A DNA stretch of 62,970 nt, counting the filler, from Craspedostauros australis (lineage: Eukaryota), in NCBI GenBank assembly GCA_030167865.1. It is 8 parts of 8 records of this genome, joined end to end, with 100 filler letters (N's around TTAATTAATTAA, not from the genome) between each part and the next. Parts side by side here need not be neighbours in the genome. Positions count along the whole stretch, not along the records: positions 2,273 to 11,657 come from JALAGF010000736.1; 7 more parts are not named here. One strand, written 5' to 3'. Under the pieces are notes generated by a model. The model did no database searches and had not been told where the DNA came from. It was given only the letters and a program-made list of their open reading frames with translations. The position numbers and the translations under genes were made by a program. This document shows positions 1-62,970 of the stretch, piece after piece. Positions within the stretch are counted from its first letter, which is position 1, and each line of letters starts with the position of its first letter.

Positions 1-105
1 GACTGGATTATTGTGTTCTACATACCTCAAGCATAGAGACATCATCAAATCCTTGCGTTTGCACATTACCAGTGCGTATGGCACGATCATACCATTTCTA
101 CAGGT

Positions 106-1170
106 AAATAAATATATAACCCACTGATTAGCTGTTCCATACCCACGGCTGCGTCGTTGATGCTTTTCTCCGCCTCCTTTCAACTTCGCATGGCACGCGA
201 AGGGGGAACGGACTCGGGTCGATTGTGTTCCTTATGTTGATGTTGGTGCCGGTGTCGGTTTGCCCTGTGCTATCCTGAAGCCGTTGGGTGTACCCACCTT
301 CTTCCACTTGTACAAGGGCCCGCTAGCAACAGGCTCCTGTAGGATTGCGGCGGTTTGCTCCATCCACATCGCCAGGCCCGACGCTGGGGCTTGCCTGCCT
401 GGGTATGCGGATTTGGCATGGCCTAGAGCTGCGTCATTGTTGCTCAACTGATCGAGGATGGTCTGCACGCATTCCTGCATTGCTTGAAGCATGGCTCCTT
501 CCGCAGAGTCTTGACTGGTGTGCATATCATCATTGCATGAGAACCATTGGTCCCATGTGATGCGCCATATTCGCTGCATGATCTCAGCTGCCCATTTGCC
601 TGTGCTGTGTCATGATCCTTGTGATTCCAGAAAGAGGGCTTGTTGTTTCATCCACTGTATGCCCAGCAGCCCCAAGTTGTAGAGATTGTGGCCCAGCCTC
701 TTGCTGGTGCTGAGCCACTGCTGTGATGCCAAGCCCTGCATCAGGAGGTTGAAGATGCATGGTGCCTGCGGTCTGGCTTTTGAGCAGGGCTGTCACCACT
801 CGCATGAGTTGCGGGCTGGTGGGGCATCGCATCATCCATTTCTGCAGCCTGAGAATCCCTTGCCCTGCGATCTTGTGCCAGATCTCGGCCTGACAGCACC
901 AGAAGTGAGCCGTTATCTCTTCCTGGCTGCAGCTCTGGCATGTGCTGGATTCCTGGTGGCCCCATTGGTGCATGCACCTTCCGAATGCTGCCTCACCTGT
1001 CGCCAATTTGAAGGTCAGTGTGGCCTTTGCCCGATCCAGGCCCTGCATGGCCTTGCCCACTGTGTCCCATTCTATGTGCCTCCCATCATTTATCACCTTC
1101 CACTGCCTCAGTCTGTTGGAATGTGCATATGTATGTGTGCATCAGTCACCCATTGTTCTCTTGTAATCTG
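106..1170 (-). mobile_element. Decayed, 5'-truncated Ambal-like non-LTR retrotransposon (3' end of ORF2 plus 3' UTR)
   Basis: Broken ORFs 584-1096 and 232-579 resemble the ORF2 C-terminus of the intact element (FKLATGEAAFGRCMHQWG..CQSCSQEEITAHFWCC vs AKMSTGFIGVGVKLKQYG..CPWCGQAESVMHVVRC). It ends in TAATCAGTGGGTTA (130-117) plus a degenerate T/A tail. The 5' boundary is approximate. Confidence 0.75.
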
Positions 1171-1327
1171 CATGCAATCGACGCAAACGCCCGCGCCGAT
1201 AGTGAACTGTGATTGAACGAAATCACACGAATTCGGATACAACAAAACCTTCACAATTTCGGAAGGAAATGTGAGAACACTGTTTTCTGAGAGCATCAGA
1301 TACCCGGTCCATCCATCAACCAAGAGA

Positions 1328-1763
1328 TGTTGGCAAGTTTCGTGATTGGAAGCCTACGATCGTGGAAGATGGTGTTGGTTGATAGTCGTTCGTTTGCTAT
1401 TTCATTACTTGGCTACTCCGATCCTCTCGGTGTACGCCCGTTCTCTTGCACGATGCTCTCGATGCTTCAATCTGTTTTGTAGATTCGATCTCCGACTATG
1501 AGTCGGTACGTGAGATGCTCTCTCGCTCCTCTCTGTATTCTCCCTCTCTCTCAACATCATGTGCTTCGTGCTACACGATACTTCATGTTCGATGCATACT
1601 CCGCATTTGACACTCCGTTCATTCAGTACTGGCTCCTACTCCATGAGTACTCACCATTTGAAGTTCACCTTCTGTATCCATGATCTTGATGCCCTTCGGT
1701 CATTGATAGAACAGAATACAATACAGGGTACTTACTTCAAATAGAGACTGATCAGATCCGACA
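1328..1763. repeat. LTR-like dispersed repeat (probable solo LTR), copy A
   Basis: Begins TGTTGG and ends CCGACA (imperfect TG..CA inverted termini). 1328-1690 aligns by eye with 53992-54358. No target-site duplication seen. Confidence 0.6.
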
Positions 1764-2172
1764 ATGAAGTATGTAGATGGTTGGTATTGTGTGTGTGTGC
1801 TCAAGTAGGTGATTAAGTTAATGAAAGCTGGCCCAATTCTGATCTGTCGAAGTCAGAATTGTGAGCATGAAGAGTGCAATGCAAGATGATGATGATGATG
1901 CAATGAGATTGCACAAGTTTCACACAGCAATACTGCTGTAAAATGATGCCTTGCACTGTTGCATTCACATGTGGGAGGAAATGCATGTTTGCAAGCACAG
2001 AGGTGAAGACAAGATCAGATGGCACGTTCAGGTCCACGATGACCAGTACTGCCATAATTCTGAAGCTGTGCAATTGAGGACCTCTTATTCAGATCTATTG
2101 GATGAACCAATATATCTGAATTGCAAGGTGTCAACAAGATGGTGTGGAATTGAGGAATCAATATATCTGAAT

Positions 2173-2272
2173 NNNNNNNNNNNNNNNNNNNNNNNNNNNN
2201 NNNNNNNNNNNNNNNNTTAATTAATTAANNNNNNNNNNNNNNNNNNNNNNNNNNNNNNNNNNNNNNNNNNNN
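2173..2272. other. Assembly gap spacer (44 N + TTAATTAATTAA + 44 N)
   Basis: All-frame stop linker embedded in Ns. Identical spacers at 11658-11757, 38122-38221, 54359-54458, 57525-57624, 59419-59518 and 61390-61489. A plain N gap lies at 62763-62825. Confidence 0.97.
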
Positions 2273-2361
2273 CCAGTAGGTTTTGAATTCACGTAAGAGT
2301 CAGTACTGAAACTACGGTTATCGCCAACGGTTTCGGAACTCGTGAACGTACGTTGCCAACA

Positions 2362-5244
2362 ATGACAAAACGCATAAAATTTAAAAAGACACAGAGTGTT
2401 TACAAGACCAGCATGACGCCAATGACAAAGGACGACGATGGTGACCCCTCCCGCAGCAAACAGCGCAAGAAACAAGTGAATTTCGGAGGAGTTACGATTT
2501 CGGGCATTCCCAACAACGGCATCGCTAAAAAGCAAGCGGTGTGGACGTCAGAGGAAGAGACAGAGGCAAAAAGGAAGATGACGACGAGCAACGCCAAGCC
2601 GTATCCGGAATGCGTAGGAGCAGGAGACTCGGTCAACACAGCATGGCGGGTCGTTCGGAGCCACCTTGACTGTGAAAGAGGGGACCTGGAGTCGATGGAA
2701 GCATGGGTCGATGTGTTCAAGAAAGGCAGAGCTTGTCACTGGGACGCAGCCACAAACCAGAAGGTCCAACAGATGGAAGCAAGGCTGCTGGCCACGAAAG
2801 CAGACATGTTTCCACCAGTGTTCTGGGAAGAAGGGAACATCATGGGCAGCATCATGACCAACCCTTGGATAGCAGCTCGCAAGGTCAACACAGCCAACCC
2901 AGCGGAATCACCGGAGAAGCGACGTAGAATCGGCGACACTGAAAAGGCAAAGTCAAACAAGCCAATGAACCAGCACACCAACGGTAGACAAGAGGACAAG
3001 GACACCGCGTCAGCACCCAAGGCCACAACCAACAAGAAGAAGCCAAGCCCGATCAACACAAAAGACGCCGGAAAACCAGTGAGCTGTACCAGCAACCCAT
3101 ACAAGAAGGGCTCCCCGACATTCGCAGAGGCGTTGAAATCGGTACCAATGACAACAGGCAAAGACGGGGCAGTTTTGCTTCCAGCCAACCAGTTCTTCCT
3201 GAGCAAACCCATGGTGAAAAGAGACCACAAACGCAACGTCAATGAATCCCTGGGCAGGCAGTTCAGTACCTACTGCACGTTTCGAAGCCCTACTCTGAAA
3301 GGCAAGGACAAGGCCGTGGAGAAGGAGGTGACCGAAGCACTAGCAATGGTCATGGAACACTTATTCACCCAGGACCCCGACCTTGTTATCCACAGGTGGG
3401 ACGGTCAGGGTCAAGGACTTACTGCAAGCAGTGACAGAGTGACCTCCGCCTCCAAGATCAGACACTACGTGAACAAGATGTACACAAAGGCAGGGAAACA
3501 AACCTGGTGCCGTTTCTACTTCTCACACAACAAGGAGTGGGCTGAACTGCAGGACGATGGACAGCTGTCAGACAACGACATCATCTTGTCCAAATGCACT
3601 GTTCAAGCAAGGGAAGAAGTGCCAGTCGGGTGGTTTTGCGCGAGTCATAGATCCACCAATTGCAACGACCTGACTGAAGCCATCAACAACCTGGAAGACG
3701 TCGTGAAAGCAAAGATCAAGGTCGGCATCAGGATGCAAGCAATCAAACTGGACAAGTATGAGAAAATCAAGAAAGAGGACCAGGTCTACGCAGCTCACAT
3801 CTTGGCGAGTAAGGAGGACTCCATCAAGTGCGAGCAGATTATGGGCAAGCTTTTTGCGGCAGGAAAGAACAGAATCCTAGGCAAGCGGCTCCGCTTCATT
3901 TCGGACCTCACGGATGAACAACGACCAGCAACTCATGAAGACAGACGCAACGCGATGCTCTACAAAAAGAAGCAGAAGGAGTTCTTGGAGGGCACGAAGA
4001 CCACCATCGTTTCCTTCATCCACGGACTCGACTATGTGGAGCCCAAGAACAAGGTATCCCTGCGCAACGTCCTCTCTAAGCTGATGTCAACATCAGGAGA
4101 CAAAGAAGGGTCAGCGCTGTTCTTGGCGGTGGAGAACGGAAGAAATTGGGGGGACACGGTATTTGTCTATAGTCAGGAGGTGGCAGATGAGGCAAGCATG
4201 ATTATCCCGCTCCTTCCCACTGTCATATACAAGTACTGCGGAGGCAAAGCAGCAACCTGGTTCACGGACTATATCTGGGACGCCAACACCAGCTACGAAA
4301 TGAACATGCACGGAGAGATTATCAAGGCGGATTGGGAGAGAGATATCCTCAAGAAACAGGTGGATGACGAGTGGTACGCCAGCATGGGACTTCAACGTCC
4401 AGAAGAAGACACAGAACAACAGGAGGACGCACAACCCAAGATGACCTTCGCCATTGACTTTGGTACGGTCCCGAAGACCATGGATGGAGACCACGGATCG
4501 GTAGGGGTGATGCGACGATGGCACAACTGCGACGACGTTTCATTGAAATCAGCCATAACGTCGATGAAATCGCAGTGTCCGGAAGCCAAAAAAGAGACAA
4601 TGCGAGTGGTTGGCGAGGCGATGAAAAAGCTGGAAGTGATTGACCCGCAGGCTAGAGCCCAATGGATGGAAGCTCTGCTGGGCCCCAGTGTAGCCGAGCA
4701 GCCACAACGCGCCAACACCAACGACGTGGAAGCCCAACCAGGACAGGATCGGCTCGGGCAGACTCCGGAAGGCAGGGACGTCGACCAACCAACCCAATCC
4801 TTGCAAGCGCTCAGAGACCGGAACAAAGACGACGATTTCGTGGGCGAAGCGGACGACGGATCCATGTCAGATGTGTCTATGGAGTCTGCAACTCCATATG
4901 GCGGAGACGATGCACACCATGCCGAGGTAGTCAACCTGGTGGACATTTCGTCAGACGACGGATCGGTGGAACCATCAACCCAGCTAACCACCCGCACAAT
5001 GCAAACAAGAGGCCAAACCAAGAAACACCAGAAGTCAGCACTTCAGAACAACAGAAAGGGGAGCATCCCTGAGAGTGAGGAACCCAGAAGAGCGGTTAGC
5101 CCAGTGAAGAAGGCCCGACCAAAGAAGGGTGCACCAAAGGGGAGGAAAGAAGGGCCAAGCGTGAGGCCAACAACGCAGCAAGGAACAACTGCGCCAACCA
5201 ACGATTCCACTGCCAGCGACGAGAGGGTCGCAGGCCAAGCATGA
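2362..5244 (+). CDS. Retrotransposon ORF1 protein (~960 aa, Lys-rich/disordered termini, no recognisable RRM or zinc knuckle)
   Basis: Open frame from TTG 2353 with first ATG at 2362. Lies immediately upstream of the RT ORF; its TGA overlaps the ORF2 ATG. Confidence 0.88.
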   Translation: MTKRIKFKKTQSVYKTSMTPMTKDDDGDPSRSKQRKKQVNFGGVTISGIPNNGIAKKQAVWTSEEETEAKRKMTTSNAKPYPECVGAGDSVNTAWRVVRSHLDCERGDLESMEAWVDVFKKGRACHWDAATNQKVQQMEARLLATKADMFPPVFWEEGNIMGSIMTNPWIAARKVNTANPAESPEKRRRIGDTEKAKSNKPMNQHTNGRQEDKDTASAPKATTNKKKPSPINTKDAGKPVSCTSNPYKKGSPTFAEALKSVPMTTGKDGAVLLPANQFFLSKPMVKRDHKRNVNESLGRQFSTYCTFRSPTLKGKDKAVEKEVTEALAMVMEHLFTQDPDLVIHRWDGQGQGLTASSDRVTSASKIRHYVNKMYTKAGKQTWCRFYFSHNKEWAELQDDGQLSDNDIILSKCTVQAREEVPVGWFCASHRSTNCNDLTEAINNLEDVVKAKIKVGIRMQAIKLDKYEKIKKEDQVYAAHILASKEDSIKCEQIMGKLFAAGKNRILGKRLRFISDLTDEQRPATHEDRRNAMLYKKKQKEFLEGTKTTIVSFIHGLDYVEPKNKVSLRNVLSKLMSTSGDKEGSALFLAVENGRNWGDTVFVYSQEVADEASMIIPLLPTVIYKYCGGKAATWFTDYIWDANTSYEMNMHGEIIKADWERDILKKQVDDEWYASMGLQRPEEDTEQQEDAQPKMTFAIDFGTVPKTMDGDHGSVGVMRRWHNCDDVSLKSAITSMKSQCPEAKKETMRVVGEAMKKLEVIDPQARAQWMEALLGPSVAEQPQRANTNDVEAQPGQDRLGQTPEGRDVDQPTQSLQALRDRNKDDDFVGEADDGSMSDVSMESATPYGGDDAHHAEVVNLVDISSDDGSVEPSTQLTTRTMQTRGQTKKHQKSALQNNRKGSIPESEEPRRAVSPVKKARPKKGAPKGRKEGPSVRPTTQQGTTAPTNDSTASDERVAGQA

Positions 5245-8200
5245 GAGTCCCTTTGGAGACAAACAAGGGAGGGCACCCGAAAAGGGAGTCGTCCCAGCTG
5301 GTGCGAGGGCGTAAAAAGGAGGGAGGGCGGACGCAACCAGAGGCAAAGGAGCCACCGAGCAAGGAGACACAGGAAGAACAAAACAGAGGATACAACAACA
5401 CATGCAACACAAGGCCAAAGGAGCCACCAACGATGACAAAAGAGGTGAGATCAACTAACATACCGGCGGGCCATTGTTCGTCACTAACTGGTAATACAAA
5501 TAACGACGACCGCCGTAAAACAGCCTCAACGAGGGAAAGGAGAGGAACAGAGCGAGTCCCGCCAACTGAAACCACAACGACTGACAGGGACGAGTCGACA
5601 GAACGAGAAGCGCGCGAACCGAGGACCCATGACAGATCCCCACCACAAAGGGCACGCGAAATGCCAGAGGAAGGAATTTTCGGCAACAGAATGAGAACTC
5701 CGGACACAGGAGCGATACGACTGGCGTTCCAAAACATTGGAAGATTGCCGGTGGAGCCATGGAAAGGAAAAAACAAGCAAATCGGAGAAGAGATACAGAA
5801 AAGGCACATTGACGTGCTGATGCTGGCGGAGATAGGGCTCAACTGGAGGGCAATGAAGGAAGGAGACTCCTGGGCCCGACGAGTGGGTCACTGGAAAATG
5901 CGAGCCAAAGCGACGGCATCCTACAACCACAATTGCGCATCAACAAACAAAGTGCAATTTGGAGGCACGGGCATAGTCACTGCCAACGGCTTGTCCAAGA
6001 GGGTGGTGGATGAGGGCGAGGACCTGAGCCGCCTGGGAAGATGGGTTTGGCAACGAATTGAGGGACGGAAGGGTAAACATATCCGGGTGGTGGCCGCCTA
6101 CAGGGCGTGCGCGTCCTCTAGGCCAACTTCCACGTGGGCACAACAGCGTACCCACCTGCTAGAACAAGGAGACAACAGGGAACCAAGAGAAGCGATGCTA
6201 CTCGACCTGGCACAAGCAATCCAAGAATGGAAACAAGAAGGAGACGGCGTGATAGTGGGCATCGACGCGAATCAGGACGTCGCCAAAGGCAGTTGCGCAG
6301 AGATGTTCGAGGCACTCGGAATGCGCGAAGCCATCACTGAGCTGCATCGAGGGCATCAACGACAGGCTACCCAGCACCGCAACAAGACCCACGTCCCGAT
6401 CGACGGCTTGTATGCGACAAAGGACATTGAAGTCACAGCGGCCGGGTACGCAGGTTTTGGCGAGGCCATCCACTCCGACCACCGCATGATATGGATCGAC
6501 ATCAAGGAGTCAAGTGCGATTGGCAAATTGAACCCATTGGTGGGCGTGGAACCAAGACGCCTGCGAATGGCGGACAAAGCGGCAGTGCAAGCGTACCAGG
6601 AATCCCTTTGGAAGAAGGCGCAACAGCTGGGATTTCATTGGAGGATGGAAGAGTTGGAGCAAGCAGTGAGGCTGCAGGGTACCGTGACGGCGGAGTTGGC
6701 CACCGAATACGACAGCATCGACAAGGGTATGGACAAACTGCGCATGGAGACCGAGCGCGAGTGTAGGAAGCTCAAGATGGGGGCACTGGAGTGGTCACCA
6801 ATGCTGAAACGACTACGAGACACAGTGAGACTGTGGACAGCAGTGCAGAAAAAGTACAGCAACATACACATCAGCTCGTCGCTCATCCGTCGGTTATCCA
6901 AAAGGCTTGGGATCCAGCGACCTCGTCAACTGGGGCCAGCAGAAGTGGCAACCAGATTGGTTGAGGCACGCAAAGCCTACAAAGAGGCCAAGCCCCGTGC
7001 ATCCCAGATGCGTGATGACTTTATGAGGGACAAAGGAGAGAAAGAAGCAGCCAAATGGGGGACGGCCATTGAGAGCACCCCTAGCCACGTCCGCAGGGCG
7101 AGAGAACGACAGATCCGAGACAACCGGAGGTTAAAGGCGTGCCTGAAACCAAAGCAAACCCTGGCTACCAAGGTCACGCTTACTGACGACGACGGAAATG
7201 TCACAGTGTGTGATACAAAACATACCATCGAAGTGGCTTGCATCGAAGAAAACAAGCGAAGGTTCCATCAGACAGTGGGTACCCCGTTTACGACCGGACG
7301 TCTCCGCAGCCGGTTTGGTTTCTTGGCCGACACCCAAGAAGCCGATGCCGTGTATAAGGGAGAGTGGCAGCCCACGGTACAGGAGGACATGTATCCGCGG
7401 ATGCTGTTGTCTCAGGTGGGGCTTACACCATCGGCGGTCCCGAATTCCACATTTACCATCGAGGACCATGTCGAAGGCTGGGCAAAACAGAAAGAGAGAA
7501 CAGCGTCGGAGCCATCGGCACCGCATTTCGGGCATTTTAAGGCGGCGGCGGAACATGAAGGTCTGGCAGCCATTGACTGCAGGTTGCGCAGGATACCATA
7601 CGAAACAGGATTCACCCCAGCATCGTGGACGGTGATGACAGACTTCCAAATCCTCAAAAAAGCAGGAGTATTCGACGTCACCAAGATGCGGACCATTCAG
7701 CTCTTCCACCCGGCCTTCAACATGAACAATAAGAAGCTGGGAAGGGACCTCATGGTTACAGCTGAAAGCAACAATCGCATGGCCACAGAACAATTCGGCA
7801 GTCGAAAAGGCCACAAGGCGTCAACCGCAGCCCTGTGCAAAAGGGTGGTGGTGGATGTGATGCGCCAAAAACGACAAGACGGGGCAATCTGCTCTAACGA
7901 CGCCAAGTCGTGCTATGATCGGGTGGTCCACAGTGTGGCCTCCATGGCCATGGTGCATGCTGGGGGGCGAAGGTCAGCGGTGAGGTCGATGTTTGGCACC
8001 CTACAGAAGGCGCGACACCACGTCAGGACGGCATACGGAGTGTCAGATCGCTCGTACGGCAATACAGGGTGGACGCCGATGCAAGGGCTGGCTCAAGGAA
8101 ACGGCTGCGGGCCGGCGGCCTGGGCAGCTATAAGCTCCCCGATGTTCGAAGCAATGCGGTCCAAACAACACGGAGCGCGGTTCAAGTCGGCCCTTAGCGG

Positions 8201-11200
8201 TCAGGAAGTCAGCCTGGTGGGTTTGAGTTTTGTTGATGATGCGGATTTGATGATCTCGCAACCAAATGAGCACTTCAGTACCGTGGCACAACGAACTCAG
8301 GCAGCGCTCACAGATTGGGAAGGGGTTCTCCGAGCAACAGGAGGAGCCTTGGTGCCGGCCAAAAGCTTCTGGTGGGGTCTGTCGTTTGAGTACAGGTCTG
8401 GAGGGTGGAGGATGCAAGCGGCCCGAGCGACTCCAGCCCAGGTGAGAGTGCGGGATGCGGCAGGGATCCAAACGGAGCTGCGGAGGCTCGACCCACGCGA
8501 GTCAGAACAAACTCTGGGTGTATTCATGAACATGGAGGGTACTTCAGAGGCACAGGTGCGATACCTGAGGCGGAAGGCCGACGACTTTGCGGACAAAGTG
8601 GTTTCCGGAGGCCTGCGACAAGATTTGGTGTGGATGGCAATCACTACGAGGATTACTAAGACGTTGGAATACCCCATGGAGGCAATCACTCTTACCCAAC
8701 GGCAGTGGGACTTCATATACGCGCCGATTTGGACTAAGGCCCTTCCCCGAGGGGGTGTGGCCCGGTCGTTCCCAAGAGCTGTGCTTTACGGGCCCAGGGC
8801 CCATGGGGGGATTGGGATGCGCAACCCCGCGGTTTGGCAGCTGTCGGTGCAAATACAGTCGATGGCTCATGAGGTGAACACAGGCTCCATCACAGGCCGA
8901 ATGATCCAGCTGTCGATCGAACAAACCAAGCTTGAGACCGCCGGAGGCGGACCACTTTTCCAGCAAAGCTTTGCCGAATGCAAGGGCCACATCACGCCGA
9001 CGTGGGTGACCCAAGTGTGGTCGAACGCCCAGCGCTTCGGTGTTTCCATTGTGGAGACGGGGGTGTCAATCGAGAGACAACGAGTGGGAGATGTGTTCTT
9101 GCTGGACAGCTGGCGCTGTCAGGGGTATAGCTCCAAGCAGAAGGCGGTGCTCAATGAATGCCGCATGCAACTGGGGGTGGTTACCCTTGCGGATATGGTG
9201 ACAGCGGATGGTACCAGCATCATGCGACTGGCCTTTGACGGAGTTCAGGCGGGAACCCAGGGATCCAGCGGGCGCCCTCGCGTGCCACGGAAGCTTACCC
9301 GCAAACACTGGCTGCTGTGGCAAGAGTGGATTGAAGGATTGACGGAGGGCCGCCATCTGCGCTTACGACGACGAATGCAGGCGTGGCTGCGGGATGACAG
9401 GGGGTGGTTGTGGTGGCGACGGCCCAATGACGACGGTGTCGCATGGCAGCGGTTGGACTCCGGCTTCCGAGTGTGGCGCAGGACGCAAGGTCGGAGGGCA
9501 AGAAGGGCGGAGTTCCAAGCCACCAACGAGGTGAGCGCACGCCTGCCTACGCATGCCCGGCGCTCCTCCGTCCAGTGTGTGAACCCCCATGGGGTGGTGC
9601 TCGCAGTGGTAGAAACGCCACGAATAGGGGAGACAGTGCCAAATACTCCGCGCGACAAGCCCGACGGTTCAAATCAAGCCTGGGAGCGGGACCAGGTGTC
9701 GGGCGATGCGTCAGACGCGGAACTGAGAGCGGCCATTCGCAGAGGGGATCTTATGGCGGTCAGTGATGGCTCGTTCAAGCGAGGATTTGGGACGTCGGCC
9801 TACGTCTTACACATCATGGACTCCGGGGTGCAGCGCACGGGGTGCAACGTAGTGCCAGGGGCAAGGGAAGTGCAGTCGGCGTACCGAAGTGAACTAGCTG
9901 GAGTGGCTGGGGTTCTGCGTGAGCTCGTGGAGCTGGAAAGGGGCGGCGACCTCGGACCAGGACCGGTAGTGATAGGGTTAGACGGGATGAAGGCGATGGA
10001 GAACAGCAGGGATGGAGTGGCACATGTGGGCAGGCCGTCGTTCGATATGCTAGATCATATCAAGGCGCTGCGTCGGAGGTTGGCTGTGGCGGTGCGTTTC
10101 CGGTGGGTGCGAGGGCACCAGGACGACCAGTCGGAAGTGCTGGATCAATGGGCGCTTCTCAATGTCCACTGCGATTCGGAGGCCAAAAAGTACTGGGACA
10201 AGATGCAGCACAAGACACCACCCCAGTGGCGCAGCGACGGCTCATTTGCCTGGAAGTTGTACGTGGGAGACATGAAGTCGTCTTGGGCGGCCGCAGGCAT
10301 ACATGATGCAGTGGTAGGCGGGGCGGTTGAGACCTATTGGGACAAGAAAATGGGGCGAGTGCGACAGGACAGCGGCTCTATTGAGGCCCACGGGCGCCGA
10401 AGTGCATGTGCGAGAGCATCCTGGAAGCAGCGGCTGTTTGTGGCAAAGATGTCCACGGGCTTTATCGGGGTCGGCGTCAAGCTGAAGCAGTACGGCGCCG
10501 AAGAGCGGTGCCCGTGGTGTGGGCAGGCCGAGTCCGTTATGCATGTGGTCAGGTGTTCAGCTTCAGGAGGAGGCTGGGAGGAGTGCTTTCAACAGTACGT
10601 GGAGGAGTTGGAGACCATCGGTACGAGTGGTCCGCTTGTCAGCTTGGTCTACTCAAGTCTTCGGGGGTTCTGTGGCCGTGCTGTGAGGGAGGGCTTCCAG
10701 GAGGAGGTTCCTGTGCGATGGTGGCCCGTTCTCATGGGCTGGATACCGCGAGATTGGTGTGAGCAGCAACAGAGGTGGTTCGTGGAGCACGGGTCGGGAC
10801 GGCGTTTCTACACCGTGGAGTCCTGGGCCCGCGACGCGGTTCTGGCAGGTTGGCGCTTTGTGCACAGCATGTGGCGGTGTCGTAATCAGGCTAAGCAAGC
10901 GGAGGCGGCAGTCCTCGCCGCGATGAGTGCGCGACGTGAGGAGCTAGAGGAGGTCACGGAGAGACACAACGGTTTCAGTGGGTGGGAGGGGTGCGACTTG
11001 GCAGTGGCCGGGAGTGGTGCTGCACCTAGTCCGTTGGCGGGGGCTGACACGAGACGAGCATGGCTTCGGTTTGTGCGCGCAGTGCGTGCACGGGCCCCGG
11101 ACAATGTCGCTGTGGAGGCGGCGGACTCCGGCGGCAGTGCGGTCGGCTCGAATCCACCAGATACGGGAGGGTCAGGCGAGTTTGCATGGTACAGCAGGGA

Positions 11201-11330
11201 GGACGATGGCGACTATCGGGGCATTGTGGTCGACGATACAGACGCCGAAGGCGCTCCAGCCCGAGCACAGGCCGCCTGCGGCGGCCTGTGCAGGGCAGAG
11301 CGCCTTCGGCTGGGCATGGTGGGCGATTGA
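5241..11330 (+). CDS. Retrotransposon ORF2 polyprotein: AP-like endonuclease, reverse transcriptase, RNase H, CCHC zinc finger (2029 aa)
   Basis: APE motifs FQNIG, LAEIG, IDGLY, SDH. RT motifs QFGSRKG, NDAKSCYDRV, QGNGCGP, FVDD. RNase H motifs VSDGSF, YRSELAG, GLDG, WVRGHQD, NVHCDSEAK. Finger CPWC-x7-H-x3-C. Confidence 0.95.
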   Translation: MRVPLETNKGGHPKRESSQLVRGRKKEGGRTQPEAKEPPSKETQEEQNRGYNNTCNTRPKEPPTMTKEVRSTNIPAGHCSSLTGNTNNDDRRKTASTRERRGTERVPPTETTTTDRDESTEREAREPRTHDRSPPQRAREMPEEGIFGNRMRTPDTGAIRLAFQNIGRLPVEPWKGKNKQIGEEIQKRHIDVLMLAEIGLNWRAMKEGDSWARRVGHWKMRAKATASYNHNCASTNKVQFGGTGIVTANGLSKRVVDEGEDLSRLGRWVWQRIEGRKGKHIRVVAAYRACASSRPTSTWAQQRTHLLEQGDNREPREAMLLDLAQAIQEWKQEGDGVIVGIDANQDVAKGSCAEMFEALGMREAITELHRGHQRQATQHRNKTHVPIDGLYATKDIEVTAAGYAGFGEAIHSDHRMIWIDIKESSAIGKLNPLVGVEPRRLRMADKAAVQAYQESLWKKAQQLGFHWRMEELEQAVRLQGTVTAELATEYDSIDKGMDKLRMETERECRKLKMGALEWSPMLKRLRDTVRLWTAVQKKYSNIHISSSLIRRLSKRLGIQRPRQLGPAEVATRLVEARKAYKEAKPRASQMRDDFMRDKGEKEAAKWGTAIESTPSHVRRARERQIRDNRRLKACLKPKQTLATKVTLTDDDGNVTVCDTKHTIEVACIEENKRRFHQTVGTPFTTGRLRSRFGFLADTQEADAVYKGEWQPTVQEDMYPRMLLSQVGLTPSAVPNSTFTIEDHVEGWAKQKERTASEPSAPHFGHFKAAAEHEGLAAIDCRLRRIPYETGFTPASWTVMTDFQILKKAGVFDVTKMRTIQLFHPAFNMNNKKLGRDLMVTAESNNRMATEQFGSRKGHKASTAALCKRVVVDVMRQKRQDGAICSNDAKSCYDRVVHSVASMAMVHAGGRRSAVRSMFGTLQKARHHVRTAYGVSDRSYGNTGWTPMQGLAQGNGCGPAAWAAISSPMFEAMRSKQHGARFKSALSGQEVSLVGLSFVDDADLMISQPNEHFSTVAQRTQAALTDWEGVLRATGGALVPAKSFWWGLSFEYRSGGWRMQAARATPAQVRVRDAAGIQTELRRLDPRESEQTLGVFMNMEGTSEAQVRYLRRKADDFADKVVSGGLRQDLVWMAITTRITKTLEYPMEAITLTQRQWDFIYAPIWTKALPRGGVARSFPRAVLYGPRAHGGIGMRNPAVWQLSVQIQSMAHEVNTGSITGRMIQLSIEQTKLETAGGGPLFQQSFAECKGHITPTWVTQVWSNAQRFGVSIVETGVSIERQRVGDVFLLDSWRCQGYSSKQKAVLNECRMQLGVVTLADMVTADGTSIMRLAFDGVQAGTQGSSGRPRVPRKLTRKHWLLWQEWIEGLTEGRHLRLRRRMQAWLRDDRGWLWWRRPNDDGVAWQRLDSGFRVWRRTQGRRARRAEFQATNEVSARLPTHARRSSVQCVNPHGVVLAVVETPRIGETVPNTPRDKPDGSNQAWERDQVSGDASDAELRAAIRRGDLMAVSDGSFKRGFGTSAYVLHIMDSGVQRTGCNVVPGAREVQSAYRSELAGVAGVLRELVELERGGDLGPGPVVIGLDGMKAMENSRDGVAHVGRPSFDMLDHIKALRRRLAVAVRFRWVRGHQDDQSEVLDQWALLNVHCDSEAKKYWDKMQHKTPPQWRSDGSFAWKLYVGDMKSSWAAAGIHDAVVGGAVETYWDKKMGRVRQDSGSIEAHGRRSACARASWKQRLFVAKMSTGFIGVGVKLKQYGAEERCPWCGQAESVMHVVRCSASGGGWEECFQQYVEELETIGTSGPLVSLVYSSLRGFCGRAVREGFQEEVPVRWWPVLMGWIPRDWCEQQQRWFVEHGSGRRFYTVESWARDAVLAGWRFVHSMWRCRNQAKQAEAAVLAAMSARREELEEVTERHNGFSGWEGCDLAVAGSGAAPSPLAGADTRRAWLRFVRAVRARAPDNVAVEAADSGGSAVGSNPPDTGGSGEFAWYSREDDGDYRGIVVDDTDAEGAPARAQAACGGLCRAERLRLGMVGD

Positions 11331-11757
11331 GGTGACGCGCTTCCCGTGTCGGCACGTGAGTGGGCCCCAGCCCCAGCCGAAGACGATCGGGCCCGAACCC
11401 GGGCCGCCTCCGGCAGCTCGGGTGCAGGCCGATCGCCTTCGGCTGGGGCCGTGGGCCCGTAGCAAGGCGGCCGTTTGGCGGGGACGGGTCTCAGGTCCGG
11501 CGCCCTAGGCACGGTGGTCGTCTGGATTTAGTGAGTGGGCGTGGCAGGCGCTCTTGTTTGTAATGCTCGACCTGGCCGTGGCCGTGCGTCGCGGTCGGGC
11601 GAGCCTAAAGCCCTCGGGGCACCCCTTTCTTGGGTTAGTCATTGTGGTTATTATTATNNNNNNNNNNNNNNNNNNNNNNNNNNNNNNNNNNNNNNNNNNN
11701 NTTAATTAATTAANNNNNNNNNNNNNNNNNNNNNNNNNNNNNNNNNNNNNNNNNNNN

Positions 11758-14700
11758 AATCGGCGCGTATATGAAGTCCCACTGCCGTTGGGTAAGAGTG
11801 ATTGCCTCCATGGGGTATTCCAACGTCTTAGTAATCCTCGTAGTGATTGCCATCCACACCAAATCTTGTCGCAGGCCTCCGGAAACCACTTTGTCCGCAA
11901 AGTCGTCGGCCTTCCGCCTCAGGTATCGCACCTGTGCCTCTGAAGTACCCTCCATGTTCATGAATACACCCAGAGTTTGTTCTGACTCGCGTGGGTCGAG
12001 CCTCCGCAGCTCCGTTTGGATCCCTGCCGCATCCCGCACTCTCACCTGGGCTGGAGTCGCTCGGGCCGCTTGCATCCTCCACCCTCCAGACCTGTACTCA
12101 AACGACAGACCCCACCAGAAGCTTTTGGCCGGCACCAAGGCTCCTCCTGTTGCTCGGAGAACCCCTTCCCAATCTGTGAGCGCTGCCTGAGTTCGTTGTG
12201 CCACGGTACTGAAGTGCTCATTTGGTTGCGAGATCATCAAATCCGCATCATCAACAAAACTCAAACCCACCAGGCTGACTTCCTGACCGCTAAGGGCCGA
12301 CTTGAACCGCGCTCCGTGTTGTTTGGACCGCATTGCTTCGAACATCGGGGAGCTTATAGCTGCCCAGGCCGCCGGCCCGCAGCCGTTTCCTTGAGCCAGC
12401 CCTTGCATCGGCGTCCACCCTGTATTGCCGTACGAGCGATCTGACACTCCGTATGCCGTCCTGACGTGGTGTCGCGCCTTCTGTAGGGTGCCAAACATCG
12501 ACCTCACCGCTGACCTTCGCCCCCCAGCATGCACCATGGCCATGGAGGCCACACTGTGGACCACCCGATCATAGCACGACTTGGCGTCGTTAGAGCAGAT
12601 TGCCCCGTCTTGTCGTTTTTGGCGCATCACATCCACCACCACCCTTTTGCACAGGGCTGCGGTTGACGCCTTGTGGCCTTTTCGACTGCCGAATTGTTCT
12701 GTGGCCATGCGATTGTTGCTTTCAGCTGTAACCATGAGGTCCCTTCCCAGCTTCTTATTGTTCATGTTGAAGGCCGGGTGGAAGAGCTGAATGGTCCGCA
12801 TCTTGGTGACGTCGAATACTCCTGCTTTTTTGAGGATTTGGAAGTCTGTCATCACCGTCCACGATGCTGGGGTGAATCCTGTTTCGTATGGTATCCTGCG
12901 CAACCTGCAGTCAATGGCTGCCAGACCTTCATGTTCCGCCGCCGCCTTAAAATGCCCGAAATGCGGTGCCGATGGCTCCGACGCTGTTCTCTCTTTCTGT
13001 TTTGCCCAGCCTTCGACATGGTCCTCGATGGTAAATGTGGAATTCGGGACCGCCGATGGTGTAAGCCCCACCTGAGACAACAGCATCCGCGGATACATGT
13101 CCTCCTGTACCGTGGGCTGCCACTCTCCCTTATACACGGCATCGGCTTCTTGGGTGTCGGCCAAGAAACCAAACCGGCTGCGGAGACGTCCGGTCGTAAA
13201 CGGGGTACCCACTGTCTGATGGAACCTTCGCTTGTTTTCTTCGATGCAAGCCACTTCGATGGTATGTTTTGTATCACACACTGTGACATTTCCGTCGTCG
13301 TCAGTAAGCGTGACCTTGGTAGCCAGGGTTTGCTTTGGTTTCAGGCACGCCTTTAACCTCCGGTTGTCTCGGATCTGTCGTTCTCTCGCCCTGCGGACGT
13401 GGCTAGGGGTGCTCTCAATGGCCGTCCCCCATTTGGCTGCTTCTTTCTCTCCTTTGTCCCTCATAAAGTCATCACGCATCTGGGATGCACGGGGCTTGGC
13501 CTCTTTGTAGGCTTTGCGTGCCTCAACCAATCTGGTTGCCACTTCTGCTGGCCCCAGTTGACGAGGTCGCTGGATCCCAAGCCTTTTGGATAACCGACGG
13601 ATGAGCGACGAGCTGATGTGTATGTTGCTGTACTTTTTCTGCACTGCTGTCCACAGTCTCACTGTGTCTCGTAGTCGTTTCAGCATTGGTGACCACTCCA
13701 GTGCCCCCATCTTGAGCTTCCTACACTCGCGCTCGGTCTCCATGCGCAGTTTGTCCATACCCTTGTCGATGCTGTCGTATTCGGTGGCCAACTCCGCCGT
13801 CACGGTACCCTGCAGCCTCACTGCTTGCTCCAACTCTTCCATCCTCCAATGAAATCCCAGCTGTTGCGCCTTCTTCCAAAGGGATTCCTGGTACGCTTGC
13901 ACTGCCGCTTTGTCCGCCATTCGCAGGCGTCTTGGTTCCACGCCCACCAATGGGTTCAATTTGCCAATCGCACTTGACTCCTTGATGTCGATCCATATCA
14001 TGCGGTGGTCGGAGTGGATGGCCTCGCCAAAACCTGCGTACCCGGCCGCTGTGACTTCAATGTCCTTTGTCGCATACAAGCCGTCGATCGGGACGTGGGT
14101 CTTGTTGCGGTGCTGGGTAGCCTGTCGTTGATGCCCTCGATGCAGCTCAGTGATGGCTTCGCGCATTCCGAGTGCCTCGAACATCTCTGCGCAACTGCCT
14201 TTGGCGACGTCCTGATTCGCGTCGATGCCCACTATCACGCCGTCTCCTTCTTGTTTCCATTCTTGGATTGCTTGTGCCAGGTCGAGTAGCATCGCTTCTC
14301 TTGGTTCCCTGTTGTCTCCTTGTTCTAGCAGGTGGGTACGCTGTTGTGCCCACGTGGAAGTTGGCCTAGAGGACGCGCACGCCCTGTAGGCGGCCACCAC
14401 CCGGATATGTTTACCCTTCCGTCCCTCAATTCGTTGCCAAACCCATCTTCCCAGGCGGCTCAGGTCCTCGCCCTCATCCACCACCCTCTTGGACAAGCCG
14501 TTGGCAGTGACTATGCCCGTGCCTCCAAATTGCACTTTGTTTGTTGATGCGCAATTGTGGTTGTAGGATGCCGTCGCTTTGGCTCGCATTTTCCAGTGAC
14601 CCACTCGTCGGGCCCAGGAGTCTCCTTCCTTCATTGCCCTCCAGTTGAGCCCTATCTCCGCCAGCATCAGCACGTCAATGTGCCTTTTCTGTATCTCTTC

Positions 14701-15246
14701 TCCGATTTGCTTGTTTTTTCCTTTCCATGGCTCCACCGGCAATCTTCCAATGTTTTGGAACGCCAGTCGTATCGCTCCTGTGTCCGGAGTTCTCATTCTG
14801 TTGCCGAAAATTCCTTCCTCTGGCATTTCGCGTGCCCTTTGTGGTGGGGATCTGTCATGGGTCCTCGGTTCGCGCGCTTCTCGTTCTGTCGACTCGTCCC
14901 TGTCAGTCGTTGTGGTTTCAGTTGGCGGGACTCGCTCTGTTCCTCTCCTTTCCCTCGTTGAGGCTGTTTTACGGCGGTCGTCGTTATTTGTATTACCAGT
15001 TAGTGACGAACAATGGCCCGCCGGTATGTTAGTTGATCTCACCTCTTTTGTCATCGTTGGTGGCTCCTTTGGCCTTGTGTTGCATGTGTTGTTGTATCCT
15101 CTGTTTTGTTCTTCCTGTGTCTCCTTGCTCGGTGGCTCCTTTGCCTCTGGTTGCGTCCGCCCTCCCTCCTTTTTACGCCCTCGCACCAGCTGGGACGACT
15201 CCCTTTTCGGGTGCCCTCCCTTGTTTGTCTCCAAAGGGACTCTCAT
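11758..15246 (-). CDS. ORF2 (endonuclease + RT), partial, truncated by gap
   Basis: Translation identical to the N-terminal ~1160 aa of 5241-11330. Confidence 0.9.
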
Positions 15247-18125
15247 GCTTGGCCTGCGACCCTCTCGTCGCTGGCAGTGGAATCGTTGGTTGGCGCAGTT
15301 GTTCCTTGCTGCGTTGTTGGCCTCACGCTTGGCCCTTCTTTCCTCCCCTTTGGTGCACCCTTCTTTGGTCGGGCCTTCTTCACTGGGCTAACCGCTCTTC
15401 TGGGTTCCTCACTCTCAGGGATGCTCCCCTTTCTGTTGTTCTGAAGTGCTGACTTCTGGTGTTTCTTGGTTTGGCCTCTTGTTTGCATTGTGCGGGTGGT
15501 TAGCTGGGTTGATGGTTCCACCGATCCGTCGTCTGACGAAATGTCCACCAGGTTGACTACCTCGGCATGGTGTGCATCGTCTCCGCCATATGGAGTTGCA
15601 GACTCCATAGACACATCTGACATGGATCCGTCGTCCGCTTCGCCCACGAAATCGTCGTCTTTGTTCCGGTCTCTGAGCGCTTGCAAGGATTGGGTTGGTT
15701 GGTCGACGTCCCTGCCTTCCGGAGTCTGCCCGAGCCGATCCTGTCCTGGTTGGGCTTCCACGTCGTTGGTGTTGGCGCGTTGTGGCTGCTCGGCTACACT
15801 GGGGCCCAGCAGAGCTTCCATCCATTGGGCTCTAGCCTGCGGGTCAATCACTTCCAGCTTTTTCATCGCCTCGCCAACCACTCGCATTGTCTCTTTTTTG
15901 GCTTCCGGACACTGCGATTTCATCGACGTTATGGCTGATTTCAATGAAACGTCGTCGCAGTTGTGCCATCGTCGCATCACCCCTACCGATCCGTGGTCTC
16001 CATCCATGGTCTTCGGGACCGTACCAAAGTCAATGGCGAAGGTCATCTTGGGTTGTGCGTCCTCCTGTTGTTCTGTGTCTTCTTCTGGACGTTGAAGTCC
16101 CATGCTGGCGTACCACTCGTCATCCACCTGTTTCTTGAGGATATCTCTCTCCCAATCCGCCTTGATAATCTCTCCGTGCATGTTCATTTCGTAGCTGGTG
16201 TTGGCGTCCCAGATATAGTCCGTGAACCAGGTTGCTGCTTTGCCTCCGCAGTACTTGTATATGACAGTGGGAAGGAGCGGGATAATCATGCTTGCCTCAT
16301 CTGCCACCTCCTGACTATAGACAAATACCGTGTCCCCCCAATTTCTTCCGTTCTCCACCGCCAAGAACAGCGCTGACCCTTCTTTGTCTCCTGATGTTGA
16401 CATCAGCTTAGAGAGGACGTTGCGCAGGGATACCTTGTTCTTGGGCTCCACATAGTCGAGTCCGTGGATGAAGGAAACGATGGTGGTCTTCGTGCCCTCC
16501 AAGAACTCCTTCTGCTTCTTTTTGTAGAGCATCGCGTTGCGTCTGTCTTCATGAGTTGCTGGTCGTTGTTCATCCGTGAGGTCCGAAATGAAGCGGAGCC
16601 GCTTGCCTAGGATTCTGTTCTTTCCTGCCGCAAAAAGCTTGCCCATAATCTGCTCGCACTTGATGGAGTCCTCCTTACTCGCCAAGATGTGAGCTGCGTA
16701 GACCTGGTCCTCTTTCTTGATTTTCTCATACTTGTCCAGTTTGATTGCTTGCATCCTGATGCCGACCTTGATCTTTGCTTTCACGACGTCTTCCAGGTTG
16801 TTGATGGCTTCAGTCAGGTCGTTGCAATTGGTGGATCTATGACTCGCGCAAAACCACCCGACTGGCACTTCTTCCCTTGCTTGAACAGTGCATTTGGACA
16901 AGATGATGTCGTTGTCTGACAGCTGTCCATCGTCCTGCAGTTCAGCCCACTCCTTGTTGTGTGAGAAGTAGAAACGGCACCAGGTTTGTTTCCCTGCCTT
17001 TGTGTACATCTTGTTCACGTAGTGTCTGATCTTGGAGGCGGAGGTCACTCTGTCACTGCTTGCAGTAAGTCCTTGACCCTGACCGTCCCACCTGTGGATA
17101 ACAAGGTCGGGGTCCTGGGTGAATAAGTGTTCCATGACCATTGCTAGTGCTTCGGTCACCTCCTTCTCCACGGCCTTGTCCTTGCCTTTCAGAGTAGGGC
17201 TTCGAAACGTGCAGTAGGTACTGAACTGCCTGCCCAGGGATTCATTGACGTTGCGTTTGTGGTCTCTTTTCACCATGGGTTTGCTCAGGAAGAACTGGTT
17301 GGCTGGAAGCAAAACTGCCCCGTCTTTGCCTGTTGTCATTGGTACCGATTTCAACGCCTCTGCGAATGTCGGGGAGCCCTTCTTGTATGGGTTGCTGGTA
17401 CAGCTCACTGGTTTTCCGGCGTCTTTTGTGTTGATCGGGCTTGGCTTCTTCTTGTTGGTTGTGGCCTTGGGTGCTGACGCGGTGTCCTTGTCCTCTTGTC
17501 TACCGTTGGTGTGCTGGTTCATTGGCTTGTTTGACTTTGCCTTTTCAGTGTCGCCGATTCTACGTCGCTTCTCCGGTGATTCCGCTGGGTTGGCTGTGTT
17601 GACCTTGCGAGCTGCTATCCAAGGGTTGGTCATGATGCTGCCCATGATGTTCCCTTCTTCCCAGAACACTGGTGGAAACATGTCTGCTTTCGTGGCCAGC
17701 AGCCTTGCTTCCATCTGTTGGACCTTCTGGTTTGTGGCTGCGTCCCAGTGACAAGCTCTGCCTTTCTTGAACACATCGACCCATGCTTCCATCGACTCCA
17801 GGTCCCCTCTTTCACAGTCAAGGTGGCTCCGAACGACCCGCCATGCTGTGTTGACCGAGTCTCCTGCTCCTACGCATTCCGGATACGGCTTGGCGTTGCT
17901 CGTCGTCATCTTCCTTTTTGCCTCTGTCTCTTCCTCTGACGTCCACACCGCTTGCTTTTTAGCGATGCCGTTGTTGGGAATGCCCGAAATCGTAACTCCT
18001 CCGAAATTCACTTGTTTCTTGCGCTGTTTGCTGCGGGAGGGGTCACCATCGTCGTCCTTTGTCATTGGCGTCATGCTGGTCTTGTAAACACTCTGTGTCT
18101 TTTTAAATTTTATGCGTTTTGTCAT
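15243..18125 (-). CDS. Retrotransposon ORF1 protein, copy 2
   Basis: Translation identical to copy 1 ORF1 (track ORF extends to TTG 18134). Confidence 0.88.
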   Translation of the reverse strand: MTKRIKFKKTQSVYKTSMTPMTKDDDGDPSRSKQRKKQVNFGGVTISGIPNNGIAKKQAVWTSEEETEAKRKMTTSNAKPYPECVGAGDSVNTAWRVVRSHLDCERGDLESMEAWVDVFKKGRACHWDAATNQKVQQMEARLLATKADMFPPVFWEEGNIMGSIMTNPWIAARKVNTANPAESPEKRRRIGDTEKAKSNKPMNQHTNGRQEDKDTASAPKATTNKKKPSPINTKDAGKPVSCTSNPYKKGSPTFAEALKSVPMTTGKDGAVLLPANQFFLSKPMVKRDHKRNVNESLGRQFSTYCTFRSPTLKGKDKAVEKEVTEALAMVMEHLFTQDPDLVIHRWDGQGQGLTASSDRVTSASKIRHYVNKMYTKAGKQTWCRFYFSHNKEWAELQDDGQLSDNDIILSKCTVQAREEVPVGWFCASHRSTNCNDLTEAINNLEDVVKAKIKVGIRMQAIKLDKYEKIKKEDQVYAAHILASKEDSIKCEQIMGKLFAAGKNRILGKRLRFISDLTDEQRPATHEDRRNAMLYKKKQKEFLEGTKTTIVSFIHGLDYVEPKNKVSLRNVLSKLMSTSGDKEGSALFLAVENGRNWGDTVFVYSQEVADEASMIIPLLPTVIYKYCGGKAATWFTDYIWDANTSYEMNMHGEIIKADWERDILKKQVDDEWYASMGLQRPEEDTEQQEDAQPKMTFAIDFGTVPKTMDGDHGSVGVMRRWHNCDDVSLKSAITSMKSQCPEAKKETMRVVGEAMKKLEVIDPQARAQWMEALLGPSVAEQPQRANTNDVEAQPGQDRLGQTPEGRDVDQPTQSLQALRDRNKDDDFVGEADDGSMSDVSMESATPYGGDDAHHAEVVNLVDISSDDGSVEPSTQLTTRTMQTRGQTKKHQKSALQNNRKGSIPESEEPRRAVSPVKKARPKKGAPKGRKEGPSVRPTTQQGTTAPTNDSTASDERVAGQA

Positions 18126-18287
18126 TGTTGGCAACGTACGTTCACGAGTTCCGAAACCGTTGGCGATAACCGTAGTTTCAGTACTGACTCTTACGTGAAT
18201 TCAAAACCTACTGGGTCTACGTACGCCTTTTTAATTCAGCGATTCCAGAAGAGTGCCTTATGTACGCTACAAACTCGGATGCGCAGC

Positions 18288-19994
18288 TCACTTCTCCAAC
18301 ACATACTCCCAACTGTCCATATGTTCCCAGTCGTCGCGGATCGACCAATCTCTCTTCTTCGTTTCGTCACCCTCCCACGTCTGGTTGAGACTTTGTAGAA
18401 ATCCCTCCCAAGATTCCTGATGGGCGAATAGTCGCTTTGCGTCGACGCTGCAAAACTCACGTTTCGTGATGGCGACTTTATGGAAGGCTGCGCGGTGCTC
18501 CAGTTCGCCCTGTGGCGACGCATACAGCTCCGGTAGCATCCTCTTTTCGACGCCGAGAGAGAAATTCAGCATCTTTTCCAATGCCCTTTCCTTCGGACAT
18601 GCCAAGGGGAGGTCTTCCATGGTCTTGTTGATGACTCGGCTGTGGTACTTTGCCAGGTCATCTGCCATCTCGATTCTGGTCTTGTTGGCCTGCATGCCCT
18701 TCGTGATCAACCCGCGATGGGCGGCAGCGTAGACGATCGCGTTGTAATGGTACCATGCCATGCTGCGAGCACGCGAGATAGAACCCTCTGACTTGCCTCG
18801 CAAGAACTGGCATGATGCTGGCGCATCCGTAATGATGCTGCACATCAGCTGCTGGCTGATGTGGTCCTTCCCATGAACATTGAGAAACTCAAAGTTGAAC
18901 CCAGCTTTCTCCAGCAGGTAATGAGAAGCGTCGGAATAAATGTATCTGTTGGTTTGCGTTGTGCAAAACCTTGCAGTTCTACAGGAGGAGATGCTTTTCT
19001 GGACCCACGATGTCAATAGTCCCCACGTCTGCCGAGGCTTCACGCCACCCTCGGCAGCCCATTTGGCGTTCTCGCCTGTTCCCGTCAGGTCTTTGGAGTT
19101 GGATTCCTTGATGCTACTGAGCATCCATTCAATGGGCCTGCGGTATGTGGCGAGGATGGTAACATCCCAATCCTTCAGGATGTGTTGGATGTTGGCAAGG
19201 TATTCCCAATTTCTGTAAATCCCCACTCGTCTAAAACGCTCTCTGTAGGAGTATACTTCATCACTCAAAATCAAGGAGATCCCATCCTCATGCATGGTGT
19301 CCAGCAGATGCTGTATACGTCCGATGCATGGCGGAATCTCAATGGATGACTCTGCCGTCAGCTGAGACGATGCCTTCAACGAGCCATCCTCCCGCTGCGT
19401 TTCGCGAGTCTGATTGCGATATTCTGCATAGCTCCGCATGCAGTCGTTCTCCCACAAACCTTTTAGCACCTTCAATTTTGTGCCTTTGTGCTGATTTCCT
19501 GAGTGACCACGTCCCCAGAACATGTACTCATCTTGGATCAGCATCCCGTTTTCGCTCAAATCCTTCAGATCGTCCTGGACGGTGGTCGTTGCGGTCTTGG
19601 ATGGGCCAATGTGATAGATGAACCTCGTCTTCTTCTTCGTCTTCTTGCCTGTAGTTCTTGCCTGCGGCTGTTGTTCCGGCTGTTGTTGCGGTTGTTGTTG
19701 TTGTTGTTGTTGTTCTGGTTGCTCTTGCGGTTGTTGCTCCTGCAACTGTTCGAGCTGCTCTTCGTGCGGTTGTTCGTGTGGCTGGTCTGGTGGCGCTTCC
19801 GCATCAAAGCTGTATGGCTCAAACCCAGCGGCGTCGGAGATGACTTCAGCGCCCTCCAAACTCGGTGGCAGGAACAGCTGCAAATCCATCTTGGTGAAGG
19901 TGACTGATTGCACCAACAGACAGATGAATACGACGATCATGAGCTGAGTCATCCACTGCCGGTGCAGCTTTTGCTTTGGCTGTGCGTCTGCCAT
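18288..19994 (-). CDS. Type II membrane protein with P-loop sulfotransferase-like domain and Gln/Pro/Glu-rich stem
   Basis: N-terminal hydrophobic anchor LMIVVFICLLVQSV, polyQ linker, YHIGPSKTATTTVQ (PAPS-loop-like HIGxxKT), ILSDE and YRRPIEWMLS motifs. The start is either 19994 (MADAQ) or 20060. Confidence 0.75.
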   Translation of the reverse strand: MADAQPKQKLHRQWMTQLMIVVFICLLVQSVTFTKMDLQLFLPPSLEGAEVISDAAGFEPYSFDAEAPPDQPHEQPHEEQLEQLQEQQPQEQPEQQQQQQQPQQQPEQQPQARTTGKKTKKKTRFIYHIGPSKTATTTVQDDLKDLSENGMLIQDEYMFWGRGHSGNQHKGTKLKVLKGLWENDCMRSYAEYRNQTRETQREDGSLKASSQLTAESSIEIPPCIGRIQHLLDTMHEDGISLILSDEVYSYRERFRRVGIYRNWEYLANIQHILKDWDVTILATYRRPIEWMLSSIKESNSKDLTGTGENAKWAAEGGVKPRQTWGLLTSWVQKSISSCRTARFCTTQTNRYIYSDASHYLLEKAGFNFEFLNVHGKDHISQQLMCSIITDAPASCQFLRGKSEGSISRARSMAWYHYNAIVYAAAHRGLITKGMQANKTRIEMADDLAKYHSRVINKTMEDLPLACPKERALEKMLNFSLGVEKRMLPELYASPQGELEHRAAFHKVAITKREFCSVDAKRLFAHQESWEGFLQSLNQTWEGDETKKRDWSIRDDWEHMDSWEYVLEK

Positions 19995-22900
19995 CGTTCT
20001 GCGGTTCAAGTTTGGATTCGAGCCTGATGCCGATCCTGAGCTATGATGATGCCCTGGCACTGGAGAGAATGCTCTTCCACTTGACCTCGGTGCTGGTTGT
20101 CTCGACTAGAAATGGCACTGGCAGTGATGGCGGTGGTGGCGGCACTGGTGGCGGTGTGGCGGTGATAGAAGTGAAGCGGCCGATGGTGATTGGTGATGAT
20201 GCCATGGGCACGGGACTGTGCTCTGTGAGTGCGCGCGCAAATCCAGAGAGATTTGGGTGATTGATGAGGAGAGTGACAGCGCAACAACTTGACAAGGGCA
20301 TCAGCATCGCGCGCGTGAGACACCCAACACCAGGTCAAGCCATCCTCCCTTCGCCTCTTGGAGGTCGTGTCTCTGTGCGTGTTTGCGTTATCTGTGTCTT
20401 GTTGTGGCCACAAACGAGTCCACCCATCGCAAAATGACCGTGCCTCAATTTTCGCACCTATGGGAAATGTCCATTCGGATGTTGGAATGACCAAGCTGCC
20501 CAACTATGGCGTCGATGTTTCCGGCTAACTCAAGATAATATACATTTATTCCGGATGTGGCTAGCTGCCAACAACAAATACAGTCCAATATGTCGATTTA
20601 CCGCATATTTCAAACAAGTGCGATTGATTAACAGACAGCCACTACCCGGATTTGAACAAACAGTCAGAGATTCATCAACAGTCACAACGCAACGCAACAC
20701 AGTATGAACACAGACAGACAACAGTCAATGCACGAAAACGATTGGACCTACATGACAAGGCAGCCGTGATCCTTGATCATGTTTCTTCACCAGGATGCGC
20801 TCGCTGGTGTGCGGATGGGAACGGGCCTGGGAACGATGGCCTACGAGCTCCTATACTCGCAGGTGGACTCCGATCTGCGTGACCGTGCCACCGCGCGGAT
20901 GCAATTGTTCCATCAGGCCGAGTAGTCGTAGGAGCTGACGTTTGCTGATGCACATACGTGTAGCTCGTATGGTGCCAGTACACGGCGAGGAAGGCAGCTT
21001 GGCAACCCAACATCCTGAAACCTGAAGAAGAGAAGTCTTGGATGTTTCTGGGCCTTATCTGAGAGAAATCAAGGGGTGTGCTTCCAGCCATCAGCGGAGG
21101 CAGTCTGGACCCTCGTACGGGATGCCTTTGTCACCCTGCCTGGTTGGCAGGCGGATTGGCGGCCTGGAGATGGATTCTGAAGGGCGATGCCACAAGCAGC
21201 TCGCCGGAAGCTGTGAAGCGTTTCTCCATCAGCTTCTCCTCGCGCTTCTCTCGTCTCGGTTCCTGCTTCGACTTCCTCTCCAGCGGTTCAGTTCGGCTTC
21301 CTCATCAATGTTCTCTTCCCCGGCGCCGTTGTGTCCCATTCCGCAACGAACACCCACCTTGGCGGAAATGACCTCGACGTGAATGCCAGGAGGACAGGAG
21401 GAACAAAGACTGGCCAGAACATTGATTTCGGCCGTTTCTCTCTCCTCCGGCGTCAGGTTCAGGAGGGCTGTCTCGTGGAGAATTTCCCAGATGGCAGCAA
21501 GATCGATCAGGTGCGCGTCTCTGTCCTTATTGGTCGGTCGTGGCTACTCTCAGCCAGTCCAGGAGAGCGCTTCCGGTCGCTCATCGAGCAGGCACTGTGG
21601 GGATCGAAAGATGTGGGTGTGGGATTCAGCAAGGTCTGCTCTGGATTTACTGCTATGCATGGTACTGCTGCAATCCTCACGAGGGCGAAGATCCTGTCCG
21701 CAAGCCGATTCGCCAGATGGACAACTCACATTGGCGATAAGTCCGTCCCGGTCATCGGATTGAGATGATTCTTGCAGCTGTTCGTGATTGAGTAACACGA
21801 TGTCAAAGGCGGAGAAGGCCTTCGGTGCTCTGCGCTAAAAGCTCTGCATGGACAGGCTTAATCCAGCCACCTTCACCACACACATACGCACACACCGAAC
21901 AGAACAAGATGGCGGTTGCCACTTTTGGGCGCGTGGAATGGTGTGTGGATGAGAGCAGGGTGCGCTCCGTTTCATCTTGTTTCGCACAGTTCAATCGTCG
22001 TTTTGGCCGGAGACACCATTCGTCTCTGACCCATGGCTCGTAGGGCCGATACTCTGATGGAGCATGAGCCGCGGGCGATCTTCAAAATTACGGTCAGCCA
22101 GCTTGTCAGACCGCAACCGTACCCGCAGTCGCAGGCACTCTATTCTGCTCCTGTTTTCTTTCTCTCGCTCTCTCATTTTCTTGTAGTCTCGTTCTCCACC
22201 GCTTCTGTCGCGCCCTCGTGCTACCAGCCACAACCAGGTGCGAACGCCTCCCAACTGGTGCAAGAAAGCCTGTGCGAGCGAACCGCCAAGACTTTTTCGC
22301 TCTGCTGCCTCGCTTGACAATCACGCCCTGTGCTGGGAGTTGGGAGTTGTTAGCGCACGGGCATCTCTGTTCGTCTTGGTTGGGCGCGTATGTATTGCAC
22401 TTCTGGGGTACTATTGAACAGTGGTGTCTTGTGCCTTCGTTGTGACCATCCACGCCTCATATGTTTCCAAGAATGATTGTGCTCTTCAAGATGTCAGCGT
22501 AGGATGAGAAAGCCATGGCGATATTACTACACTCGTAGAACAGTACGCCGTTCCTACGTAAGGGTACAAACCTATCAGAGAATCCTGGCGAGGAAGTTCT
22601 CACATGAGATGAAACGAAATGACCGAACATGACCAAACAGCACCAAACAGCGCCGAGGAGGAGGCAAAACGCTGCAAAAGTTGAAGTCTTTGGCTCCGAA
22701 ATCGGGAATGCACATCCCCGCACCAAACGACCTGCTCGTGCCATGCCCCACGTGTGCTTGCACGGTACGAGATACTCGCATCCACACCCACGCGACACGG
22801 CGCACACTACTTTCTTTGCGTGCGCTGACCTGATGTCTTCACCTTGACGTGTGTGCCGTGCGGCGGAGGCTGTGGTTTGGTCCTCACAAAACGAAGTGAC

Positions 22901-23085
22901 GAGCAAATCACAATCGCACCTCATTCGTTCCACTCCTCGATACTTCGAGGATTTCCTCGCTCTCGAGTGCATTCACCAGCGTTCGTGCTTCGAAACCTGT
23001 CTACTCACACTGGTCCCATCTCCACCAAATTCAACACCGACTTCACTCGTAAGCCAATCCGCCTAGGCCACCACGTTCTTCCAAC

Positions 23086-26000
23086 ATGGCCGACATCAAG
23101 AAGAAAGAGGCGATGCTCAACATGGACGATGTCTCCTATCTCGATCAAGATGACTTCTCCATCGATGACACCGTCGCCACCGACGATGACACCAACGAGA
23201 TCCAGGAAGTCCGCAACGAGGCCAGGCAAGACAATTTCAAGGTCCAGCTTTGGCGTATCCTCGTCACCGGGTCCCTCTTGATCACTGCCTGCGTCGTTAC
23301 ATGGATTACCTACCGATCCCTCGACGATGAGCAAATCGACAACTTCGAGACTGCGGTGAGTTTGTTGCTCACTTCCGCTTTCGCTTTTCCTGATATACCT
23401 GTTGATGCCTGTCCTTCGAATGACCCTTCTCCCGTTTGCCTACCTCAACGTCGCCGCCGACACATCACACGTCGACCTTGCCATCTCATCCAACGTCCCT
23501 TGCCCAAATTACTTTCCATTTCATTTTCGTTCTGATGGCGCATCACGCGATCCTATCTTCTGGGCAGTTCGAGCAATTCTCGAGAACCATTGGCGATGCT
23601 GCGGTTGACCAGCAAAAGGCTTTGCACGTTTCCTTCTTTGGGTTTGCCGACATGATCACTGCCCAGACCGAAAGCAGCGACCAGGAGTGGCCGTACCTCA
23701 CCATTCCATTCTTCAACAAGATGGCGGCCACCGTCTTGGAACAATCCCGCGCTGAAGGCCTCCTGCTGATCCACGTGATCAAACCAGAGCAGCGCGTTAC
23801 GTGGGAGAACTGGACCATCGACCACCACGAGGCGATGGTGGAGGAAGCTCACATGTTGGAGAACGGCAACCTCGACGATCTCAAGCCAGAGGGTTTCCAC
23901 CCTTTCATCTCCCAGTTCGGGTACGACGGATCATTCATCCCTGACAAGGAACGCGACTTGCACTTTCCAGTTTGGGAGTACGCACCGGCACCATTCACGT
24001 TCGGTTTCATCAACTGGAACGCAATGAATGACCAGCCCGAAATCGACACCCTCTTCAAGCTCCGAGATGAGCTTCTCTACAACGACGTCGATGCGTACTA
24101 CGATGCTTCCCTCGGTGTAGCATTCACGGAGGAAGAGCACCAAGCCATGCACGCCAAGCTGGGTGATTCTGACGTCAGCCATCCTCACAGCTACTTCGTC
24201 GTCCCAGTCCACAAAAAGGTTGGCGATCCAAGTTCCGAAATCGTTGCCATCCTCAGCGGCGCAGTGGCGTGGGATGCGTCCCTCAACAACCTGCTCCCAG
24301 AAGGAGTTGAAGGTCTCATCACTGTGGTCGAGAACACTTGTGGCAGCTCCTTCACGTACGAAATCGTCGGAGGTGATGCGATCTTCCGCGGAAATGGTAA
24401 GTGAACGGAGTCAAGACAAGGCAACGCAAGGCAAACGGAGCCACAACTCTATTCCCCCCCCCCCCCATTTCGTCAAACTGCTTTCCAAGGCATTGCTCCC
24501 TCACTCACTCACCCACTTGCTCGACTCCTCGTCTGCTGGGAACTGAAACGACCCCCTGCCAATCTGTCTATCTGTTGCAACGCGACGCCTTGGCGCATCG
24601 GCATACCAATACTCTATGCATATCTGCACTGGTGATCGTTCACATGCAGGCGACCAACATGACTCCAAGTACGACAAGTACGAAAAGGCCGTCCCGTTGT
24701 CCCACCCGAAGAACAAGGCCCGCCTCGAGAAAGAACCTGGACACTGCATGTACACCATGCGTATCTACCCGTCGCAAAAGTTCGAAGACCAGTACGATAC
24801 CTTCACCCCAGAGAGGTTTGCCATCATCGTGATGTCGACCTTTGTCTTCGTCATCATCGTCTTCTTCGTGTACGATATGTTCGTCCACAGACGTAACGAG
24901 AACCTGGTTGAGAACGTTGCTCGATCCAACGCCATCGTGTCGTCCCTGTTCCCGCAGAACATCCGCCAGCGATTGATCGAAGAGAACAAAGGTCCGGCGG
25001 ATGACGCTGGTGGAGCTGGATCCAGAATGACTGCCGACAAGCGCATCGCAAACCTCAAGAACTACCTGAAGGGGCACACGTCCGATGAGTCTTCCAGCAA
25101 GAAACCTCTCGCGGATCTTTTCCTAGAGACGACGGTCCTGTTTGCAGACATTGCCGGTTTCACTGCGTGGAGTTCGGTCAGAGGTGAGAATGCCCCCTTT
25201 TCAACATGGCTGGAGTTATTTATGTGTTGCGCTGCAGCGCTGATGCTTGATGTATTTTGTGAATGACTGCGAATATTCGCGCCATGCCCCCTGCAGCCAC
25301 CACCACATCAACCGTCACGGCGGCATTGCTACTAGTCTGCTTGTGTCTGCCATGTCATCCTTGCTTCCGTCCACTCTGACACGCGCGTTTGCGTTCCTTC
25401 GCGATATTTACGACGACGATGACAACAACGACCAACACTGATGAGCTCAGAGCCATCCCAAGTTTTCAGTTTCCTCGAAACCATCTTCTCGTCCTTCGAC
25501 CAGGTGGCCAAGGTGCGACGTGTCTTCAAGGTCGAGACGGTTGGTGATTGCTACGTGGCTGCTACCGGAATCCCAGAACCCAAACGCGACCATGCCGTCG
25601 CTATGGTGCGTTTCGCCCGAGACATCCTCATCAGAACCCACAAGTTGACAAAGCAACTCGAAATCACCCACGGGCCAGACACGGCCGACCTGTCGTTGCG
25701 CATCGGTATCCACTCCGGACCCGTCACCGCCGGCGTCCTGAGAGGAGAACGAGCGCGCTTCCAGCTGTTCGGTGATACCATGAACACCACATCGCGCATC
25801 GAGCAGACTGGAGAAGCAGGCCGCATCCATATCTCTGCTGATACGGCAGAATGCCTCAAGGCATGTGGAGAGGGTGGTTGGTTGCTCAAGCGCGAAGAAC
25901 CAGTCAAGGCCAAAGGAAAGGGCATCATCCAAACGTAAGTCAACGACACCGCTTGTGCTGCGTCCTCAACACGCAAGCTTTTTCATGATGCCAAATGCCG

Positions 26001-27588
26001 ATATCCACTCACTCACTCATCCACCCACTCATGCATCCATCCATCCACCCATTCATTCATCCATTCACCCTACGACAACGCCACACGACAACACGACAGA
26101 TATTGGATCCGTTCCTCCAAGCGCTCGTCTGATGAAGAGAGCGTCATCAGCGACAACAGCCTCCCACAGATGGACGGCGACGTGCCACCAAGCGTAACCT
26201 TCGAGATCAGTGACGATGTGCCTTCTCACATTGCCAAAACCAATGCAACTAACGCCCAAGAACGTTCCCTTCGTCTCATCGATTGGAACGTCGAAATGCT
26301 CCTCCATATCATTCGTCAAATCATCGCCCGCCGTGATGCTGCCCGTAATCCGGGCGCGCCCAACCAAAGCGCGACGCAATCGTCGTGGATGAAGCAGAAG
26401 CACGGAGGCAAGGCCAGGGCTGGGAAGGGGGGAAGCCAACGACCAGGATCCAACGATGGCGACAACGCCTCCCCTCAGTTCAACCCCCTTGACGAAGTGA
26501 AGGAAATCATTCACCTGCCAGAATTCAACAAGCAAGTCGCCAAGGCCCAAGAGAACGCCGACCACGTCACCATCGACCCGATCATCATCAAGCAGCTTCG
26601 GTCCTTCATCGCCAACATCGCCGGCATGTACCGCGATAACTCGTTCCACAACTTTGAGCACGCATCTCACGTCACCATGTCCGTCATCAAGCTCCTTGCC
26701 CGCATCGTCGCCCCATCCGATCTCGACGAACTTGAATCGGCCGGCGCCAACCCGGAAGCTAGCGCGGACAATGACGGCCACCACGTCGCAGCCACGTTGC
26801 ACGACCACACGTACGGCATCACTTCCGACCCGCTCACTCAGCTTGCCTGCGCTTTCTCCGCCATGATCCACGACGTCGACCACGTCGGTGTGCCCAACGC
26901 TCAGCTCGTCAAGGAGAAGGCCAGCATCGCCGAAGTCTACGGCAATCGATCCGTCGCAGAGCAGAACTCCCTCGTCTTGTCTTGGGATCTGTTCATGGCC
27001 GACGAGTACAGCGAGCTCCGCAACTGCATCTGCTCCACGCCAGCCGAAGTCGACCGATTCCGCCAGCTCGTTGTCAACGGCGTGATGGCGACCGACATTG
27101 TCGACAAGGAGCTCAAGCAGCTCCGCAACAACCGCTGGGACAAGGCATTCGACAAGAACCACGAGGAATCGGCAAAGGACGCGACCAACCGCAAGGCGAC
27201 CATCGTCATTGAGCACTTGATCCAAGCAAGTGACGTGTCTCACACGATGCAGCATTGGCACGTGTACCGCAAGTGGAACGAGCGATTCTTCCGCGAATGC
27301 TACGCCGCCTACCAAAGCGGCCGGGCAGGATCCAACCCCGTCGATGGATGGTACAAGGGCGAGATGGGATTCTTCGACTTCTACATCATCCCGCTGGCCA
27401 AGAAGCTCAAGGATTGTGGCGTGTTTGGCAAGTCCAGCGATGAATACTTGAACTACGCCATGGCCAACCGAAAGGAGTGGGAACGCCGCGGCGAGGAGAT
27501 TGTCGCTGAGATGGTGGAGACCATGGACAACGAGGCCGCTGGGGTCAGCGCGAAGAAAATCGAGACCAGCGATGGGGAGGATCTCTAG
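23086..27588 (+). CDS. Receptor-type guanylate/adenylate cyclase - class I phosphodiesterase fusion (~1201 aa, 5 exons)
   Basis: Exons 23086-23355, 23568-24396, 24650-25183, 25451-25934, 26100-27588, all with GT..AG introns that keep frame. TM-sensor-TM, then cyclase (LFADIAGFTAWS, KVETVGDCY, RIGIHSGPV, LFGDTMNTTSR) and PDE (HNFEH, HDVDH, ATDI, ASDVSH). Confidence 0.92.
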
Positions 27589-30500
27589 AGAGAGAGGGAG
27601 ACAAGAGACACAGAGTGCTCAGGGAACTCGCACCAACTCCGCAAGCCACAGGAACATCACATCAGTACGCCCGATCCAAGACAACGAACGTGGAGCGTAT
27701 CACGCTCGTTTGCGACAATTCAGTCATGCGAGCACAACACATTGCAATGTTCTGCGATCGGCGCACAGAGAATCCAATCCCTAATTTGTCAAAACAAGTC
27801 AAATCATCATATTGAACACAAAAGAAAACATCCATAATAATGCGTAGCAGTAAGCGTTTCATGCAATAATGTCATAGTCTAAGCCAGACTGGCACAAAGT
27901 AATGCCGAGGAGTGCTCGTCGTGATTGTCGTGGAGCGTGCTGTATGGTTTTGCGGATCCCCAAATTGCTAGCAAGAATTTTGTGTTGGAAGAGGAGGCAC
28001 AGCCCAACATGAACGCATTGCGACATTGGCGCATCCATCAATTCACGACACAGCCAAAGAAGGGAGGGGGGCAACGACACAGAAAACTGAACATGCCAAG
28101 TGTGCATTGAACAAAACTAATATTATGTTATTCGACCTACGAATAATGCAGAAACGATCCACGAGGATCCTTCAGATGACGGCAAAAAGGATATCACACC
28201 TCCAACACAATCAATTGATACAACGACTTTAGTCATGCAAACGACATGGTTGGAGCGTGCAATGAATCTCGATTGAAAAGTAAATATCCTCGAAATGCCA
28301 AAATCTCATTCTCTGAGAGCGAAATGGTGTACTATCCTTTCAAACGTGTACTATTCTCCTACCGACTTCATCAAGGGACAAAGAAGCAGCCAATGCGCTC
28401 ATTGCATGACACCAATCATTCTTGTGTCGGATTCAAAGTCAAACAATAGAAGCTGAAAGCACACCTGATTTTGTGGTCTCTACTTTCTACATTGATATTG
28501 CCACTCCATTGGGCGATAAGCACAGCACATGTTGTTCCTGCGAAATGCTTGCAGGGTGTTGTTGCAGCACACAATGAAACATGAGTCGACATTGCGCGCT
28601 TGCACTACCGAGGGCAAACTACTAGCATTCCGAGTCAGAGACGACGAAATCAGCCTACACAATCCAAAAGAGCCAGGTGAGTATAGTTTCTTTCTTTCCA
28701 ACAATTCGGGTGCATCCACGAAGGTGCAACACGTCATTCGTCATCAACCGATTCGAAAAAACCATCAAGAACTCATTGGTATCACAGTGGCGTCCAGTCT
28801 GATGGATGTATTTGTTGAGATTTCCGGGGTTGAGAAAGCAAATCCCAGTTTAGACCTTGCGTCGCAAAGAAGCTGCAACAGTCGTTCTGGATTCTGTCAT
28901 TGGCCTCTCATGCAAAACCGAAGCGTCGAATGAAGTGGAGACATGCAGCTTGCTCTTGTTGTCGAAGTAGTTCTTCAATTTGTATGTCTCTATGACTTTC
29001 ATTGGACGGTCCTATATCGGTTCAATACAGAACTGCGATTCAATTCTGAGCAATGAATCGCACGCTGGATTCGGTGTGTCCAGAGTCTATCACTTCTTCT
29101 TGCGTCTCTTCTCTCCAGTTTGCTTTCATGGTTTTTCATGAAGCCTGTGGCAGGCCGGCCTCACCACCATCAAAGCAAATGCCTCGCGAATCAAAAATTC
29201 AAAAAGTTGATGATAAATGTGAACTTGTTGGATGAGTCCGACGTTGAACTACCAACAATATAATGTGAAAAAGAATTTTGCATGCAGTCCAATGGTGAGG
29301 ACAACTGTTTGCATACGAACTAGTTGTTGGATTGTTGTCTCTGCCAAGTGCATACCGGAATTGTCTTGTCCAGAAGACGCATTAGGTCCACTTGGACTGT
29401 GATCACGCAAAGATTGTCTCTCAGACCAACAAACACTCAAAGGTTTTTCCTGGAGAAGTGGATCATTCACGATCAAACTTGGAACAGAACAATGAACTGA
29501 TGTTTCTTCGCTTCAACATGCGGCTCCGTATATCTAATCAATACAAATCGAGAAAAGAGTACTGTGAGCGTCAGCTCAATGACCAACATGATCCTTGCGC
29601 ATCTCATTGAACAACTCTGCTGGAGAGACGTCGATTTAATACCACCACTGGTGATGAAGCCTGCTGTACATGCCGTTTTGTTGTGTCAGAATCACACAAT
29701 GACCGGAGATGCAGCTCTTATTCCATTCCGGGAGTTGCAGAGAATCTTGAATAGGATTACAGAAACTTAAGTCAACGAAGCGACCGCTCCGAGATCTCGG
29801 GTTGGAGCTTTGGACTCCAGGAGATTTTTCTATTGAGACGTTTGACTGTGCTTCATGATGAAGGTGCAAAATTCATTTGATGTCGTAGCGACTCGAAGCA
29901 ATGAATCGTAGGCGTTCACAATAGGATGAGCGGGAGGTGCCAAATACAAATCGATTATCGATTTCAACAGTGCACAGCCACACACGGATGTTTGACCACA
30001 TTGGAAGAGCTGGCCACAGCATGGAAGAGTTGTGGCAGCCCATTCTCCGGTATTTAGCCATGGGCATTCCGAAACGAGGCTGGTGTGCACCCGAAGGGGT
30101 TCGTTGTCCCTATCGACGCAATACGAGCACAGAATGTGCGAAAGAACGACCATTGGACTGAAATCCAATTCTACCTATTGCGGAATCATCATTGTAAATT
30201 CACTGTCGAGAACCACGAAATTTGAAGTCGGCATATGATGAAGTTTCTGAAGGTGGCGTGACTGGGTGAAACAAGAGTTTGTGAGATGTCCTGTCATCAT
30301 CAAAATCATTTGTTCGTGCCATATCTGTCATTGGCGGTGGACTGATCACAACGATTCTCGTACAACACTCATCAGCACTGAAAGGCAAAGCTGCCAAGTT
30401 TCTGTTGCACCAATTATTCCACATGAGAAGACTCAATGTAGCTTTTCTGTACGTGTGTCCACTCGAGGAACGAGAGACTCAAAACCAGATATGAACATCA

Positions 30501-32111
30501 CCGATTATCCTGTCGATTCATTGCAATGGCGGCTCAATCAATCTCCATTGCTGTGATACGATTTCCATTGAATCTGAAACTCACGGAATCGCACAGATAG
30601 ATAAAGGTACCTCACCACCATTTTTCGACTTGATGCACTTCGAAGGAAGGAACGCAGGACGAATATCTATAACATTGTTTTCTACGGCCTCGAATTTCAG
30701 TATTCATAACACGGCAGTGGCGTTGTTGCTTGAAAGAAGAACAAGCGCCGAAACCCGAAGCACCGCCGATTTCATTGACGAGGATACAAAACTTGGTTCC
30801 TATTGATGTATAGGGCTGTTGATGTTAGTCAGAAAAGAATCTGGTACTGAAACCAACCCGCACAGACACATCTCACAATGACAGTATCAAAGTTGGTTGC
30901 GGTGTTTTCACTTTGAACGAAGTGGAAGTGTCTCTGTGAGAGCCAGAATCACTCTTTGTGAGGTGAAAAAACTAGAATAACATGTTGTCGATCTGCATGA
31001 ACCATGTTTCATCTCAGGTCATCGGAGTTTTTCCCAGCGTAAGAGGTACCGATTACAAATGTGTGTTTGCACATTACTTGCTTTCGAATGGCGAAACGGA
31101 TCTCAACATGAACATGTGTTCACAGCCATGGGCAACATCATCACATAGTTGATGTGAAACGCCATTCCGACATCGAGTTGGCGTTTGCTAAGATTGTTGT
31201 TGAGCGTGTGCAATGCTGGCACTACTCAGTAACAAGCACCGCACTAAACCAGTCTAAGGCGTTTGACTTGAGACGTCATTCAGTTTTTCGGGCTACAATG
31301 TTTTTTCAAGGGAACGGTATGGCCCAGAAATCATCCAGCCTTGCGCTATGCGTGTCTAAATGCTATCATGATTTGTTTCTCGGTTTGTAATGCTGCGCTT
31401 GGACGAAATTTGTATGATTATGCGGAGATTTAGCCGGTTTCATTTTCATTGTTGTGGATGTTTCTGTATGCAGGGAACGCAAAGAATATGGTGCGTAGAT
31501 TGAGCATCGTTTGAGACATTGGCCTTTCACGAGCTCAAGATATCATTTCTGTTGACGGTTTACCTGTGACAGTTGTTGAGGTTGTGGCGAATGCGTGTTC
31601 AAAATCTGTGGCGCTTTCTTTAGTCTCTTCGTATGTCGAACTCGGTATTTCCTGGAAGTGGTGCACTTGCTTTCCAACGATCTCGCTTTGCTGTCGCTAT
31701 CGCAGAGACTTCCGTTCCCATACTATCTTTCGTTGAAGCTGAGATATTTTGTTGTTTCACGTTGATGAGTGCTATGTGCCAAACAAAACTTCCTCTTGTT
31801 CGAAAAGCATGCAGAAACCATTCTCGCTGATTTGTGCAACTATCCATTCACTTTTGCAATTACTTTACTTCATATAAATTTTCGATGCACGTGGTCCGCT
31901 TCTCTTGTGTATGACTCAAACATTGTCGAGTACGATCTGCTCGGCTCTACGTACGTGCTACGCATCGCAATCATGGTTGTGTTGACATTGAGCACGCTTC
32001 CCCCGACAACGATGCCGACAGGATTTCGACTCGGAGACAACCTTCGTTGTTTCCAGCTAGGTCCCGGTCTACTATACTTATCACCAATGCACAATTTATC
32101 ATCTACAACGT

Positions 32112-35100
32112 TCACCTTGCGTGGATACCACCCACCTCGAGGTGGAACGGCAAACCCAAGCTGTGCACTGTCAAGAAGTACGTGTCCGTTGCACGGGCTT
32201 GCCATTGGATCCGATTGTGCGAGTTGCAGGGCGATACTTGTATTGTGTCTGAGCCCTTCACACACTCCAAGGCAGTGCAGTCCTTTCCCAAGTCCAGTGG
32301 CGACCATGCAATGTCAATTCTGGACACAGTGATGAAGGTTTGGAACGGGCTGTCTGTACCGCAAGTGCTTGCGAACATTGTGCCATCAATACCGTTTACT
32401 CGGTACCAAACTGTTCGGACATCCGTCCACACATTCTGCTCAACACATGCCGTGTAACGCTTCGCTCCTTCCGTTGTGCCCGCGACAGCCACGGCTACAC
32501 TTCTTCTATCCACACCAAATGGAGGAGCTGGCAGCACCACCTCCTGTGCCCGGTGGCAGGAATCATTGGGACGTCCAATGCGGAAATCGACCACTCCGTA
32601 ATCGTCCTCCAGCGATCTACCAGAAATGCGGATGAAATACAGCACATCCATTTCAGGTGTCCATTGCACGTAACTCCCTCTGGTTGCGGCGACAGACTGG
32701 AAGTCTGTATTATCGCTCATCACGATGCCGCCACACCCTCCCTCCGAAGCCACGACTCCATCACAAGACAACGAGTTGCACTCATCCCCTCTGTAGATGG
32801 ATATCTGCGTTGGGTATTCAGTGTGCAAGGAACATGTCGTAGCGATCATATCCCACCCGTTGCCAACAACGCTGAACCAGACGTCCCGTCCTGATGCTGT
32901 CACGATGGGATTGCTGGTGCTGGTGCTGCAAGTGGGATAGTCCATGGCTGTAGCATTTGGTGCTGGGCGGCGGAAGCTTCTTCCGGCGCTCCTCGTTGCA
33001 ACGAATTGAGATCTGCCATGAAGCGGTACAGGCCCGATCGCGGATTGGCACTGGTCGTTTAGAACCGTTGGCTCCACTGTGAGGGTGAATGATGGTGTCC
33101 GAGTTTGGGGGTGGGCTGGTGCTTGCATCAACACAATTTCCACATGGATGTAATACCGCAGATGCTTTTGCGTTTGCCATGTCGCAGACATGTGATCGCG
33201 ACAAGGCACAGCGACCATTGATGTTGGTGGTATGCATTGCAGGTCGTGACATGAATCGCTGTTGCTTGCCATGACCATGATCCTCGTGTTGGAATTCGAC
33301 AGAGAAGAAGCGGCGTGGCATGTGGATGCTGTCATGCGTTGGCCGTCGCCAACAAACTCATACCAGAAATGTTGCGAGACCATCTCGGCTCCTGCAGCGA
33401 TCTCTGATTGTTCACTCTGACACTCGACGCTTGGACCCAATGTATCGTCTGGTGGCATCGACGGGTTGAGCACACCAATCACGGATGTTCCGTCCGTCGG
33501 CATCGACTTGGCCATCTCGCAAGAATGCCCTTGGAGTACATCCACTTCATCCAGCGATATATTGAATTCGTGCACCACAACACCTCTTCGTTCTGCCGCC
33601 AGGTGCACTGATGGACACCATCCAAGCAGAGTGTTGTAAGAGTTGGAGTACAAGTGCGAGTGCGATACGTGAGTACGTACAATTGCGATACCAAAAATGT
33701 ATAATACATGATAGAATTTCGCGATCAGTACGAATACTCGTGTTGAGACAGTGGATAGCACAGCGCCAGTACAATGCTTCAAACCAACCCCAACACGCGC
33801 GGGGTGACTGCTGCATCTCGCCCCGAACATGCCCGGCAAACCATCATTAGCGAAGGCAGACACAAAGGAACGCACCGATGATTTTGTACTCCGCATCCTT
33901 TTCGGCGAACCATTCAATTTCGCTGCACGACATGTCTCCGGTATCCGCAAGGTGCTGGGTTGTGTAGTTGACGAATGAAGAAACGTCGTCGTTGGCATCA
34001 ATGCACTGAAGGTTCGAGCATTCACCAAGCAGTATGTGTATCCGCGTGTCGGCGTTCGTTCCTTCATTGCAAGTCGACGCGCGGAAGATCCTTCCTGTCC
34101 CGGTGGTGTTGAACCAACCGCCTTGATACGAGAATACATCGTTGCTGTATGTGTTGATGATCGCCGCATTGCCACAGGATGCGACAGCATCCACGTCTGA
34201 GACAAGACCGAGCAAGTCTGTTTTTATACTCGCACCAAGCGGCAAGCCAGTTGCATCCTCACAGAAGATGCCTTTTGGAGGTATGATGATATCTGGAATC
34301 CGTCTAGTAACTTCAAACGTGAAGTCGCCGACACCGCTGCCCATGCCATGGACGAATGCATAATACAGCCTCTTCCTCGAGATGATTTCGACCTGACCAA
34401 CGCCTCCGCCAATGCAGTCCAATGCTCCGCATCCATCTCCCCCGAAAGCAGAAACTTGTGGCATGAAGCCGTCTGTGATGGATTTTGCAACGATCCTGAG
34501 CAACCTGTTTGCATCCTCATCTCCCACTTCGAATTTGAACCAAACGCCAGGCGCGCTGGATTTGGCGGATCCACAGTTACCCATTTCTGGCGTGACCACC
34601 GTCCCACCTCGAGTTGATCCGATGGTCGGTGGAGCGTTCTCCGGAACTGTTGAAGATGCATCCATAGCACGCTCGCATTCTAAGTTGTCGTCCATCTCGG
34701 ATATTTCCAGCGAGAAGATTCCACGCGATGATCGGAAACCGTGGACATAGACGAAGTACGTGTCATCCTCCTCAGCAACGAATGATGCGCGGCTTTGGTC
34801 AGAGCATTCGCTTCCTCCACCCTGATCATTCCCAGCGAGGCAGCTCAACCTGTCACATCGTTCGCCTTTGAAAATCGATATCTGAGTGTCGTAGTTGGTA
34901 CTGGTACCAGTGGTGTTGCTCGTAACGAGGCTGGGGTGGATCGTTGGTGCCGCGTTGCAAAGCGATGCCATGAATCTGAAGCTCTCGCTGAAACTGTTGA
35001 CGCTAGTGCTGCCGATGCCGTCGTTTCTGTCCATGGTGTCGGTGGTGACATTGGACGCAATTGCATGCTTTGCAAACATCCGGCTGCCTTCGATTCGATA

Positions 35101-37203
35101 CCACACGCCAGCCCCGTTGCGGTCGATTCCTTCGCACGCATTGGTTGGATCAAGCGTCGCTTCGAGAGTGTTGCCAACAATTGGTCGTCCGATATCATTC
35201 CACGAAATGTTTCGAGCGCATTCGCATTCATTGTTCGATTGGCACACGACATTGGAGTCTGGTTCTTTGGGAGGTTCGTCATACGAAATTGAAGGGAGAA
35301 GCGTTGGCTGCAAAGTTGAAGAGACTACGCCTGTCGGTTGGAGCGTTGGCGCAGGGTTTTGGCTGTTGGTATCGCGGCTGCCGCCAAGTGTATCTGCTGA
35401 CCCTCGGTGACGGGATGGGCCAACGCCAAACACGATGCCAAGAATCGTGCCGATCGTCAGGATCAAGAGAATGAAAGCAAGAATGCAACAGCGTCTTCGA
35501 TAACCAAAGCAGGCGATCTCGGCATTGTGTTCGTGCATACTCCTATTCTGGTTGGGGCCAAGGTCTTCGACCGCTTGCGCTGCACACGCTTCCATCTTGC
35601 TCTTTATCTGTGCTTCTGCAGCTTTGCGGATCATCAGTCTTTCGTGTTCCCCAATTGGCTGGTCCCTATCTGTGAGTGCGAGAGACGCAAGCTCGATGGC
35701 TTGTGCCGACGGCAGCATGCTTGTTGACTGCCGCTGAAGCTGGTCGGCCTCGGTAGTGGTCATTTGTGCTGATGTATCGTCAGTATTTGGCATGGATGTC
35801 GACACTGATACTCCTGAAACTTGCTCCGCGTCTGCATCCATCGAGTACAGAGGATTAAGAGTACTGCCGTTGCTCTGCTGTCGCTGGCTGAACCGACCAA
35901 AACGGGAGGATGACACAGCAGGTGGTTCATCCCCCGCCAGATCAAAACCCTGTTCCTGGGATTCTTCCGCGTCCAAGCGCGGGGCGTTGCTGGGTGAAAG
36001 AAGTTCGTTTTCCATTGCGCTCCCGTTCATTACTGTCGCGATGGAAGTCTGATAGCATTCGTTCGAGCATTTCGATCCATTTGTTGGCATCGATTTCACA
36101 GGTTGGCTGGAAGAATGTTTCGCAGATTTGGAGAGAGTCCCCAAGAGGAGCAACTTGGACTTCTTGTTGTCATCGCCCCTCTTTCGTTTCGTTTCCCTGG
36201 CGTGAACGACGATTGCTGCACTTGCATCCGAAGGTGTTGTTTCGTGTTGTGATAGCTGGTCATTTACGACTGTGGCATGGATAGAACTCAGCAACGCAGC
36301 GCTTCGGCTGAATTGTGATGGCAGTGTACGTTCGGTTTCCTCCTTTGCATGAAGCTGCTGATCATATAGCGAGGGTTGAGCAACACTTGGTGTGGGTGCC
36401 ATGCCCCCTTCCTTGGATGCAGAATCCTCTGATGTTGACTTTTGATGGTTTGATGCCGTGGGGAAAAGACCCACGTATGCAAGAGTGGAAGCACGTCGGC
36501 CGTTTCCATCATGCGGGCCAGTACTGTTCTCCTCACGGCCATCCGGATTTCTTCCATGCTCGCACCCAGTTGCCGTATGATCTTCGTGCGATGTCAAAGA
36601 ACGCTCACGTTCTTGACAATTGGAACTGCCGGATCGCGATGATGATTGGTACTGCCCTCCCTGTCCATGTTGTTGCAGATGTTGTAGTGGATGTGTGTAT
36701 TCACGTTCACGTTCACGTTGTGGATGACGGCTTGGAGAGGTTGCATTCAGATCGTCGCCATCAACATCTTGGCTCAAGTCGGGTAAGTCTGATTGCGACG
36801 CTTGTGCTGGCGTCACAGCAATCGCGCCAACCATCGACCAACCACGAGTTGGGAGCGCCGCGGCAGGAAATCTGGCTTCATTCTTTGCTCTGACAAAAGC
36901 AACCGGGAGGATGGAGCCGGAGCTGGTGGCGCCAGTTTCTGCATTCCCAACAGAATTGGCTCCAAAAGCGGCGTTGCTACTGTCAGGCTCTTCGACCACG
37001 CGTCCAGGGCCGATCGTTGATGGGATGATGGGCATGCTGTCGTCGGAGACTGCGCGTTGCCTGATTGGCAATGGTGGAGAGCTTGGGGGCAGCCTCGGAG
37101 AGGCGCTGCGTTCATTGTCGTTTGCTTGACGTTGATCGTCTCTTGCATCACTCCCCTGATCTTGATCATGGCAAGAGTCTCCAGAGAGAGATGAATCCAC
37201 CAT
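32112..37203 (-). CDS. Single-pass membrane protein with long disordered N-terminus and six Cys-rich extracellular repeats (~1607 aa, 2 exons)
   Basis: Exons 37203-33876 and 33607-32112; a GTGCGT..CAG intron joins two long ORFs in frame. TM ILAFILLILTIGTILGIVFGV. Repeats of the form NDxCxxA..VWY..ASTC..DTQISIFxGxCxxLxC..YFVxVHG. The start codon is inferred. Confidence 0.82.
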
Positions 37204-37899
37204 TCTGGAGCCTTTGTGATTGTCTCCCCAGCTGTCGCTGCTGTACCAACAGATCGTACGTTTGCTCGCATGTATGTACGAGCACGCGGACGTGTCCGAG
37301 ATATGCGTATGGTGCTGGTATCCTGCGCAATGAGCCGATGGAAAATAAGAAACTACCTGCCTTTGGTGTTGGCGCCTCACGCTGTCGCTGTCGCAATTGC
37401 ATTCGACACTTGTCGATGTTGATGATCACCGATCAGACCAGCCTGGGAATAAAGTGATTGCGGGACGTGTCACATCACGCCACTGCCCTTCACCAATTCT
37501 CGAACGGGTTCTCACTGGGTTTGTTCTGCCCTTGGCGCAGTACCCTTCGTTGTTTGCGCTTCAACAAATCCGAAAGGAAACCTGTACGTGTGTGTGTGAT
37601 TGAAGATCGAGCCAACAATAATACGACCAATTCGATCAACAGAAAGCGAAAAGGATTCGCTATTTTGCCTTTTGGTCACGTTCTTTTGGTGGCGCAACTC
37701 GCGCTTTGCCATCACTCGACGATCATGTGAGCTCGATCGCGGCGATGTCCCGAGACACCACGAGCTACAGAAGAGGTGTGATCACATGGCAATCATACAT
37801 ACATACGAGCACGGCAACATAGGAGTACGCATGATCACAATTGAGTGCAAAGCTTCGCCGTCGAGCGTTCCAGCGATGCGACTCGGTTCAGTTCAGACG

Positions 37900-38121
37900 A
37901 TGGAACCAGTGGCGGAGGCTGTCGACACTCGCAACAACACCGGCGATGACGGCGCTGATTCGGGTGAAGACTTGAGATCAGGCCAAACAGATGAGGGGAA
38001 GCACGAAGCTGGATCAGGATCAAGCGACGGCCTTGGTGTTGCCACAAATATCCAATCATGTTCGAAAGCGACCGATCCAACGGCACCAAGTGCATCCACG
38101 GAGCAACCGTGCAGGACAGCA
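37900..38121 (+). CDS. Probable N-terminal part of the gene continuing at 44720, interrupted by retrotransposon copy 3
   Basis: Low-complexity open frame MEPVAEAV...EQPCRTA runs into the gap and joins 44720 in frame. The start is uncertain (37876 or 37900). Confidence 0.5.
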
Positions 38122-38221
38122 NNNNNNNNNNNNNNNNNNNNNNNNNNNNNNNNNNNNNNNNNNNNTTAATTAATTAANNNNNNNNNNNNNNNNNNNNNNN
38201 NNNNNNNNNNNNNNNNNNNNN

Positions 38222-41200
38222 AATCGGCGCGTATATGAAGTCCCACTGCCGTTGGGTAAGAGTGATTGCCTCCATGGGGTATTCCAACGTCTTAGTAATC
38301 CTCGTAGTGATTGCCATCCACACCAAATCTTGTCGCAGGCCTCCGGAAACCACTTTGTCCGCAAAGTCGTCGGCCTTCCGCCTCAGGTATCGCACCTGTG
38401 CCTCTGAAGTACCCTCCATGTTCATGAATACACCCAGAGTTTGTTCTGACTCGCGTGGGTCGAGCCTCCGCAGCTCCGTTTGGATCCCTGCCGCATCCCG
38501 CACTCTCACCTGGGCTGGAGTCGCTCGGGCCGCTTGCATCCTCCACCCTCCAGACCTGTACTCAAACGACAGACCCCACCAGAAGCTTTTGGCCGGCACC
38601 AAGGCTCCTCCTGTTGCTCGGAGAACCCCTTCCCAATCTGTGAGCGCTGCCTGAGTTCGTTGTGCCACGGTACTGAAGTGCTCATTTGGTTGCGAGATCA
38701 TCAAATCCGCATCATCAACAAAACTCAAACCCACCAGGCTGACTTCCTGACCGCTAAGGGCCGACTTGAACCGCGCTCCGTGTTGTTTGGACCGCATTGC
38801 TTCGAACATCGGGGAGCTTATAGCTGCCCAGGCCGCCGGCCCGCAGCCGTTTCCTTGAGCCAGCCCTTGCATCGGCGTCCACCCTGTATTGCCGTACGAG
38901 CGATCTGACACTCCGTATGCCGTCCTGACGTGGTGTCGCGCCTTCTGTAGGGTGCCAAACATCGACCTCACCGCTGACCTTCGCCCCCCAGCATGCACCA
39001 TGGCCATGGAGGCCACACTGTGGACCACCCGATCATAGCACGACTTGGCGTCGTTAGAGCAGATTGCCCCGTCTTGTCGTTTTTGGCGCATCACATCCAC
39101 CACCACCCTTTTGCACAGGGCTGCGGTTGACGCCTTGTGGCCTTTTCGACTGCCGAATTGTTCTGTGGCCATGCGATTGTTGCTTTCAGCTGTAACCATG
39201 AGGTCCCTTCCCAGCTTCTTATTGTTCATGTTGAAGGCCGGGTGGAAGAGCTGAATGGTCCGCATCTTGGTGACGTCGAATACTCCTGCTTTTTTGAGGA
39301 TTTGGAAGTCTGTCATCACCGTCCACGATGCTGGGGTGAATCCTGTTTCGTATGGTATCCTGCGCAACCTGCAGTCAATGGCTGCCAGACCTTCATGTTC
39401 CGCCGCCGCCTTAAAATGCCCGAAATGCGGTGCCGATGGCTCCGACGCTGTTCTCTCTTTCTGTTTTGCCCAGCCTTCGACATGGTCCTCGATGGTAAAT
39501 GTGGAATTCGGGACCGCCGATGGTGTAAGCCCCACCTGAGACAACAGCATCCGCGGATACATGTCCTCCTGTACCGTGGGCTGCCACTCTCCCTTATACA
39601 CGGCATCGGCTTCTTGGGTGTCGGCCAAGAAACCAAACCGGCTGCGGAGACGTCCGGTCGTAAACGGGGTACCCACTGTCTGATGGAACCTTCGCTTGTT
39701 TTCTTCGATGCAAGCCACTTCGATGGTATGTTTTGTATCACACACTGTGACATTTCCGTCGTCGTCAGTAAGCGTGACCTTGGTAGCCAGGGTTTGCTTT
39801 GGTTTCAGGCACGCCTTTAACCTCCGGTTGTCTCGGATCTGTCGTTCTCTCGCCCTGCGGACGTGGCTAGGGGTGCTCTCAATGGCCGTCCCCCATTTGG
39901 CTGCTTCTTTCTCTCCTTTGTCCCTCATAAAGTCATCACGCATCTGGGATGCACGGGGCTTGGCCTCTTTGTAGGCTTTGCGTGCCTCAACCAATCTGGT
40001 TGCCACTTCTGCTGGCCCCAGTTGACGAGGTCGCTGGATCCCAAGCCTTTTGGATAACCGACGGATGAGCGACGAGCTGATGTGTATGTTGCTGTACTTT
40101 TTCTGCACTGCTGTCCACAGTCTCACTGTGTCTCGTAGTCGTTTCAGCATTGGTGACCACTCCAGTGCCCCCATCTTGAGCTTCCTACACTCGCGCTCGG
40201 TCTCCATGCGCAGTTTGTCCATACCCTTGTCGATGCTGTCGTATTCGGTGGCCAACTCCGCCGTCACGGTACCCTGCAGCCTCACTGCTTGCTCCAACTC
40301 TTCCATCCTCCAATGAAATCCCAGCTGTTGCGCCTTCTTCCAAAGGGATTCCTGGTACGCTTGCACTGCCGCTTTGTCCGCCATTCGCAGGCGTCTTGGT
40401 TCCACGCCCACCAATGGGTTCAATTTGCCAATCGCACTTGACTCCTTGATGTCGATCCATATCATGCGGTGGTCGGAGTGGATGGCCTCGCCAAAACCTG
40501 CGTACCCGGCCGCTGTGACTTCAATGTCCTTTGTCGCATACAAGCCGTCGATCGGGACGTGGGTCTTGTTGCGGTGCTGGGTAGCCTGTCGTTGATGCCC
40601 TCGATGCAGCTCAGTGATGGCTTCGCGCATTCCGAGTGCCTCGAACATCTCTGCGCAACTGCCTTTGGCGACGTCCTGATTCGCGTCGATGCCCACTATC
40701 ACGCCGTCTCCTTCTTGTTTCCATTCTTGGATTGCTTGTGCCAGGTCGAGTAGCATCGCTTCTCTTGGTTCCCTGTTGTCTCCTTGTTCTAGCAGGTGGG
40801 TACGCTGTTGTGCCCACGTGGAAGTTGGCCTAGAGGACGCGCACGCCCTGTAGGCGGCCACCACCCGGATATGTTTACCCTTCCGTCCCTCAATTCGTTG
40901 CCAAACCCATCTTCCCAGGCGGCTCAGGTCCTCGCCCTCATCCACCACCCTCTTGGACAAGCCGTTGGCAGTGACTATGCCCGTGCCTCCAAATTGCACT
41001 TTGTTTGTTGATGCGCAATTGTGGTTGTAGGATGCCGTCGCTTTGGCTCGCATTTTCCAGTGACCCACTCGTCGGGCCCAGGAGTCTCCTTCCTTCATTG
41101 CCCTCCAGTTGAGCCCTATCTCCGCCAGCATCAGCACGTCAATGTGCCTTTTCTGTATCTCTTCTCCGATTTGCTTGTTTTTTCCTTTCCATGGCTCCAC

Positions 41201-41710
41201 CGGCAATCTTCCAATGTTTTGGAACGCCAGTCGTATCGCTCCTGTGTCCGGAGTTCTCATTCTGTTGCCGAAAATTCCTTCCTCTGGCATTTCGCGTGCC
41301 CTTTGTGGTGGGGATCTGTCATGGGTCCTCGGTTCGCGCGCTTCTCGTTCTGTCGACTCGTCCCTGTCAGTCGTTGTGGTTTCAGTTGGCGGGACTCGCT
41401 CTGTTCCTCTCCTTTCCCTCGTTGAGGCTGTTTTACGGCGGTCGTCGTTATTTGTATTACCAGTTAGTGACGAACAATGGCCCGCCGGTATGTTAGTTGA
41501 TCTCACCTCTTTTGTCATCGTTGGTGGCTCCTTTGGCCTTGTGTTGCATGTGTTGTTGTATCCTCTGTTTTGTTCTTCCTGTGTCTCCTTGCTCGGTGGC
41601 TCCTTTGCCTCTGGTTGCGTCCGCCCTCCCTCCTTTTTACGCCCTCGCACCAGCTGGGACGACTCCCTTTTCGGGTGCCCTCCCTTGTTTGTCTCCAAAG
41701 GGACTCTCAT
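38222..41710 (-). CDS. ORF2 (endonuclease + RT), partial, truncated by gap
   Basis: Translation identical to copy 2 ORF2. Confidence 0.9.
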
Positions 41711-44589
41711 GCTTGGCCTGCGACCCTCTCGTCGCTGGCAGTGGAATCGTTGGTTGGCGCAGTTGTTCCTTGCTGCGTTGTTGGCCTCACGCTTGGCCCT
41801 TCTTTCCTCCCCTTTGGTGCACCCTTCTTTGGTCGGGCCTTCTTCACTGGGCTAACCGCTCTTCTGGGTTCCTCACTCTCAGGGATGCTCCCCTTTCTGT
41901 TGTTCTGAAGTGCTGACTTCTGGTGTTTCTTGGTTTGGCCTCTTGTTTGCATTGTGCGGGTGGTTAGCTGGGTTGATGGTTCCACCGATCCGTCGTCTGA
42001 CGAAATGTCCACCAGGTTGACTACCTCGGCATGGTGTGCATCGTCTCCGCCATATGGAGTTGCAGACTCCATAGACACATCTGACATGGATCCGTCGTCC
42101 GCTTCGCCCACGAAATCGTCGTCTTTGTTCCGGTCTCTGAGCGCTTGCAAGGATTGGGTTGGTTGGTCGACGTCCCTGCCTTCCGGAGTCTGCCCGAGCC
42201 GATCCTGTCCTGGTTGGGCTTCCACGTCGTTGGTGTTGGCGCGTTGTGGCTGCTCGGCTACACTGGGGCCCAGCAGAGCTTCCATCCATTGGGCTCTAGC
42301 CTGCGGGTCAATCACTTCCAGCTTTTTCATCGCCTCGCCAACCACTCGCATTGTCTCTTTTTTGGCTTCCGGACACTGCGATTTCATCGACGTTATGGCT
42401 GATTTCAATGAAACGTCGTCGCAGTTGTGCCATCGTCGCATCACCCCTACCGATCCGTGGTCTCCATCCATGGTCTTCGGGACCGTACCAAAGTCAATGG
42501 CGAAGGTCATCTTGGGTTGTGCGTCCTCCTGTTGTTCTGTGTCTTCTTCTGGACGTTGAAGTCCCATGCTGGCGTACCACTCGTCATCCACCTGTTTCTT
42601 GAGGATATCTCTCTCCCAATCCGCCTTGATAATCTCTCCGTGCATGTTCATTTCGTAGCTGGTGTTGGCGTCCCAGATATAGTCCGTGAACCAGGTTGCT
42701 GCTTTGCCTCCGCAGTACTTGTATATGACAGTGGGAAGGAGCGGGATAATCATGCTTGCCTCATCTGCCACCTCCTGACTATAGACAAATACCGTGTCCC
42801 CCCAATTTCTTCCGTTCTCCACCGCCAAGAACAGCGCTGACCCTTCTTTGTCTCCTGATGTTGACATCAGCTTAGAGAGGACGTTGCGCAGGGATACCTT
42901 GTTCTTGGGCTCCACATAGTCGAGTCCGTGGATGAAGGAAACGATGGTGGTCTTCGTGCCCTCCAAGAACTCCTTCTGCTTCTTTTTGTAGAGCATCGCG
43001 TTGCGTCTGTCTTCATGAGTTGCTGGTCGTTGTTCATCCGTGAGGTCCGAAATGAAGCGGAGCCGCTTGCCTAGGATTCTGTTCTTTCCTGCCGCAAAAA
43101 GCTTGCCCATAATCTGCTCGCACTTGATGGAGTCCTCCTTACTCGCCAAGATGTGAGCTGCGTAGACCTGGTCCTCTTTCTTGATTTTCTCATACTTGTC
43201 CAGTTTGATTGCTTGCATCCTGATGCCGACCTTGATCTTTGCTTTCACGACGTCTTCCAGGTTGTTGATGGCTTCAGTCAGGTCGTTGCAATTGGTGGAT
43301 CTATGACTCGCGCAAAACCACCCGACTGGCACTTCTTCCCTTGCTTGAACAGTGCATTTGGACAAGATGATGTCGTTGTCTGACAGCTGTCCATCGTCCT
43401 GCAGTTCAGCCCACTCCTTGTTGTGTGAGAAGTAGAAACGGCACCAGGTTTGTTTCCCTGCCTTTGTGTACATCTTGTTCACGTAGTGTCTGATCTTGGA
43501 GGCGGAGGTCACTCTGTCACTGCTTGCAGTAAGTCCTTGACCCTGACCGTCCCACCTGTGGATAACAAGGTCGGGGTCCTGGGTGAATAAGTGTTCCATG
43601 ACCATTGCTAGTGCTTCGGTCACCTCCTTCTCCACGGCCTTGTCCTTGCCTTTCAGAGTAGGGCTTCGAAACGTGCAGTAGGTACTGAACTGCCTGCCCA
43701 GGGATTCATTGACGTTGCGTTTGTGGTCTCTTTTCACCATGGGTTTGCTCAGGAAGAACTGGTTGGCTGGAAGCAAAACTGCCCCGTCTTTGCCTGTTGT
43801 CATTGGTACCGATTTCAACGCCTCTGCGAATGTCGGGGAGCCCTTCTTGTATGGGTTGCTGGTACAGCTCACTGGTTTTCCGGCGTCTTTTGTGTTGATC
43901 GGGCTTGGCTTCTTCTTGTTGGTTGTGGCCTTGGGTGCTGACGCGGTGTCCTTGTCCTCTTGTCTACCGTTGGTGTGCTGGTTCATTGGCTTGTTTGACT
44001 TTGCCTTTTCAGTGTCGCCGATTCTACGTCGCTTCTCCGGTGATTCCGCTGGGTTGGCTGTGTTGACCTTGCGAGCTGCTATCCAAGGGTTGGTCATGAT
44101 GCTGCCCATGATGTTCCCTTCTTCCCAGAACACTGGTGGAAACATGTCTGCTTTCGTGGCCAGCAGCCTTGCTTCCATCTGTTGGACCTTCTGGTTTGTG
44201 GCTGCGTCCCAGTGACAAGCTCTGCCTTTCTTGAACACATCGACCCATGCTTCCATCGACTCCAGGTCCCCTCTTTCACAGTCAAGGTGGCTCCGAACGA
44301 CCCGCCATGCTGTGTTGACCGAGTCTCCTGCTCCTACGCATTCCGGATACGGCTTGGCGTTGCTCGTCGTCATCTTCCTTTTTGCCTCTGTCTCTTCCTC
44401 TGACGTCCACACCGCTTGCTTTTTAGCGATGCCGTTGTTGGGAATGCCCGAAATCGTAACTCCTCCGAAATTCACTTGTTTCTTGCGCTGTTTGCTGCGG
44501 GAGGGGTCACCATCGTCGTCCTTTGTCATTGGCGTCATGCTGGTCTTGTAAACACTCTGTGTCTTTTTAAATTTTATGCGTTTTGTCAT
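41707..44589 (-). CDS. Retrotransposon ORF1 protein, copy 3
   Basis: Translation identical to copy 1 ORF1. Confidence 0.88.
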   Translation of the reverse strand: MTKRIKFKKTQSVYKTSMTPMTKDDDGDPSRSKQRKKQVNFGGVTISGIPNNGIAKKQAVWTSEEETEAKRKMTTSNAKPYPECVGAGDSVNTAWRVVRSHLDCERGDLESMEAWVDVFKKGRACHWDAATNQKVQQMEARLLATKADMFPPVFWEEGNIMGSIMTNPWIAARKVNTANPAESPEKRRRIGDTEKAKSNKPMNQHTNGRQEDKDTASAPKATTNKKKPSPINTKDAGKPVSCTSNPYKKGSPTFAEALKSVPMTTGKDGAVLLPANQFFLSKPMVKRDHKRNVNESLGRQFSTYCTFRSPTLKGKDKAVEKEVTEALAMVMEHLFTQDPDLVIHRWDGQGQGLTASSDRVTSASKIRHYVNKMYTKAGKQTWCRFYFSHNKEWAELQDDGQLSDNDIILSKCTVQAREEVPVGWFCASHRSTNCNDLTEAINNLEDVVKAKIKVGIRMQAIKLDKYEKIKKEDQVYAAHILASKEDSIKCEQIMGKLFAAGKNRILGKRLRFISDLTDEQRPATHEDRRNAMLYKKKQKEFLEGTKTTIVSFIHGLDYVEPKNKVSLRNVLSKLMSTSGDKEGSALFLAVENGRNWGDTVFVYSQEVADEASMIIPLLPTVIYKYCGGKAATWFTDYIWDANTSYEMNMHGEIIKADWERDILKKQVDDEWYASMGLQRPEEDTEQQEDAQPKMTFAIDFGTVPKTMDGDHGSVGVMRRWHNCDDVSLKSAITSMKSQCPEAKKETMRVVGEAMKKLEVIDPQARAQWMEALLGPSVAEQPQRANTNDVEAQPGQDRLGQTPEGRDVDQPTQSLQALRDRNKDDDFVGEADDGSMSDVSMESATPYGGDDAHHAEVVNLVDISSDDGSVEPSTQLTTRTMQTRGQTKKHQKSALQNNRKGSIPESEEPRRAVSPVKKARPKKGAPKGRKEGPSVRPTTQQGTTAPTNDSTASDERVAGQA

Positions 44590-44719
44590 TGTTGGCAACG
44601 TACGTTCACGAGTTCCGAAACCGTTGGCGATAACCGTAGTTTCAGTACTGACTCTTACGTGAATTCAAAACCTACTGGGTCTACGTACGCCTTTTTAATT
44701 CAGCGATTCCAGAAGAGTA

Positions 44720-46030
44720 TCCAGAAGACTCAATGAAGGAGGAGAGAAGAAGAGAAGATGCCTGCATCTTCGCGGCAGGGTGGAACTCATTCTCTTCGCG
44801 CTCATCATCATGTACGGTGCCATTTCATTTGCGACGTTCGCAATTCACATGCAGCAAGGATCGCCGAGTCGACGCGGTGGTTGGCATCATTTGGAGCCTC
44901 TAGCTGTGCCGTCACGGTTGTCGCTGCCGTCGCTGTCTTCTTCAACCACATCATTGCCACAGAAAGCTACATCAGCATCATCATCAGCCGCAGCAGCAGC
45001 GGACACAACGAATAGTGGCACTCGCAACCGGACAAACCAGCTTGGAGATGGCCCGGTCTTCTACAACGCGTTCGTGCCATCCTCCGACGATCCCAACTAC
45101 AACGCCACGCATCTGCATCAGATATTCCAAGAGCAGTTTCTGCAGATCAATCAGACGACACGTAGCAACACAACCGTGTTCTATACCTTGATTGGCAACA
45201 ACCCATGGCAAGATATCGTTGAATCGTATTGCGGCGAACGCTGCCAATTGAGGGAGTTCATGGACAGCGGAGATGAGGTCCACACCTTGCAGGCCATGTG
45301 GGATTACTGCCAACCGTACTCCAAAGCCGACGACGTGCTCGTCACGTACCTCCACGACAAGGGCTCCTTCCACCGAACCCAGACGAACGAGAAGTCACGG
45401 CGGATCTCCACCAAGGCGGCGCTGGCGTGCCGGCAAGAGATGGAGCTGGCGCCCAGAAAGTGCAACGTCTGTGCCAGCCAGTTCCATATCATCCCGCAGT
45501 ACTTGGGCAATGCCAACATGTGGACAGCGACGTGCTCCTACCTGCGCGGTCTGCACCCGCCGACCAGCTACTCTGCCGCCATGCAGAGCATGTACGACGA
45601 CACCATCTTCCATCCGGTGCACAACAAGACGGCCAAGCTGGCATGCTTGCGACCATTCCACATCGTCGACAACCATCTGGGCTTGGGACGCTACTCCTTG
45701 GAACGCTGGGTGTGGTCCCACCCCGACGTCAAGCCCTGCGACGTCCTGCAGGTCAGCATGTCGCAGCTCCCGGATGAATCCTTCCTGCAAACCACGACGC
45801 AATGGCAGCCGGAGCTCAAACGGGCGCCGCACAAGCGTCCGCGGCAGATCGGCGTGCAGCACGGTTTCATGAAGTCATCCTTCGCGCGGTTGGAGGGACG
45901 GCTCTTTGAATGGGACAGCATCTACCACAAACGGCCCGCCAACACGTCGTGGGTGTGGCGATGGTACAAAGGATTTTACAATGGCACCGCCGCATGGATG
46001 GAGGAATGCGCGAACGAAGTTCAGCCATGA
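44720..46030 (+). CDS. Type II membrane protein of unknown function, possibly glycosyltransferase-like; 5' end cut by the retrotransposon
   Basis: Basic segment, TM (LILFALIIMYGAISFATFAI), Ser/Thr stem and a globular domain with EVHTLQAMWDYC, YLHDKGSFH, NMWTATCSY, RYSLERWV. The frame is open back to the element junction with no ATG before the TM. Confidence 0.8.
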   Translation, partial: SRRLNEGGEKKRRCLHLRGRVELILFALIIMYGAISFATFAIHMQQGSPSRRGGWHHLEPLAVPSRLSLPSLSSSTTSLPQKATSASSSAAAAADTTNSGTRNRTNQLGDGPVFYNAFVPSSDDPNYNATHLHQIFQEQFLQINQTTRSNTTVFYTLIGNNPWQDIVESYCGERCQLREFMDSGDEVHTLQAMWDYCQPYSKADDVLVTYLHDKGSFHRTQTNEKSRRISTKAALACRQEMELAPRKCNVCASQFHIIPQYLGNANMWTATCSYLRGLHPPTSYSAAMQSMYDDTIFHPVHNKTAKLACLRPFHIVDNHLGLGRYSLERWVWSHPDVKPCDVLQVSMSQLPDESFLQTTTQWQPELKRAPHKRPRQIGVQHGFMKSSFARLEGRLFEWDSIYHKRPANTSWVWRWYKGFYNGTAAWMEECANEVQP

Positions 46031-46911
46031 AGTGTTGGTCCACACGAGTACAAGCACGTGGTGCCAAAGTTACACATCCATGCAGTCGTGCATTGGTGCA
46101 CATGTCCAGTTGTGAAAAGAGTGTACTAGCACCATAAAACAAATAGTGCGATACAATGGGGTGGCAAGCAAGAGTCGCACCAACAGGAACAAAGATGCTT
46201 TAGTTAACAAACAGTGAGAGCAACGTTGACTTTGCTCTCCTCTACTCTCCTCTGCTCCACTCTACGCTGTCTTGTTTGTGGTTCTTCCTTTCTTCTTTCT
46301 TTTCCAGTTTCAGTCACGTCATGATCTAGACTAATATTATAGACTTGGTCACCTTTGGAGTTTTGCGCGCCAGCCAGTCTTGCTTCCAACATGTTGGAGG
46401 CAGTTCGATGGGGGGATGGCATGCGCATGAATCTTGTATTAAAACATTCATGCATCAATACAATATCCGTTGCAGCAAGAAAGCAATCTCCAATTGGCGA
46501 GTTTACGATTGGGATTTTTACGACGCACATGGCGAGTCACCTGAGGGCCAAAGTCTCGCCGAATTTTACATTGATATCGCCCACACACCACCTGTTGTCG
46601 GCGGAGTCGGTGCATCGCGCACGCAAAGTGCTCGTAAAACGCACAACAGAGTTCTCTAACACGAATGGTATTGGCATGCACACAGGCGGAAACGAGTTGT
46701 GACGATCATCTCCCATCAACCATCGTGATCACATCCTCATCTCCCGCGCTACCAGCACCCCTCACGTGTGGACATCTGTAACGATCACAAAATCGAGCAC
46801 TCGCACCACAACCGAGGCGCAATCAGAGATTAACACACTCTCGTGCACCACAGAGTTCAGAACCCTGCATCAGCAGCCCGCCCATACTACAGATCGAAAA
46901 CGAATCCAACG

Positions 46912-49608
46912 ATGGTGATGGAGAACCAAGGAGCCCAGGCCGATCACGGTGAGGAGATCGTCCTCGTGGAGGATGACACCCTCAAGATCGCCCGCTCCAG
47001 CTCTGCCTTGGACAAGGCCGAGGCCGCATTCGAGCGATTCACGACATCCACCCTGAGCAACATGAACGGTGCCGCTGAGGCAGATGCCCGCAAGGACGAA
47101 GGAGTTGAGAAGCCAACAACACCAGGCCAGGACGCGGCATCGCCCGAACGCCGGTCCGACAAGGACGTCGTCGAAGAGAAGAAGGACGATGTGCTCTCCA
47201 AGGATGCTGTGCCAGCTGGAACCGCAACCGATGCGCCAGCCGCCATCGCAACATCTATCAGCACATCTGCGCCAACCTCAACCATGGCAACGCCAACTGC
47301 CGGGGCCGCTGGTACACAGCCAGGCACACCGAAGGCGACACCAGAATCGCCATCCAAGGCTTCTGGCATCAACAACGCGATGCTGCAGCAGACCAGCTCC
47401 GAACTGGAGCGTGACTACGACAGCAACCCGACTGAGCTGTACATCAAGATTCAAAAGAAGGAATGGGAGAGCACTGTCAACCGCGCCAAGTCCATGCCGG
47501 ACGAGGCCCGCATGTGGGTGTCGCGCAAGGAAAAGGACGGCCGCCTTCGATGGCGCCTGCTCCCAATCCACGCGGCGATCATCTTCAAGGCGCCGGAGTC
47601 CGTCGTCGAGGCCCTGCTGGCCGCCTACCCCAAGGGTGCGGAATGCAAGGACGACCAAGGTATGCTGCCGCTCCACCTTGCCTTCCGCAACGGCTCCACC
47701 GAGGGCATCGTCAACTTCCTGCTCGTCTCCTACCCACAGTCCATCAACGTCAAGGACAGGAAGGGACGCATCCCGCTGGTTCTGGCGCAGGCCTCCACTT
47801 CCCCAAACCGCGCCGCCTTCCTCAAGGCATTGGAAAGAGGCCCAACCTACTACGCCTCGGCAGCCGCCGCAACTGAACGCGCTGCCGTGACGGCCGAGCA
47901 GCGTGCCATCTTCGACACCAAACTCATGCAGGAACGTCAGAAGCACGAGAGCCAGGCCAGCAAGATCCAGCAGCAGTACGAAGACGAGAACCGCTCCCTC
48001 AGACTCCAGGTCGAAGCCATGAAGGAGGAGCTCGTCAAGACTCAGGAGACGTCGCAAGTGCTGGTCGATCACGTCAACTCCCTCGAGGCCCAGCTGGCAT
48101 CGCGCTCCGACACCGAGCGCTTCCTTGCCACCAAGATTGCCAACCTCGACTCCACTCTCAAGACCGCCAAAAAGACCAAGGCGGAGGCCGAGGCATCCCT
48201 CACCACTGAGAACCAATCCCTCGTGGCCGAACGCGATGCCCTCAAGGTGACCCTTGAGGCATCCGAGAACAGGTACGCCGACTGCAAGGAGAAGCTCGAC
48301 AAATCTCTCGACCTCTACGAGACCCGCGAGAAGGAATGGGACGAGGCCGAATGCAAGCTTCTCGCGCAGATCAAGTCCCTCGAGAGGGACTGGGCCAGCG
48401 CCCAGGCCAACTGCGCCGTCCTCGAGGCTCAGCTCAAGAAGAAGATGAGCACGGAGCACGCGCTCGCCAGCCAGGTCAGCGCCCTCGCCGGAAAGCTCGC
48501 GGAGGCCGCCGTCGAGGCCCGCGACAACTCCAAGGTCAGCCAGAAGCGCATCAACTCCATGGAGAGCGAGCGCAAGATGCTGCGCCACTCAGTCCAGGAT
48601 CTCACCAAGCGCCTCTCTCTCGTGGCCAGCGTGCTGGACCAGATGACCTCGCAGCAGAAGAACATCATCACGGAGGCCAAGTACCAGGAGAGCCGCATGG
48701 CGGAGGCGCAGATCAAGCACTCCCAGATCGTGTCCGATGTCATCAAGCAGGAGAAGCTCTTCCAACAGGCCAAGAAGGAACGCCGTCAGATCCTCAGCCT
48801 CCTCGAGATGCAGGAGAAGCAGGAGAAGCGCAGCGAGGGAGATCGCGTCAACATCATGAACGCCATCGCACTGCAGGGCGATCACATGGAGGGCAGCAAG
48901 ACGGATCGTGACCAGATGGTCGGCAAGGTCGAGGCCTTGGGCAACGACATCCAGGGCATGCTCACCACCGTCCTCAAGGGCATCCCGAAGCAGATCGACA
49001 ACGACGAAATCCTCGTCGACGAGATGGTCAAGGTCTGCAACGACACCGAAGGGAAGCGCGATATCGCCGCCAGCGCCAACGCCGAAGAGAACCCCAATGC
49101 TGAGGCCGTGGCAGCCATCCTTGCCGCCAATCCACCAACCTCATCCGCTCCTCCGCGTCGATTCGCCCGTTCCACCACACCCAAAGCAGAACCAGCTAAG
49201 GAAGAGAGCAAGGATCAAGACGAAGCCGCAGCAACCGTGGTTGCGGCGTCAGAGGAAGACGACGACAACACCAACAACACCAACAGCAAGGCTGACGAAG
49301 CAAAGCCAGAGGATAAGGATGTTGCTGTTGACGCAGCAATCGCTGATGCCACCACCGACGCTGCCGCTTCAGACGAAAAGGACGAGACCGCAACCGAATC
49401 GCAGGTATCACCACAACCAACGGAGGCCGAGAGCACAGCACCGACCAGCAGCGCTGACGCTGTCGTGATCGAGAAGGAGGAGGAAGAGATTAAGTCGAGC
49501 CCCAGCGGTTTGGAACCAGAGGGATGCAAGTCGTTTGATGGCATGGATCATGACGCGCCAATGGATGACGGTGTGAAGGACAAGGTCGAATCTTTCAGGG
49601 ATGACTAA
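46912..49608 (+). CDS. Ankyrin-repeat plus long coiled-coil protein
   Basis: Ankyrin-like LPIHAAI, DDQGMLPLHLA, DRKGRIPLVLA, then ~400 aa of heptad-rich E/K/Q/L sequence and an acidic tail. Strong GC3 bias; first ATG at 46912. Confidence 0.88.
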   Translation: MVMENQGAQADHGEEIVLVEDDTLKIARSSSALDKAEAAFERFTTSTLSNMNGAAEADARKDEGVEKPTTPGQDAASPERRSDKDVVEEKKDDVLSKDAVPAGTATDAPAAIATSISTSAPTSTMATPTAGAAGTQPGTPKATPESPSKASGINNAMLQQTSSELERDYDSNPTELYIKIQKKEWESTVNRAKSMPDEARMWVSRKEKDGRLRWRLLPIHAAIIFKAPESVVEALLAAYPKGAECKDDQGMLPLHLAFRNGSTEGIVNFLLVSYPQSINVKDRKGRIPLVLAQASTSPNRAAFLKALERGPTYYASAAAATERAAVTAEQRAIFDTKLMQERQKHESQASKIQQQYEDENRSLRLQVEAMKEELVKTQETSQVLVDHVNSLEAQLASRSDTERFLATKIANLDSTLKTAKKTKAEAEASLTTENQSLVAERDALKVTLEASENRYADCKEKLDKSLDLYETREKEWDEAECKLLAQIKSLERDWASAQANCAVLEAQLKKKMSTEHALASQVSALAGKLAEAAVEARDNSKVSQKRINSMESERKMLRHSVQDLTKRLSLVASVLDQMTSQQKNIITEAKYQESRMAEAQIKHSQIVSDVIKQEKLFQQAKKERRQILSLLEMQEKQEKRSEGDRVNIMNAIALQGDHMEGSKTDRDQMVGKVEALGNDIQGMLTTVLKGIPKQIDNDEILVDEMVKVCNDTEGKRDIAASANAEENPNAEAVAAILAANPPTSSAPPRRFARSTTPKAEPAKEESKDQDEAAATVVAASEEDDDNTNNTNSKADEAKPEDKDVAVDAAIADATTDAAASDEKDETATESQVSPQPTEAESTAPTSSADAVVIEKEEEEIKSSPSGLEPEGCKSFDGMDHDAPMDDGVKDKVESFRDD

Positions 49609-51367
49609 GTGAGCGCAAGGAGCACAACTGCCTGGCGGGAAACCAATCGGACACAATGACGATCATGCCCGAGAGGACAACAGAGAGAGAGAGAGAAAGA
49701 GAGAAGACAGAAAGATGCACAAGAGAGAATGGCGAATGAGACGGATGAAGGATGGATCGGAGATTTGAATGCGTGTTTGTGAATTTGTGCTGTATCGTAC
49801 TGAATTGTGCAGATACCAAGTACCATAAAACTAGCGGAAATACAGTTGGTAACTAGCTGTTCATCTCTCTCCCTCGTTGAGAAGAGCATCGCGTCACGCT
49901 GACTGGACGGCAGGGCACCTCAATGCGCTTCGTTGGATGTCGATGGACACTGTTGAAAATGTGGCGCGCAGTGATATCTTCGATTCGTGGATGTCCCCGT
50001 GATCGAAGATTTGCTTCCGACACGATCGGGAAATTTCTGTGCCTTAAATTTTAGTCACTGGAATAATCCCACACCAGCATCATCGAGGAACGACACACCG
50101 CGCACAGCCAGAGACACAAGATGCTCATACTGCGTGCGAAGCATCATGTATGTGCATGTGCATGTGCATGGGAGCACCTTGGCATGATCGTTTGCATGTT
50201 GCGCAGACGCCCACCTTGAGAGATCGGCCTTGTTCTGCAACTTTAGCGATGTGGTGAATTTTCAACCACCATCAACTGCTGTGGAGGGACCATTCGTGGT
50301 GGTGTTGGAAGTATCAGTTGGTGCTGGTGCTCTCGGCTATCGAAGGTTCATGGAATACCCACCGTGGCCACCATGGTGATCACGATGACCAAGAGCGAGA
50401 GAGAAGCGGAGTTGGGCCGAGCATGATTGAGACGGTAGGCGGAGCCTGCAGCGAAGCCGTTGTTCATCACATCTTGCCCTCTGTCACTGTTTCCTCTTGT
50501 GTGGTGCAAGTCTTGTTCCTTCTTGTTCTTGTTCTGATTTGTGGTCATCAGAGCGTTTCACTTCTTACTTCCGATTGTAGTCTTGTTCGACGTTCGACGT
50601 TCGACGTCCGACTTAGGTTGATTTCTGTTCGAGATCGAGTTCATGTCCTCCGCTATCAAGACAACGTGTTTCCGGTGCGAGAGTGGAGGTGGTTGTAAGG
50701 GTCATAATTTCATAACCGGCCAGCCTCGTTCACCCCGATTTCAAGTCACGACCATCAGTCCCGTAGACAAATCTGCCCCAAAGACTAAATCAGTGTCCAT
50801 CAATCCATTGAGTCCCTCCCTGCACCACCATTTCTCTCCACGACCATTTTCCTCGTATCACCCCGTTCAGGGTTGTCATGTTGTCATTTGCGGATTGTTA
50901 AGATAAGCATTATGTATATCCTATTATATTGTGGAGAGTATAGTATACTTCTCATGCCATAGGATGAGTCACTGTGCTCCATTGTATTATATAATATTAT
51001 GCTGCATAGTATTCGCAAGTGTTGCTGTTGCCGTGAACCTTGGCGTGGACATGTAGGGATGCCACCAACAACACTGTGCTACTTGACACAACGCACACAA
51101 GGGAGGAAGCACACAACAGAGCCCAATCGTCCACAACGTGAGGAATCAACGCAACACCGAAGCTCTCACAACATCACGACCCACACTGTTGGATACCATC
51201 GCAGTCTGATATCTACCAACCGCAATGGCATCATTTCTGTCCACAGTGAGCACAAGCCATGTACTTGTGTTGTAAGATCTATCTAAATATATCTAACCCT
51301 AATGGACAACATGCCACATAGATTGCTAAAATGTCATGATCTCCAATTCAATATTGGCAGGATGATA

Positions 51368-52758
51368 ATAATAATAATAATAACGCACTGATTATCCCCT
51401 CATCAGAGAGCCGCCTCGAAAGCTTTAACGTCGCCGGCATACAGCAAACCGACTGCGCTCGAACAACCTACCTAGGCCTCTCACTCCTGGGTCTACCACT
51501 GGTTTCCACTCCACCGGGCCATTAAACGTACCGCACTGGGCATCCGGAATCCTCCGCTATGCGCTTCACTCTCTTTTTTGTGTTGTGTTGTCCAGCCGAG
51601 GGGCCGCTCGCCTGTTGCCGTGCTTAGCGCCGCGATCTGACTCGCCTTGCCCTCCCTGCCGTTGTTGTTGTCGAATCGGACCTCCTCCTTTTTCTTCTGG
51701 TGCTGGCCGCCCGTGCCGCTTGCACGTGCTTCACCCATGTCAACTGATTCGCTGCTGACTGCCGTCTCACTGCTGTTTCCGTTGTGAGAGTCAACAGCCG
51801 CGCGTCATCCCCTGCTAGGTTGCCCACGCCCTTCCTCCATTCTTTTTGTACTGCACATGCCGCCTCTCGCGCAGCCTTCGCTGCCGCAATCCCGGACTCA
51901 CTTTTGTGCAGCACCTTGTTTCTCGCCTCCCACGCTTTCCACCGAACTTCCCACAACCCCACCATCGCTCGTGCGATCCAGTTCGCCGCCGTCCCTGGCT
52001 GTTCGTGGAACTCCATCGTCTGCTCTTGCATTAATCCCCATTTCTTAGACCACCTGCCCTGCACCATTATATTCCATCCTATGCCTGCCTGTTCTTCGAC
52101 GGCCTTGCATAGTTGTGGCCCTTGCTCCCTCTCCAGCATCAGCCCGTCGCACCATGCTCCAACCTGTCTGACTAGTTCGTGCACCATCAATCCGCTTCCG
52201 CGCCCTGCCAGCATGCCCGTTTCCCATTCTTTCAGAGCTGCTCTTCGCACCGCCACTGCCGTTGGGTGTTGGCATTGCATGACATGATCCGTCGTTTCCT
52301 CACACTGCCCGCATATTGGGCACAGACTGTTCGCCCAAAATTTCCATTTGTGCATATTTCTGTTGATAGGCCCGAAGCTGCACGCGTGCTTTGCCACCCA
52401 CTGCCTGCGCCTTGTCGTGATTCGCCCCATGGCAAACCTTGCCGCCACAATATCCACTGCTGACATTTGCTCCTTATGGATCCGACCCACTTTGCGCTGC
52501 CATCCTGTAGTTCGTTGTCCTTGCACGTAGTTGCGGAGCGTCTCCGTCAAACTTGTGCACACCTTCTTATCGCCCAGCCACACCGACCACTCCTTTGCGT
52601 CCCACTCATTGTCGCCGCATTCCGCATCGCTCGACTGCGCTGCTCCAGCCTGCTTGTCGACTTCGTCGTTCCAAAACGCGAACTCATCCTGTGCAACGCC
52701 TCTGTCTCTCTCTAGTTGGTGGCTGTACACGTGCTTGTACTGTAGCTGTACTGGCAGC
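51368..52758 (-). mobile_element. 5'-truncated Ambal-like non-LTR insertion (second family) with (TTA)n tail and 19-bp TSD
   Basis: ORF 51624-52730 encodes the RNase H end (YKHVYSHQ..WNDEVDKQA) and CPICGQCEETTDHVMQC. (TAA)n on the plus strand at ~51366-51383. Flanked by CAATATTGGCAGGATGATA at 51349-51367 and 52759-52777. Confidence 0.9.
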
Positions 52759-53379
52759 CAATATTGGCAGGATGATACTCGACCTCACTGAATGGGGCTG
52801 TATGCTGACCCATCCACAGCTTCAGTTTTGCACATCTCTTGCTGCTTCACACATTCGCAAATGCATGTGTCTTGCCCAAGTGCAGTTTTCAACTGCCATA
52901 TACCAGATGAATGTGTTTGTATGTACGTATGTGTTGCTCCTCGCCATCTGCAGTTCATCTCCAATCTACTCTCCAAGCGTCGTCGCTTTTCTGCTTCCCT
53001 CTGTCTTCCTTTCTCCATTGGCTGTGCTGCTGGTGTCCACTCCTTCATTCATTGAATGCTCCACGTACCTATCTCAACCATCGCAGCATTCAGCGCAATC
53101 GTTTGCTTGCCTATCGTCTCATTGTCAATGCTTTGATGATACAAATGGCCATTGTAGCTTCCCACTTGCACCTTCTTTGCTTCTGGGCATTGTTGATGCA
53201 TTCCACATCTTCCTTTGCTTTCTTCTTAAGATCCATCGCTTCGTATGGCAGGTTACAATTGTCATCCATAGTCCCTGTTTCGTGAGAGTGCTCTTCCATT
53301 GCCTCAACTTCAGCCTCTGTCATGTCCATTGCTCTCCACATCCTCCAAGATCTTTTCCGACCTTCCAATGAAGGCAGAT

Positions 53380-53850
53380 CCTACCAGAAATGGTTCTTCA
53401 ATTTGGACTTGGAAGTCAGATACTTCATTGCAATGGCAGTGACATCGATGCAGTCGAACTTACAACAGCAACTATATGATGGTCGTGGTGGCGCCGTGAC
53501 TCGCGAATCAACGGGCAACGCTTCGATGCCAGGCTCTAGCACTTCAGCCGATCGATCGAACGATGGCCTGGTGAGCCCGATGAAGTTGTAGAACTCCATG
53601 GAGTCACTATACTCTCAAATCAAAGACCAGAAAGATAGCGCTTGATATTGGAAGATGCCGGAGCTGAGGTACCAACCCCTTTGCACACTTGTAGGCATGG
53701 TGTCGAGGATGCAGTGTGCCACAGCACACATGAGGAGGTGCTGCTGTGCAGAAAGATGCTCAAGAACGACAAGGATGATGGCAATCAAGGCAGCCTGGCA
53801 CTGACGATGATGGTGGGAAGATATGATCCGCTGGAGTTCATCAGATGATA
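53380..53850 (-). pseudogene. Decayed transposase-like fragment (possibly the N-terminal region of a PIF/Harbinger-type enzyme)
   Basis: EFYNFIGLTRPSFDR..KFDCIDVTAIAMKYLTS resembles the helical region preceding DDE_Tnp_4 domains. Contains stops and frameshifts; recognised by eye only. Confidence 0.3.
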
Positions 53851-53991
53851 AATACAGAGTTACACTAGGTGCATGTAAAGAAGGAGTTAAATTGCAACAG
53901 CCAGTTGCGATGAAACAGGTGGGAACGAATAATCAATTTGCAGTAGAGCACATCGGATCAATCTGGTGTGAGCACAAAGTTTTGCTCCGAT

Positions 53992-54358
53992 TGTTGGCAA
54001 GTTCCGCTCACGGTAACCTACGATCGTGGAAGATGGTATTGGTTGATAGTCGTCTGTTTGCTATTTCATTACGTTGGCACTCCGATACTCTCGGTGTCCG
54101 TTCGTTCTCTTGCCCGATGCTCTCGGCGCGTTAATCTGTTTCGTAGATTCGGTCTCCGACTATGAGTCGGTACGTGAGATCCTCTCTCGCTCCTCTCTGT
54201 ATTCTCTCTCTCTCTCTCTCAACATCGTGTGCTCATGCTACACGATACTCCGTGTTCGATGCGTGCTCCGCATCCGACACTCCGTTCATTCAGTACTGGC
54301 TTCTACTTCATGAGTACTTACCATTTGAAGTTCACCTTCAGTATCCATGATCTTCATG
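53992..54358. repeat. LTR-like dispersed repeat, copy B (cut by gap)
   Basis: Starts TGTTGGCAAGTT and is colinear with 1328-1690. Confidence 0.65.
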
Positions 54359-55122
54359 NNNNNNNNNNNNNNNNNNNNNNNNNNNNNNNNNNNNNNNNNN
54401 NNTTAATTAATTAANNNNNNNNNNNNNNNNNNNNNNNNNNNNNNNNNNNNNNNNNNNNGATCGGAGATGTGAAATGATCGGAGATGTGAGATGGTCGAGG
54501 AGCTGAATGAGCTCCCAACCAACGCGTTCCCGCGATGCATGAGAGACTGTGATCTGATCGATTGAACCGATCTGTGTGATGCCTACGACTCGGCGATGTC
54601 TAAGGCATCGAAACTATCAGCGGAGGACAACGTGCTTGTGTGCACGAACATGGGGTACTCGGTGGTGCATGCATGTCCATGGTGAAATTGCGATGAATGC
54701 AAGATGGATGCCTGCTAGACCAACAGAGGGACCCATGGTGATCTCAGGAGGAGATTGGACTTTGCAATTGAGAGCAATGAAGAGCTCACAGTTCAGAGAA
54801 GTAGATTCTAACAAACGATTAGCTTTCTACTATCACACCACCCCGGATTTCCAACATTCGTCATCATCCCGCCACACAAACCCTCGCGTTTCCACAGCAC
54901 CACGCAGAACGGGAAGAGGAATCACACAGATTTCTGCTCATCTGCGAGTATCATGGCCTACACGAATCGATTCATATCTACTCGAATATAAGCTTCTGTA
55001 CTTTCAAACTTCGTAGACTTGTAGATTTATTCACTACGTAAACGGCTATCATAGTGCAGTCTGCTGTTTCTGTTGCTAGTGGGTGTTGTCATGAATGCTG
55101 TGCAATCGTCGTTCTATGTTGA

Positions 55123-57270
55123 TCATTTGGTGCTTTGGCGCTTGTTGGAGCTATCTTTCATGGATTCCATCCATCCAATCAACGCATCCCTGTGGAGGTA
55201 AGAGGTGAGAGACACACCAAGCTCCTCCTTGCAGCGCTTATACAGCTGGTCAATGGTCTCCTTGGAGTGATTGGTGGCCAAATCAGTGCTGTTTAGGGCT
55301 GCCATGAGGTCGAGCAGGTGTTGGTACATGTTGTGGCCTCCGCCAGCTGCATGGAACACACCATGCTCACAATGACCCGAATGACCGCGCCAAGGCGAAG
55401 AGACGCAACGAAGATGAAAACAACCACACACATGCAAACAGCACGGGCACAAAGCAACAGCACAAAACAACAAAACAGATTCATAAATCAAACTAACAAT
55501 ATCTGATCGAACCAACAACATTGACATCACACAGCACCAGCTCTGGTTCCACCCTTCAGCTCATATCTGGGTAGGGAACCAATGCAGGACTGTTGTATCA
55601 ACAACAGGACAGCTCTGAAGAATCCATTGTCCATGAATGAACGTGCCTCTGGGAGTTCCAGGAGGACAGTCTTGTTGTTCATGAGCATGTGGATGCATGC
55701 ATCGAACAGGACATGGCATGCGTTGTCGTCAACGAAGCCCACCAACTCCATTACGAACGGCTTGTTCAGGCTGGAGTGGATGATGTGCATCTCTGCTGCG
55801 AGCTTCATTCTCCAGAATTCGAACTTGTTGCAGAGCAGGATGAGCTGCTAGAGTGAGTTTTGGGGTCAAACGAGTCGCGTAGCTCGTATTGGTCAAAGAT
55901 TCTGTGACCGTACAGTCACAAGCAACTGAGGCGGAGTGTTTGTGGCTGAAACAACACAGGGGAAAAAACGAACAGAGCATGTGTCTTTGTTGGATTTATG
56001 GTATGTGGTCATAATCTGGTTCACAACAAGGAGTGTATCAGCAATACACCAACAACAGATAATCAATAGAAGACTGTCATCTGTGTGCCTGAGAGTGCTT
56101 CACTTCACATCCTGAGCACGCAAGCAAGCCAGAATAATTCGTGCTTGAGGTTGTGGAGGTTGTCCAGGTCGGAATTGTGACGATCGAATACAATACTGCC
56201 AGTGTAGATGCAGCTGAGGACAATGGCAACATGCTTTGCACTGAATAGTGGCAGAGGAATGGTGACGGCACCATCATCGTTGACATGACTCACGTCTGGT
56301 GCATGAAGGAGAGACTGAGAAAAAGGCCTTCTTCTGGAGCCAACACCGTGCTCAGCAGTCGCCCAATTCTGGGGACGACGTGGGGCAGAATTGCGGAGTT
56401 GGCGCGGAGGCAATCATCATCACCACCACTTCCGCAGACAAAGGTCACATCGTTGTTGTCAGGTCCATTGTTTGGGGTGGTGCGTTCTTGGTCGAACCTC
56501 ACCCAAGTGTGCTTGCTCTCGTCGAATGGAAGTGGAGGACACGTCGTCACATGGGTGACAGTGAATGGCATAGTCAACTTTCAACGTGAAGCAATGGTAA
56601 CAGCGTGTTTAGAAAAGAATTGTATGATGTCCAGCTTCCCATTCCATTTTCCAACTCGATGGGAGTGTCCTTGTTGTGGTCTAGAGCTGTGATGTCAGCA
56701 CCATGCTTGAGGACAAGATGCTTGACTGTAGCAACGTGGCCATGCATGCATAATGCAGAGCAGAACGCCCCAATCGGTCTTGACCAGATAGATCAACACT
56801 CATGGCTTGCAGTAGTCCTTTGACTAGAGCTGCGCTACTCAACTTGCATACATGGATGAACGCAGTCATACCATTTTCATCTGGAACGTTCCCTCCGCAG
56901 TTGTGGTTCTTGGCAAGGTACAAGGCAACCTTGATCGAGTTGCGCATGCATGCGCCATGGATGGGTAAACAGTCACCACGAGAGGGCAGGAGTAGGCTAG
57001 TGCCAGCAAGGCACAGCGAGTATCGAGCGATGTCAAGGTGATCGAAGCAGCAAGTGGCGTATAGCGCGCAATACCCAGCTTCGCCCAGCGCATCCACATT
57101 GGCGCCACACTGCTCCACCACGAATCGCACGATGTCATGCGAGTTCGCACAGCATGCGTGGAACAACTACGACCGTCCCTTGTGGTCAGGGAGTTCGTTG
57201 ACATCAGGATTTCCAGCATCCATAAGATGCTCCTGGAAGACCAGGACATTTCCAGCAAAAACATCTGTTG
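55123..57270 (-). pseudogene. Decayed ankyrin-repeat gene
   Basis: Ankyrin fragments (GANVDA..GYCALYATC, GDCLPIHGAC, DENGMTAFIHVC, DRLGRSALHYAC) in 56681-57166, with frameshifts and further short broken ORFs downstream. Confidence 0.6.
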
Positions 57271-57954
57271 GAAATCCGGGGTTATAGTAGTAGACTAATC
57301 TGTTATCAGTCTGTACCGTTTTAGAACTGTGAGCACAACATGCTCATCTCTTTTCGATTCCAATTCACAACAAGCATGATCCGCAGTAGCCACCTGAGGT
57401 TACACCCTTTAGCTTGGCTCCTTTCGTCTGCATCTTCATCTTGCTTTCATCGTGGTTCATCGCTTGCTTAGCTGAGGATTGGAGAGCACCTACATTCGTC
57501 AAGTTCATACTCGTAGACCTGTAGNNNNNNNNNNNNNNNNNNNNNNNNNNNNNNNNNNNNNNNNNNNNTTAATTAATTAANNNNNNNNNNNNNNNNNNNN
57601 NNNNNNNNNNNNNNNNNNNNNNNNACTTCCCCTTTTGACCTGCCAAAGTCCGACACTGGAAGGCAAAGCCGGACACAACCGGACTTCATTTGCCCTCTAT
57701 TCTCGCTATAACCGTTCGCGCCATCTCTAGGGTATCTAATTTAGACATGTTCGCTTCGACTTCTTCCGAAGAGCGTCACATTTTGGCCATGAGTGTGACA
57801 ACACATCATCGGTTCCTTTTTTTATGTTGCATGATGCGTTCCCTCCATGCTACATGTCATGCTATACTCGCTGCTCCTTCAATTCTTCTGTGTTCATCAC
57901 ACCTTCGCACACACAGCTCCTCCACACGTTCGATTATTACTGACCATCGTTGCC

Positions 57955-59169
57955 ATGGTCAATCGTAATTGGAGTACTGTTCCCGAGCGGCAGGCATTGC
58001 AAGAAGCCAGCGCTCGATTCGAGGCTGCCATCGCTCAACTTGCAGACATCGACTTCCAACGTCTGGATTATGCAGGAGTCGCGATTTTGGTTCAGCACTG
58101 TAGCAACATCGTCGCATTGGGCCGTCATGTGCTACAAATGCAGCAACTCTACCTCACTCCATTGGGACCTCCTCCCGTGTTCACCAACAGGAATATTGCC
58201 ATCGCGGAACTGGACGACCGCGAAAGTGTTCGTCACTTTCGTTTCCGTGTGCGTGATCTTCAACGTCTGGCTGACCGTCTCTGGCCCAAATTCCAGGCAG
58301 TGTCCGGTGAGGCAGATCCTGCGTGCATTCAAGTGAAGAGTCGATACACAGTATCATACGAAATGGGATTGCTCATCATGTTGTTCCGTCTGGCACATCG
58401 CGGACGGCTGTGTGACATGGAGCAGAGATTCAGCATGGACAGTGTCCGCATTTCCAGTATTGCCTCCACTTTCTACTCCTACTTCTATGACATTGGCAAA
58501 CCGTACCTGAGTGACATCGGTTTGTTTCATACTCGATTCGCCGACTATGCGGAGAACAATCACCGTCTCACCCACGGCTTGGTGGACGATGTGTTTGGGT
58601 ATGTCGACGGCACGTTTTGGGAAACCTGTCGTCCTAAGGAGAATCAAGAGGACCTCTACTCTGGCTATAAACACGGTCATGGGCTGCACTATCAAGCCAT
58701 CGTTGCGCCAGATGGGTTGCTCATTCACTACTTTGGGCCGATTGCGGGTGCTCGCAGTGACGGGTACATGTTCCAGCAAAGCCAAATCGAACAGCGACTG
58801 GAGGCTCTCATGCCGTTGGATGAGAACAATCCTCCATATCGTCTCTACGGTGATGCAGCATATCCTACTAATCCATATATATTTGCTGCATACAAGGACA
58901 CTGTTCCAGGGTCCTCTGAGGCACAGTGCAACAAGGACATGGCGTCAGGACGCATCTGTGTTGAGTGGGCATTCAAGGAGATCACGAAGAATTTTCCCTT
59001 GGTGAGTGTTCGCAACGCCAACAAAACACTGCTGAATCCTCTCACACTCATTCATTTTGTTGCTGCGTTCCTCGCCAACATTCATTGCACCATGAATGGC
59101 AATCAGCAGTCTGCACGGTACCAATCGCACAAGCTGACATTCGAAGAATACATCGACCTGATCCCATGA
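57955..59169 (+). CDS. PIF/Harbinger (IS5-like, DDE_Tnp_4) transposase / HARBI1-like nuclease
   Basis: GYVDGT, YSGYKHGHGLHYQAIVAPDG, GARSD, LYGDAAYP, RICVEWAF give an intact D-D-E triad. The start is 57955 or 57847. Confidence 0.88.
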   Translation: MVNRNWSTVPERQALQEASARFEAAIAQLADIDFQRLDYAGVAILVQHCSNIVALGRHVLQMQQLYLTPLGPPPVFTNRNIAIAELDDRESVRHFRFRVRDLQRLADRLWPKFQAVSGEADPACIQVKSRYTVSYEMGLLIMLFRLAHRGRLCDMEQRFSMDSVRISSIASTFYSYFYDIGKPYLSDIGLFHTRFADYAENNHRLTHGLVDDVFGYVDGTFWETCRPKENQEDLYSGYKHGHGLHYQAIVAPDGLLIHYFGPIAGARSDGYMFQQSQIEQRLEALMPLDENNPPYRLYGDAAYPTNPYIFAAYKDTVPGSSEAQCNKDMASGRICVEWAFKEITKNFPLVSVRNANKTLLNPLTLIHFVAAFLANIHCTMNGNQQSARYQSHKLTFEEYIDLIP

Positions 59170-59519
59170 TCATNCANACAGTTANAATTAATGAGGTACA
59201 TATACATGTAATACGTATTGGACTAACTATTATGTAGTACTCATGGCGCGCGGGCACTTGTGTTGTGTGTGCTGTGCTGCGTACGATCAGCGAATGCTGG
59301 GAATGGTTTTTCTGATGGAATGTATTAGCACAACGCTTTATTCACCTGATTCGTTTTCTGATTAGTCTGTCCCGGTATGTGCTGAAACGATGCTTTACTC
59401 CGACACATGATTTTCGGCNNNNNNNNNNNNNNNNNNNNNNNNNNNNNNNNNNNNNNNNNNNNTTAATTAATTAANNNNNNNNNNNNNNNNNNNNNNNNNN
59501 NNNNNNNNNNNNNNNNNNG

Positions 59520-60053
59520 CAGGAGACCCGATTGACTCTCTTCTTCTCCCACTTGATGGTCGGTCTGTCCATCCTGGTGCTCAACGTCCTCAAGCTCCTT
59601 CCTCTGCCAGTCCTGTACGGAGTGTTCCTCTTCATGGGTCTCTCCAGTCTCAACGGTATCCAGTTCTGGAACCGCTTCCTCCTCTTCTTCCAGCAACCAT
59701 CCAAGTACCCCAAGACGATCTACACCGAGCACATGGAGAAGGGTCGCATCCACATGTACACCATCCTTCAGATCCTGTTCTTCTCGCTGGTCTTCACCGT
59801 CCAGAACGTGAAGGCGGTTGCCATCGTGTTCCCCATGATGACGATGCTGTGCATCCCAGGACGTCTCTTCGTGCTGCCCCGCTTCTTCGAAGACTGGGAG
59901 CTCCTGCTGTTGGACGGCGAGGACGAGCCAATCGAAGAGTGGCTGCAAGCCAAGGAGCAGAGCGTGTTCATGTACGAGGAGTCCAAGAGAATGAGCATGA
60001 TGGAGGAGAGCGACTCCGCGAGCGGTGACGGTGTCGATGAGCAGCACGCATAA
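59520..60053 (+). CDS. SLC4: SLC4-family bicarbonate/anion (or borate) transporter, C-terminal fragment
   Basis: QETRLT..PLPVLYGVFLFMGLSSLNGIQFWNR..P..YP..IHMYTILQI..ELLLLD matches the HCO3- cotransporter C-terminus. The 5' part is lost in the gap. Confidence 0.9.
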   Translation, partial: QETRLTLFFSHLMVGLSILVLNVLKLLPLPVLYGVFLFMGLSSLNGIQFWNRFLLFFQQPSKYPKTIYTEHMEKGRIHMYTILQILFFSLVFTVQNVKAVAIVFPMMTMLCIPGRLFVLPRFFEDWELLLLDGEDEPIEEWLQAKEQSVFMYEESKRMSMMEESDSASGDGVDEQHA

Positions 60054-61489
60054 GCTCTTTATGCCGAAGCTGTGGACACTCCGGTCCGCAATCGACATCA
60101 ATCAATTTTCCAGCTTGCGCGCACCGGCATCAAGCAGCATACGTGCAGACCATACATCAATGTGAAGAGCGAAAGAACGAAAGATACACCGTACATGCTC
60201 ATGATTGTACATATATAAAACTCTTGAGAGAGAGAGGGAGAGAGCGATAGTGATAGTGAATACATAGAATGAAGAACGATCCAACATCTCCGCACGTGCG
60301 TAGCATGTCTTTGGTTAGAGCACAGTGTTGAACACTTCGATGTTGTCATGGATTCGGCATGCCCGAACCTGCTTTTGGAATGTCTGAGTGTGAGTGAGCA
60401 GAATACGTACTTCATCTTCATTGTTGCAGCGGAATGACGAGGCGGAAGTGATGGTGATGATGGTGACCAAATCTTCCCCTCCACAGGACAGACAAGAGAT
60501 GACTTCATGGATTGCGCTCGATGACACGAGAACGAGGTATGATAATATATCTCACGAGTAGAGTAATAGAATACCATACTATTATACAATAGAATAGAAT
60601 AGAATAGTACACAATCATACCATTCTACTACTGGTACAGAGCCCACCTGACATGATCGCCGGAGGTGCAAAGTGCAAAGCACAAACAGACGATGGAAACG
60701 GAAGAAGAAATGTGAGAAGAGAAGTGGAAAGAACGAGAAGCCTCCCTCGGTCACGTCACACCATCCGTGGCGTTATCTGTGACGTCATCGCTCTCACTTC
60801 CTCACATTTTCAGTTCCGAAACAGAAACTCCAACAACAGGAACCTTCCGTGTCGTGTCTGTGAACAGCACGCTCGCGACACACCAACACACCAACACATC
60901 TCAAGAGCGACCACAAAAAGAGATCCCGGACAAGAGACTATTTGTTCAGCCGATCCACCTTGTGGAGGATGTTGAAGATGTCAACGCTGTCTCGCACTGT
61001 CATGCAGACATGGAGACTCTGGGACACGTGGCATTGAATTTCGATTGTTCCCTCGCCACTCCGTCGCTTCGTCACTTCATCACTGAATTCAAACTTGTGA
61101 CCTCCAGCTTCTGGATTTGTTTGTTTCAAAGGAAGATACTTGCTCATGCAGGTCATGTGGCTTGCTCAGGTTGTTTCTCTCCCTTGGTGCCGATGTGGAG
61201 ACAGACCACATGCGAGTACCTACTCGCAATGGCAATGTGTTGGTGGTTGATGCTCTGACATAGTAACCGAAGATATGAAGAACGCCCCACCTTGCCTTAC
61301 CGTACGGTACCGTACCGGTACTTACTCGTTTGGTGTCATTCCACCCTTCGCTTCTCTCCACTCTTCTTGCTCCTCTTTCCTTCCCTCTCNNNNNNNNNNN
61401 NNNNNNNNNNNNNNNNNNNNNNNNNNNNNNNNNTTAATTAATTAANNNNNNNNNNNNNNNNNNNNNNNNNNNNNNNNNNNNNNNNNNNN

Positions 61490-62970
61490 GGAATCCACCA
61501 CGCAAAGGCTGGCTCTCCAGCGATGCGGTTCTGGGTGGCATACTCTGCGAGTTGCACCGGATATGAATCCTTCATGTCTTTCATGGCATTCCATGTGGTG
61601 CTTCCGTCCTTCCATTGTACGAGCATCTCCCAGCCCACCGTCGTCTCTCGTCGGCGTCGAACCCCGTTGCTGGATGTCACAAATGCATCCTGCTGCTTGA
61701 TGGCGCTCTCATCGGCCCTGTGATCGAGTATCGCGTCCAGCAGGACGTGTCGATACCCTTCAGAGTCGACCTGTGCGAACAAGTTCTCAGCGATGACATT
61801 TGCCACCATGGACTGCTTGTGGCCGTCCGCAAACTCCACCTCGTACATCCTTGTGTCCGTGATGGGATTGTCAGACGCAGTGCCGATGGGCTTTCCATCC
61901 TTGTCCCGTAGCCGCTTTGTCACCTTCGCGAATTCAGGATAATCCCCCCCGCGATCGATGGATAACTCCATGTCGGTGTATCCGTCGAACTCGTCAGGAG
62001 AGAAGGAATCATCCGCATGGGGCACGGCATGATTGTCGAACGTGCGCCCAAACTCTTCAGCAAAATCCGGGTCGTCCTCCACCAGCTCGGCCCAGGCAGA
62101 CAGCGCAGGCTTGCCGCCGACGACTGCCAATCGCTCCTCCTTGAAGCGAGCGGATATCGCGTCGTCGAAGGTCCGAAAACGGGCCTTGTGCTCGTCAATG
62201 CCCTTCTCCAGCTCCGTAACCCGCTGCACAGTCGTCCGTGCGACAGGAACGCCGGAGGCTGGAAGCACCCAATATGACATCAAGCTCCCGGTGGTATCAG
62301 CAACTCCAAGGAAACGCCCGAGCTGGATCTCGCCCAACCCCGCATCCGGCTTGAACCAGACACGATCGTAGAATGCAAAATCCAGGTACTCGGAGATGTC
62401 CGGGGTCTCACCTGTCAGGTGCTCAATCGGCGTCCTCCCGCCCAACCCACCAGCATTGCTGGCCGTGCGCTGCATGATACGGGCAATGTACGTCAACCCA
62501 TAGCTCCAGACACGCCGCGGGCAGTTGGACCGAAACATGGTGCGGTACCACTTCCTTCGCAACTCGCGGATGACGCCCTCAGCGGGGTTCTGCTTGTGCC
62601 GGCCGACTTCCGAGACTTGTGTCTGGATGCGGTACCGACGTGCTTTCGCCTGGAACTTGCTGTTGCGTCCAACCTGCTCCGGAGCGCCGTCGGCAATCAG
62701 CAGATCAGGTGCACCGTACTCGCGTACGAATGCCTCCAATGCGTCAGGTGCCTCCGACTTGCNNNNNNNNNNNNNNNNNNNNNNNNNNNNNNNNNNNNNN
62801 NNNNNNNNNNNNNNNNNNNNNNNNNCATGGATGTCAGTACATCGCGCATGCATCGTGTCGGTGGCCATGGTGCCGTGGATACGCTTGGGAAGGTACATGC
62901 GATCAGCTCTGTATCTGCGTGCCAAGGGCATGAGCGCAGAGCGGACCAAATGCCTGGTGGTGGCGTTGAG
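61490..62970 (-). mobile_element. Ty1/Copia (CoDi-like) LTR retrotransposon pol fragment: integrase plus downstream chromodomain-like region
   Basis: Open frame with integrase DDE motifs (ATDT, IADGAPEQ, QNPAEGVIRE), TPIEHLTGETPDIS, and GWEMLVQWKDGSTTW..KDSYPVQLAEYA typical of diatom CoDi elements. Confidence 0.88.

Follow-up and report, generated by a model that had tools for sequence, protein, structure and literature searches.

A covarying three-helix RNA module at the 3′ ends of divergent LINE families and its probable role in recognition by the ORF2 protein

Organization of the window and the full-length LINE copy 1

The window, meaning the whole 62,970-base stretch of Craspedostauros australis DNA that was analysed, is made up of eight separate pieces, between which lie synthetic N44-TTAATTAATTAA-N44 linkers (2173-2272, 11658-11757, 38122-38221, 54359-54458, 57525-57624, 59419-59518, and 61390-61489). 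Features that run into a linker are therefore cut by the end of a piece and not by biology, an example being the TTA tail of copy 1 described below. A full-length LINE in + orientation, here called copy 1, occupies piece 2 (2273-11657), and two further copies of its family are present in the pieces that follow.

2353..5244, + strand, copy 1 ORF1: 963 aa, without a Pfam family
5241..11330, + strand, copy 1 ORF2: 2029 aa; matches RVT_1 and, weakly, APE
11758..18214, − strand, second copy of the copy 1 family (piece 3): 100% identity over 6457 nt
38222..44678, − strand, third copy of the copy 1 family (piece 4): 100% identity over 6457 nt

The ORF2 product of copy 1 matches RVT_1 with 34 bits, which is above the cut-off, and Exo_endo_phos with 16.1 bits, which is below it, while PF03372 is precomputed for many of its relatives in the protein collection. 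Its alignment with 17 relatives possesses invariant reverse transcriptase (RT) residues (VDD), RNase H-type invariants (DGS, E, D, H, D) and a C-x2-C-x7-H-x3-C (CCHC) motif. The relatives in the protein collection are without informative names, and no match to this ORF2 was found among PDB sequences, either by phmmer or by the profile of the 18 sequences. In its RT, the copy 1 ORF2 clade stands unusually far from L1 and R2 proteins. The window elements are assigned to the APE-type LINEs on the basis of an ORF2 with APE and RT, copies 2 and 3 (see below) being 5′-truncated.

The second and third copies of the copy 1 family match the stretch 2273-8729 (+) of copy 1, and the starts of ORF1 and ORF2 are intact in all three. 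Both break at the same base, this being the end of their piece, so that their 3′ ends are missing. Their 5′ flanks differ from one another and a TTA repeat is found in neither. Three copies that are 100% identical point either to a very young family, which may be active, or to collapse of a repeat during assembly; given at least three window copies with intact ORFs and 100% identity over 6.5 kb, the family may be active and usable for tests with mutants.

Genes other than those of the LINEs are also present in the window. A 440-aa ORF at 57847-59169 (+), lying on its own small piece and matching DDE_Tnp_4 with 75 bits, is a PIF/Harbinger-type DNA transposon gene. There is also a host-like gene at 26170-27588 (+) with a 3′5′-cyclic nucleotide phosphodiesterase domain (99.6 bits), while 46843-49608 (+) encodes a host-like protein of 921 aa with weak ankyrin matches (Ank_2 26.0 bits, the Pfam cut-off being 27.3).

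The 3′ termini of three window elements

The first-pass annotation of this DNA had quoted the terminal sequences of three elements, and all three strings were recovered from the window, each in its place and on its strand. Copy 2 (−, about 51366-52784) is a 5′-truncated element of a family other than that of copy 1, while a third family is represented by copy 3 (−, about 113-1141), a decayed fragment. The 3′ UTR of copy 1 reaches the end of its piece exactly, terminating in TTATTATTAT. The ORF2 C-termini are very divergent, as had been claimed, with 22% identity between copies 1 and 2 over 289 aa and, for copy 3, only a CCHC patch in common with these two. The features of the three ends are as follows.

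11566..11603, + strand, copy 1 P1: long hairpin, its 3′ arm being the GGGCGAG box (11597-11603)
11607..11609, + strand, copy 1 AAA: conserved, single-stranded, 5′ of P2
11610..11620, + strand, copy 1 P2: GC hairpin of 4 bp with a UCG loop
11621..11635, + strand, copy 1 P3: hairpin of 3-4 bp adjoining the motif
11636..11650, + strand, copy 1 terminal motif: variant with G at position 3 and one extra G
11648..11657, + strand, copy 1 (TTA)n tail: ends with the piece at the N linker
51624..52784, − strand, copy 2 ORF2 C-terminus, 5′-truncated: open frame of 386 aa with a weak zf-RVT match
51430..51467, − strand, copy 2 P1: the GGCGAC box (51435-51430) forms the basal stem with GTTGTT (51467-51462)
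51426-51424, − strand, copy 2 AAA
51413..51423, − strand, copy 2 P2: 11 nt with a UCG loop; one compensatory and one wobble change relative to copy 1
51397..51410, − strand, copy 2 P3: 5 bp, 2 nt away from the motif
51394-51381, − strand, copy 2 terminal motif: the first TTA unit lies inside it (51383-51381)
51380-51366, − strand, copy 2 TTA run after the motif: five further units
113..175, − strand, copy 3 module, decayed: box, AAAA, P2, P3, motif and degenerate tail
163-151, 150-130 and 130-117, − strand, copy 3 P2, P3 and motif, respectively: one mismatch per hairpin
232..1141, − strand, copy 3 ORF2 C-terminal fragments, decayed: two frames, CCHC patch kept

With copy 2, an alternative register of P3 adjoins the motif directly, and CpG decay is a plausible cause of the two stem mismatches of copy 3.

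Folding of the window sequences by RNAfold gave no better result than shuffles for the ends of ~116 nt (z = -1.46, 0.17, and -0.53) and positive z values for the cores of 52-53 nt, and the hairpins claimed for copy 3 are absent from its minimum-energy fold. The 13-nt motif, with 2 mismatches allowed, is not enriched within the window. By themselves the window sequences make a weak case in which the tail does not exceed chance; once sequences from outside are added, it does.

The module in metagenome loci

The pattern of the metagenome scan consisted only of the terminal motif and (TTA)4, with two more free positions than in the pilot scans, and at least 120 loci were obtained. As the scan fixed both motif and tail, the apparent invariance of these two is partly by construction. 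The pilot scans with (TTA)3 of viral and prokaryote collections had yielded 108 chance-motif matches, which were kept as negative controls and in none of which the tail architecture was seen by eye.

About half of the listed metagenome loci have one common layout upstream of the motif, and this layout is absent from the scan pattern. It comprises, from 5′ to 3′, a long hairpin (P1) with a GGCGAC-like box as its 3′ arm, 2-3 nt, AAA, a GC-rich hairpin (P2), usually one A, and an AU-rich hairpin (P3) which adjoins UAAUCAnUGnGUUA(UUA)n. The outer pairs of P3 change from locus to locus, examples being GUAG/CUAC, AUAG/CUAU, CUAG/CUAG, and CUAA/UUAG. The architecture first proposed from the window, namely large hairpin, AAA, GC-closed hairpin, second hairpin, motif and TTA, proves to be real in these loci and common to very divergent LINE families. 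Several diverged families bearing the module were found, among the loci listed, on contigs sharing one accession prefix, which parallels the three families of the window.

A strict alignment-free descriptor, in which a P3 of at least 4 bp adjoins the motif and AAA stands directly 5′ of a P2 hairpin, matched 24 of the 84 de-duplicated metagenome ends listed, 3 of 92 de-duplicated controls and 40 of 1680 shuffles. Stems of 4 bp are common, and the anchored P3 alone was present in 23/92 controls and 401/1680 shuffles.

A covariance model (R1) was built from a MAFFT alignment of 8 seed loci. None of the 108 controls reaches 27 bits with this model, the best having 26.8, while 52 of the 120 metagenome loci listed score above every control (27.2-75.7 bits), these being the 8 seeds, one seed duplicate and 43 others. 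In the window, copy 2 reaches 39.1 bits and copy 1 reaches 28.2 bits, both of which exceed all controls. A broader model (R2), built from 52 rows and run over the whole window with filters off, gave three matches only: copies 1 and 2, both of which belong to its training set, and copy 3 at 113-175(-) with 15.3 bits (E = 0.29). The best P3 of copy 2, situated 2 nt from the motif, was skipped in this match. Being the sole further match, copy 3 is a probable decayed member. The claim that all three window elements carry the module thus holds for copies 1 and 2, and weakly, at 15.3 bits, for copy 3.

The contribution of structure is apparent from a sequence-only model made from the same 8 seeds as R1. 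With this model, non-seed members score 15-27 bits lower than with R1 (L159 falls from 61.6 to 42.9 and L200 from 48.1 to 21.0), window copy 1 is missed and copy 2 is split into two 10-bit pieces. Controls drop by 2-13 bits, and members and controls then overlap.

Covariation and folding of the stems

The stem covariation suggested from the three window copies is present in the larger alignment. Among the 51 distinct rows of the 52-row model alignment, whose fitting to the model favours pairing, standard pairs make up 96.1% of the cells as against 62.9% in shuffles, none of the 500 shuffles matching the observed value, and sliding the partner by 1-3 columns leaves 27-49%. All 7 modelled pairs vary on both sides in these rows, and the covariation score is 0.660 versus 0.177. 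The outer pair of P3 is GC in 12 rows, UA in 10, CG in 9 and AU in 8. RNAalifold run on the same alignment recovered P2 and did not recover P3.

The P2-to-motif segment, of median length 28 nt and with boundaries taken from the model alignment, folds more stably than its own shuffles in the 43 non-seed rows, with a mean z of -1.57 compared with 0.05 for the controls (n=108; Mann-Whitney p about 1e-13). A z below -1 was obtained for 77% of the non-seed rows and for 12% of the 108 controls.

P1 was searched for as a basal stem of at least 6 bp ending at the box and enclosing 20-46 nt, and such a stem was found in 26/51 rows, compared with 15% of shuffles, the typical pairing being GUYGUU with GRCGAC. 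A search for contiguous P1 stems with no limit of distance gave a result barely above shuffles. In 15 rows picked for having P1, double changes occur in three of the six pairs, a count which is descriptive only.

The distal part of P1 is often closed by a UGCAA-like loop (GUGCAA, AUGCAA), as in the window at 51450-51440 and 11584-11588, and in loci L141, L128, L158, L186, L144, L200, L217, L163, L228, and L177. In one subfamily the stem beneath this loop has the compensatory forms CUGG/CCAG, UGUGG/CCACA, and CGUGG/CCACG. A fourth mini-hairpin within the motif (UAAU with GUUA) is possible, and its bases are among those fixed by the scan.

The module has two kinds of conserved part: in the stems pairing is kept and sequence is not, while in the single-stranded parts (AAA, A spacer and 14-nt motif) it is the sequence that is kept.

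LINE context and the 3′ terminus

The genomic context of the tail was examined in 28 model-positive loci of those listed, all with at least 700 nt upstream and with duplicates left out. Eighteen of the 28 have a sense-strand ORF2 C-terminus of the window type, one (L156) has a different compact RT, and nothing was detectable in the remaining nine, which may be short 5′-truncated copies. One locus, L141, is 99% identical over its last 605 residues to P0097, a protein which had been found independently as a relative by way of the RT region of the window ORF2.

Where no sense ORF of a locus is longer than the end of ORF2, the ORF2 stop codon precedes the motif by 33-345 nt, so that the module constitutes most or all of the 3′ UTR. 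Between families, nucleotide similarity is restricted to the module. In ten elements the ORF2 C-termini have a median amino acid identity of 26% (range 20-65%), while the tails of the same ten elements, compared over 54 model columns, have a median nucleotide identity of 59%.

The (TTA)n tail has from 3 to more than 8 units, the scan itself having demanded at least 4. In three same-family pairs from different loci, similarity stops 23-25 nt past the start of the motif, which is the end of the TTA run. The module is accordingly the true 3′ terminus of these elements, in agreement with the terminal position given to it in the first-pass annotation.

Proposed function and alternative explanations

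The module is terminal, covarying and followed by a variable number of repeats, and it is conserved across ORF2s of ~26% identity; it is probably a stringent-type LINE 3′ module for recognition and priming by the element's own ORF2 protein. Under this proposal the last ~95 nt of the element RNA would act in cis as a terminal module, to which the ORF2 protein (APE-RT-RNase H-CCHC) would bind on the RNA that encoded it. The protein would read both helix shape and the sequence of the single-stranded invariants, including UAAUCAnUGnGUUA. Once the endonuclease had nicked the target, target-primed reverse transcription (TPRT) would begin inside the UUA repeats, and slippage in these may give rise to their variable number. 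That the tail is the signal for RT recognition and TPRT initiation, as put forward in the first-pass annotation, is plausible and agrees with precedent. Protein binding and priming in the tail are what we infer by analogy with the stringent-type LINEs.

The main rival of the recognition role, and an unlikely one, is that the module is chiefly an element for 3′-end formation or stability of a transcript without poly(A), its terminal hairpins blocking exonucleases or directing cleavage, while the RT would need only the UUA repeats. Such a role would suit elements which terminate in TTA repeats instead of poly(A) and whose hairpins are compact and terminal, and for several of them no more than ~130 nt separate the ORF2 stop from the motif, making the module nearly the whole 3′ UTR. 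However, protection alone leaves unexplained why a single-stranded invariant of 14 nt is kept across ORF2s that are ~26% identical, and likewise why the AAA and A spacers are conserved, and the closest studied systems employ tails of this type in RT recognition. The two roles are compatible and could coexist.

Recognition by the ORF2 protein has also to be weighed against two readings in which the hairpins or the tail have no such meaning. In one of these the common end would reflect sequence homology alone, or the recent exchange of a segment, and would have no structural role, its hairpins being chance pairings selected by eye and by the model. This view draws on the frequency of 4-bp stems among controls and shuffles, on the folding of the window sequences and on the failure of RNAalifold to call P3. 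It is nevertheless very improbable, as both stems vary on both sides yet still pair, in a manner largely lost when the register is slid (27-49% pairing), and as similarity is confined to the module even though the ORF2s are so diverged; moreover, members and controls, which overlap under the sequence-only model, are told apart by the structural one and also by the folding z-scores. Another explanation would place the motif and TTA run in a specific insertion target and not in the element. Groups of site-specific LINEs do exist, and TTA microsatellites are frequent in AT-rich DNA. Yet the sequence right after the TTA run differs among same-family copies, the module is retained in 5′-truncated copies, and there is no separate tail between the 3′ UTR of ORF2 and the module. 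The absence of TTA from the 5′ junctions of two window copies likewise assigns the tail to the element, and an origin in the target is extremely unlikely.

Comparison with known LINE 3′ tails

Short tandem repeats likewise terminate the stringent-type LINE tails known from the L2 clade. A conserved 3′-terminal stem-loop in UnaL2 of eel and in ZfL2-1 and ZfL2-2 of zebrafish is described, in the available portions of the sources, as recognized by the ORF2 protein of the element itself and as required for retrotransposition (PMC1636434, PMC4176376). These tails have one hairpin, whereas the present module has three helices together with a 14-nt single-stranded invariant, and its repeat is UUA. 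The ORF2 proteins also differ, those described here having RNase H and CCHC parts and a profile that finds no solved relative. In zebrafish L2 the available text locates the tail-binding region between the EN and RT domains (PMC4176376), a point against the recognition proposed here.

A match in logic and in type of evidence is offered by an L1 lineage of monocots, the LINE1-1_ZM group, and by green-algal L1, in which, according to the portions of the report available, the last ~45 nt are far more conserved than the rest (Ohshima 2012, PMC3472496). The hairpin of these monocot elements has compensatory changes and flanking invariant single-stranded bases, read by the author as stringent recognition, and the case differs from the present one, as far as that text extends, in having one hairpin, known SINE partners and a clade assigned by phylogeny (PMC3472496). 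The module described here would extend the stringent-recognition model beyond animals and plants, the model itself being unchanged.

RandI/Dualen elements are defined by a second, restriction-like endonuclease. No PD-(D/E)xK pattern was seen after the CCHC motif when the C-terminal ORF2 sequences were read by eye. RandI families of green algae are listed with an (ATT)n 3′ repeat (PMC3472496, Table 1, from the portion available), which is the TTA repeat of the present tails in another phase.

The name Ambal (LINE/Ambal, CRE-Ambal) is, in the available portions of the sources, a Repbase clade name applied to LINEs of a diatom genome and of a dinoflagellate. There Ambal is listed as a clade added after the 2009 LINE classification and otherwise appears only in class lists and repeat tables. 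The first-pass annotation applied the name, as a putative label, to the present elements.

Rfam has no match in the window, in the end of copy 2 (E up to 1) or in 20 loci. We found no description of the module in the papers searched, and the first-pass annotation likewise knew of none; a note on it may exist within Repbase or Dfam entries. What is new is the particular three-helix module with its motif, the depth of its conservation and its host clade; the kind itself is known. It constitutes a structured RNA family of about 50 distinct sequences in which all modelled pairs covary and for which Rfam has no match, and its hosts are a widespread and essentially unstudied group of ~9.5-kb LINEs of environmental eukaryotes. 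The covariance model can be used to mark the exact 3′ ends of these LINEs in messy assemblies and as a route to non-autonomous partners, and the module itself suggests mutants in which stems, single-stranded invariants and repeat are set against one another.

Possible non-autonomous partners and tail exchange

A SINE partner was not found in the material searched, this being 40 loci for tRNA, 20 loci and the window for Rfam, and the window for the module. No tRNA gene or tRNA-derived head is present in the 40 loci.

Two loci have a unit consisting of little besides the module. L118:1896-2023 (-) and L193:43-170 (+) have only 105 nt, the motif and the tail in common, with 98% identity, and both start at the same 5′ base, which gives a unit of ~130 nt. 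The nearest full LINE is that of L181, with 84% identity across 82 nt of its 3′ UTR. The unit of L118 and L193, with two copies only, may be a tail-only non-autonomous element.

Locus L156 (1-2463) has a compact APE+RT LINE of another lineage (RVT_1 94.5 bits) with a textbook tail.

L156, 441-463, + of the locus: motif
L156, 497-2254, −: ORF

Relatives of this element are 1050-1350 aa long and possess only APE and RT. The ORF of L156 stops within the box, and its last ~12 residues differ from the C-terminus conserved in its closest relatives, the divergence setting in at the start of the tail. L156 may represent either tail capture or an assembly chimera.

An abundant repeat family of 30 microbial-mat loci (L113, L117, L140, L155, L171 and others among the loci listed) ends in TAGTCAATGAGTTA(TTA)n, nearly identical to the motif and TTA run of the module. 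Its copies are 5′-truncated at many points (31 to about 1200 nt), no RT is detectable within 1.2 kb of the tail, and the ORF situated upstream has an internal repeat and is without RT similarity. This family was considered as a member of the P2/P3 module and was rejected, as the sequence upstream of TAGTCAATGAGTTA is a misfit (about 14-19 bits).

These three leads, i.e., L156, the unit of L118 and L193, and the 30-locus family, raise the rather doubtful idea of the module as a portable retrotransposition passport moving between unrelated elements. Were this so, hitch-hikers in protist genomes would form a network mobilised in trans by a single RT lineage, and an autonomous LINE that captured the tail of another could thereby change or share its replication machinery.

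It is also worth mentioning that L142 has, at 154-1308 in the sense orientation, an ORF of 385 aa with an internal repeat and without RT similarity, ending 236 nt upstream of a tail scoring 53.3 bits. This may be a host gene beside a very short truncated copy, or else non-autonomous cargo.
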